Source: Octopus sinensis (Eukaryota). Taken from it: a DNA stretch of 64,000 nucleotides. The notes beneath the pieces are model-generated. The model saw only the letters and a list, made by a program, of their open reading frames with translations. It had not been told where the DNA came from and did not search any database. Both the position numbers and the translations under genes were made by a program. Positions 1 to 64,000 of this stretch are shown piece by piece; position 1 is the first letter of the stretch; each line of letters opens with the position of its first letter. Location: contig NC_043000.1 of NCBI RefSeq assembly GCF_006345805.1, forward strand, positions 100,254,001 to 100,318,000, read 5' to 3'.

Positions 1-105
1 GATCGATAAATTAAGTACTAGTTACACACCTGAGTCGATGTAATCGACTGGTCCCTTCCCCAAAAATTTCAAGCCTTGTACCTATAGTAGAAAGGATTAT
101 TATTT
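1..105 (+). mobile_element. 3' part of Meta-type tRNA SINE
   Basis: gatcgataaattaagtactagtt...gtcgatgtaatcgact matches the core of the fuller copy at 2891-3120; ends in (ATT)n. Confidence 0.7.
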
Positions 106-690
106 TATTATTAACAACAACAACAATAATAATGGTTTCTGATTTAGACACGAAGACAACATTTTTGAAGAGAGATAATTTGTCGATATCATAGTCTCCA
201 GTGCATGTCTAGTTCTTCATTTGATCGACTCCATAGAGATGAGAGGCAAAGTTGCTGGTCTTGTACCTAAATTAGAAACATTTATCTACGCTGACTCCGT
301 AGATAATCCAGAGTTTATTTAGAAACAACCACCAAGTATCAAAGATCAATATGGTATTTTAAATGTTTCAATGGTTCGTGAGGTGACTGCTCCATAGAAT
401 GGTTGATTAATCGATCAAGTATGTACACCATAGTGTGTAACGGATACATCTCACTGAATCATCTAAATAAAATATCATACGAATATAATTCTTCATTCTC
501 TATTTGACTACAGTGGTACTTTGTGATTAAAACACCAAATTATTAACCGGATATGTAATTTGCACCTGTCATATGGCATAAATAACCTAAACAGATTGTT
601 CTATTCTTTAGTTGTACATTAGCCGTGTTATTATATGAAATGCTTACCGAGGTATTCACCTGGATGTATTGAATAATTATTTTCCTTCAT

Positions 691-715
691 TATACACACA
701 CACACACATACATAT

Positions 716-775
<60 letters not shown>
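691..775. repeat. (CA)n/(TA)n microsatellite
   Basis: Direct dinucleotide runs. Confidence 0.95.
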
Positions 776-778
<3 letters not shown>

Positions 779-1884
779 TATATACCACAGAAAAACAGAA
801 TGGAATAAGCATAGCAAAAGCACATACGAGGACGGAAAGTGTCGCTGAGGAGGTCACAGATGTGTAACGAACAACTGTGTCCCCCACTAGACTTTTTATC
901 CTCATAATGTTCAGAAAAATGTTTTTTTTTTCTTTTCGATGAAAATTTCTCCAAATAAGCTTCAAAGGGTGTAGATAACTCTTATATCGAAATTTATTCC
1001 GAAACATTTATTCTAAGGCCGGCGAGAGGATTTTCGGAGAATTCATACAAGTCAGGTTTGTTTCCTCACAACTTTCTGGAAAAATGGAAATTTGTTATGA
1101 AATTTTCTACCAATACTTTTCAGGTGGTATAGCTTACGATTACATCGGAATTTAATGTGCAAAGTAAAACTGTTGTGCCCGTACACATACAGACAGGCAT
1201 CACACTTTTTTTCGATATGATATTTGTCTGTATGTAAGTGTGCGAACTCACAATTTTTTCTCTCTTTTTCTTTCATATTAAATTCTGATGTTTTTGTAAT
1301 CACACTATCTGAAGCGTATTTGTAGAAAATTTCGTTAAACAGTATCTATTTTTTCTGCAAGTTATGAGAAAACAAAGTTGATATGTGTGTCACATTTGTG
1401 TAGGTAAACTATCTGTACATACATACAACACAACATACGTACAACAAAACGACAAAATAAATCGAATTAGATAAACGACTGAAATAACCCAGATAGAATA
1501 TTTTACTGATTTATATCTCGAAGATTATATTTTTCCAAAAAGTCCTCTTTTAGTTCCCACATATGCGAACGCCAATGGCTTGCACGCACATACACAAATC
1601 CCTAATCTCTCACACACGTACATGCAGCTAATTGTCATCTGCGCACACGGTTGTGTCAGTTGAGTTGTGTATGTGAATGAGGATGAAGTTTGTAGATGCT
1701 AGGAACGTTCGTTTAGATCTCTCTGTCTCTTTCACAGTCTCTCTACATCTGTCCCTATCATTGCCTGTCTTCAGTCTCTCTTTTCTTCCCTTTCTATCAC
1801 ACAGACTTTTACCACCCTCTTTTCACAGGGTGAAAGCTTATTTACACCACAATTATTTACCATTAGAACTTTAACATATATAGA

Positions 1885-2170
1885 GCTGTAGGTTAGCAGA
1901 ATCGCCAAGAGTGTCTAGAAACAGCTATTTCCACCCCCTTACTATGATACTAATCGTAACCTATAATATGCCCTCCCACCTCATCTTACACCTTTCGTCT
2001 TTATGTTTTGAGTTCAAATTCCGCCGGGGTCAACTTTGTTTTTCATCCTTTGGAGATCGATAAAATAAGAACCAGTTGAGCAATAGGGTCGATGTCATCG
2101 ACTTACCCAGTCCCCTGCAACTACTGGCTTTAAGCCAAAATTTGAAACAATTATTACTATTACTATTGTT
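1885..2170 (+). mobile_element. Degenerate Meta-type SINE
   Basis: gagttcaaattccgccggggtcaactttgtttttcatcctttggagatcgataaaataag, similar to 2891-3120. Confidence 0.65.
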
Positions 2171-2890
2171 ATTATATGAAACTCTCATAGCTTATTTTGC
2201 TGGTTATGATGGAAAGTGTCAGCTGTCCTCAGCCAGCAGACTAAGGTGATACTTGTTTACTAGTCATGTTTCAAGAACCCTGCAAAGAATTCTTGCAGTT
2301 TCAAGCGATGCTGGTTTACCTTCACACTTGCGGTACGTCGTGCACCTGTACAGGTAATGTCGATTTGGTGGAGGGAGTGATCTTATGTGAACACAAACAT
2401 TTGATCACTATAAACAAACCATGTGTGGTTGTTTAACAAGAAATTGCCGAACCTTCGTACGCTGTCAAACGACAGGAGAGTTCGTGATCATTATTAAGTA
2501 ATCGACTAATCCCTCTCCCCAAATTTCAGGCCTATTTTCCTTTTTTTTATTGTGGACGGTGATCAATAATATAAGAAGAATTGACAGGAGATAATAACAT
2601 ATAACAAAAGATACTAATATAAGATGGACTAGATAACTATTCCCCATCATAAAAATTGTGTGCAAGCATGTGTATTGAAAAACTAGAAAGTAAAAATTAA
2701 TAATAAATCAATGAAACTGTTGTAATAGTTGTTAAAATGTTACGGATATTAAGATAGAGTAGATACCAGCTTACCGTTAGAAAGTTTATACGTTTGTACG
2801 TGTGTGTGTGTGTAATAGACCAGAAAGTGATATTAATTAATAAATCGATTGCAAAGTGATTGTTGTAAAAGTACTCTATAGAGATTTTAA

Positions 2891-3120
2891 GGCGGCGAGC
2901 TGGCAGAAACGTTAGCACGCCGGGCGAAATGCGTGGCCGTATTTCGTCTGCCGTTACGTTCTGCGTTCAAATTCCGCCGAGGTCGACTTTGCCTTTCATC
3001 CTTTCGGGGTCGATAAATTAAGTACCAGTTGCGCACTGGGGTCGATGTAATCGACTTAATCCCTTTGTCTGTCCTTGTTTGTCCTCTCTGTGTTTAGCCC
3101 CTTGTGGGTAGTAAAGAAAT
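2891..3120 (+). mobile_element. Near full-length tRNA-derived SINE (MetaSINE-like)
   Basis: A-box-like ggcgagctggcagaaacgttagc, B-box-like gttcaaattcc, central gactttgcctttcatcctttcggggtcgataaattaagtacc; many partial copies in the window. Confidence 0.8.
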
Positions 3121-3421
3121 ATATAGAGATTTTAATGAACAGCTTATGATATTCCATTTTATTTACGTTTTAAAAATAGTGGTTTTGAAAAAAAAACTTT
3201 ATTAGTTGAAAAATGACATAGTAATATGTACAATAAAAATATTCAATAAATTTTTATGCACACACACACACATCCACAAACATTCATATACACACATATA
3301 TGATTTTTTAAAAATAATTTAGAGGATGTAAAACTCTGCTGACTCATTATTTTTTCTTCTTTCAACTTTTTCTTGAAGAAACTCTGTCCGAAACGTCGAG
3401 TTCACTATACTCTTTTTAGCT

Positions 3422-3480
3422 AGAGAGAGAGAGAGAGAGAGAGAGTGGAGAAAGAGAGAGAGAGAGACAGACAGAGACGA
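3422..3480. repeat. (GA)n microsatellite
   Basis: Direct repeat run. Confidence 0.9.
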
Positions 3481-4084
3481 AGCAGGAAACGTAATTGGTG
3501 TACTTTAAGCATTATATAAGCGCGCTTTCACACGAAGATGAAAACCACTTGATTTATGGAAACGCTCTTAAATATAGAACTTTGAAAAAACTAACCATGT
3601 TTTCTGTGATTCTTGTTACTAAATACCTTGACTTGAACCCCGAACTTTAGCTTATCCCACAATATGGTTGATCATATCACTTCGTACGCAGAATAGGAGT
3701 GAAGTGTGGAACTGATTACGAAGCCCAAATTATCTAGTTGTGCTTTCCAGCACACTTTTAATTATACAACCCTTATATACACACACATTAAGGTAAAATA
3801 GACTATCACCAACTAATACAATGTATGATACCAATAGTATAGGTTTCTTATGTTGCAACAAAATTTTCATTGAAGTTTTTTTTCTTCTGAAGCAATATCT
3901 TCAACATGTCCCAGAAACTAATACAAAAATAAATAATGTAAAAGAGGAAAAAAGGTCCAATTATGTGCAATTTAATCAGGTTTTTTAAAAAATTGAATTA
4001 TGAATTAATTCTTATTTAAGATTTTCATTCTTATGAGACATCCAGATCTTTGTTTTTTATTACTACTATAACAACTAATAAATC

Positions 4085-4530
4085 GAAGAGTGGTTGATAG
4101 CAGAATTAATAATGCGTTGGACAAAGTACATCGACAGTTTCATTCTGGCTCTTCACATTCAGAGTTCAAATCCAGTCGAGGTCAACTTTGCCTTTCATAC
4201 ATCAGGGGATTCGATAAAATAAGTACCAATCATGTATAGGAGTCTATTTAATCGCTTAATTCCCTACTCTGAATTCGTGGCCATATTAGGAAAAAGGATA
4301 ATCGGTGAAGAACGGTTAACGACAGAACTGGTAAAGCTACGGACAAAATGCCTTGTGGTATTTAATTACATCGCTTTGTGCTTGGAGTTCAGATCCCGCC
4401 GAGATCGAGTTTATCTTTCATCCTTCTAGAAGTCCATAAAATAAAGCCCCAATCAGGTACAGGGGTAATGTAATCGATCATACGCTTCACTATCAAAAGA
4501 TTGAAGCTCTTTTCCTATGTTAGAATTAAT
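4085..4530 (+). mobile_element. Two adjacent degenerate Meta-type SINE copies
   Basis: gagttcaaatccagtcgaggtcaactttgcctttcat and ggagttcagatcccgccgagatcgagtttatctttcatcc cores. Confidence 0.6.
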
Positions 4531-5871
4531 TTTATTATTAAACTGTTAACATGTAAATAGATTGTGATTTGAAAATAAAAAATAATAAATTGAAATTTTC
4601 TTCCTCACATTTTTATACAGACTGAGACAAATAAATCACAGCCAGGCACTGCAGATAGAACCTTTGCGCTCTGATATATCACAAAATATTCTTATATGAT
4701 TTTTTAAAAACATTCTTGTTGAATAAAAGTTACAGTTATATATACTCAATGTTGTTTCTTAATGTTTTATTACTTATAAGCATTTTATGTGAAAATCTAT
4801 TTGAATATATATGTATGGATAATCTATGTATGCAGCATTGGAACTGATGAAACCACACTATGTTGAAATTGTGGTTATAGTTATGACCTTGTAATTAAGA
4901 AGTTCGCTTCACGAACATGTGATTTCGGGTTCAATCCTACTGCTTAAATTTTTTCATTTTAGCCATCACAGACAAGGCAATCTTCTAGCATGGCCTTGTC
5001 CATGACGAAGTATCTTTCGCTATAGACTGAGTTGACAATAAACCCTTGCGAGTGAAATTAGATAAATGGAAACTACGTAGAAACTTGCTCGAATGAACTA
5101 TAGTTGTCTCTGGACGGTAAGCTTCGTCAGCACTTAGCCCTCTGACATGCTGAACATGTCTCCAATCTAAATATAACTTTCGATATGCTGATCTTTGGTT
5201 ACAGCAACCTGTGAATCATGGTTTTCCAATCCTTTTCTCATCTACTCACAATACAGGTCTTGCTAAGAGTTACAAATACTGCCCTTAATTCTTTGAGTGT
5301 ATATGAAAACTTATTCTGAACTGATGGCAATGTTAAACAGCACGATATAGATATCGACTTGAAAAAATTTAAAGTTACATCTTTTACGTTTTGAATTCGA
5401 ACCTCCACTTAGTGACTTTCAGTTTCCTAGGTTTGACGAATAAAAGTAGCATTCAAGTACTGCAGTGGAGGTATCAACTGTACATTCCCTCCAAATTCGT
5501 GAAATTGTAAGTTATAAATTATTTTACATTTTATTATAAAAGTTATAGTAATAATGAAATTTCTATCTGTATACTATCTACACTGAACAAAATTTGGGAT
5601 CTACTGCTGCTTCTTCACATGGTGCTAAGACATAACTGCATATAATTTTGCATGTAGATGATACGCATTGCATTTGCTCAGTCGAGGTAGCCATGGCTAA
5701 GTCAGAAAGATAAATCATGAACGTGTTGAATGGTTAATATAATGTACATAACACTGAAGACTGTTAATGTCGACAATCTGTTTATGGTTTGAATATGTCC
5801 CCCAAAAAACTAGCCACTCTGATGAATTACTGATTTCATTGAAGCAAGTACATTTACATCTAGGGTAACTC

Positions 5872-6400
5872 ATCATCATCGTTTAACGTCCGCTATCTAT
5901 GCTGGCATGGGTTGGACGGTTTGATTGAGGACCGGTGAGCCAGAGGCTGCACCAGGCTCAATCTGATCTGGCAAAGTTTCTGCTGCTGGACGCCCTTCTT
6001 AACACCACCCACTCCGAGTGTAGTGGATGCTTTTTACGTGCCACAGGCACGAGGGCTAGTCAGGCGGTTCTGGCAACGACCACGCTCAACAGGTGTTAAG
6101 CACATCCGAACGTGGGGTTGAACCGGCCCACTTATGAGTACCCCTCATTCATTGGACAATGAACTTTGTTTGCAAAGACCTATTGAGGAAAGTGTAAACA
6201 AATCAAAATCGCTAACGTGGCCGATGACAATACCGCCTGATTGGCACTCGCGCCAGTAGAACGTTAAAAGCATATCCGAGTGTGATCGTTGCCAGGGCCA
6301 CGGATTGGCTCCCGTGCCGGTGACACGTGAAAAGCACCATTCGAGCGTGATCGTTGCCAGTACCGCCGGACGGGCACCCGTGCAGGTAGTACGTAAAAAT
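5872..6400 (-). mobile_element. RTE-tail SINE / 5'-truncated RTE 3'UTR with internal gagcgtgatcgttgccag repeats
   Basis: catcatcatcgtttaacgtccgc...catgctggcatgggttggacgg is the reverse complement of the family tail seen at 17510-17692, 19735-19912 and 45420-45655. Confidence 0.8.
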
Positions 6401-7776
6401 ACCTTTTGAGCTACATTTGATATTTCCACACCATAATATTTTCATAAACTCATGAAAGCTGTTTTGATACTTGTTCAAGTGCTGCCAGTAAAAATTATGG
6501 TTTGATGACATTATTTAATAAGAGAAAAGATTTAATTTGTTTCAAGATTATTTTAATTTGCTTCCTCTCACTCAGTCATGGGGTTTTTCTTTCTTATCTT
6601 GTGAGTTATTGGCAACCTCATTACGACTGGTAGCACAAAGTACACTCTTAAAGTGGTTGGCACTAGGAAGGGTACGCGGCAGAAAACCCGGCCACAGCAG
6701 ATATTGGAATTAAATGCAATTTTTGGATTCATTGCAGCAAGTTGAATCGTTCTGTCTATGCCAGTGCAAAAGGTGAACGTTTAACTATGACAATGATATA
6801 TCTGAAAATGTATAATGCTAGTGCCACTAAAGTGGTTGGGGTTCGGAAGAGCAACCAGTCATAGAAACAATTCCCAGAATGGAACATACAAGTGAGACAT
6901 CCATCTACAAGAGGAATAACTTTGAATAAAGACCCACTCAACCCATACTGGTATAGAAACAGGATGCGAAAATGAAGATGAGTTCGAATTTTTACTTTTT
7001 CTACTAGCCATGAGTTATACTGATTTTCATCAGAATCTTCCTTATATAAATGGTAGATGACAATTATAGAAAATATAACTTAGTATTGATATTAAATTCA
7101 ATATTTGTAAATATATTTTTTCTTGTAAAATCCTGTATTGGATTTTGAAAACTCTAAACCTTGACGGCTTTGATTGTCAACAAGATGAAGGTGGGCTTGA
7201 TGAATCCAATATCTTTTGGGTTTTTATTGTATCAAGCAAGAAAAGAATGCCATGCTCTCCCATATTTCTGGACATCAGCTACATCAATATCCTCTTTCCA
7301 AGATACATGACCTATATTGACTCTGAACACTGCCTACTCCAGAGCAGTTTATGAAAAAAATTATAAAAAAACAAACAGAATTTTAGAAATCCAACAAATG
7401 ACAATTTTCTTTTATTATCAGAAATGTAAGTTTGTTTACACTCCCCACTTTCATTTCACTTCACTAAATTTAGTGCTTCAGCTTTATGTGAAGGATGTAA
7501 GGGCTTTCAGCTTGGGAGTGTTAGTAAAGCCAGAGCAATTTCTCACAGTTTTAGCAACTAACCCAAACTGTAAAATAAATACGTATTTCCCAACAGCAAC
7601 ACATGAAGGATAGATTTATGAAAATATACATTTATGAATGATGGTTGCTTGAGATTGAATCCAACGAACTTTTCTCTTCACTGGTTGTTTAGTACCCCCA
7701 TGCCAGCCCAGCCCGGATAAAGTTGATTTTATGATCATAAAGCATTGCAGCAGTGACTGTGCATTGGCAGTTAATT

Positions 7777-7811
<35 letters not shown>

Positions 7812-8111
7812 ATTCACACACACACACACACTTGAGATTACACTGTGCAATGTATCCTTTATATTAAGACGGTGGATTGTAATTTGAGTGAGAATTGACT
7901 ATGTCTAGCAGGCCAAGAGACTATACAATGGTTCTCTTATTTCACGATGGGCGTAATGATTAATGTTGGAAATGGCACCAATCATACCATGGATTTTTTT
8001 TTCATTACAGTTTCCATAAAAAAGTTATACATGTTCCACCTAAAATGAAACTTTTAAAAAATTAAATTTCAGGCCATTTTAATTCTGCAATGAATATATG
8101 ATGATTATGCT

Positions 8112-11100
8112 TCATATATTCAACATGGAAGAAATGTAATTCTTACTTTTTTTGCTTCTCATCTGAAATGAATCTTTCATTTTACGTGACTCACGTCTGT
8201 AATCAGATGCTTTACGTTTTAATGTGTTAGTCTCAATAATACCACATGCAAGTTGTAGGCAGCTGTTGACATCATCATCCTCCTCTGCATTATCTAAAGA
8301 TGAGTTAGAAGGTTTTACTGATTGTGCTGAATCAGTTTTACTGACATTCAATAAACTGGTGGAATTTGTTAAGGTGTTGCAACGAGGGTCATTACTGACT
8401 ACATTTGGAGCAATGTTTACAAATTGGGTATTAAATAACAGGGACCTGTCAGATATAGAAGTTCTAATAGCTGTACTTTTATTAACAGGATTCAGAGTGC
8501 TTGGAATTGATGCTTGCAGTATGTGACCTTTGTTTAGAATAGGAGTCTGTTGATTTTGCACTTTATTCACAACAGGAAACAGAACACTTTTGCCATTTAG
8601 CTGCATCACTAGAAGTCGCTGTCCTGGAAGAGGAGCATTTGTCTTGGGAAGTATTAGTGGATTCATTGAATTGGAAATTAGTCTGAAAGACTTGGCATTT
8701 TCTGCTGCATTTTGCTTTGAATTGTTTATGCGCGCATCATTTGTATTTGCAGAAGTATTTAAGTACCTGATACCTATTTTGCTAGCTGTTTGTGCAGCTA
8801 ATATGTTATTCGTCCTAAGCATCTGAGTAACATTTTTGCAAGTAGCACGACATTTAATAGATTTTAGGGTCTTCTCTCCCAACTTCTTAACATTAGCAGA
8901 TTTTTTACCATCAGGCAAGTACATTCTGGGCATCATTACAAAACACTGTTTGAGGGGAAATTTTGAAAGGGTATATTTATCAATTTTGATTCTTGTTTTC
9001 TTCTTGGAATTAATTTTCATTTCTAGTTGTTTGTTTTCTCTTTGCAGTTTGCTAAAAGCACTATGCATCTTGACAAGTTTTAACACGTTTGGATTTTCAA
9101 TAAGTGTTTTTGGCTTTATTGGCTTAGGATTTAAGTAGCTGTACTGCCTATAACTATTTGATACTGGTGGTTTAGAAGTTACAGGCTTGTCAAACTGATA
9201 CATTTTGAACTTAAGCTTAGGTTTTGATGCCTCTTGTGGTAATTTTTCTTCGTTGCTAATCCCTAGAGACTTTGAATTTGCTCCATTTGCTGTCTGTGTG
9301 GAATTTATTCCATGACCTGAGTGAAATGAATTTACTTCAGTTGCTGGTTCAGAGGAAATTATTTTACATGACTGCTGAGCAGAATTTAATACATTTGGCT
9401 TAGTAACAATTATTTTATAAGGTGGCAGAGTGTTATTTAGTTTAATTGACGGTTTAGCGGTAATTACATAATGTGGTAAAGTGGAATTTACTTCAACTGC
9501 TGATTTAGTAGAATTTACTTCTTGAGCTGGCCGAATTAAATTTACTTCTTGAGCTGGCCGAATTAAATTTACTTCTTGAGCTGGCCGAATTAAATTTACT
9601 TCTTGAGCTGGCCGAATTAAATTTACTTTATATACTGCCTGCTTTGAGTTTGCTCCATTATCCGTTTGACAGGAATTTACTCCTAATTCTTTCTGACTGG
9701 AACCTGCTTCAAAATCTGTCTGACTGGAATTTTCTCCATAATCTGTCTGATTGGAACTCACTTCACAATCTGTCTGACAAGAATTTTCTCCATAATTTAT
9801 CTGAGTGGAATTTTCTACAAAATCCGTCTGAGTGGAAATTTCTCCAAAAGCTGTCTGAGAAGAGTTTATGTCATTGGGTTTCAAAGTGGAATTTACATCA
9901 TTCAGTGGCTGAGCAGAGTTGGTAGGTTGCAAATTTGAAGAAAGAAATATTGGGGATACTGAAGATGTTACTGAAGAAATTCTACGTTTTGGGTTTCTCA
10001 ATGAAGCAAGTGTAGGCTGAGGGGTTGGAAGTAATGAAACTATAGGCTGGGAAGAATTTGGAATTAGGGAAACCATTGATTGAGGTCTTGGAAATACAGA
10101 AGCCAATGGTTGTAAGTTTGTTAGTGTAGTAACCACTGGTGTAGTGGTGTTAAATGAAGAAACTACTGGCTTTGAAGTGTTCAATGAGATGACCATTGGT
10201 TTTGAAGTGGTCAAGGATGAAAGCACTACTGGTTTTGAAGTGGTCACGGAGGTTACATTTGGTTTTATGGTGGTTGTTGAAGAAACTATTGATTTAGAGG
10301 GGATAAAGGAGTTAACTTTCGGTTTTGGGGTGGGTAATGGAGAAACAACTATTTTAGAAGTGGTACTTGGAGAAATCACTGGTTTTGAGATTGCCCACGA
10401 AGTAACCACTGGTTTTATGTCAGCTAATGATGAAACCATTGGTTTTATGTCAGCTAATGATGAAACCATTGGTTTTATGTCAGCTAATGATGAAACCACT
10501 GGTTTTATGTCGGCTAATGATGAAACCACTGGTTTTATGTCGGTTAATGAAGAAACCATTGGTTTTAAAAAATCATTAGTCATTTCTTCCTCAGATTTAA
10601 TTTTCCAATCATCTTTAGGAGTATTTATAGTAAAATTAGAGTTATCCCGCAGAGAAAATATGGAATCAATTTTCAGTGTCATAGGATTTTCATCCTCTTT
10701 CTGACAGATGGATTTTAAATTCCCCAGATCTGATTGGCTGTCTGAAATTACTACAGATTCTGGTTTTGTAGAAGAGTTATTTGAAGAAACAGTTGAGGTT
10801 TTGATATTGGTTAGATGACTGGGCAGGATCAAAGATGAAGTGGAAGTGATAAGAAAATTAGAAGTCAAACTAGTAGTACTATTAACATTTTTGGAGTTAT
10901 CGCATGTATCAGGAGCTGCAGATTTGGGAAGATTGGACTGCTGTGAGGAATCAACAACTTGCATTACTTGAGTTTCTGGTTGCTGCACTTTAAAAAGTAA
11001 CTTTTCTGACTGATTGGGTTGGCTTACCAATGTTGGAGATTGAAGTTTCTTCCTGACATTGTCAACAATTTTTGTCAGCTTAACAAACTGAGGCAGAGCA

Positions 11101-14100
11101 GACTTAGGGCTTGTAACATAATTAACTACACGTGTAGATACAGGTTTAACCATGGTATCAGAAGTGCTGGAAACTTTCCCCAGTTTCAGATTAACTTGAC
11201 TGTTAGAAAAAGAAGTTAGTTTTACAAGAGAATTAGCAGTTATATTTTCCTGACTGGTTACCAGAGAAACAACTGGAGCAACATTGCTGACTGTATCATC
11301 TGGTAATTCTTGTTTAACCTTGATCACTGGACTAATATTAGCAGATGTCACCTGCTGCTGCTGTTGTGGTTGTTGTTTAGAAATAGCAGAGGTTACTGTA
11401 GATACTATAGCTGGACTCGGCTTTAATTGAGATTGTGAATAAACTGGATTAGATCCTACTGGAGTAGTTACATTAAGCTTTAGAGGCTCAGATGATGATG
11501 TTGAGGATGGAGAAAACATGACAGGGATATTGTTGTGTACAGTTTTAGTCACAAACCTTGCATTGTTATTACAGTTGGAGGCTTGTAAAAATGTTGGTGC
11601 TGACTGTGTACCAGCGTTAGTATTTAATAAGGAAATTCCTTTGGCTGCATTAGCATTTTTTGGCTGATGTGTAGATGTAGACAGTATAAGAGGGTTACTG
11701 ATTTTGCTTTTCATTTTGCCTGTTACTGAAGAGGCAAAGCTGACTTGTTCAGGAAGAGACTCTGGTGGAACTAAGATAATGTTTTGCGATGAGGATGGTG
11801 ATACTTTAGGTAAGTTGGTAATACCTTTGGCTTTATAGATATCACTGGGGTGAATGATCTTCACACTTTCAGATGTTTTAGGAGAAGTCTGGAAAACAGA
11901 CTGAGCTGCAGATGGGATATGTTTGGCCAGATTAAGCAAATCATCAGGATTTATAGGACCAATAAAAACCATTGGTTTGTTAAAGTTAGAGGAATATGAA
12001 ACACTAGTTGTAGAATTTGGAGGAGAAACTGATAATGAAGAAGTCTGTTTGGCTTTACTAGAATTAGAAGTTGATACCAAAAAATTACTAGTATTTTGTG
12101 AAGATGACAAGTTTAAAGATGTTGATGGTAGATTATGACTCAGAGGATTAATAATAGTTGGTGAAATCACTGTAGATATTTCTGTTTTGGGAGCAAGTGG
12201 TCTTGGGAAAAGTTTTTGGGATTTTGCTACGTTGATAGCATATCTTATTTGGGGGACAAAATTTGTTGATGAAGAATTCTTTATAATTTCTTCTGATTTA
12301 GGGAATGAATCCTGTAAGTTTTTTGTAGTATTGATGATGGTAGTTGTTGAAGGGGAAGCAGAAGAAACGACCGCCTGAACATTTGGTTCAATTGTAGTAG
12401 TCTTCCCTGCAGGAGAGTTCTTGGCATCTGAAGTGCTTGCAGGTAGAATTAACCAAGAAGTTTTGTTACCTACAACTGAAGTGTAGGTGCCTGTTCCAGG
12501 CATTTGCTGAGTTTTAGTCAAACAAGAGCTATCAGCTGTAGAACCGATTTTTGGAATAGTGCAAATACTTTTGTCGAGATTGTAACTTGATGTTGTTTTG
12601 GTGATAGCATGAATTGTTTTATGAGAGTTTAAGTCTTCAAGAATAGCAATATTCGTTGTAGGTGTTTTTGGTGTGGCTGTAACACCATTTGGCAGAATCA
12701 ATTCTGAAGATTTTATAAAAGTTTCTTTTGAGTTGATACCTTCAGTAGGAACATTAGCAGAGATTGAAGAATTACTGCTTTTAACAACCTGAAAAACATT
12801 AGAAGACACATAACCATTATGTACAATTGTCTTGTCATCACTGGTCACAGCAGGTGAAGCTTGATCTACCAATGTTGATACAAGGACACAAGGAGTCATC
12901 TGTGAAGGCATTTGAGAAGTGTTATTCAGAACATTTCCTAAAGGATTTGTTTGAAGAGGAAAAGCTGATGAAGATGTTGGTGTCGTAGTAGCCACTTGAT
13001 TAGCTATTGCAAAAGTTGGCTTACCTATTATAGTAGTGTTTTGTGAATTCTTCAGAATGGGACCTACTGTAGATGCACTGGGCATATACTTAAAAGAAGT
13101 TACAGGAGATGGTACTGGAGTAGTCTGAGAATTAGAAACCATAGTAAGGTGTACAACTTGAGAATTATTTGAAGGTAATGACACAGGGACAACAAATACC
13201 TTCTTTGGCAAATTAGTTGCAGGAAGTGGGGAAATTTTAGGCTGATTTTCAGTTTTTAATATTGTGTTTGCTAATGTTGAAGTTGCACCTGAAATAGATT
13301 TCGGTGGGAGCACATTGAGAGTTGAATTTGAAATGCAGCTTGACATATTAGGCTCTAAAGCTGAGTAAACAGTATTGGTTCCATTTAATAGAACTGAATT
13401 TGTCCCCTTAGGTGGAACATTTCCACTTGATTCTTTTGAACTTGGAGTAGCTTTTAAAATAGCATTGAATGAATAAAGAATATTTTTCAGATTGGTCTGA
13501 GATAATGGTTGAGAAGATCTGACTATTATGTTCTTTGGTAAGACAGCAGAATTTGTTGTCTTATTATCAACAGTAAATTTATGATTAACAGGTAATGAAA
13601 TGGGTACACTGATTTCACAAGTGCCAGATGAATCCACAGAACCATCAGTATGTAATTGTGGGTTTACCTTCAGCTGGTTTTCACTGTTTACAAATTCAGA
13701 TTTGATAGCAGGACTGCCAGCGCTTGTATCCACTGCTTGAGGCATCAGAATAATAGGCTCACTTTTTGTGACTAATGACGGAGCTAAAGCAGAAATAGGT
13801 TCAATCCCAGGTTCCTTCTTTATATTTGTAATGAGCACAGGAGCTGAGTCTGTAGGAAGAGAAACTGCTGCATTTAAAGAAGCGTCCCTACTGACTGACA
13901 TATTTGCTGTCAAATCTGGGGGAAGCAGTGATGTAAGGTTGCTATTAATTGATGGATTTGTTAAAACTGAGGGAGAAATTATTGGCAAAATGACTGGATC
14001 TGAGGTGGAAATAGGTGAACCAGGTACAGTTAAGGTTTGATCCATAAATTCATCCTCAATAACAGTATTTTCATTAGACTTAGCATCATTCAACAGAACT

Positions 14101-14334
14101 ACGCTTATTTCAGAATCATCTTCACCAACAGCATCAGATGAGTTTCCAGTATCAGTCTCCACATCAGATAAAGAAGAGGTTTCATTTTCGGGTGCCATAA
14201 CCAGATACATCTGACCATTGACATTTTTGGTGCACAACCGAAGAGATTTATCATCATCAGAGTCAAAGTCAGTTGCATCTGTTTCTTCTTTTAATTTCTT
14301 ACTGTTTTTATTTTTAGCCTTCATTTCAAGTTTC
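8112..14334 (-). CDS. Giant, probably terminal, coding exon of an uncharacterised nuclear protein; S/T/P/V/N-rich disordered region of ~2070 aa
   Basis: 2081-codon open frame 8112-14357. Acceptor ctttattttcag|G at 14335/14334 (phase 2), so the ORF-track ATG is probably intronic. Motifs IKKE, IKSE, LKTE, VKQE, IKSE (SUMO consensus) and KRKASDYRRESRKMK (NLS-like). No recognisable folded domain or transposase/RT motif. Confidence 0.88.
9250..9920 (-). repeat. Coding 27-bp (9-aa) minisatellite: QT-motif units followed by near-identical NLIRPAQEV units
   Basis: tttacttcttgagctggccgaattaaa repeated at about 9515-9630; flanking units NSxQTDxxE keep the 9-aa register. Confidence 0.9.
9960..10570 (-). 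repeat. Coding 30-bp (10-aa) minisatellite, IKP(V/M)VSSLAD consensus, degenerating towards the C-terminus
   Basis: ggttttatgtcagctaatgatgaaaccatt in about 5 near-identical copies at 10411-10560, plus degenerate SKPVV/PQP units. Confidence 0.9.
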
Positions 14335-15792
14335 CTGAAAATAAAGATAATTGCCATTAATGGTAATGATGATGTAATTGTTTATTAAGGATGAAACAGC
14401 AGATATTTAGGAGAAAGATTTTTAGTGCGTAATAACAATAATGATTTTGTATATGGGTACATGGAGTGAGGATGTTGAAGACAGAACAAGAACAAAATGT
14501 AAAAACTTCAGGGATTTACATCAGGTAAAAAGTTGAGAACAACAATAAAGTGACATTAATAAATAATAAAGAACAAAATAACAAATATACTCAAAATGGC
14601 AAAATTGGAGTCAATCTGATTGGGGATACTCAAACAAATTTGAATTACCCTGACATAAAGGCAAGTATCTTTTCCAACCTACAGCCATATAATTAAGTTG
14701 TAAATCCATTTAGTCACAATAATTCAGGTACTCTTACACACCTTTCAAACAATTTACTAGAGGGTAACACTTGACTTGCTACCCTCACTTTCTTTTTCAA
14801 ATAGTTGTAGGGAGCTTGATCTGAAAGGAAAAACTGCTTACAAACCTTTTAAGCATGTCCTCTAGACAATCTTATCAGGTAGAAGAAGACAACTGGCTCT
14901 TCTCTGCCACAAGATGACATTGGATTGATTTTCACAGTAGACTGAGCTAATAGCTGAATCTGTCCAACGAATGATATCAGTTGTTTGACATATCACAACT
15001 CAAAAACAGTGAGACACTAACTGAGTGTTGCACTAGAGGGTTTTTCCCACTCTACATGCATCTTGGACATGTTTAGTTACTGGCAGCTTACCTCAGTCCA
15101 GTGAACACCTGACAATACTCCTGATGCCAAATGTCAAGCCTCAGTTTGCACTTAACCCAAGAATACAGTTTGGCCCCCAAAAAAAGATATGGAAAAAGCA
15201 TATCTTTCAATGACCACGTCTAGGCACAGTTGCCACTCAGGCATTTCTGTAAATGTTGCAACCTTCATGCATTATCAGCTTTGGAATCCCAAGATCCAAT
15301 GGAATAAATGCTGATAATAGGATTCCTGATCAGTTAAACTTACTCTTTCTAGAAGAAATGAAAAGACACATGCTTCAATTCAGTCAGATGTTTCCAGGAA
15401 CATAAGTAGATGTTAGCCATCACTACATAATCTTTTAGGCCCAAATTTCTGTTTCCATTTCTGACAGAGACTGGCCACTCTGCTCCCAACTTCTTCAAAA
15501 TTTATTCACTTGGAGAATTGAACTGAACTAGACTGAATACTTTAATGCTCAAAATAGCATATGATAAGAATCCACCTAACAATATGTATTTGTCAGTCCT
15601 ATAACACTTTAAACTGCCCGACTCACAATGCTCTTATTTTTATTTATTTTAAGGTGAAGTTATGCACTCTCTCATATAAAAGAGTACTGTAAAGTCTGCT
15701 ATTAAAATCAAAGCATGTGTTATGGAATTTTTATGGTTTATTTTCAAAGTATTTTACATCAAATCATAATATATGATTCTAAGAAAGCTTAC

Positions 15793-15836
15793 TTGTAAAT
15801 TTCATAAGGAAAATGTAGGGACATGGTGTACCTATT
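15793..15836 (-). CDS. Candidate small coding exon, (NR)YTMSLHFPYEIYK, directly upstream of the giant exon
   Basis: Acceptor cttggtttttag (alternative aatag 5 nt further in), donor AA|gtaagc; ends in phase 2, matching the giant exon start (AA+G = Lys). Confidence 0.55.
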
Positions 15837-16517
15837 CTAAAAACCAAGATATAGTCAATTTTATATATTTATTATAGCTTTAAAATGAATGACTTTTATA
15901 TTTTTGTGGCATTTGATCCACATAATCTTCACTTTCAAAAATACTAAAATTGAATACATGGGAAAAAAGATTAATTTTCACTTTTCACAATAATGATTTC
16001 TAACATAGGAATAAAACCCAAATACAAACATGAAATTCATAAATGACAGTACAATTATATCAGAGACGCATGCATAAACACATATTCCCTCATAGATAAA
16101 GGCATATGCACACACATAAATGAATAGATACATAATGTACATGCTAAATCTCAAGGATGTAATTGGTGAAGTTTGCTATGACTAGTAATGTTACATTGGT
16201 CAAATAATTATAATTTTCAAATTTCATTGTGCTTACTCAAAATAATGAAACATACGAATTTTTCAAAAACAAATTTCTTATTTGTATATTTGCAATAAAT
16301 ATGTAATAAAGATATTATCAATAACAATAATGTTTCACAATCAATTACACAGATAACATGTTAATTCCATATATATTATTAGCATGACCAAGCAACCTAC
16401 AATGAAGATTATTACCACTGAGGACTGATATTTCATATATTATCTCTCCTCACAGACACATACAGGTTTATAGAAGCATAACTTAAAAGTTAGTAAATAT
16501 CAAAATTTTTCTCCTTG

Positions 16518-16552
<35 letters not shown>

Positions 16553-16554
<2 letters not shown>

Positions 16555-16780
16555 CATCATCGCTTAACATCCACTTTCCCTGCTGGCATAGGTTGGACGG
16601 TTTGACTGAAGCTGGGGAACTGCACCAAATTCCAATCTGATTTGGCAAGGTTTCTATGGCTGGATACCCTTCCTCCAAGAGTGCAGTGGGTGCCTTTTAT
16701 GTGCCAATGGCACAAGTGCCAGCATCAGCCACAACCATGATCATGCTAGAACAGTGCTTTTTACCTGCCACCAACATGAT
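16553..16780 (-). mobile_element. RTE-tail SINE / RTE 3'UTR fragment
   Basis: atcatcatcgcttaacatccactttcc...ggttggacgg family signature next to (TA)n. Confidence 0.75.
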
Positions 16781-16816
16781 ACTATTTTTGTTAAAGAATA
16801 AGATTATATATATATA

Positions 16817-17191
16817 CTAGCAGTATCGCCCGGCGTTGCTCAGGTTTGTAAGGAAATAACTATAAAGCATTTTTAGAGAGTTATAGCCAAAAAACAGGAA
16901 AAAAATGATGGTAAATTTTTTTTTTGAGATTTAAAAAAGGTGGAGTTGCGTCCCCTAGACAGTTTGTGGTTCGTATTCCTGACTCTCGACCCCATGTCGA
17001 ATTTATCGATTTTTTTCAGAACTGGGGGAACTTTTCAAAATTTTCGCTGTGTTAGTTTTGAATTATGACATTGGGCTATGTGTGTGTCAAGTTTCATCAG
17101 AATCGGTTGAAAGCCGTGGTCAGGGTGAGGGTACAAGCAAACAGACACACAGAAACACGCACAGACAAACTGCCGTTTATATAGAGAGAGA
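16817..17191 (-). mobile_element. Non-autonomous Helitron-like element
   Basis: On the minus strand: 5' TC start, 3' CTAG end preceded by a GC-rich hairpin (ctgagcaacgccgggcg), inserted between A and T. Confidence 0.7.
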
Positions 17192-17349
17192 TATATAACA
17201 AAGTTTGAAAACTTAGAATGGCAAAGGATAGAAGCTTGAGTCTGAAATAAGTGTAAGTCCCCAGTGACATAAAAAAAACTGTGTAGAACACAGCTCTCTG
17301 TGACGTTTACCATATTCTAAGTGAAATTACAAAATGAAAATATCCACAC

Positions 17350-17430
17350 AGAAACCGCTAAGTGACGGGGACGTGAACACGCCGGCGTCGGTTGTCGGAC
17401 GATGCTGGGGGGACAAACACAGACACACGA

Positions 17431-17475
<45 letters not shown>

Positions 17476-17692
17476 TATACGATGCCAGATCCCTCTGGCA
17501 CCTGTGCAGGTGGCACGTAAAAAGCACCCACTACACTCGCGGAGTGGTTGGCGTTAGGAATGGCATCCAGCTGTAGAAACACTGCCAGATCAGACTGGAG
17601 CCTGGAGCAGCCCCTGGCTCCCCAGACCCCGGTCGAACCATCCAACCCGTGCTAGCGCGGAAAACGAACGTTAAATGATGATGATGATGATG
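17350..17692 (+). mobile_element. Composite SINE fragment + (TA)n + RTE-tail element
   Basis: gctaagtgacggggacgtgaacac head (also at 53820-53860), then gcacgtaaaaagcacccactacactc...ttaaatgatgatgatg. Confidence 0.75.
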
Positions 17693-18231
17693 AAGGTAAT
17701 AGACATATTAGTAAAAATAGAAAAAAAAAAAAGAGAGATAAAGAAGCAGCATCACTGTGATGCCAAGAATCACTCAATGGCTAAACACAATTACGTTTTC
17801 AAATTTGTTGAAATCTGGCATAAGGGATAGATTTAGGAGAAGAAAATAAACTAAAACATGATAAACAAGTTTTTCAGCTAAATCCAACCAAACAGTTGTA
17901 AAATTACAAGTGATGTTATTTTCAGGTCAAGTGTTGACATGGCATTTTTCAAAATGTCATAAATTTTTCTGTGACTGTAGCTTAATTAAAGGAAGTATAC
18001 ATATATATTTGGAATCAGAATGATTTGAAGATTTGAAAATTGCCATTGTTTTTGGAGTAGGATGAAAAACAAAATTTATTTTATTAATAAATGAATATCA
18101 GAGGTGATCATTTGACATCTAGCACACTGAAGTTCAGAAAAATTCGATATCGACAAAAATGTTCCCCTATAATTTCTTAAGTATAATTAACCATTTAAAA
18201 AAATGTATGTGTATAGGACATTACATATAAC

Positions 18232-18515
18232 TTTGTGGCCCAGTAGTAAGGGTGTTGCACTCACAATGGCGAGATCATGGTTTCAGTTACTGGACTGGGT
18301 GTTGCATTGTTTTCTTGAGCAATATCTTCATCTCACGTTACTCAGTGATAACTTTGACATCTGGCGTGGCATATCATGCAACCATAGAGGCAACATTGAT
18401 TTGATGGAGGGAGTGAACTCAATGTACAGCACAAACATTTGATCACTATAAATAAAGCATCTGTACAGGATGTTCAGCAGCAAATTGTAGAACCCCCATC
18501 TGTTATGTACCACAG
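18232..18515 (+). mobile_element. tRNA-derived SINE (second family)
   Basis: gtggcccagtagtaagggtgttgcac A-box-like head; gatttgatggagggagtg...cacaaacatttgatcactataaa shared with 2360-2460. Confidence 0.6.
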
Positions 18516-19066
18516 GAGAGCCCACAACATGAGATTTAGTAATATCCACTTTTAGTATTCTTTCTACTATAAACATCTAATTCCACCTTATCTCATGATT
18601 TTGACATCTGACAGCTAGATGGATAGTATATAAAAAGATTTCTACAGATATATACCTATGTACTGTATACATTATTACAATATTATTATTTGGTTTTTGT
18701 TCATACATTATTTTGTATATTATTTTGGAATAGTGTCTTTATTGATTTTCATGTTATTTCCCATATCCCACCACTCCACACTATTTTGTACTGTCATATT
18801 TATTTTGTAATGATACAATGAAAGACTATTGACTATTTCATAGTACTTAACTTCTTACAAAATGTCTCAAACTAAAAAATTTAGCTTGGATCTAATAAAG
18901 AAAAAAAGAAAACTATATAAAGATGTAAAGAAATTTAATAAGGCCTTTATTCTTAGATGTCTTGGGCTATTATTGAAAGAAAATTCTCTGTTGCATATAA
19001 ATTGTCAGACATAGATATCAAAGGAACTGCATATTTTTAAATAATCAGCAAAGAAATATGACTCAC

Positions 19067-19116
19067 CATAGGAAAAAAACAATTACTTCAAAGAATCTGC
19101 ACAATTTTCCAAAGAC
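19067..19116 (-). CDS. Candidate small exon, VFGKLCRFFEVIVFFL(W)
   Basis: Strong donor ATG|gtgagt; only one open frame (phase 0 to 2); acceptor gtgtgtag is weak. Confidence 0.3.
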
Positions 19117-19454
19117 CTACACACTTCGTGAGAATATTCTTATCTACTTGTCCGATAAAAACTAGTAAGGTGTTTTTCATAGAAATAAAAAAATATTAAA
19201 TATCTATTATGTTGTCTATCTAATGATGATTAAATAAACATTAGTACACTGAATAATATTAGAATAAACCTAGTTTTATTCCAAGAATGTGATAAAACAG
19301 CTTCAATAAATTACACTCATGGTAGTCTATGTCTACAATGTTCACAGTCGGTATGACCCCTAAGCAGAAGACAAGACATAAAAGCTCCAAACTGTTTTGA
19401 GGACAACAAAGAAAATGAAATGATCTATAAGGTTGATATTCATTTTATTAAGCG

Positions 19455-19912
19455 GGGTGCAAAGAGCACCATACAAGTGTGATCGTTAACAGAGTGGCTA
19501 TTCGAGTATGATCGTTACCAGCATCACCTTACTGGCACCTATGCCTATGCTTGTAGGCTGCCAAGAGCACTATCCAAGCGTGATCGTTGCCAGAGCAGCC
19601 AACTGACTTCCTTACCCGTGGCACGTAAAAGGGCACCATTCGAGCATGATCATTACCAACGTCGCTTCACTGGTACCTGTGCCAGTGGCATGTGTAAAAA
19701 GATTCGAGCGAGGTTGTTGCCAGTGCCACCTGACTGGCACGTAAAAAGCACCCACTACACTCTCGGAGTGGTTGGCGTTAGGAAGGGCATCCAGCTATAG
19801 AAACTCTGCCAGATCAAGATTGGCACCTGGTGCAGCCATCTGGCTCGCTAGCCCTCAGTCAAAATCATCCAACCCATGCTAGCATGGAAAGCGAACATTA
19901 AACGATGATGAT
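19455..19912 (+). mobile_element. RTE-tail SINE with internal tandem gatcgtt repeats
   Basis: Same family as 5872-6400; ends in aaacgatgatgat. Confidence 0.8.
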
Positions 19913-20169
19913 AACTTGAACTCTACTTGGGAACTCTAATATAAATATACACACACATTTACATAGTAATATGTACAACAATATCTATATACACATATAT
20001 GCATAAATAATAATAAGTCGATAAGAATGTTGAGGTCATGGTAAGAAATTATTAGCTTAGTTCCACTCCGAATATAGATTCTATAGAGCTTATCATTTGA
20101 GCTCCAACTGCCTGATTTGGTATATAGTATAGATCCAGTTTGATTTTTATAAAATAAGTCCTCCAAATT

Positions 20170-21000
20170 TACCTATTTATATTCATTCTTTTACTGGTTT
20201 CAGTCATTAAACTAATAGTATCATGGAATGATTTATTCTGGAAAGCATTCAATACTAAAAGAGTAAGATAGTTGAGGTGACTAAGTAGTTGTAATTGTAA
20301 GGAAGAGGTGTAGTAATAGTAACAGACAAGGAGACGGGAGAAAGAGTAATTCCATATTAAGTAGCATGACATTTTTAGCATGATCAAGCAACTAACAACG
20401 ATTATTATTAGTATGAGATCTTGCCTTCTCATTTCTCTGCGAGCAGCGATCCTTCATCTCTCAACCTGTCTTCTAATCTCCTTCTCCTCTTCAGTCATTT
20501 GGGATCGCCTGATTGCAATTCTTCGTGCATTTTGTTCCCTCCTATGTTGAAGTTGCTCTTTTGATAAATGCTGTAAATATTCAGTATTTTGAATTCTCTT
20601 TCTTTCTCTGCTTTCATGCCTTTCATTTGCTCTATATCTGCGTGCACGCTCAGCTTTCATTTCTTTCTCTTGCTAGTCGAGTTTTCCTCTCTTCAGATGT
20701 CTCATAATCCATGTCTTCTGACTTCATGAAAAAGAGTTTTAAGTTCGAATGTGAGTTAGTAAAGGCAGCATTTAATTAATTTATTTACATATGCCTTATA
20801 CTATAGAAAATTTTGAAAAATGAAGAGCACGGGCATTTTTTTTATATGGTGAAGAAGGAAAGGTACTGGATTTAAAATTTTCATTATGTATTGTCAGATT
20901 TAGTCTAAATCTCAAAAAAATCTTTCCCCAATAACAATCATTGAGTAATTACTGATTATTTCCATGAGTAATTTAACATGAATAAATGAAAATATAATTA
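20170..21000 (-). mobile_element. Possible Helitron-like relic (charged R/E/Q-rich N-terminal fragment)
   Basis: ORF 20454-20660, RYRANERHESRERKRIQNTEYLQHLSKEQLQHRREQNARR, resembles the STPR-like repeats upstream of Helitron Rep; no Rep or helicase motif visible. Confidence 0.4.
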
Positions 21001-21349
21001 AGTAAAAATTTCCAATTTGTTAACTATATATAACGATGATGTTATCAATCTATATTATTATTCTGCTTTCCAGAGCATGCGTTTAAGTGTCATGATGTAA
21101 ACAACTTTAAATGGAATAAAAACACTATGGAATAAAAACAGAGATATAATTTAAGTCTCTAGCATAGTGATACAATGTTATGAAGATAAAATTTTATCCA
21201 TGGAAACAATAATACTGCTTCACTCTCAGTTACAAATCTAATATATGAAGTAGAATGACCAGGCTATGCATGTAAATATGTTGAAAATAAAGACTTCTCT
21301 AATGGAAGGATCTAAGCCTCTCTCTCCAAGTGAAAGGCAGATTGTGTAT

Positions 21350-21670
21350 GAACAGCAATGCTACATGGTACTGCAAAGTGAGTAGAAAGAAATAAAGCAA
21401 GCATACTCCACCGGATGTGCAATGTCATGTACATGTATGACAAAGGGCAAATGTATTGAAAGAAAAATTGAGTGTAATAGGAGTCAGTATATTGTGCAAG
21501 AGACAAGACTGCATTGGTATCATCATGCAATGCATATGGAATTTGTGGAAGGGGAGACGCAGGGAAAAGTAGCAAAACCAAGCATGTGACGTTGAACCAA
21601 ATGGAGATGATAAAAGACCAAGAGGATTGGTGATTTGCTGCCTTGAAAAGATCCATCCATCTAGGTAAAT
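21350..21670 (+). mobile_element. Degenerate RTE LINE ORF 3' fragment
   Basis: gtgcaagagacaagactgcattggtatc...gacc...tggtgatttgctg parallels 40245-40460. Confidence 0.65.
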
Positions 21671-22502
21671 TATCACTTTATTTTCCACTCAATATCCTTT
21701 TCCTATGACTTTATCCATAACACTCTCTCATACCTGCTATCATTTTCAACACCTTCTCCATCTTTGTTCATCATTCACTATACTCACCCTATGCATCATT
21801 CTCACATCTGTCCCTGTGCATCCATCTTTTTCACCCTATAGTTCGTTTTAGCTCCCCATTTCTCACCTATCTATGGTTTTATTATACTCCCACTCTCCAT
21901 TCCACTTTTTTGTGCTGCCACTTATCTCCTCTTTTTCCCGGACCAACTCCTATTTCTTTCACCTACAACCCCCAAACTGATATCCACCATTGAAAATGCC
22001 TCCATTCCTACTAACTGTTCACTACATTTATTTCTCTCCATCTCTAAGCATCAATCTTTCACCTTGCACACTTTTGCAAACCTTCCCACGTCCTTATTCT
22101 CTCTTACATTCACTTTCTTATAACTTGAAGGTATGCCCTGACAACTTATCATCACCATCTTTTTCTCCCTTTCCAAATGGGGTAGGCATGTATCTCCTCC
22201 ACAACAAGACACCTGTTTCTGTCCCTCTATCATACTTTAGCCTCATAATACCTAGCAAAAAGCTAACTCCCTCAATACTACACCTCCACTCAGTTGAGTG
22301 GGTCTTGCTTTGCAAGTTACTAGGTGACCCCATTAGTGCCGGTGCCATGTGAAAAGCACTCCGTACTCTCTATCAAGTGGCTGGCATCAGGAAAGGCATC
22401 TAGCTATAGAAATGATACAAAAATAGGCAATGGAGTCCTGTGGTTCATCAGATCCTGTCAAACAATCCAAACCATGCCAGTAGGGAAGATGGACATTAAA
22501 TG

Positions 22503-22675
22503 TATTTCTTTACTGCCCACAAGGGGCTAAACATAGAGGGGACAAACAAGGATAGACAAAGGGATTAAGTCGATTACATTGACCCCAGTTGGAAACTGGT
22601 ACTTTATTTATCGACCCCGAAAGGATGAAAGGCAAAGTCAACCTCGGCGGAATTTGAACTCAGAACGTAACGACA
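22503..22675 (-). mobile_element. 5'-truncated Meta-type SINE inserted into the tail of an RTE-tail element, with a 14-bp TSD
   Basis: atggacattaaatg at both 22489-22502 and 22676-22689; the insert is the reverse complement of part of 2955-3120. Confidence 0.85.
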
Positions 22676-23094
22676 ATGGACATTAAATGATGATGAGGAC
22701 ACTGACAGTGAAAACAGTATTATTACGGTAAACTTAAAATGCTGTTGACAATGGGCATTCTTATCATAAAGCAAATTACAGGTAAAGGAGTGTTAGATCT
22801 TTAATTTTAATCATGCGTTATGTTTGGTCTGAATTCTAAATATGCACGACATAATGGTTTCTAATCTAGGCACAAGGCCAGCAATTTTGAGGGGAAGGAA
22901 GTTAGTCAATACTAACAGATACAAGGTTGGTACTTCATTTCATTTATCACAAAAAGGTGAAAGGCAAAGTTTACTTCAGCATTCAACTCAGGATGTTAAC
23001 AGCAGGAACAAATACTGCAAATCTTGTTTTCCCTGATTTTGCACTAATGATTTTGCTAGATCTAGCATAATAATTGCACACAAGGTACATAATC

Positions 23095-23390
23095 ATCATC
23101 ATCACCATCTAATGCCTGTTTTCCATGCTAACATGAGATGGATGTCTTGACAGGAGCTGGCAAGGTCAGAGGCAACATCAAGTTCCATAGTCTGTTTTGG
23201 TTTGGTTTCTACAGCTAGATATCCTTCCGAACACCAACCACTTTACAGTGTATAGTGGGTGCTTTGTACATAGCAGCATCACTAGTGTTTTTTTACATGG
23301 CACCAGCACCAGTGCTTTTCACGTGACACCAGCACCAGTGCTTTTCACGTGACACCAGCACCAGTGCTTTTTATGTGGCACCAGTACCAA
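23095..23390 (-). mobile_element. RTE-tail element carrying an internal 26-bp tandem repeat
   Basis: caccagcaccagtgcttttcacgtga in about 4 copies at 23285-23390. Confidence 0.75.
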
Positions 23391-23944
23391 CAATGTAAAT
23401 TAAAATGGCAGTTAAGCACAAAAATGTTAAATCCATTTTCAGTATATTTCATGAGGTGTCAACATTTTTGGTGAACACTTATGACCTGTTCACTGGCACA
23501 GTTCTACTGCAGATGTCGTAAAGCCTGAAAATAGTCAGTTCTTATACGTTTCAGTTCTATATTCATTTGTTTCTTTGGTGTTAAATTAAGAGACAAAGGA
23601 TTAGTTTTAGTCATATTGGTTGACATAGACAACTTCATGACATGCCATGCTTAGTCACTTTCAGGTTTTATTCTTTTGCCTGTCATCATCATTCCACTTG
23701 TGTTTCTCTGTGTATACATACACGCACACACGTGTGTGTGTGTGTGTGCATGCATGTGTCTGCATGCATAGACTTTATCATTTAAATTAACTTTAGTTCT
23801 GATTTATGCCAATATTCCCAGATTAACTCATGTCTATTTGCTTACCACTTTCTTTGTAACAACACATTTAAAATAATATAATCTACACAGAAGAAATCTA
23901 ATTTCTATACACTTTTTCTACTATACAGAAATATACTTATATAC

Positions 23945-23979
23945 CTCATATGATGAAGAAGTAGACATAAATTCTAAAA
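23945..23979 (-). CDS. Candidate 35-nt exon, xLEFMSTSSSYE
   Basis: Long pure polypyrimidine tract ending ctcttctag; donor GAG|gtatat; ends in phase 0, compatible with 19116. Confidence 0.35.
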
Positions 23980-26852
23980 CTAGAAGAGAAAGACAAGAAG
24001 AAAAAGACAAAAAGAGAGAAGACATGATGATCAAAAGAAATGAGCTGGAATGTGACTAATTATAACTCACCAATGACTGATGTTGTGAGGTCAAAGTCAA
24101 TCAATAAATCTATATTTGAAGGAAAACGAAAACAAAAGAATAAAAGAAACTGAGGCCTGTAAGAACTGGCCTTTAACAAACTTTCAAACAGCTGCGGTTA
24201 CATGACAAACATTTCGATAAATTCACTTTTAATTTGATGAAGTAACAAGTTTTGTGTGTTATTAGATGATTAGAATGACACTTTCAATTGCTTCAGTTTC
24301 AATACATCTTGGATCAAGTCATCCGATCAGCAAATATATTTCCTATATTAAAATAAATATCTTATTCGTAATAAATTTGGAATAAATATGTCAAAATTAA
24401 ATGATAAATTTCTCATTTGTAGATTTGCAATAAACATTATCAATAACATTAATACTGTTTAACTATCAATTAATTACAAATGTAACATATTGATTCCATA
24501 AAAGTGTTGCATGGTGTTTTTTGAATGACCAGGCAACTAACAATTATTTGTATTGATTTAATGAATAACGAAGTTAAACATGTGCTAGTTTGTTGGATAT
24601 ACGCTGTGTTGTGCTAACATGTGTGAGTATTCACATGTAAAAATATAAAAACATATATCCTCTAAATATATTGGGTGTGAAACCAATAGTCCTTAGCTTA
24701 ACAACAGCTACTGTTATCACTACTTATTCAGTGGATTTCATCTAATCTTAGCTATTCATCAGCTGCTTTTGAAGACACTGGCAGAGAAAAATATGGAAGC
24801 ATTATATCTACAGCAAATATAAAAACACGTCCAATTGTCCATCTATATGAAATTTCCAACTTCCATCCAATCTAGTTAGACTGAATCAAAGCTGTATAAA
24901 CCACCTTACTTCAAAACCACTCCATAAACACACACACATATATACATGTAAAACAAAGTTTTTATTTGTCCAATTGGGTACAATTATTTTGTTATTTGTT
25001 CCACATAATAATTCTTTGATATATGAAGGACTAGCTTTTCCTCTAGCATTATCACTGGAATACAAAAAAAAAATTTAATGAAACAAACAAATAAATAAAG
25101 TAGTAAATCATTTATCATTCCCTCACACACACACGTTTATGCAAACACAGACACACAACAAAATGTTTAAACAACTGCCAAATATTCTGACCAGAACCTT
25201 CCATCTTTTCCGTGTAAATAAATCAATAAAACATCTCCACCATCTACGTGAATGTTAGTGTCTTTTATCACTTCATATCACTAACCATATATTCTGCATA
25301 TTTATGTTAACTACAACAACAAAGCAAGAAACATTGAAGGGATGGGGTATACAAGTGTATGGTGGTGCTGCAGCCGAAGATGAAGACGGTTCCAATATTT
25401 CAAGCATACAAGTTAGTTCATCAGATATATATTTCCTCTCCTCCACCATTTATTCAGAACATTTTACTACCATAAACCAAATGACAAACACAACAAAATA
25501 GAACTCACACAAATAGCAATGAAATCCATAAATCAACCATTTTCACATCAAATCAGTTTTGTGTTGCCTTTGGCATTATTATTATTATTATCATTAGTAG
25601 TAGTAGTAGTACTAGCAGCAGTAGTATTGGCACACTCTGATAAGATCACTCTCTTCATCATGCAGTCCACACACAACACTACCATTCCAGACAACTCCAC
25701 CTAAAACCATTAACTGTGTAATATTTCCTACTGCTTTCATCTAACTCATTACCATCACTACAACTTAGTTAAAAACTGATGCCCAAATTTCATTTGTTAT
25801 GTTTTTGTTGCCACAATCTAAATTTAAAAAAAAAAATATATCTTAGCTTTATATTGATACTCAATTTATGGAGTCATTACACACACCTGGCAATGCTGCC
25901 ATTTTATATTCTCTCCTATAATTTTCTTTAATCTGTTAATGAAATTACAATTACATATGTTAGTGAGGGATAGTTGTGCTGGTTGGTTCATGATTTAGTA
26001 AGATATTTGCAAGTGAAAATTTGTCAGCAGCCCAGCCATTTTTTTTTTCTGAGAGGAGTGAGAGACAATCAGTTTGTATGTAACAATTGTGTTTCCTAAA
26101 AATGAAAGCTATATCCTGAAGGATGGAAAAGTATTTAGGCCCAGGTCAATGCTAGCTAAGTAGACAAGATTCAGGCTGTGACTACCCACCCTTGTCAGAA
26201 GTATCCAATACTGTTATCCAATGTTCTTCTTTTAGGTATAATGTGATCTGAGGGGAAATTTTGCTGCTGTTTCTACATTGTAAAGGTTAGTATGTGCAAA
26301 AGTGCCCTACTCAAGTGGACTACAGAGTCCCAAATTATGACTTATTTGTACTACTTGGTCAAATCTTTTAAATCAGATTCATACTGGATTAATACTGGCT
26401 GAAATCAAACCTCATAGACAACTAATAAACTAAAACACAGATTGATGACAGATATAACCAGCTAGTTCATATTGCCAAACAGAAAGTAAAAGATGTCCAC
26501 TATATACATATTACATATTGCTCAAATGTCAGAACCCATTAATTTTGGGAGCAGTGTGTTTTGAAAAAAAAAAAACAGGTAGCAAGCTGCAAGGTACTGC
26601 GATATCCAGTTGACCTAAGGAGATATTAAGTAATTCTTGAATACTAAGATGAAAGGGAAGTTATTGATGACAAACAAATTTGTATTATAGATGTGTGTGT
26701 ACAAACACAGGTGTGCAAAAGAAAAAAAGAGGAGGGGAAAGAGAGAGAGATAGAGAGAGAGAGAGAGAAAGAGAGAGATCGTATATTTTGAAGACAATGA
26801 GAAACTGAAAACTTTCAGATAATTTACATGCTAGATAATGATGAATTCTTAC

Positions 26853-26951
26853 AGCTGCAGGTCATATATTTTGGAAAGGAATAGAGTCAATTCAGTTATA
26901 GGATTTAAGAAAGAAGTGAAGTGCAGAATTTGTAGATTAGTGGACAAAATG
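26853..26951 (-). CDS. Candidate 99-nt exon, ILSTNLQILHFTSFLNPITELTLFLSKIYDLQ
   Basis: atgttacag acceptor, CT|gtaaga donor, single open frame. Confidence 0.25.
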
Positions 26952-28192
26952 CTGTAACATGACATATTTGAAATTTTGCCATGATTTACTTTACCCTTCT
27001 TAACAATAACAACATCACCACCAGGAAACATTTAACATGAGAGAATATGATTTGATTGCTTGGATAACTGGGTAAGTGATATTGGTTAAGCTGCTTAATC
27101 TTTATTTCATTTAATGTATTACATGATGATCAGCAATCTGACACCATATGTAAATGTATTGTTGAAGTGCAATTCAAATTAACACTAGACAAATCCAATC
27201 CTTGCCAAAAAAAAAAAAGCATAAACAATAAATAAAAAAGAGAGCTAGTGCCAAAGTACTGAGGCCAGCCCTATACTGTGTACCCCCTCCCACTCCAACA
27301 CTGGGAGCCTCTTTCATTCATTTTTATCAATAACCTCCTCGAACTGAAAATGCAGTTGAAAAACTACCATTAACTTGCCAACAAGAAATCTCTTTTTCTG
27401 AATATGTGTATCACTGAACACATGTTACTGGGCAAAATCTGAAATATTTCATACCAAATCATGAGAAAGGCCATAACACAAGAGTCTTTTGCCTAGTGTC
27501 TTCCATACTTCTGTGTTCTGAGAGAAACCTTAGTTTTCATGTTTTTGGAATGTACAATTTTAGTGCACCAAGTATAGTGCCAAACCTGAATAGAAACCAC
27601 AATACATAGATTAAAACACAATTAAAACCCTTAAGGCTTACAAATATGTAAATGATCAAAATAAAACACTGCATGTACCCAAAGCTCACAAAGCTTCACT
27701 TGATAACGCAATGTCAATAAGGTAAAATAAGACTACTAAAAGTAATATTAATGAAAAAAAAAAAAGCATTGGAGGGACGATGCATACCATGCATGCAGAT
27801 AAATTTTTTTGCAAATTATCGTGAGGCTTACAATGTGTTGCTTACCAATACTTTTTAATTTAATTGAATTAAGTTTGCAAGTGTTTGACTAAAAGAGGAA
27901 GCCTAAGAAGATGACAACTAAAAGTAGACTTGATAAAATATTACATAGAATTTGAGAAGTGTTTTCAATGTCTTTCAATGAAGGCAGGTGAATTAAAGAT
28001 ACTGTAGGATATAAATAATATGACCACTTGCTTGTCAGGAAATTTGTAAGTTCAAGATTCTAAAATTTAAATTTTTTTTAAGTATCACCATTACAGGTAT
28101 TTATACTCTGGTGAAATTAAAAATCAACTCATAGAAGATGGAAACCCTTGAATCCATTACTGTACACACACAGTTGTACATCTATGTATGTA

Positions 28193-29483
28193 CGAGGGGT
28201 GTTCAATAAGTAATGCCCCTGACCCACTTCCCATAGCAGTAGAGCAACGAAACTTGGCACAGTTATTAGTCTTTTTCTACCTAGGAACCACCCAGAGTTA
28301 CGCATTTCTCCCATCGTTTGATGCGGCTCTGGAGACCGTTTTTGTAGAAGAACCCAGCTTGGTCCTCCAACCTCAACGTGACTTCAGAAATCAAGGCTGC
28401 ATCATCTGGGAAACGCTTTCCTTTCAAAAACACTTCATGATTGGGATGAGGTGAAAATCAGAGGGTGCAAGGTCAGGAAAGTAGGGGGGATGGGGAGGAG
28501 TTCATAGCCATACGCCTGTGCTTCTGATCTGGCGACAAGCGAGTTGTGGACCAGAGCGTTGTCCTGCAGGAGGAGGATGCCTTTGCTGATCTTGCCCCGC
28601 CTCTTGATTTTGATAACTTCTCTTAATTTCCTCAAAAGTGAAGCATAATAAGCTCCTGCAATTGTGGTACCCTTTGCCAGGAAATCTGTCATCACTACTC
28701 CGTCCTGGTCCCAGAAGACTGTGAGCATGACCTTGCCAGCGGAGGGCTGCACCCTTGCCTTCTTTGGAGGGGGGTGAGTCACGGTGCTTCCACTGCATTG
28801 ACTGGGCTTTGGTCTCTGGATCATCGTGATGGACTCAGGTTTCATCCTGTGTAATCAGTCTTTTGAAAAATTTTGACTCATCTTCTTGGCACATCTCCAA
28901 ATTCACCCTCGAGCACTCGACGCGTTCTTGCTTCTGGAAAGGCGTGAGCAACCTGGGAATCCATCTGGCAGACACATTTTGCATATGCAAATGGTCATGA
29001 ATGATAGTTTCCACAGACCCGGTACTAATCTTGACCTCATGGGCTATTTGGCGAATAATTATGCGTCGATCTTCCAAAATGGCAACCTCAACTTGACGGA
29101 CAGATGCCTCATCAATGGCAGAAGGGGGCGACCAGATCTGGGAGCTGTTTCCACAGAATTCCGACCATGTTTGAATTCACGATGCCAGCGTTTTACAAGG
29201 TCATATGATGGGGCATCATCACCATAAGTTACTTTGATTTCATCAAAAGTCTCCCGTGGTGTGTGTCCTTTCAAATACAAAAACCGGATCACTGCTCGAC
29301 ACTCAACAGGCTCCATTTCACACTTGACTCGGTTCAAACACCTGTAAATCAGAAACCACAATTAATTCAGAGCTGTAATTTGCCACTTACTCTATAGAGA
29401 TATAAATGATTGCATATGCAAAATTTCAGCTAGATGAAACAACTGCAAGTGGGTCAGAGGCATTACTTATTGAACGTCCCTCG
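28193..29483 (-). mobile_element. Full-length mariner transposon (irritans/Himar-like), frameshifted transposase
   Basis: TIRs cgaggggtgttcaataagtaatgcccctgacccactt and its near-reverse complement, TA on both sides, 1291 bp; motifs ARWIPRLL, ITQDET, KVMLTVFWD, LLQDNA. Confidence 0.95.
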
Positions 29484-29585
29484 TATCTACAAGAGCCTAT
29501 GTGCATAGGTACACCATGATCTATACACACACAGACAAGGGTTGATTCAAATGATACATATATATTATATATATATATATATATA

Positions 29586-30846
29586 CAGGGGTTGGACAAA
29601 ATAATGGAAACAGCTTGCATCATACAATCATAATTTTGAAATAGCTATAAAACCATCAAAAGCTTGTTTATTTTTTCTTTTTGATCTATTTTTAGTGTTG
29701 CATATGTTTTCCTAAAATTGCTGCTTCTTTTCAGATATCATCAGAAAAAGGTAATTAAAATTCATTAAAACAATAGATTTATCGGACTTTCAAAGAGATC
29801 AAATTGTTGGTGCTTGTATGGCAGGCACTAGCGTAATGAAAACAGCCAAAATGTTTGGTGTATCAAGAAGTCCTGTCTCAAAAGTAATGACATCCTTTGA
29901 GAAAGAGGGAAAAACCTCCTTGTCGAAACAAAACTCCAGAAGAAAACTAAAACTTTCAGATAGGGACCATCGGACTCTTACGCAAATTGTTGGAAAGGAT
30001 CACAAAAGCACAGCTTCCAAAATTACTGCTGAGCTTAATGACCACCTCGAGAACCCAGTTCCCACAAAAACTGTTCACCAGGAGCTCCACAAAACCAGGT
30101 TTCACGGGGGAATTGCAATCAGAAAACCACTACTTTCAAAAACAAACGTTGTAAAGCATTTAGAGTGGAGTAAAAACTTACAGAATTGATCTTTAGAGCA
30201 GTGGAAGAATGTTAATTTTCTCAGACGAGTCATCCTTTACCTTATTTCTGACCACCAGCTGACTATATGTGTGGAGACAGCCAAAAGAAGCATTTGACCC
30301 AGACAGTCTTCTTCCAACTGTTAAACATGGAGGAGGATCTGTGAAGATCTGGGAGAGTGTGTGTGTGGGGGGGGGGCTATATCTTGGAAATCCGCTGGCC
30401 CAATGGTTTCCCTTCATGGCAGAATTAATAGTCAAGACTAAGCATTTTATCAGATCAAATTCCTCCTGTGGTTGCAAAACTGTTTCTGGAGGGAAATATA
30501 ATCTTTCAGGATGACAATGCACAAATTCACACTGATAAAATTGTTACTGAATGGTACGAGGAACATTCTGGCCACCACAGTCCCCAGACATCAATATTAT
30601 TGAACATTTATGGTGCATTTTACAAAAACAAATAAGGATCGACATCCTCCACCATCATCACTATAACAACTAGAGACTGTTTTAGCTGAAGGATGGACAA
30701 AAGTTCCTTTGGAAACAATTCAAACTTTGTACAATTCTATACCTCACAGAATTCAAGCAGTAATTACTGCCAATGGCAGTACTACTCATATTAGAATAGA
30801 TTTATTTGAAATTTTAAGATGTTTCCATTATCTTGCCCAACCCCTG
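29586..30846 (+). mobile_element. Full-length defective Tc1-like transposon
   Basis: TIRs caggggttggacaaaataatggaaac / gtttccattatcttgcccaacccctg with TA flanks; ORF fragments with HTH, PTVKHGGGSV, FQDDNA and a WPPQSPDINII-like region. Confidence 0.92.
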
Positions 30847-30970
30847 TATATATATGTGTGTATGTGTATACTGTAGCATAATGGTAAGATCAACAAAAAA
30901 AGTACTCCATCTAGTGAGAGATAAATAGTATTTAATAGACATTAATACATGTTTTTATGTGCTTGTGATA

Positions 30971-31570
30971 CAGGGTGCAGTGAATAAACTGTTACCTAAA
31001 CTATGCAAAAGTGGAAATAACACTGACATCTCATTTTAACAAATATATTTACCAAAATTACATAAAAATATCTTGAAATATTGAAGAGCAATTTATTCAG
31101 TAAAATCACCATTGGCTTCAACTCCAGCCTCCAGACGATTTCTGAATCTACTGCAACTCTTCTGGATGGTCTCCTTGTTTAAGTTGGTGAATGCTGCCAT
31201 AATTTTTGCCTTCAGTTCATCTTTAGTGTTACACGAAATTTTGCTAGTCTCTCACTTAACTACACCCCACACATAATAATCAAGGGGGATGCAGTCTGGG
31301 AAGATGAATGGAGATATAATATTGCCATCACTTGTGATCACCCCAAAGACCATGAGGGGTTTGATTTTTATCAATCTCAGTACATGTCCTCAGATTAACA
31401 ACCAAACACTCTGAAATGTTCGTATTGGAACTTCTTGGGCGAATGCCAAGCAGTACAGCATATCATTTCCAAATTTCTGGCAGAGTGAATTAGGTCATGG
31501 TGCTGTTTTTCTCACAGAATGCCTAACTGATACTACTATACTGTGTAGTCAACAAAATCAAAAACAAGCA
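30971..31570 (-). mobile_element. Truncated, internally deleted Tc1/mariner (maT-like) copy
   Basis: Starts ta-cagggtgcagtgaat; collinear with 37650-38482. Confidence 0.8.
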
Positions 31571-31574
31571 ATGT

Positions 31575-32290
31575 GTACAGTTCTATATTTAAGAGATGAA
31601 GAATTATGTACATTATTTACAATTGACGGATATTTGTTCTCATCTTGTTTGTTGCTAACACGTTTTGACTGATATACCCACCTAGCCTTCATCAAGTGTC
31701 TTGGGGGAAATTTCAAACCTGGATTCTCATTCCTAAGGTATTTTTCGATGTTATTATTATTATTAAGGTCACTGTCTGGAATTGAACTTGGAAACTTGGG
31801 GTTAGTAGCCTGCGCTCTTAACCACTACATCATATGTCCGTGGGCAATTATGGAGTGAATTTTAGGGCTTATAAATCTAATATTTTCCTATCCTTCCTTA
31901 ATACCGGTTCCCATAAGCTATTCATATCTGCACTCGGTCTGCTTAGGAGGTTGTTGTGTCTTAGCATATGTGCTGCTTCTTTTAGATTTTGTATTTTCCA
32001 GTGGTGTTCTCTGTCTATTATTTTAACTTCATCCCACAAGGGGAGGTGGTCTCCATTTTCCCATACATGATCAGATATACCCGATTTATCAATATCTCCC
32101 TGTGTCATACCTTTGCAATATTTGTCTACCCTTATTTTGAGGAGGCAGCATGTTTCTCCTTTGTATAACCTACCACAGCTGCATGGGATGGAGTACACAC
32201 AGTTCTTAGTCATATTCTCTTCTATAGTCAGCCACTACTCACATATCTGAACTGGTGCTACAGCCACTCACACAAAAAAATGCTATTTTA
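31575..32290 (-). mobile_element. Penelope-like fragment (GIY-YIG endonuclease) plus an adjacent tRNA-like SINE head
   Basis: ORF 31869-32213, CVYSIPCSCGRLYKGET...SGISDHVW...KIIDRE..W...LKEA, is the typical Penelope GIY-YIG. Confidence 0.85.
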
Positions 32291-34763
32291 CATTCAAAAG
32301 GAAATCATTGAACTGACAACTGTTTGTAAAAAAATGAAGTTGTTTCCTCTTTGTGTTCCTGTTTTTCTAAATCCTTAATCTGCATATCTTCTCTCCATAG
32401 GTCTACCCAACACACCTGCTTCTCCTCCAGATTCCACACTAAACATTTTGCTGCCAAACTTTCCTTCCTCCGGAACTTTCTTCTGGCTCTAAGTTTTCCT
32501 ATAGACATCACCTACATATATACAAGCTGACTATCAACTGTTTCAACTTTGGTCTTGGAGAATCTACAAAAATTATAGACACTAACTAAGATATCAGCCA
32601 AAAGAACAGTATCATATTAGCTTAAAAAGCAGGGCTTTTTTTATTTGATAACATTTTTTTGCTTTTTCCTTTGTATAATCCTTTTGAAATCTACTTGCTT
32701 TAAGGTAGCTTCTAGCCTAATTCTAACAGAACTATCCATAATATAAAGAGTTGTACCTCAATTTAAAATCTTGTGGTTATGTCAATAATCACAAGAGATT
32801 TCAGGAGGTAAAAATTCTATCAATAAACAAACCAATCAATGAGAGAACTTTTATGTGGTCACTCTACTTGTTACATTTAGCAATCAAATCTACCTCACTA
32901 TATACCTTATTTTCTCTTACACATACACAGTGAATAAGATAGTTCTAGATGCACAATGTCAAAAGAAAACTGGCAGGTGAACATGATTGGAATACCTTTA
33001 TTAAAAAACTGCTTGATTAGTTAATTTGTTCAGTTACTCTAAAATTCTTTATTATTTTGACAATTGAAACATGAAGATAAGTCTGTTCTTGGATTAAGTT
33101 GTTAAAGACTGAATGGAGCTATTATCGAAAGTGTTCAAGTGATGTTGCATTTTGCTTTTCTAAGCACAGTGTATCTAAGACTTCACTACCCAAGGTGTCC
33201 TTTTTTTTTTTTTTTTTTTTTTGAGCCAGTAGTATGTGATTGAGAAATTTAGTTATTTGTTACAGCAAACATTGCAAACACATAGAGATTTTTCCTTGTT
33301 GGTTCAACTTAGATTTGTTATTTAGTAGCTAATACTTTTGTTAGCACAAATCTTGTCAGTAAATTTGTGAAAACATGATTTCATTAGGTAAACAATTGAG
33401 TTATTACTGTCTGCCATTATTTTATGTGGTATCTGAACTCTGCAAGATTTTGGAAATTTTTTTCCAATTTCTTTTTCCTACTTTAATTGTCGGAAACTTT
33501 TTTTTTTACAATGGACAAAAAATAGACACTTGTTTCATGTTGTGAAGTAGAAAGTTTGAATTCAAAGGATTTTTTGAAAGACAGGAAAATTTTGTAAAAT
33601 ATATAGTGAACTATATAAAATATATATGTGTGACTATGAATCAAATATCTCAATTTCAAAAAGTGAAATAAAACTGACAACAGTTCTGACACTAATAGGA
33701 AAAGAGAATTTGTACCCAAATGTAGTAAGTATTTGAAAATTGTTTCTCTTAGTTGTTTTTTGGAAGAGACTAGATTTAGCCACAATCTTTCCAAGGAAGC
33801 GAAACCATTAGATTATTTTTTTTTATTTATAATTTTCATATGTAATTTCAATTATATATTTCTTTTCTCAAATTTACCTTGTTTTTCTCTTCTTTTATCC
33901 ATAATTTTAATTTGCCTGTAAGGCGTGTAATAAATTTTGATTAATTTGTATAGTGGACCTTACTATGTTTCTGTGTATTACATTTTCTAATTTCCTTTAA
34001 AGATAAATTCCAATATTTTGTCCAATTTTACCTTTATGGTACACCTGTTCCATGTGCATTAAGTTCAACTGATAGATAATCCAGTTATATGTACAATTCT
34101 TTTAAATAAAATTCTGTAGTTTGCCCAACTGAAGACTAGTTAATAACCCATTTTCTATGCAGATGTTTAAACAAATTTATTTTAATTTTATATTTTGTTT
34201 AATATACCTGTCTTCACCTGTAATTAAATTAGTTTTGGAACAAAAATTATACAATAGTTTGTTAAACTATGTTCCAAAAACCAGATTAATATGTTGATAA
34301 ATAAAAAATTTAAAGTTGTTTTGAAACCAGTCTAAATTCATGATTGTTTTAGAATATAATTGAAACACATAAGGGGTGTATTTCTGTTAGAAATATATTA
34401 ACAAAAGGGTTAAGATACTAAAAAACTATTTTTAAGTCTAGCTTTCCCACAAACTGACAAACTCACTTTCTTTCAAAAAATATTACATGATTTTAATTGA
34501 AAATAAAATCACCAAGCTGAAAGATAAATTATTTTAAAGTTAAAAGTGTTTACAAACTAATCGTATGAAAATGAGATCTCAAGTACACAGAAAGAAATGA
34601 TTAATCTCAAAACCCATGTAAAATTTAATAAAATGAAAACACGTAATGCTTATTACTTCTAGACTTTAAAATGCTCAGTTTATGGAATACTGCTCCAACA
34701 TTTGATATGCTTTTTGCTTCTTCAACACAATAACATCCAACTGATTAGCAGGAAGTCACTCAC

Positions 34764-34870
34764 ACTATTTACAATTCCTTCCTTTTCATACCCATGTTTT
34801 TCCTGCAAACAAATTCCCAGTCGATCATAAACATCAACCACATCACTATCCCTTTTATTAGGCAAACTTA
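34764..34870 (-). CDS. Candidate exon, xSLPNKRDSDVVDVYDRLGICLQEKHGYEKEGIVNS
   Basis: Acceptor ttttctacaatttag, donor AGT|gtgagt, open frame of phase 1 to 0. Confidence 0.4.
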
Positions 34871-35130
34871 CTAAATTGTAGAAAATTATATTAAGAAATA
34901 TAATATTTATCATTATTCAGAACTGAATTGTAGACAGCAAGCTGGCAGAATCATTAGCACACCAGGGAAAATGTTTGGAACCATTTCATCTAAGTTCAAA
35001 TTCCACTGTAGTCAACTTTTCATCTTTTCAGGGTTGACAAAATAAATGTTGATGTAATTAACTTACCTCCTCCCCCAAACTTGCTGACCTCATACCAAAA
35101 TTTGAAACCATTATTTATAATTGAACTTAC

Positions 35131-35243
35131 TTTGGTGGAAAATGCATTCCTGAGATTTTACTTTCAAATTCATGGAGATAGTTTTCAAATAGATCAGAAG
35201 AAGTTTTTTTATTCTGAGCATATCATGCATCTGCTCCACAAAC
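35131..35243 (-). CDS. Candidate exon, FVEQMHDMLRIKKLLLIYLKTISMNLKVKSQECIFHQ
   Basis: Donor A|gtaagt; ends in phase 1, compatible with 34870; AAG acceptor is weak. Confidence 0.25.
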
Positions 35244-37649
35244 CTTTAATGTGGATTAGGAATATTGCCTTTTTCAGAGTAATATCTGCGTGTATAAATC
35301 AGATGTGCTAATTGTTGGTTTATTGTAAATAAAGTATGGAATTAAAGCACTAAGCAGTGATGTTCATAAATACAAACTTGTTACCATTTCAAATATGCTT
35401 CAGTCATATTCAAATCCATAAGACACTCACTATATTTTGTCATGGAGAAAACTTCTTGCTTTGTGTACGTATGTGTGTCAAGGTGAACTGGCAATCATTA
35501 AAATGTTAAACAAAATGCATGGCAGTATTTATGCTGGCACATTGGGCCCAAGTCCAGAATGTGCCATAGCCTGCTATGGAGAACTGAAATCTGTCACATG
35601 GCTTAGCCCCACTCTTTGGCACCATGAGAGGATTGTGCTATGTCAGAAACATTCAGGCCAAGGAGAAAGATGCACTCTGCTTACATCTTACTCCCTCAAA
35701 TCCATCAGTTTTTGATGACCTAAAAGCACACACAGAGATCATAGCAGAAGAGAATCGGCTGTCATAGGTGCTGAAATTCTCATATCATGTAATTTCATTC
35801 TACTGGAAATCATCAATGGGAAGCATTCAGTTACCATATGCCAGTCAAATCTAACTGCTACAATATTTAGAGTATCAACATCTTTACAAACACTAATGTC
35901 ACAAATAGCCAGCAGGCTTATTAAAAATTAATTATTAGCAATAGAAGCACTATTAATACCCAAAGGAAATCTGTATATCCTACTTAACAAGGGTGCTTCC
36001 ATCACTTATAATAAATTTCTAATAAGCCTTCTGGCTATTTGCAGTGGTGACAAGATGGTTCTGATGATGTAGAGAAAAAAATTTCTAACAGCAAGAACAT
36101 AGATACATTCGTTTTCATAATAAAATGCTTTACAAAGAGTGCATCAATCACTGAAATCAACAGATAGGCTTATCCATTGTGTGGTATGTTTCTAATTTGC
36201 CCTTGTTGAAAAAGCATAAATGTTCCTGCCAGATAAACAGGTTAGCCCACTAAACTTCTGAGCTAGAATGTTCACAAAAACTTTTCTTTCTTTGGACTGA
36301 AAAAAAAGTTTTAGTTCATTGTTACAAAACTGAAAGGGAGATAATAATTTCTCCCTTACCAATTACCTATCTTTTGCATGCATTATCAAGCCTTCATAAT
36401 GACAAGTAATAGCTTTATAAAACTGCTTGAAGAGCTATGTCTTTAGACGTGGGTACTAATTTTACAAAAGCAATCTTAATACAACCACATCTTATCAAAC
36501 TTCAGTTCTGCCTTTTATATTTTCAAATAATAAAACCTCTATAATAAAGCCTTTCAAATAAAGCCACTGTATTTTTTCTATGAAGCAAAACCTTTAATAT
36601 AGGCTAACATAAATGGAATTGAATGAAGTATATATAACACATGACAATCATGATGGTCATAATATTCTTCAGAATTTAGTAGAAAAATTGGACAAACATT
36701 GTTGTAATCCTGCATCAAAATGACCTGCAATTAAAGGCTTTCTATCATCATGCTCTCCTTCATAAAAATAAATCTGTTTGTGCCCCTCTCATCATACTTA
36801 AAACTCAGAATATCCCCCACCACATAGAGCTAACACTGTATGTTCTCTTTTCCTTCTCAGTCATGAAAGTTCTCTAGTCTTGTAAGTTACAAGGAAACAT
36901 CACTTGTGCTGGTGCCATGTAAGAAAAGCACTCCTAAATGGTTGACATTGGAAAAGGTATCCAGCCATAGAAACCATGTCAAAACTGAGGCACTAGAGCA
37001 ATATGTGGTCCATCAATCTACTGGATTTGAACCCATACCAGCATTGAAATCAGATGTAAAAATGATGATGATGATATACAGGTGCAGGAATAGCTGTGTA
37101 GTTATGAAGTTTGTTTTCCAACAATGTGGTTTTGGGTTCACTGCCGGGAACCTTGAAATGTTTTCTACTACAGCCCTAAGCCTTGTGAGTAATAGGTAGA
37201 TGGAACCTGGAAGATAACTATTGTATGTATGTGTGTTGTCTGTGTTTATGTTTACATCACACTAACAAAGTTGCAATGTAAAGATGCAATGTATTATCAG
37301 TTCTGCTGTCAACAAATTGTTTCCTTTCTGCTTTCAAAGAGGATGAAAGAAGAGTGGCAGATGGATAGAGGTGAATACAGTGAATGTTGAACAAAAGCAG
37401 AGGTATGGTCAATAATGAATATCAATTGAGGTGGGGACATAATACTAATGGGTCCAGGTGGTAACACTGAAGCATATGAGGGTGAGGGTGTGAAGCACAG
37501 TGCCAGGGACAAGGTCAGAGGTAGATATGGAGGGTGGTTCCATGCTGGCATGGGTTGGATCAATTTGACAAGATCTTATATGTCCAAGAACTGCAATGAA
37601 CTCCAATGCTGTGGCATAATTTTAAAGGCTAAAAGCATGCATATATATA

Positions 37650-38482
37650 CAGGGTGTGGTGAATATAGTCTCAATTACGCAAAACTGAAAATAATACTGA
37701 CATCTCGTTTTAACAGATATATTTACCAAAATTACATAAAAATATCTTGAAATACTAAAGAGTAAATTTATTCAATAAAACCACCATTGGCTTCAACCAC
37801 AGCCTCCAGATGACTTTGGAATCTCCTGCAACTCTTCTGGATGGTCTCCATGTTTAAGTTGGTGAATGCTACCCTAATCCTTACCATCAGTTCATCTTTG
37901 GTGTTACAAGGAGTTTTGTTGGTCTTTCGCTCAACTGTACCCCACACATAATAATCAAGGTGGGGTTGCAGTCAGGAGTGTTAGGTGGCCAGATGTTAGG
38001 GGTGATGTGGTCACTGTAATTGTCTGAAGGCCATGACTGGGTTCTACTTGGGTGGCATGTTGCCAAACATCCTCTTGACCCAGGACAGCACTACCTCCTC
38101 CAGGCACTTGATGTAGGCCTCCATGTTGAACCTAAGACCATGTGGGAAGATGAATGGAGGTATAATATTGCCATCACTAGTAATCACTCCAACACTATGA
38201 TGTTGACTGGACGTTTGATTTTCATCATTCTTGGTACGTGTTTTGGGGACACAGCAAGCCAAAAGTTGTCCTGTGTATTCACCATCTGTTCGCATCGGAG
38301 CTTCTGGCATGAATGCCAAGCAGTACAGCATGTCATTTCCACGTTTATGGCAGATTGAACTGTTTTTCTCACAGATGGTGCCCAACTGACCCTACCAAAC
38401 TGTGTAGTTGACAAAATAAAAAACAATGTGCATGCACGAAATTAAAAACATAAAATGGCAACAAATTACCCACTGCACCCTG
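37650..38482 (-). mobile_element. Internally deleted Tc1/mariner (maT-like) element
   Basis: Ends cagggtg.../...cactgcaccctg; transposase fragments including a WPPNTPDCNP-like region. Confidence 0.85.
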
Positions 38483-39359
38483 CATGTGTGTGTGTGTGTG
38501 CATGCGCACAGTGGTTGTATGGTTATGAAGTATGCTTCTCAACTACATGGTTTTAAGTTCAGTCTCACTGCATGGCAAATGACTTCTACTATAGAACTGG
38601 GTTGATCAAAGCCTTATGAGGAGATTTGGTATACAGAAACTGAAAGAAGCTCATCATGTTAATAAATGTGTGCATGAGTGTCTGTGAATGTAAGTGCATA
38701 TGCTTGTATCTCCTTGTTTTGACGACAGTGCAAATAGTTGTAAATGAGTGTCACTGTCATACAAGCAGTGTCATTTATTTCCAATATTCTATGGCAATAT
38801 CTGGTATGAGGAAATATTACCTTGTTCAGAAACAAATGAGAGTTGGCAACAGGAAAGGCATCTGACCGTAGAAAATCTGCCTCAATAAACTCATTGCAAT
38901 CCATGTAGACATAAAAATGATGATGATGATGTAGTGACTTGGTACTTTCTATAATATCACCAGCTATATGCTTCTCACTGACCTGCCTAATTTCGATGAC
39001 ATCAGTTCAAATGAAAGTTTTGTTATTTGAAGTGATACAAATCCATTATTGTATATTCAACTCATCAATAACTGATTTTCTGTCCTTTGGTTGTTGTTCA
39101 CCAATCACTGATCGACTTTTAGAGTATCTCTGTTTAGTCAACAGATATTTTGTCTATTAGAGAATGACAATGCTGTCTAACTAGATCCATGCCTCAAGCT
39201 CTCCCAACCTATCTTATTACCCCATTCCCTCTCTGTTTAGAGCAGCTGAAGAAGCAGGGTCCTAAGTCATGGGCAACCGGTGCTAGCAAGACTTTCTGAA
39301 TGGAACACCTAATGAAAAATTATCTTGAATTTATTAGTGCAGACCACCATATAATAAGC

Positions 39360-39426
39360 CAGTGGTTCCCAACCTGGGGTCTGAAAAGGTAGTACTGGGT
39401 GTCCATGGACTACATTCAAAATTTCA

Positions 39427-39458
<32 letters not shown>

Positions 39459-41488
39459 GCCCTCAGACCCCTTTTATTCACCACAGTCCTCCAGGTAATA
39501 ACAAAGGAATTCAAGACGGGTTGCCCCTGGGAGCTCCTCTATGCTGATGACCTGGCCCTCATAACAGAATCACTACCGGAACTAGAAAAGAAATTTCGGG
39601 TGTGGAAGCCAGGTTTAGAATCAAAAGGCCTTAGAGTCAAGACCAAAGTTATAGTAAGTAGGAAGGCAAACTCATCACACACCCCCTCAGGTAGGTGGCC
39701 CTGCTCGATCTGTAGAAAAGGTGTAGGTAGAAACTCCATAAGATGTACCCAATGTAAGCTATGAATGCATAAGAGGTGCAGCAACATCAAAGGAAAATTA
39801 ACTGAGAAGATAGCTTTCATGTGCGGCAGATGCACAGGGGATTTAGACACCACAGATACTCAGAAAACAGATTCCATCACACTCCAGAGTGAGAAACTAG
39901 AAGTAGTTGATAGTTTCCGCTACCTAGGTGACCAAGTTAGTGGGGGTGGTGGGTGCTCAGAGAGTGTCACCACTAGAATACGAATAGCCTGGGCAAAGTT
40001 TAAAAAGTTTCTACCCCTACTGGTGACAAAGGGTCGCTCACTCAGAGTGAAAGACTGTATGACACGTGTGCGAACTGCCATGCTTCACGGTAGTGAAACA
40101 TGGTCTGTGACTGCAGAGGACATGCGTGGGCTTGAAAGAAATGAAGGTAGCATGATCCGCTGGATGTTTAATGTCAGTGTGCACACACAACAGAGTGTAA
40201 GCGCCCTGAGAGAAATGCTGGACATAAGAAGCATCAGATGTGGTGTGCAAGAGAGATGTTTGCACTGGTATGGTCATGTACTACGGATAGATGAGGAGAG
40301 ATGTGTGAAGAAGTGCCACTCTCAAACAGTTGAAGGAATCTGGGGTAGAGGTAGATCCAGGAAGACATGGGATGAGGTGGTCAAGTATAACCTTTGAACG
40401 TTGGGCCTCACAGAGGCAATGACAAAAGACCAAAAATCTCTGGAGATATGCTGTATCTGCGAAGACCCAACAAATAACGTGAGTTCATGGCTGTTTCCTG
40501 CACTAGCTTCACATAACAGCCCCAGCCCATCCAAAGTACTTTGGATCGCAGAACAGCCTGCTGTGCTTACTTTGGATTGAAGGGTAACCTGCTGTGCTTG
40601 AGATCTATTGAGTCAAGTACATCAACATCAAATAAAAATCAAATGGAAATATGGCACGTTAAAAGCACCATCCAAACGTGGCCGATGCCAGCGCCGCCTT
40701 GACTGGCTTCCGTGCTGGTGGTACGTGAAATGTACCCACTACACTCACAGAGTGGTTGGCGTTAGGAAGGGCATCCAACTGTAGAAACACTGCTAGATCA
40801 GACTGGAGCCTGGTGCAGCCTCCTGGCTTCCCAGTCATGGTCGAACAGTCTAACCCATGCTAGCATGGAAAACAGATGTTAAAATACATAAGTATTAAAA
40901 TATTATTAATATACTAACTTTTTGTTTTTGTATATACCTGTTGTGTGCATTACACTTACTTCAAAGAAGTGGAAAAGCAAGAGAGAGGAAGAGAGTGAGT
41001 AAGAAAGGGAGAGTTAGAGAGAGAGAGAAAGAATGTGAAAGAGACAGTGAGTAGTGACAGAGTTTGTTGTGTTTTTAAAATGTTTCAGAAAGGACATAAG
41101 AGAGAAAGAGAGAGTGGAAGAGACTGAGTGGTGACGGCATTTATTTTGTGTTTTTAAATGTTTATCACATCACAAGAGAAGTAGATACATAGATACAAAT
41201 ACACATTGTTAAATCAAAAGCAAGAGAGAAGAAGGACACAAAGGAAGGGAAAGAGAGAAAGTGAGAGACAGTAGATACATAAATCCAAAGAAAAGTTCAT
41301 ACATAGATACATAGACAGTAAATACTGGTTGTCAATTTCACTTTGCATTACCACACAAGGATAAAATTAACTCACAAACGGCTGAATACTCCACAGAGAT
41401 GCATAATATTAATGTAGTTCTCAGGGAAATTCAGCCTCACAGAATATGACAAAGCAGGCTGCTTTGAATTACAGCAACAACTTGAGAC

Positions 41489-41551
<63 letters not shown>

Positions 41552-42055
41552 GTATTTGTTTATGTGTGTAGTTTAGATTAGTTAAACATGTTTGCAATAA
41601 GTGTCACGCGGTGGAAATAAGCGCAATTCCCAAACTTACATTCATAAATCCATTTAATATTTCAGTTTGTACATTAAGGTTCTTTTTGAATAAATACAAT
41701 GTACTTTAAGGTTAAATAGTAATTCCAGTTTACGTTTTTGAAACAGATATTTTTGGTTGGATTATATAGTCATTGGTGTTATATTACTTTCTATATTCTG
41801 TAACTGTCACAATATACTTTTCTAGGAATGAAATTTGGCGGGTGTGGCCAGTTGACTAGATTGACCCCAGTACACAACTGATAATTTATCGACCCCGAAA
41901 GGACAATTATAATATACAAACATTTCTCATGGCACCAGTACAGTCTACAGATGCTTACATTTTTTTATGCTTTCCATGAATTTTTACGAGACCAGCTAAG
42001 CATATTAATAGGGGTCTGTGGGAAAACACTTAAATAAAATGGATGGGAACCACTG
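39360..42055. mobile_element. hAT-type MITE split by nested insertions
   Basis: Left end cagtggttcccaacc, right end atgggaaccactg; flanks taataagc / agataagc (6 of 8 identical, putative 8-bp TSD). Confidence 0.6.
39459..40885 (+). mobile_element. 5'-truncated RTE LINE: RT C-terminal half with an embedded C4HC3 finger, plus 3'UTR
   Basis: GCPWELLYADDL, FRYLGD, MLHGSETW, WYGHVLR, GRGRSRKTW; 3' end shared with the RTE-tail SINEs. Confidence 0.93.
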
Positions 42056-42307
42056 AGATAAGCCACGTCTCATGCTGCCTGCTTTGAGAAAAAGTTTGCC
42101 CATACATAAGATGAGATTCAGAATATTTTGTGTTAAAAGTTAAATGAAGCTGTGATAGGATACAATGCCAGGAAGATTGAAATGGACACAAAACTCAGAA
42201 ACAATCAAGTCAACAGTTTTTCGATTTATTTCACCAAAATAAAGCAAAATTGCCATTGTAAAATCAAACATATAAACAAAAACTATTTTCGCAATTATAT
42301 AGGCACT

Positions 42308-42573
42308 CTTTCGATATAACTCGACAAAATCAAAACATTTCACTTCCGGTATTTACGTGGGTTGTGGAGTATAGATATAACGAAATTATGCCAGCAATGT
42401 CTCATTTTAAACTTGAAGGGGAAAAAAAAGTCTTGCATATTTGTTCTTACCTGTTTCATGTGTGTATGTAAAATCCGCAAATTTCCAAGCAGAAAACAGA
42501 ATCGAACTGTCATTTGCTTCCACGGAAATACCCGAAGTGAAACCTTTTGATTTTGCCGAGTTATATCGAAAGA
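42308..42573. mobile_element. Inverted-repeat element (MITE-like), about 55-bp arms
   Basis: tctttcgatataactcgacaaaatcaaaacatttcacttccggtatttacgtgg versus ccacggaaatacccgaagtgaaaccttttgattttgccgagttatatcgaaaga. Confidence 0.7.
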
Positions 42574-42610
42574 ATACCATTATATATATATACACAAACA
42601 CACACACAGA

Positions 42611-43507
42611 GGATCTTTTCGCTTTGACTGGCAGATTTTAAAAATAATTTCTTTGTAACTAAACATTTTAAAACTTCTTTTACTGGTAGAATGTGTTTAT
42701 AAAACATCATTTTCTCTTGTCTTTCTTGAGAAAATTCTGTAGTTTGTAAGATAGTTGTAAGATAATTTCTTGCATTTCATCAATTTCAACCAATCAATGA
42801 CGTCTATTGGGGTGAAAACGATTTCTGCCATGATGTGTCAACAACAATTATTTCTGTGTCATATGAAATTGTTCCTGTTATTTATGAGAAAAAAGATACC
42901 CTGTGGCCATAAGCTGAGGGGTCACTTGTAAACAGAGCTGGATAACAAAACCATTCCCTCTTTAGTGTCCACCCATAATTATGACCTTAGTATCGATCTA
43001 TTGCATTTCCATCTGTTTTAGGGTTAGGGGTTGGGTTAGGGTTAAGGTTTAGGTTAGGGGTGGGGGAAGGATATCTTTTTTCTTCAGAAATGTAAATAAA
43101 CCCAATCTGTTTCTTAAACGAATATATAATACGTAATATGTGTATCTGTGCAACAGAGTGGAAAATTAAAACTGCATATGTTGTGAACTTAGAATATGTG
43201 TTTATTAATAAAAGTTTAATAACGAAAATCTTTTATTCATACGAACGTAACTGATATGAAATATGTCATAAATAACAGCGATTTCATGACACCGGAAATA
43301 ATTGTTGTTGACACATTACGGCAGAAATCGTTTTCACCCCCAATAGACGTCATTGATTGGTTGAAATTGCTGAAATGCAAGAAATTAAAGACCAAATATC
43401 TTACAAACTACAGAATTTTCTCAAGAAAGCCAAGAGAAAACGAGGTTTAAAATTTTTTAGTTACAAAGAAATATTTTTAAAATCTGCCGGTCAAAGAGAA
43501 AAGATCC
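42611..43507. mobile_element. MITE with long (~270 bp) TIRs and a TTAGGG-like core, inserted in (CA)n
   Basis: ggatcttttc...tttatga mirrored by tcataaataac...gaaaagatcc; core gggttaggggttgggttagggttaagg at 43021-43066. Confidence 0.85.
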
Positions 43508-43539
43508 CACACACACATATATTTATTACCCGATTAGGG

Positions 43540-43728
43540 TAAACGTGATTTCCAATCCAGAAGTCGTGAGCTTCCGGAGATAGCCGAACTAGGTCGTGTA
43601 TCCACTTACGTTTACCAATGATGCAAAGTAGGCTAGTTTCGTATTAAATGACACTGCGAACATGATTCGTACTAATGAACAATTTTCCCTTATTTGAATC
43701 CTTTGATGTACAATTTGCAATAAACATG

Positions 43729-43764
<36 letters not shown>

Positions 43765-44430
43765 CACACACACACGGGTTCAGGGAATATAAAAGCATAA
43801 CAAACATGAACATGAAAAGAATGAAGAAAAAGAACGAGATAGAACGGTCACAATTGGTGAGAGAGAGAGTGAGAGATAGACGGCGCTGAATGTGTCACTT
43901 ACTTCCTGTTGGAACGGATTGCTAACGATAACGTTCTCCATGCAGATGATTAAACGGTCGACAGATAATTTGTTACTTTAACTTCATCGGTAAATATATT
44001 TGTTCAGTTTGATTTTACAATCTGTTTTCTTAAAAAATAAGTTATCGTATGCAAAACATAAATGCAAAAAATGTCCGACCGGAAGAAGATTTAAGGCGCA
44101 TGTGCGATATCAAAACGAGGTTATTTCCCGATTTCGTTGATAACACGATTATTATAATGAATAATTGCTATGTTTTCTGAGCGAGGCTCAACAGAGGAAA
44201 AGCGAATAGAAATGCTGACCTAATTTTCATTCAACCAACAGTTTATTGCCTGATCGACCAGTTTACATGTCATATTGCCTCGTTTCTAAATTGCGTTCGG
44301 TTGAAATCGCTACTTTCCGTAAGTTCAACCGTATGTTTACGCTCTTCGCTGTTTTATTCGTGAAGACCGCGCCACCACGGCTCTGAACGCTTAACCAAAC
44401 AGGCTACTGACGAATAAATCACCATGACGA
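43540..44430 (-). promoter_or_regulatory. Promoter/first-exon cassette 1 (proximal)
   Basis: ETS-like ACCGGAAG at 44078-44085, NRF1-like GCGCATGTGCG at 44096-44106, donor CAGGAA|GTAAGT at 43903/43902, CpG-retaining; homologous to cassettes 2 and 3. Confidence 0.7.
43903..43941 (-). CDS. Possible coding part of first exon, MENVIVSNPFQQE (phase 0)
   Basis: ATG at 43941-43939 in frame to the conserved donor; ATG absent from cassettes 2 and 3. Confidence 0.35.
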
Positions 44431-45419
44431 CCACAGCAAAGGGACATCACTCAAAATGTCCATGTATTTCTTGAAAACAAGATCAACAATAACGGAATAA
44501 TAGAAGTTCATGCTATATTATTCCGGCGATTCAATATAGACTAATCTTATACTTGGAAGAGCTCGCAATGGTCTAAATTTCTGACGTCATTGAATGCACC
44601 TTCCTTATGTTTGGCAAAATGTTTCCTGTGACAAAAGATTATGCTCCCTAAGTGAATAAGAAGTGTAATTATCAATCACTACATCATTATTTGGCATCTA
44701 AACTTTCGTACATAATCTTTTTCTCCCTGTTTGCAAAAACGTATATGCACACATTTGAATGTTCAGTTTTTGGCGGGTATTACACTTTAAGAGGTAACCT
44801 CCTTTAAGAGGCAAAAATCAAAATAAGCAAACCTAATCGTTTGACTTGCCAAATGCATCTACCAAATTTCTCTCAAATCACACAAAAACCACCCCCAAAA
44901 AAACAGACAACAAAAATAAACAATTGGGCATACTGGATGCAGTCACTGATACACTATACAATCATGAAGAATAATACAAAATGGTCCTGGCTGGGAAACC
45001 TCTGTTTATAGATCTGCTGATGAAGACATAAAACTCTGCTTGATGTGGGACAAGAACATTGGGGGTCACAAGGATTGGTTATATTGTAGTTTCTTAGAAC
45101 TATATGGTCTTAATATCTATATGGTTTATGATTCCCTGATGATAACTGCCATGACAAGACAACTGGAGGGGTGATTGTAAACCAAATAACAACACAGCTG
45201 GAACTTATTTTACAAATCTTACATAGAGGAATTAGTGCTAAATAAACGGAAAGACAATAGTTGGCTTTCAAACTTTTGCATTTAAATCAGTGGTAATCTA
45301 AATTAAAATTATGAAGTTTGTAATCTGTGATGGGAAGAGGAAATCAATGTTTCAAGATTGGGTCTTAATCAGAGAGAGAGAGAGAGAGAAACATTCTTGA
45401 AATAGCATTTATGTTATAC

Positions 45420-45655
45420 ATAAAAAGCACCAACCGATCGTGGCCGATGCCAGCCTGCTCTGGCCCCTGTGCCGGTGGCACGTAAAAAACACCCACTACA
45501 CTCACGGAGTGGTTGGCGTTAGGAAGGACATTCAGCTGTAGAAACATTGCCAAATCAGACTAGAGCCTGGTGCAGCCTCCATGGCTTCCAGACCCCGGTC
45601 AAACCGTCCAACCCATGCTAGCATGGAAAACGGACGTTAAATGATGATGAAGATG
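45420..45655 (+). mobile_element. RTE-tail SINE
   Basis: gcacgtaaaaaacacccactacactc...ggaaaacggacgttaaatgatgatg. Confidence 0.8.
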
Positions 45656-47659
45656 AGCATGTAGTATATTAATATCATCATTATCATTGTATTAATGTCT
45701 ATTTTTCCATGCATGCAAAAGTCAGATGAAACTATGCTGGGAGAGAGTTTTCTACAGCTGAATACACTTCCTGATGCTAACCATCACTAATTTCCAAGCA
45801 CATTGATAATCCCTCAGTTTGCTGAACATCAAACAGTCTAGACACGGTTATGCAGACAGAAGGAAACAAACAACACTACTTGAATGAGACTTTTGTTTAT
45901 AAATAGAGAATGCACAAGACCTGGGAAAATACAAACTCATCCCTACAAACACAGAGACACAAAAAAATAAACACACACAATATACTTGTTTTCATCTACC
46001 AGTTTCACTCACAAAGTACTGTTAAACTTGTGTCTATAGTACAGGATATCAGTAGACAGTGTCCATGCAGTGGGGCTGAACTCTTAACGTGGTTCTGAAG
46101 TGAACATCTTGACCACACAGCATATCTGTGCCTAAATGTAGTAAATCTCTGGTAAGGACAAGGGTATAGTTGTATTGGCATGTAACTATAGGTCAAAGAA
46201 TACAAGTGACAAAGTTCAAGAAGTTCACATTCTGTGCAGGAGAGAGTGATGACTTAAGCAAAAGAACATAATTGCATTAATATGTAGGTGAATGTCAATG
46301 AGCAGTATTAAAGTTCAGTTAAGATTGTGTGGGGGTCACTAGGAAGTCAAGTAAGGTGTTCATAGTGGCACAGAAGTAGGAATTAAATGGAGAAGTATTA
46401 TCTTCTGAAGTATTTGCATGACAGCCACACACTGTTTAATGAAAACATTTTAGCAATATCTAAGCTTGAAATCAATAGCTGTCCTTGTTTAGTTGAGATG
46501 ATATGATTGTAGATTTTTTCTGAGATGCAGGTCAGACTATAGATATTACTGAACATGTTTGTTAGGGTAAATGATTAGGATTTGGGATCAGAAATTATGT
46601 TGGAAAGGGATAACAATTTTTATTTGTCACACTCATCAGCAATATGTTGCAGATGTTTATCAGAATGCTGTTCAAGTGACAGTTCTTCAAATGCTTCAGC
46701 TGAGGCCCAGAGCATTTTCAGTTCAGTCATAATGAACATATGAATGTCAATGCCAGTAATCTGAAGTGGCATATCTGCATCCTCATCAACCACATCTAGA
46801 AGGTACCCCAGCATGTTCTTCAAATGCAAAATAACATCCATATCTTTTCTTCAGAAACTTTGCTGCTATTTGGCTCTTTAGAGAATAAAAGAAATAAAGA
46901 ATAACAGGCGACATGCTGTCATGAAGTTTACGAACTCTGAAGCAATTAAGATCTTGAAAACATATGGAATCCTGCCAAGCATTCTTTGAACCAGCGAGGC
47001 CATGAGCACCAACAGCTTAGCACAAGTGATCTCTGTGCACTATGAAATCATGGTGTTTGAGCTGTGACACATTGGTACTCATTGTTTTCATCACAGATCT
47101 GCAATGTACTCTCCTGCAACAGTTGGTGACTCTGAGGTGCCATATTATACAAATGGTATGGCATCATGTATAAATCTACTGCCATCACTAGGTACATAGC
47201 CAAAATAGTGCAGTGAATACAAGAGGGTAAATGATAAGCATACAAGTGAAAAAAATTAGAGTGTATCAAAAGAAGTGTACATCACACCAAAACATAAAAG
47301 ATATACAGTGGGCAAGAGAACCAAATATACCTATAGGTATATCCTATTGCCAACCTCCAGCATTACCACCATGTTAACAATAGTTTAACTATGCTTGCAC
47401 AAGTGAGTTGATCTTCAGCACTGCACTTCATGTTACGAATAATTGCAGTCCTATCTCATCTCTGAACCATGTGGGCCAAAATAACTGGTAGGTGGATGCA
47501 CTACCGCAACGCGAATGGCGACACCTGCCTCGTGACTCCCGCACCAACCTGTGCGACGGCGCACAGGCACGAAACCAGACAGGCAAAGACAGGGCAGCCA
47601 ATGATGCATGCAGAGCTTCGCGACCCGATTGCACATGCACCGGCAAATAGGGCTGAGAG

Positions 47660-48040
47660 TGCAAACAGCACTAGGCATGTCTTTTTGCAATCAACATCCT
47701 TCATATGTATGTACCAACAGGTATTCTCTCTTGCAAACTGTAAATGATTCCACTTGTAACTAGCTTTTCTCTCACCTTATTTGCATTGCAATTTTCTTGT
47801 ACACTAATATTACAAATGCAGCAGATCATGCTTGTTTCATTTCTGTTCATCTTGTTCCAAACCTCACAACAATGTAGCATCATACTATGTACACAAGCAG
47901 CATGCAATCTACTCTTTACTGAGAAACTTAATGTCACCGGAAGAGGCATGACTATGATTTTTTCCACACTTTCACTTGCTACAATGCTTTTGAAACACAC
48001 ACCTTCACTGCTAAATAGGTCACCTGGGAAACATGTCATC
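47660..48040 (-). mobile_element. Degenerate RTE ORF fragment
   Basis: SESV...LSFSVKSRLHAACVHSMMLHCCEVW...MICCICNISVQE parallels ORF 39765-40397. Confidence 0.75.
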
Positions 48041-48863
48041 ACTATTTGGGAGAATATATTTCAAAAGTAATGTTATTACCAAAAACTTTTATGCGACATA
48101 TGAAATCTATATTAGTTTGTCCATTGATCTCATTTAACACTGATAACACTGAAACACATAATTTCAATAATCATTTTCTACATGTTGAGCAAAATCTTTC
48201 TTTCTAACAAAAATTTCTGTCTCTCCTATGTTTAATTTAAGGTCCCTCAATGCTTGGCTATAGACCAATGTTGGATTTTTAAAAAGACCTATTACTGATT
48301 CAGCGTTAAGAACTAGGTTACCACCATACATTATGGCACATTTATCCACATAAATATAAATACTAACACAGAAGTGAACAAACTAAAGAAGTAAACACTA
48401 AATCTATTTGGCTGGAGTTACATATATTTAATAAGTTTGATGCAGCACATTACTTAAAGTTTCATGTATATAGGACATGCTCACCTCATCACAGAATGTT
48501 CACCTGGTGACAATGTTGACATGACCTAAGCCCACAAAACTTTAAAGAGGAGCTGAGTCAAGCTGTTATTATAAATACGTATAGGTGCATACATACATGT
48601 ATGAGTGTGTGTGTGTAAATTTATATTCATATATTTGTATCATACAATTTAAACCTCAAATTGCTTGACAATCAGTATTAAGAACTAACTCCATGCAAAT
48701 TTCTATTTATGTATGGTGGTTTGATCTCTTATTGTTGAGTCTAGATTTGAGTGTTTCACAGAATATATTTAGAAAAGAAAACATAACATGAGAGGTTGCA
48801 TAATTACACCATCTTAAGTATGCTTCCTTAGAATAAAGTGATTATTAGTTATTTTCCTATATA

Positions 48864-50122
48864 CAGGATGTTCAATTTAAAAGTTGACTAAATTGTATAT
48901 ACTAATAGTTATAAAGAATGTACAATATTATAGACAAACCTACATTTATCAAAATTCTCATTTAAAAGTTACGTCAAACTGGTTACAGAAGGTGTTGAGA
49001 TTGTTGGCTGCCATGTTGCAGATATATGTCATGACATTTGTTTTGGAACACATTAATCAAAACTTCACGTAGAATATTTTGGACAATATCAGTAATATCG
49101 GTACACAGTTCATCAAGTGTATGCAGATTCTTTGCAAATACAGTGTCCTTGATATAGCCAAATAAAAAGAAATTGAGAGGCGTTAAGTCTGGCAATCTGG
49201 GTGGCCAGAGGCCTTTCATGATCAACCTGTGTTCAAAAGTTTGTCAATAGTGAAACAAAGTGTGGTTGCTAATATGACATGTTGCTGAGCCCTGTTGAAG
49301 CCATGTGATACTTCTTTTATTCTCAGTTAGCTGCTCAACACACTGATCAATTATCTCACAATAACGTTCTGAATTCAAGGTCTTTTGGGGAAAACATTTA
49401 GTCCTACTATTCTTTGCCTGCTGGTAGCCATCCATACACCAATCTTCACTGCATGTAAGGGTGATTCAACAAACTCATGGGGATCGAGAGCAGTCCAGAT
49501 GCAAGTGTTTTGCAAATTTAGATATCCCAATAGGTGAAGCCAAGCCTCGTCACTGAAGGTCTTGTCAAGTTGGTTGTCATCCATGTTTTCTTGAGACCAT
49601 TTGTAGTAATCCTATCTTTTGGTAAAATCAGGAGGAATAAGTTCATGTAAAGAAGACATGCGGTATGGGTACAATTTCAGCGATTTGCGAAGAGCAGTAT
49701 GGCAGCTGCCAACAGATAATCCAGTTTTGTGAGACATCGCACAGATTTCCTGGGACTGCGAAGAATTCATTGATGGATATATCCCACAACATCATCAGAA
49801 AGGCAGATACGTTGGTGAACGTGTTTCTCATTTCCAACTGAGCCCGTCTTCTTAAACATTTTAATTGGAACATTAATTACCTGCTTAAAATCAGTAACGC
49901 AATTGTCAAAGGAGTAAATCTATCGCCTACTGATAAAAAGTCCTGATCTGAAATAAGATTCCATAATAAATTAACATTGCTGCACTGATAACACCATTAC
50001 GACTCCAGAAGAAATCTTGAATGAATGTGTTACACTTGTAAAAAGGCTAAAATCAATTTGGCATGGCAAGCCAATATTTTGACAGTTAATCAATCGAGTC
50101 AACTTTTTAACTGAACATCCTG
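48864..50122 (-). mobile_element. Full-length defective Tc1/mariner-superfamily element
   Basis: TIRs caggatgttcaatttaaaagttgact / agtcaactttttaactgaacatcctg with TA flanks; motifs FSDEAWLHL, KIGVW, WPPRLPDLTPLNFFLFGYIKD. Confidence 0.92.
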
Positions 50123-50804
50123 TAGTACTCAATACAAAATACAATTGAAGAGTTTCATATTTCATTTAAATGTTTGCACCACAATCAGTTTAATGTAATA
50201 CACATAGTGGCACTGGTATACTCACAGATATCCATCATCATCGTCAGAAGTCTGTTTTCCATGGGCTAGACAGTTTGACAAGAACTGCTAAATCAGAAGA
50301 CTACACCAAGTTCTGCTGTTTGCTTTGGCATAGTTTTTACAGCTGAATGCCTGTCCTAATTTCAGAGTATACTGGATGCTTTTTACATGGAACCAGCAGC
50401 AGTGAGGTCACTAAGAAACTTGCAAGACAAGAACCCCTCAACTGAGATAGCATTGAGGGACAGAAAAACAGTGTCTTGCAGCAGAAGAGAAACATGGCTA
50501 ACTCATGAGAGGAGAGAGAGAGAGAGAGAGAAGATAGTAAAAATGTGATGGGGAGAGTGGCACACCCAAGTTGCGGGTAATTGTACATAATGCAATGGAT
50601 CAGGAATCGGGGAAGAGTAAGTTCACAAGATTGTGAAAAGAGAGAGGGAATGTAGTGAGTAGCAGGTAAAGGGAGGGTGTGTGTTTATAATAATTATACA
50701 TAGATTATACATATGCATTTATGTACATATACAAGCACATAATCATGTAAACATAAATACATCATCTGCATCTCTGCCAAAATGTTAGCTTTAAGACAGT
50801 GAGA

Positions 50805-51275
50805 TCATCATTTAGTGTCCATTTTCCATGCCAGCATGGGTTAAGTGGCTTGACTGGAACTGGTAAGCCAGAGAGCTGTACCAGGTTCCAGTCTGATTTC
50901 GGCTTTGTTTCTATGCTGGATACCCTTCCTAATGCCAGCCAATCTAAGAATGTAGTGGGTCTCTTTTACAGGTCATCAACACTAGCTACAACTACGGTTT
51001 CACTTGGCTTGATGAGTCTTCTGAAGCTCAGCAAATTACCAAAGGTCTTGATCACTTGTCATTACCTCCATGAGACCTAACATTTGAAAATCACGCTTCA
51101 CCGCCTCATCCCATGTCTTCCTAGGTTCCCACCACTGTTAGAGATCAGCACTCCTTCACACAACTGTCCTTGTCCTTGTTCATACACATCACATGACTAT
51201 ACCAGCATGGTTATATCTTTTGCACAACAGATCTGATGCTTCTTATCCCCAAATTTTCTCTCAAGACGTTTACAT
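50805..51275 (-). mobile_element. RTE LINE 3' end (ORF end plus 3'UTR tail)
   Basis: Reverse strand reads ...PRKTWDEAVKRDF... continuing into the family tail and ending near catcatttag. Confidence 0.75.
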
Positions 51276-53664
51276 TCTGTCGTACATGCATGCTTCACTG
51301 CCATATAGCATGGCTGTTTGTACACAGGCATCATACACTCTGCCTACTACTTACACATCATATTATTCATATATTATATAAATACATACACATAAATATA
51401 AGAGGGAATTTTTTACCACTATGTGGAAACCCTAATGCTAGAAGATCCGCTATGGTCTTAACCACTAAGAGTTGTTCTCTAGAAAATTTAGCAAGCACCA
51501 GAAACGTAAGCGAGCAAGACAAATGAAAAGTAACAAAAATATAGATTAATCATAAACAATTGTTTCACTATCAACAAATTACATAATTTTACTTACACAA
51601 TTTATCTGTAGATCTTCAGAATGATCGTCTATACAAAATATAATTTGCAGAACTTCACGCCAGACATCAACACGAGGTCGAAAATGCATGCAGTTCTACC
51701 TATTACATTTGTGGTTACTTTCAAAAGTCTTCGTTTAGGCACACTATATATATATATTTCACAGTTTCATAATACAAAACCGCTGTAATCATAGGTCTTT
51801 GTTTCTATCATATAAAGATCCTTGAATTTTTATAGAATTTTCAGCAATTACAAAAAGAATATAATTCCTTCAGACTTTTATTTTTGACTCCCCATTACTG
51901 TGTATGTAACTAACTGTTTATAGATATATGAAAATACATAAACACACATGTATATCTATAAACTATAGCACACGTGTATATATGAACATACACAAACACG
52001 CTGAAACAAAAGTGTAAAAAGAAAGTACATAAATATATATCTACATATATATGTATACACAAACATAGACCTACATTTGTGATGCATATATATTCCTATA
52101 TGTAATTATGGTTGTATGATGTATACGCTGTAACTTTTAATGGCATATTTTCATAGAAAAAATTTTGGGATTTGCTTTGAACATAAAACCTAAATCTGAA
52201 AAAAAACTTTTTTTTTTTGAAAAATTCTTTGCTAAGATTTTTGTCAAAAGGTTACAAAAATATAATTTTACAATTATTGAATATATACAACTTCAGTTAT
52301 TTATATATATTGAACATATACAACTTCAGTTATTTAGTACAGGTATTTTGCTCTTAAATTAAAAAAAAAGATCTTTTATAAAGAGAAATAAAAAACACAG
52401 ACTTCTTTTCTAAAAAAATGTATAATAAACAGATACAGAGATGGAGTGAGCCTGATCTTCTACAGTTGATTGTACACTCCAAAACAGATGAGAAGAAATT
52501 GAAAAACATTTTTGTCAGCTTCATAAAATCCTATGTTTAAAATACATAATTTAGGAGAGAGAAAAAAAAAACTGGTATTTGAACTTTAGAATAAAAAGGT
52601 GGTGTGAGATAGGATATTAAAATTCAAAAAGAAAATATTTTCAAAATGTTTTCTTTTCCCTCCGAAACGAAAAAAAAAAATTATAATGGGAGTTGCTTAG
52701 GAAACTGATTTTATATACCCCAACTAAATTCATATTCAAGATGTGTAATTTGTTTAATACCATGAATTGTTCATCACTGTTGGCTTAATCCAAATTGCTT
52801 GAATATATAATAATAGTTTTGCTACAGCCACTGATTTCTAAAATCATGAAGTCAGATATTTTTTTCAGTGTCTAGAAATTTTATCTGTGTCATGAAATTT
52901 TTCACGTAGATATATCTTCTCTGAATATGCAATGATTTTATTAAGTTCTATGGAGAGAAATATGCTGGAAAAATCATGAGATGTTTTATACTCCACTTGG
53001 ATGTTTTTAGATACATAGGTACGCACATACGTACATACATGGGCAACATATACAATTGACAGAGTACAATACTAGAAACATTGGAATAGACACAAAACTA
53101 AAGAGTTAACCATTGTAAGTGTCTACAGGTCATCATCATCATTTTACATCCACTTTCTACATTAGCATGGATTGAACAGTTTGACAGGATCCAACAGGTC
53201 AGAGGACCAGATAAGTTTTGGCATGGTTATTATGGCTGGATGCCTTTGCTAATAATGCTAACCACTTTACATACCACTGGATGCAATCTTTCATAGCACC
53301 AGCACAATACAAGTTGCCTTACCATCAGTTAGACTACAGTACTCTCTTAAGCTTTGTACTGTCACTGCTTCATTTACTAACTACTCACAGATAATATGGC
53401 ACTTGCACTGGTACTTTCAAGGCAAAAAGAGAGCCTCATGATGGATGGCATAAATTTATTGCTTTTTAGAGGATTGTCTTTAATCCTGTTTCATCATTAG
53501 GCTGCAGTCATGCTGGGGCACTGCTTTGAAGGGTTTAGCCACATAAATTGACGCTAGTACTAATTTAGGTCAGGTACTTATTTTCTGCTGTTAGTTTATG
53601 TCTGTTTTACTTTGCTGAACTGCAAAGAAAAGGGACAGTTGCTAAGCAATGGAGATGGTTGGGA

Positions 53665-53925
53665 CAAACACATTCTTTTACTTTATTCTTTTACACATTT
53701 CAGTCATTTGACTGCGGCCATGCTGAAACATCATCTTAAAGGGTTTTAGTTGAAGAAATCGACTCCAGGACATATTCTTTGTAAGCCTAGTACTTATTTT
53801 ATCAGCCTCTTTTGCCGAACTACTAAGTTATGAGGGATATAAAAACACCACTAGCCTAAGATGCTATGCAGTGGGACTGAACCTCGAACCTTGTGGTTAG
53901 GAAACAAACTTCTTACCACACATAG
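53665..53925. mobile_element. SINE fragment (cagtcatttgactgcggccatgctg family)
   Basis: Similar pieces at about 53480-53620 and 54735-55050. Confidence 0.6.
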
Positions 53926-55419
53926 GCTTCTACACAATTTTGTCTGCCACAGTCACTCACAAGTCACTGGTCAGCCCAGGGCTCTTGTTGCAAACATTTG
54001 CCAAAAATGTTTGTGCAGTGAGAATGCACATAGATGCAAAGTGTGTGTGGTTTGACAGCACAACCATGCCTACAACTATGGTAGTAAAAAGAAAAACAGA
54101 AGGAATACTGATAGGAGTAATGAAGGAAAGAAAGCAGAGGAAGAATAAAAATTTTTAAAAAACTCTTTTTAAAAGAAATTCTTTTCCAATTTATTTTGCT
54201 GAATTACAAGATAAATATACAGGAAAAACTAAAACCCATAAATAGAGAAAAATAATGCTCAGTAAAAATGCTAACAATGAATGGACAGATATTCAACATA
54301 AGCACACCAATTATCCAGCTGTAATTTTTTTTACATTTTTCTCAACAATTTCTTTGGTTTACTAAGTTTTCAACATGAAAGACTACGATTCTGAAAAAAA
54401 AATATTTTTCTGTAATTTGAGTTTTTGTAATTTTTGCTCCCCACTTAATTTTTGAATCTTTTCTTTGAATTTTCTTTTTCTATTTCCAATACGAAAAAAA
54501 AACCAAAAACAAAGATCACCATAATTCTGCAATAAGACGGGTTTTCTACCCTCAAAAATTCAGAGACAAAGTGCAAATGACAGAGCTAAATACACACTCC
54601 CAAGTTGGGCAAAGGTTTCTCACAGTAAAAACAGCTTTGGTGTTTGTCTTTCATGACAACACTGAGAAAAGAGGATTCTTTCAGTAAGTACCAAATTGAA
54701 CTTCTGAGACATTGGAAGCCACTATCATTTATCTTTTACCGGTTTCAGTCATTGGACTGTGGCCAAGTCGGAGCACTGTTTAGTCAAACAAATCAACACT
54801 AATTCATATTTATTTTTTAAGCATAGTACTTATTCTATTTGGTCTCTTTCACTGGACCAATAACTGATGAGGATGTAAACAAACTAAAACTAGTTGTCAA
54901 GTGGTAGCGAGGTGCACGAGCATATCTATGGCAGGCTTCTACACAGTTTTCATTTACTAAATCACATTGGTCAGCCCAAGGATATAGTTGAAGATACTTG
55001 CCCATGGTGATGTGAAGTGGGACTAAACCAGAAGTAAGGTTGCAAAGTGAGCTTCGTTTTGGGTGTAGATCAAAAGATGGATTAAATACGTGACTCAAGC
55101 AGTAAGATGAGATGATCCATGTAAAAGTGATGTATAGAGTCATATAGCATGTCCAGCAAAAAATGTGACAAAATGTCTAATTTTTTTTTTTTTGCAAATA
55201 TTATTTGGTTCTGGTTGCACACAAACATGGAAAAGAAAAAAGAAAACCACAAAGTTTTAAAATGAGGAACGGCAAAAAAATTTTTAATCGAATTTTAAAA
55301 AATTCCTAGGATTGTAATTCATGTTGAAAACACAGTTTAAAAAAAAAAGATTGATAAAACAATTACAGCGGGTTAAATGGTGTACTGAATCCGAAACTAT
55401 GCCGCTGAATATTATTACA

Positions 55420-56300
55420 TATAGATTCAGATCCAGAAGTCGACAACTACCGGAAACAGCCGAACAATGTCAACGTTCACATACGAAGCAAAGCGGGAAG
55501 ATTTCATATGAAATAGCACTCCAAACACCATAAGTAATAATTTTTAACGTTGGAAGGCTTTTACAACTTTATGGAGAAGGGAGAAAGTACATGACTGGCT
55601 TTCTATTTTAGTGACCCCGTTTTGCAATGGTACAAAACAAAAACAAACGTACGGTCGGAGGTTATAAACAAGCGCAGCATAATGAAGATGTAGAGTAAAA
55701 AAGCCCAAGAAAAAGTTTAAAAAAAACATCCGATAAACAGACAAAGAGCGACAGTGGAGTTAATTGGTGGAGAGAGAGAGAGAGAGCATTAAATATGTTA
55801 CTTACTTCCTGTTGGAACGAATTGTTCACAAGTCGCCAATGACAATGTTATTGGCGCAGACAATGAAGCAGACGACAGATAGTATTTTCATACTTTTAAC
55901 TTCATCGCTAAATGTTTACAAAAATTGTTTTCCTTAAAGATAAATTAACGTCTGCGAGTCACGGTAAGGTAAAATGTCTGACCGGAAGAAGAATTATTGC
56001 GCATGTGCGAAATCAAAACGAGGTTGCAACTCGATTTCTTTGACATACGGGAGAAATATTGTAATAATGATTGTTTATATATTTTCTAAGAAGCAATAAG
56101 ATATAAACTAATGACTAAAATCACAGATAAACTACCGGAAGTATTTATTCAAAAGGAAAATAAGGCTCAATGGAGAAAAGCAATCCTCTAGAGAAAGTGA
56201 GAGTATATACATCGACCTATTTTTCTTAACCAACAACAGCCTCTGCCTCAGAAGTCGTTAGTTTCCCTGCCTTCAACTGTATTTCTACGCTGTAACCTAC
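55420..56300 (-). promoter_or_regulatory. Promoter/first-exon cassette 2
   Basis: ACCGGAAG at 55981-55988, GCGCATGTGCG at 55999-56009, donor at 55806/55805; donor-to-ETS spacing 175 bp, identical to cassette 1. Confidence 0.7.
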
Positions 56301-57499
56301 CCTTTCCCCAAGACTGACATTCAGGACTCTTAGCTAGATACGACACCCACAACCAATATATATATTTTTGAAAGGAACATCAAAAACGAAATGACTGAGC
56401 ATCACATGATTTCAGCGTTTTTATTTAGTATATTTGTAAGAAATTGAATACGAATTAATTTCATAATTTATATCTCATTGCAGAATGTCTCCATCTAAAT
56501 TTAATTGGATTTTTATTGGAAACTCATCTCATGTTTCAAAGAGCTTTTGAGTAATACAAAAACCCACTAGGGAGCATGGCAAACCTCAAGCATGAACCAA
56601 GAAGGAACTTCTACATAGTCTTTTGACCTTTCAAATACAGGAACCAAATCCCTCTCAAATCACACCCTAGCATTTGAAAAGGAAAAAAATGCATATAAGA
56701 AAAATGTACAACGGAAATGGAAAGGTTATGACTGAAATGTCTTATCATGGCTCTGCTGGATCACCATCTTCAGAATAAACAGTAAAAACCAAGAGCTAGA
56801 CTTAACAACAAAACATTCATGACCATTACTACCAAACATGGTACAACTTACCAAAACGAGAGGTTATGAAAGCATCAAAGAAATGCAAATATTCAGACAT
56901 TTATTGATGTTCAGTATTTTTACGCAATGACAGCGTTTATTTACTTAATCTTGCTAACATCAAGTAACATGAAATAAGAAATTGAAAATACAAACAAGTT
57001 TAGTCATCTGAATTAGAAGCTAAACTCCAATTTTGGGGTATAAATATAAGAATAGAATTCCTAAAAGATTATAGATTGATCTTTACACTAACTTAAATGT
57101 TGGTCATACGAAACCTTGCAAATCATAAGAAAATAAAGTGCTGCCTGCTACTATTACTTTCATTTAAATGTACTGTGATCAATGAATGACTTTGAGGGAC
57201 ATCTGAAGAAACTATAAGTATAAAGCAATAGAAAGCTTCTCAATATAAAATTGGTATTGGAGACAAGATTATAGCTGCATGATTTCAAGCTCAATCTCAC
57301 TGCACAGCATCTTGGGCAAATGCCAGCTTTAGACTGGTCAATGCTTTATAAGAGGAATTCAGAAGATGAAAACAGTAGAGAAGTCTGTCATATATACATG
57401 TATACTAGGTATTTGTGGACATAACTTTTAGATAACAATGTTATGTGACATAAGCAGAAACTTTAACTTTCTTATTTCTCTTTCAGACACACCAACAGC

Positions 57500-58250
57500 A
57501 AGACCATAACACATTCCAGTCTGAAACAGGAAATGAAAAGGCATGTTGTGCTTGTAATTCTTGCTGCTAACCACAGTGCCTGGAGGTCATAAGCTTCTGG
57601 AAAAAGTTGGATGTATCATCTGTGGCCAAGACGAAAATGCATATTCTGCAACAGGACATCATCAGGATGGTCAAGTTCAAACAGCAGATCTTTGAGATCA
57701 TCAACAGCAAGCCAAATTTAGTGAAGACCACAGTCAAGGATCTCACTATCAGTTTGGTGCACAAAGGTATCAGGCATAAGTCCAGTATAATGAGGAAGGC
57801 CAGGTCATGTCTAGTAAGACCAGATAACAATGTGATCCAGTGAAACTGCTCATGAACAAGCTTAAACACTTCAAGAATCCCATTATGCTATGGTTCTTTA
57901 TTGATGAAAAGGATTTTGATGAGGACCACAAGGTGAACAAGAATGACAACTAAAAGAATAGGTCTAGAAATGGTTCCATGTTTCCCAGCAAAACTCTTGT
58001 TTCCTCTCACATGATCTTTGCAACCCTGGATTGGCTGGCCAAGAATTTTCATGATCATGTGATTCTAATTATGTACTAAATTAGTTCTCCTGATCTGAAC
58101 CCTCAAGGTTACTACATCTGGGGGATTGCTAGCCAGGAGGCCAAATGGCTTTACACCACTTATGGAGTAGTCATGTCATTTATGTCCTGTATAAACAGAA
58201 TACCAAGCAGTGCTTTGACAGGCAAAGACATGGAGATAGTGAGATGGTGA
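57500..58250 (+). mobile_element. Degenerate maT/Tc1-like transposase relic
   Basis: DEKDFDEDHKVNKND and SSPDLNPQGYYIWG motifs. Confidence 0.7.
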
Positions 58251-58299
58251 AACTATTTGGCTTGAAGTGAGTTATATGTTTGTCACTCAAGCATTCCAA

Positions 58300-59000
58300 G
58301 AAAATATCGTAACCTATGTATCATGAACTGCTACAAGAGTAAAGCATTAGAAAGAAGAAACCATGGAAAAGCTATAAAATTAGTGGAAGTGCTCCTGATT
58401 AAAAAGAAAATTAGCCTAGATAAGATGCAGTTTGGTTTTGTTACAAGACAAGATACCAATGCCTCTGTACTCTGGTGGTCATTAAAAGAAACTTGTGATA
58501 GCTAAATGGTTTGTGAAGGCCATGTAAAGCATGCAGAGTGATGCTGTTAGGAAAGTGTCAATTAATTAAATATTAGGTTAACAGATTGGTGTCCATCAGA
58601 ACTCAATTATCAACTCTCTTTTGAGTTGATGAATGGTTTCCTGTGGGAATTCTAGTGTGCTGATGTTTTAGCTCTTATAAGATGATGATGGTGAGAAAAA
58701 AATTCTACGTCTGAAAGCAAAATCTAGAATTCAGAGGCTTTAAAGTGAATTTAGCAAAAACAACATTTCTAGTAAACATAAAAGACAGAACTCTATTGTT
58801 TTGGGAAAGTGGCCAAGCATACTATTTAGAGGAATAGAAATAAATTCTTTAGGATGTATCAAATGTCAACTATGGACACACAAAAGAGCCACAGGCAAGC
58901 TAACAGGAGAATTAAACCTTGTATGAGGCATTTAAATAGGAACAGTTATCAGTTAAAGTACATGTGAAACAGATTATCCATTCAAATGTTTAGAAATCTG
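58300..59000 (+). mobile_element. Highly degenerate RTE RT fragment
   Basis: LDKMQFGFV, ggtttcctgtgggaattctagtgtgctgatg (GCPWELLYADD-like). Confidence 0.55.
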
Positions 59001-61014
59001 TCCAAAGACAATAGAGAATGAATGATAGCTATTGATAGAAATTATGTCAAGAGAGTGTGATTGATGTTAATAAGTGACCAAACGACGAGAAGCAGTTAGT
59101 AGTATAGAAGTGGTAAAGTTAGCTGCTTAGAAAGAGCATGAGTAATTGATGGCAAAGATGGTGATAGAGAGTGCTGGATGTCAATAATAGAATTACCTGG
59201 AGGAGAGGAAGTGACCACAAGCAGCATGATGGTAAAAGGAGACGTGTATGAGAGACCAATTGATCTGGTGCAAATCTACACAAGCAAAAGTGAATGCATG
59301 TTTTTTGCAATTTGCATGTTGAATTCAAAGAGTAGCATACTTGTATAAAATTATGCTTGAAATTGCAAAAAAACCTTTTATGGAGACTTTTCTTATGTTG
59401 CAGCAACCCTACAGGGAGGATTGTCTGAATTCTAAACAATGTCATAAGTAGTACCAGTGGGTTTCAAATCAAGAACATCCATTAGAAATGGTCAGAAATC
59501 TGGATGATATTTCTTCCAAAACAAAATATGATGATCACATTACCAAAGAGCAAGCAAATCTGTGAAAATCGTTTCCTGACAACCCATTAAATTTCCCAAG
59601 TAACAATGCAAATGTAATCATTTGAATCATAAATTTAAAAGAAAAATTGAAAATACAGCATGTTGCAATGGAATTTGAGCCACATCTGCTGACAGAAAAA
59701 CAACAAAAAAATAGAAGAATGGGGATACAATCAGGAGCATTTTAATTAATTAAATGCTGATGCAAACTATCTGAAAAATGTTTTTAACAGGTGAAAAAAT
59801 GTAAATGCACAGCTACAATGTTGAAACAAATATTGTCATAGTGGTATGGACCATTATGTCCATGACCAAAACAAAGAACATCAATGGTTATATTTTCCTG
59901 GACTACATGGTTGGCTGACTATGAGTGATCAACACATGACTTTCTTAGAACCCCAAAATTTAAGATTTGATAGTCTTTTTTCTAGTGGAAGGGAGTTGTT
60001 CCTTGTGTGTTTGTTCCATATGGTCAGATAATCAATAATTCCAATGGTCTGAGGCAATAGGCAAACAGAGTGCTCAACCACCAAACAACTGCTCAAGCAT
60101 CACTACCTATCAGAGAATTTTTGGTAAAGCTCATGATTACTCTTCAGATAAGTCCCTTTTCCCAGTTTTATTTCCAAAGTTGAAGTCCATCCTAAAAGGT
60201 AGCAATTCTTCTTTTGTCACTTGTTGGGTCTAGAATGAAAAGCAGAGCCCATGACTTTTGAGGTTCCCCGAGACTTTGTGAAATTCATATCCTTAATGTT
60301 CAGGTTAAACTGTTGCAGGACAACACCTGCGGAAAAAGCACGAGCATGTAGAAGATTCTAGAAGGCTTATGTTCTGAGGTTGAAGGATTGGGATCAGAGA
60401 TTAATGTGAGAAAAAGGGTGGTTAGATGTACAAAGGGTACCAAGAGCTGGGGAGACAAGTGGGACAGTGGTACCTGAGTAGCAGAGGTAAGAGGCTGGCC
60501 AGAGCTGAAGAACAGAGACCATTATAGTTGTGATAGGTTAGAGAAGAAACAACATGCCTGTGGGCCAAACGCTGGAGTGTATCTATTTGCAAAGGAATGT
60601 CAATCAGCAGTGAGGCTCTTCTACAGGTATGATCCAGGATGCCAGTGTTTGTAGCAGCACCATACCAATTTTGGGAGCAGTATTCTGTTGTGGGAATTAC
60701 TTAAGCCTTGCAGAGTATCATATGTTGTTGGGGGCTAAAGAGAAGGGCAAGTTCTTGGGATGCTGTCCTAACTATGCTATGGATATGCTTTTTGCCAGGA
60801 ATGATCTTCAGATATAGTGAGGCCTAACACTTGGGGAGATTGAGAAGGCTCAAGTTGAGTGCCACTCATAATTTAGAGAGATGGGGATGTAAACAAACCA
60901 AAATCAGCTGTCAAGCAATAGTGAATAGGGCAACCACAAACACATATATACACATATTCACACAAGTATGCGTGTTAGGTTAAAAACTTCATCTCCAAAT
61001 ATATACTCTTAGCA

Positions 61015-61520
61015 TTATCATCATCATTTAACGTCTCTTTACCATGTTGGCATGGGTTGGACAGTTTGACAGGAGCTGGCCAGCCAGGTAGCTGTCCAAG
61101 CTCCAATTGTCTATGTTGGCAGCGTTTCTACAGCTGGATGCCTTTCCTAATGCCAACCATTTTACAGAGTGTGCTGGGTGCTTTTTACATGGCACCAGCA
61201 CCTGTGAAGGACAAACCTGTATGGATGACAGTGATGTTACTTAGCTTGACGCGTCTTCTCAAGAACAGCAAATCACCACAACTTCCAGTATCCTTGTCAT
61301 TTCCTCACTAAGGCCCAGCATCTGAAGACCCTTTCTCACCATTTCGTCCCACATCTTCCTGGGTCTATCCCTTCCACAGGTTCCCTTCACAAGTAGAGAT
61401 CAGCACTTCATTAAGCAGCTGTCCTCATCCATATGCATCACATGAACAAATCAGTGCCGTCTTCTCTCTTGCACACATCTGATGCTTCTTGTAACCAGTT
61501 TTCCTCAATCTTTTTCGTTT
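61015..61520 (-). mobile_element. RTE LINE 3' end with tail
   Basis: Same organisation as 50805-51275. Confidence 0.8.
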
Positions 61521-61659
61521 GTACACACATTCACGTAAGCGTGTGTCTAAAGTATTTCACGGAAAGGATGGACAAGATGTTACGAGGATGAAACGTACGT
61601 AAAAATCAACGCGCGGGGTGAGAAAAGATTGAAATTTTGAAATTGAAGACATTAAAAAA

Positions 61660-62390
61660 AAATTATTTTACGATTTGTCAAGAAAAAAAATCAATGTCGA
61701 TAAAATAATTTGGCGAACCTTCGGTATATGTACCGGATATATTTCAAAAAAGTGTTTTTCTTTTATATATGGGGCGGGTTATGGTTAGGGGTGGGAGAAA
61801 AGGGTTTCTGTTATCTTCAGAAATGTAAACAAAGTCACGTGTGTACATATACTGAAGCATCGCCAATAATTTTAAAAATTGGAATTCGGTAATTCGCTAA
61901 GCTAAATATATCCACATACTTATTTTCAGTTACTGCAAAATAAGATCTAGAAGTCGACGGCTTCCGGAGATACCCAAACAAAGTCATTTAAGTTTACGAT
62001 GAGCAAAGTGGAAGAGTTTCGTAGGAAATTACACAACATCGACGATATTAGGTTCATTAGCCAATAAAAAAAAAACTTCCATCTCTATTTTGGAGAAAAT
62101 TTTTTTAAATTCTTTTACGATTTATTAAATAAGGAAAAAAAATCAATGTAGATAAAATAATTTTTTTAAATTGGAATTCAGTAATTCGCAATGGTAAATA
62201 TATCCGAATATTGTCTAACTTTCAGTTACTGCAAAATAAGATCCAGAAGTCGACGACTTCCGGAGATACCCGAACAGGTCACATGAGTTTACGATGAGCA
62301 AAGTGGAAGGGTTTCGTAGGAAATGACACATCGACGATATTAGTTCATTAGCCAATAAAAAATTTCCATCTTTTATTTAGACACAAAAGA
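61660..62390. repeat. Tandem duplication of the intronic element of cassette 3
   Basis: ttggaattc..ttcagttactgcaaaataagatc.agaagtcgacg.cttccggagatacc...gttcattagccaataaaaa occurs at about 61880-62070 and again at about 62170-62365. Confidence 0.9.
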
Positions 62391-63130
62391 TTGCTCACTT
62401 GTTTGGAACTTCGGTGATCAATTTATGTAAGGTTGCTTGTTTTGTTTCAATAAAATTTTAAAAAAATACACATATAGGTCAAAGGTGTAAGAAAAAAACA
62501 ATCATTATAAACGCGAAGAAAATGTTATAAAAATAATCTGACAGAGATACGAAGAGACAGATTTGAGCCAATTAGTAAATTCGAGAGAGTGGAGAAACGA
62601 AACATTACTTACTTCCTGTTGCCAATGGCTTGTTTATAAGATGACGTCGAGAACGTTGTTGATGCAGACGATCGAACAGACGGCATATAATGTTTTCTTA
62701 CTTTGACTCCATCACCGAATATATATATATATTTATATATATATGTTTAATTTGTTTATCTTAGAAGTAAGTTACCGTACATATGTGTCAGGCGAGAAAA
62801 TGTCTGACCGGAAGAGGAATTAAAGCGCATGTGTAAAATGAAAACGAGGCTGGTCATTGATTCGTTGAGTGACAAGGAAAATATTATAATGAGTAATTGT
62901 ATATTTCCTGTGAAGAAATGACAGCAAACGTGTAGAAAACGGTATTTATTTTAAACGACCAATAGAAAAAATACTTCTTAGAAAAAAGCTTAAGCCGACC
63001 TATCTTTCTCTCTGTCAACAATGTTTATCCGATCGATCGGATTACATGTCATATCGCCACCAAAAGAAGGTCAACTTGAAAATAGCCACATTGCATATGA
63101 CACCAACGAATAAATCACAACAACGAGTGC
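62220..63130 (-). promoter_or_regulatory. Promoter/first-exon cassette 3 (distal)
   Basis: ACCGGAAG at 62807-62814, GCGCATGTGT at 62825-62834, donor at 62613/62612; shared ttacatgtcata and acgaataaatcac blocks upstream. Confidence 0.68.
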
Positions 63131-63619
63131 AATGTTTCACCCACAATGTAATGCCATTTAAACACCCCTCCGAACAGTCGTTGATTGAGTTTAAGGCTCA
63201 CGTGACTTCACTGATTTATTTTCCCCCACACCCCACATTTTTTACGTATTCTTGCATACGTCTACATGTAAGTGGTATTGAAACAGAGTGTTATTCAAGA
63301 CATTAAGAAGAATACTGAAGATTTTGTCTTATCTTGTTCCTATCAAAAGACTCTAAGCAATAAGTCAGGAAGTCACAGACACCTGACAACCCCTGGCAAA
63401 AGTTAAAATGTGGCTCACTATTATGATCATCTTGAGTTCTACATCCACTTTCCTTGCTGGCGTAAATTGGCTGCGTAATTTCTGCTCTACTACATTGGTC
63501 AGAAGACCCATTATTTTTGGCATGGTTTTTTTACAGCTAGATGCCCTTCCTAACACCAACCACTTTACAGTGTTGTTAACAGAAAGGCATGTGGATGTAG
63601 AAAATCTGCCTCAATGAGT

Positions 63620-64000
63620 TTCATGTGCCCCAAGCAAGCTTGGAGAAGTGGCTGATAAAATGACGATGATGATAATAACATGTGTATATGGACTGTGACT
63701 GCATAAGCTTGAAAGAAAGGAAGCTAGTATGCTTTGCTGGATGTGCAATGCCAGTGTGCATCAACGACAGAGTGTAAGCATCTTGAGAGAAAAGCTGGGC
63801 AAAAGAGGCATCAGATGTGCTGTGCAAGACTGCATTGGTATGGTCATGTGATGCATATGGGTGTGGACAGTTGTGTGAAGAAGTGCCGATCTCTACAAAT
63901 GGAAGGAAGCTGTGGGAGACGGAGACCCAGGAAAACATGGCATGATCTTCAAATGCCAGGCCTCATGGAAGCAATGACTAGTGACCGAGACCTTTGGCAA
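63620..64000 (+). mobile_element. RTE LINE ORF 3' fragment
   Basis: LERKEASMLCWMCNASVHQRQSVSILREKLG..GIRC...WYGHVM...GRRRPRKTW. Confidence 0.8.

Follow-up and report, generated by a model that had tools for sequence, protein, structure and literature searches.

How can a gene acquire several 5′ ends without the gene itself being copied? This question is raised by a 64,000-nucleotide stretch of Octopus sinensis DNA (the window), in which three homologous cassettes, termed A, B and C, lie at 43.9, 55.8 and 62.6 kb, all in minus-strand orientation. A fourth copy, D, lies 17 kb past the window end, its exon ending at window-equivalent position 81062. We consider it probable that the cassettes, at least four in number and found at this locus only, are old tandem duplicates of a promoter and first exon that feed one giant exon. 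In such an array, each cassette would initiate minus-strand transcription and its donor would be spliced over 30–67 kb to a single acceptor at 14335/14334, meaning that the array would diversify or reinforce promoter and 5′ UTR use with the protein barely altered.

The duplicated unit is ~0.9 kb long and its core shows a pairwise identity of 62–70% between copies. It contains a TATA-less, promoter-like block with an NRF1-like GCGCATGTG, 9 bp and an ETS-like CCGGAAG (the ETS and NRF1 labels being motif matches only), followed by a short 5′ exon of ~175–195 nt that carries a conserved 4–5-codon uORF and a perfect GTAAGT donor. In cassette A, block 1 spans 43903..44125 (−), with a putative first exon of at most ~175 nt that ends at 43903 in the donor GGAA/GTAAGT, ACCGGAAG at 44078–44085 (+) and GCGCATGTG at 44096–44104, then AAAACGAGG. 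Block 1 of cassette B spans 55806..56028 (−), with the exon end at 55806, the same donor GGAA/GTAAGT, ACCGGAAG at 55981–55988 and GCGCATGTG at 55999–56007, and block 1 of cassette C spans 62613..62845 (−), with the exon end at 62613, ACCGGAAG at 62807–62814 and GCGCATGTG at 62825–62833. The succession of GCGCATGTG and AAAACGAGG is present in A, B and C alike, and in each window cassette a (GA)n tract (rich in CT when read on the sense strand) is found just within the intron. The distance from ACCGGAAG to the exon end is 175 (A), 175 (B) and 194 (C).

Chance is a poor explanation for this layout. The donor motif CTTACTTCCTGTT occurs exactly three times in the window (43898, 55801 and 62608) where 0.13 occurrences are expected, and three or more were found in 0 of 100 shuffles; AAAATGTCYGACCGGAAG likewise occurs exactly three times (44068, 55971 and 62797) against an expectation of 0.01. 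Both the three same-orientation modules that an earlier note on this DNA had described and the invariant donor, motifs and spacings it had listed for them are thus borne out. Judged by their sequence, the cassette motifs would be promoters.

Since interspersed repeats abound in the region, three copies could in principle have landed here by chance as members of a dispersed repeat or transposon family. The genome-wide BLAST search that had been proposed as a check leaves this explanation with next to no probability: within the sensitivity of BLAST and pattern matching, the copies recovered from the 2.7-Gb genome with three cassette queries, and with a pattern in which 20 bases were specified, were the four local ones and no others, and the cassette is thus not a repeat family. 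Additional BLAST matches outside the four copies corresponded to a (TA)n tract. At an unrelated locus on contig C30, the same motif pair with the same spacing is followed after ~125 nt by a GTAAGT donor, which suggests a general octopus promoter/first-exon arrangement. The two pattern matches on this contig have no similarity to the cassettes past the motif.

The 11.9-kb and 6.8-kb intervals between the cassettes contain interspersed repeats and transposon relics only, the latter also accounting for the ORFs found there. A tblastn search of 214 kb with the 2089-aa translation of the giant exon detected no paralogue, as only the exon itself matched, in agreement with the earlier claim that no gene bodies lie between the cassettes. 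Tandem duplication of the whole gene followed by decay of the bodies was rejected on the same grounds, there being no coding remnants in the 214 kb. A known structured RNA gene was likewise rejected: Rfam searches of 43–64 kb gave only sub-threshold matches to simple-repeat-like miRNA models, which we regard as artefacts.

Within the unit, conservation is uneven. In a four-way alignment of A–D, 134 of 307 ungapped columns are invariant, and they are clustered, with runs of 13 and 9; the observed clustering was reached in only 2 of 20000 column shuffles, a type of test that ignores the tendency of alignments to cluster matches. Block 1 is alignable at z=20–26 and a second block at z=8–14, and the stretch between them, at z=1–5, has nearly decayed. 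The CpG observed/expected ratio of exon plus promoter is 1.80 in A, 1.61 in B and 1.53 in C; for the region, the median is 0.68 and the 95th percentile 1.33. Together, the uneven decay of the unit and the high CpG ratio in A–C argue for constraint on these sequences. At the donor, CAGGAAGT is also an ETS-type word; its invariance therefore need not reflect splicing alone.

The proposed downstream partner of the array is the giant constant exon at 8112..14334 (−), which is preceded by the acceptor ...ttttcag/G at 14335/14334 and has an internal start codon at 14324–14322 and its stop codon at 8112–8114 (−). After the 5′ exon, the rest of the CDS and the stop codon all lie inside this single exon of ~6 kb (6.2 kb). 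NCBI names the O. sinensis gene ‘mucin-3A/5AC-like’, and its product is an S/T/P-rich orphan protein of 2070–2098 aa in which no Pfam domain was found. Orthologue searches revealed no homologues beyond the Octopus sinensis/vulgaris cluster, and the first 190 residues of the giant exon yielded no matches when searched against transcript fragments. The O. vulgaris locus is 98.6% identical, hence too close for footprinting, and covers the region up to window-equivalent 31.5 kb, with the cassettes outside.

For cassette C, the junction to the giant exon is contained in the NCBI protein models, which are predictions. In isoforms X1, X2, X3 and X6, residues 1–24 are an exact match to what the cassette C exon encodes: residues 1–23 (MPSV...AIGN) equal 62618–62686 (−), after which AGG encodes R24 and the remaining AA, reaching 62613, combines with G14334 to form K25. 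The ATG at 62686–62684 thereby opens a 24-codon frame plus 2 nt that is in frame with 14334, and the exon stops at precisely the predicted donor, giving the junction 62613→14334. The earlier proposal that C is spliced to a shared exon at 14334 hence agrees with the annotation, and we infer that C is not an internal exon but a first one. C adds a 25-residue N-terminal extension via its ATG, which is in weak context; the start-codon site reads ATATG in C and ATCTG or GTTTA in the other copies. With one cassette taken by the NCBI models as first coding exon, the locus looks like an ordinary alternative-first-exon gene that arose by local duplication.

An in-frame ATG is missing from cassettes A, B and D, which also contain stops in the joining frame; a coding reading of their exons was therefore rejected, and they could supply 5′ UTR variants only. 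The exon of A carries a mini-uORF (MKLK*) and a 15-codon uORF stopping just before the main ATG, and in B no ATG reads on into the main ORF. If A, B and D are used, their exons are non-coding, and translation would begin at the ATG at 14324 to give the 2070-aa protein. Besides XP_029634528 and XP_036358158-62, the NCBI models do include a 2070-aa product beginning at this internal ATG, which requires a non-coding 5′ end that A, B or D would fit.

It is possible, though unlikely, that no cassette but C works as a first exon, A, B and D being relics, dead or dying, that are kept by chance or by residual enhancer activity. C alone is seen in the protein models, and the lack of an in-frame ATG in the other three would fit such a fate, as would the state of D, in which CpGs have been lost (CpG ratio 1.04), block 2 is absent and the ETS flank is altered. 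D may indeed be decaying. However, despite the decay between blocks 1 and 2, all four copies retain a perfect GTAAGT donor along with the NRF1-like word, ETS core and mini-uORF. The CpG ratios of A and B exceed that of C, and the NCBI models feature a 2070-aa product whose 5′ end is non-coding. A, B and D may be in use as well. A stronger version, which we hold to be distinctly unlikely, has all four cassettes live and differentially chosen, either by tissue or stochastically per cell, for one acceptor. This would make the locus an invertebrate cluster of variable promoters and a constant protein, in which the duplicated housekeeping-type promoter/5′ UTR unit, conserved uORF included, tunes how a lineage-restricted disordered protein is expressed and translated, with C gaining a coding N-terminal extension.

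The second conserved element, block 2, comprises ~110 bp, includes an inverted ETS-like pair (in A, CCGGAAG...CGACTTCTGG) and lies ~250–290 bp into the intron of A (43555..43680), B (55445..55570) and C, all on the minus strand. At C it is doubled in tandem, with a proximal copy at 62250..62375 (−) and a distal one at 61954..62096 (−), the latter stemming from a younger local tandem duplication (61865–62071 vs 62156–62362, 86% identity). The occurrence of ETS-pair elements in two blocks per cassette is what might be expected of promoter-like enhancers, or of promoters of independent short non-coding transcripts, which would remain unjoined to the gene except in the case of C. Yet all copies share a strong invariant donor in gene-sense orientation at a fixed distance from the motifs, and C, whose layout is identical, is joined to the gene, making this reading very unlikely.

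Alternatively, the units could be tandemly duplicated internal 5′ UTR exons, used serially or in a mutually exclusive manner, with the promoter upstream of D. All four copies have a conserved pyrimidine/T-rich tract ending in AAG ~90–125 nt upstream of the donor, a possible weak acceptor, and a TAAC-like branch word is found in three of the four. AAG is the weakest type of acceptor, and none of the units contains a strong one. Variable exons of the PCDH/UGT1 type have no 3′ splice site, and downstream copies are thereby skipped. In addition, the most conserved sequence of the octopus unit is found upstream of the AAG site and consists of CpG-containing ETS/NRF1-like words with a CpG ratio of 1.5–1.8, which is promoter-like rather than intron-like, and the motif–exon–donor layout is repeated at the unrelated C30 locus. 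Internal exons are therefore a highly improbable explanation, and we return to the array of promoters and first exons.

Such an array recalls the vertebrate clusters of variable first exons and constant exons, i.e. PCDH alpha/gamma, UGT1A and GCNT2 (PMC1885805). Shared features are tandem, same-orientation paralogous first exons derived from local duplication, each with its own promoter-like element and donor, and a common downstream acceptor reached by long-range splicing, a junction that is modelled for C and proposed for the other cassettes. Signs of birth and death, as in these clusters, are also apparent in the diverged copies, the possibly decaying D and the young sub-duplication at C. 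Relic variable exons occur in the UGT1 and PCDH clusters, whose variable exons encode large variable protein domains. The octopus exons, in contrast, measure ~175–195 nt and are mostly non-coding, only C adding protein (25 residues). Moreover, essentially the entire protein is encoded by the ‘constant’ part, one 6.2-kb exon; the copies number only four; and the motifs are housekeeping-like (ETS/NRF1-like) instead of a cluster-specific conserved element with CTCF-type choice. Finally, the octopus array belongs to an orphan gene in an invertebrate. The analogy to protocadherin and UGT1 drawn in the earlier note consequently holds for the architecture of the array but was overstated with regard to protein diversity: with an in-frame ATG in C alone, the protein hardly varies, and the resemblance is architectural only.

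In this respect, genes with multiple non-coding alternative first exons or promoters, such as NR3C1/GR, NOS1 and PLEC, offer a second point of comparison (PMC1885805, PMC8373072). There too, several 5′ exons lead to one common coding exon and mainly serve regulation and 5′ UTR choice, and the octopus gene additionally has non-paralogous 5′ exons (27.4 and 20.2 kb). The four octopus first exons and promoters are clearly paralogous, whereas, to our knowledge, the first exons of NR3C1/GR, NOS1 and PLEC are generally not recognisable as paralogues of each other. A third class comprises N-terminal substitutions that derive from tandem exon duplication and act through alternative promoters (PMC8373072). 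Members of this class arose by duplication of a 5′ exon and its promoter as one unit, the copies serving as alternatives, and the octopus array would share both traits (alternative use of A, B and D being putative). This class is, however, defined by homologous coding N-termini, while the octopus copies are non-coding except for C, which gained an ATG.

If several cassettes are active, the locus would represent a compact and datable case of alternative promoters born by local duplication, in which C illustrates how a non-coding first exon acquires a start codon, and this in a cephalopod, a group with poorly characterised 5′-end architecture. The alignment can also be read as a natural mutagenesis experiment, on a small scale, on a TATA-less octopus promoter, and it marks the words kept after long divergence. 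A new mechanism is not revealed, and the protein is hardly diversified.

The gene models include further 5′ ends. For the N-terminus MRR of isoform X5, no exon with a GT donor was found in 150 kb, and the only candidate uses a GC donor at 20432–20425. The N-terminus MAFLMIW of isoform X4 is encoded by a non-paralogous alternative 5′ exon at 27455..27590 (−), with its ATG at 27474, the donor TG/GTATGA and an acceptor-like ...ttcag upstream. The end of another non-paralogous 5′ exon, at 20173..20186 (−), reads ATGAATATAAATAG/GTAAAT and matches the N-terminus MNINR of an O. vulgaris model. With these exons at 27.4 and 20.2 kb, the cassettes are not the sole 5′ ends of the gene.

The reading of this locus as an alternative-first-exon array is partly supported, for cassette C through annotation. 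The 2089-codon open frame that includes the giant coding exon (8112-14381(-)) shares 99% identity with Octopus sinensis XP_036358159 ("mucin-5AC isoform X3"), whose 90% cluster comprises, besides two fragments from O. vulgaris, the NCBI isoforms X1-X6 and one product of 2070 aa. X1, X2, X3 and X6 start with MPSVRSSASTTFSTSSYKQAIGNRK, followed by KLEMKAKN... from the giant exon, X4 with MAFLMIW, X5 with MRR and the 2070-aa product with the internal MKAKN. Residues 1-23 of the X1 type are encoded at 62618-62686 on the minus strand, followed by AGG and then AA to 62613. This stretch is exactly the exon of cassette C, ending at the predicted donor GGAA|GTAAGT, and AA (62613) with G14334 forms the next lysine in frame. 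The acceptor (...ttttcag|G, 14335|14334) lies where the earlier note had placed it. Of that note's proposal that all cassettes splice to the giant exon, the part concerning C is thus borne out by the in-frame junction 62613 to 14334 of the NCBI protein models, which spans a 48-kb intron holding cassettes A and B. Protein homology could not have provided the basis for such a model, and transcript alignments are therefore its most likely source.

Two non-paralogous 5′ exons make the 5′ end of the gene more complex than the cassette array: peptide mapping places the MAFLMIW N-terminus of X4 at 27455-27590(-), with the exon ending at 27455, and the O. vulgaris N-terminus MNINR lies at 20173-20186(-), its exon ending at 20173. 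For MRR of X5, no placement with a GT donor was found, and the sole candidate, ATGAGAAG|GCAAGA at 20432-20425(-), would require a GC donor. The candidate sits within an ORF-like stretch rich in E, R and K, possibly a TE relic. The isoforms also vary by in-frame internal deletions, e.g. of 14 residues near position 1150.

The encoded protein contains no Pfam domain and starts without a signal peptide-like sequence, and the name 'mucin' reflects only its S/T/P-rich composition. Beyond the O. sinensis/O. vulgaris cluster, no homologues were found either by word-indexed search or by exhaustive phmmer, run with the C-terminal 450 residues on 1.84 billion representatives. Short tandem peptide repeats occur in it (VSSLADIKP five times, NLIRPAQEV four times), and between 10 and 14 kb a strong GC skew reflects the coding bias of the giant exon.

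Exact word counts and alignments confirmed the three homologous cassettes and their motifs. The window contains exactly three instances each of the donor-containing word CTTACTTCCTGTT (43898, 55801 and 62608; expected 0.13, with no shuffle reaching three) and of the 18-mer AAAATGTCYGACCGGAAG (44068, 55971 and 62797; expected 0.01), while GCGCATGTG, AAAACGAGG and a (GA)n tract directly within the putative intron are present in every aligned copy. The reported donor-to-motif spacing was reproduced when measured from ACCGGAAG to the exon end (175, 175 and 194 in A, B and C). A profile search covering the window plus flanks of 50 kb (below) and 100 kb (above) revealed a fourth copy, D, whose exon ends at window-equivalent 81062 (in L006, a separately fetched locus, ~7026-7401). 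At 61954-62096 it also detected the distal part of cassette C again, as an incomplete second copy.

Across the 2.72-Gb assembly (window: G000:C4:100254001-100318000), BLAST with A, B and C matched these four places only, the surplus matches of C all being its (TA)n tract. Likewise, a pattern of 20 specified bases spanning the motif pair had exactly four matches genome-wide, A-D, and its reversed control none. At the sensitivity of these BLAST and pattern searches, a dispersed repeat is therefore ruled out; the cassettes are a locus-specific family of four. A local tandem duplication (61865-62071 versus 62156-62362; 86% identity, 291-bp offset) doubles block 2, the conserved intronic element, of C. 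It is younger than the array, and small-scale duplication has therefore recurred in the region.

Conservation is unevenly distributed along the cassettes. Block 1, comprising motif pair, exon and donor, shows 62-70% pairwise identity, and 134 of its 307 ungapped columns are invariant in all four copies. These cluster, with runs of 13 (ACAGGAAGTAAGT) and 9 (CACATGCGC), to a degree reached in 2 of 20000 column shuffles, the alignment itself also clustering matches. Blocks 1 (z=20-26) and 2 (z=8-14) are still alignable between copies, whereas the ~180 bp separating them are nearly unrecognisable (z=1-5) and the sequence past block 2 is unalignable (z about 0). As blocks and spacer were copied together, this unequal decay points to selection on both blocks. 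CpG observed/expected of exon plus promoter is 1.80, 1.61 and 1.53 in A, B and C and 1.04 in D, compared with 0.68 for the regional median and 1.33 for the 95th percentile. D may be decaying, given that block 2 is missing and its ETS-like word has CCGA instead of CCGG. CAGGAAGT at the donor is an ETS-type word too, all motif names being pattern matches only.

Conservation peaks in the CpG-containing motif pair, upstream of the exon, which counts for a promoter. Every copy also keeps a T-rich tract with AAG at its end, ~90-125 nt 5′ of the donor, the distance varying between copies. It might serve as a weak acceptor, in which case the cassette exons would be internal rather than first exons. 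This is unlikely, not only because of where conservation peaks but also because the same motif pair and spacing recur at an unrelated locus. On contig C30, two one-mismatch matches (G000:C30:8962267-8962291 and 9299824-9299848; CGCATGCGC-N10-CTTCCG) lie in ~97% identical, inverted copies 337 kb apart, with a CCG|GTAAGT donor ~125 nt further on and no further similarity to the cassettes. Motif pair and donor may thus belong to a common octopus promoter/first-exon layout.

If the cassettes act as first exons, what they contribute to the protein would differ. Read in the frame that continues into the giant exon, the exons of A, B and D contain stops and no ATG downstream of them; ATATG is present in C only, the same site reading ATCTG in A and B and GTTTA in D. 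Used as first exons, the three copies other than C would be non-coding and give the 2070-aa protein from the internal ATG at 14324-14322, which has a good context. In C, the context of the ATG is weak (T at -3), which makes leaky scanning to the main ATG plausible. A mini-uORF is conserved in all four copies (MKLK, MKLKV, MESK and MKFN, each followed by a stop), and A carries an additional 15-codon uORF ending directly before the main ATG. Judged by sequence, A and B are plausible first exons of the giant-exon gene; D is a doubtful one.

PCDH, UGT1 and GCNT2 have tandem variable first exons with their own promoters, spliced to constant exons, and PLEC, NOS1 and GR many alternative first exons (PMC1885805); in human genes, tandem duplicates of 5′ exons that are used via alternative promoters form a recognised class (PMC8373072). 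The likeness to protocadherin and UGT1 drawn earlier holds for architecture, and a birth-and-death pattern is also common to PCDH, UGT1, GCNT2 and the octopus locus. However, the defining functional feature of these systems, a variable protein domain, is absent, as only the exon of C opens into the main ORF. In outcome the locus resembles PLEC, NOS1 and GR, with the difference that here first exons and promoters are paralogues of each other. It is the first cephalopod example of such an array that we could find; the lack of octopus first-exon arrays in the literature found is weak negative evidence.

Only the promoter/5′-exon unit was multiplied. In a 121-kb self-comparison, homology between cassettes is restricted to the units themselves, among many short interspersed repeats (a ~180 bp family, RT fragments and, further upstream, a 183-bp satellite). 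In agreement with the claim of no gene bodies between cassettes, tblastn with the translated giant exon across the full 214 kb matched the exon alone. Mariner/Tc1 and RT relics account for the region's long ORFs, together with a 704-aa frame between C and D (window-equivalent 75956-78067(-), in L006), LINE/RT-like by its sequence start. A Tc1-type HTH relic lies at 29755-30186, and RT relics occupy 39393-40397. The O. vulgaris locus L026, elsewhere 98.6% identical, lacks a ~1.3 kb segment (28193-29482) that carries a mariner transposase relic (Pfam Transposase_1, 28435-28851), possibly through an insertion or deletion specific to one species. The ~183 bp satellite/SINE-like unit has a solo copy at 22503-22675 and forms short tandem arrays upstream (window-equivalent 90.2-90.8, 106.1-106.8 and 112.2-112.6 kb; fetched loci L007-L010), its copies being 84-94% identical.
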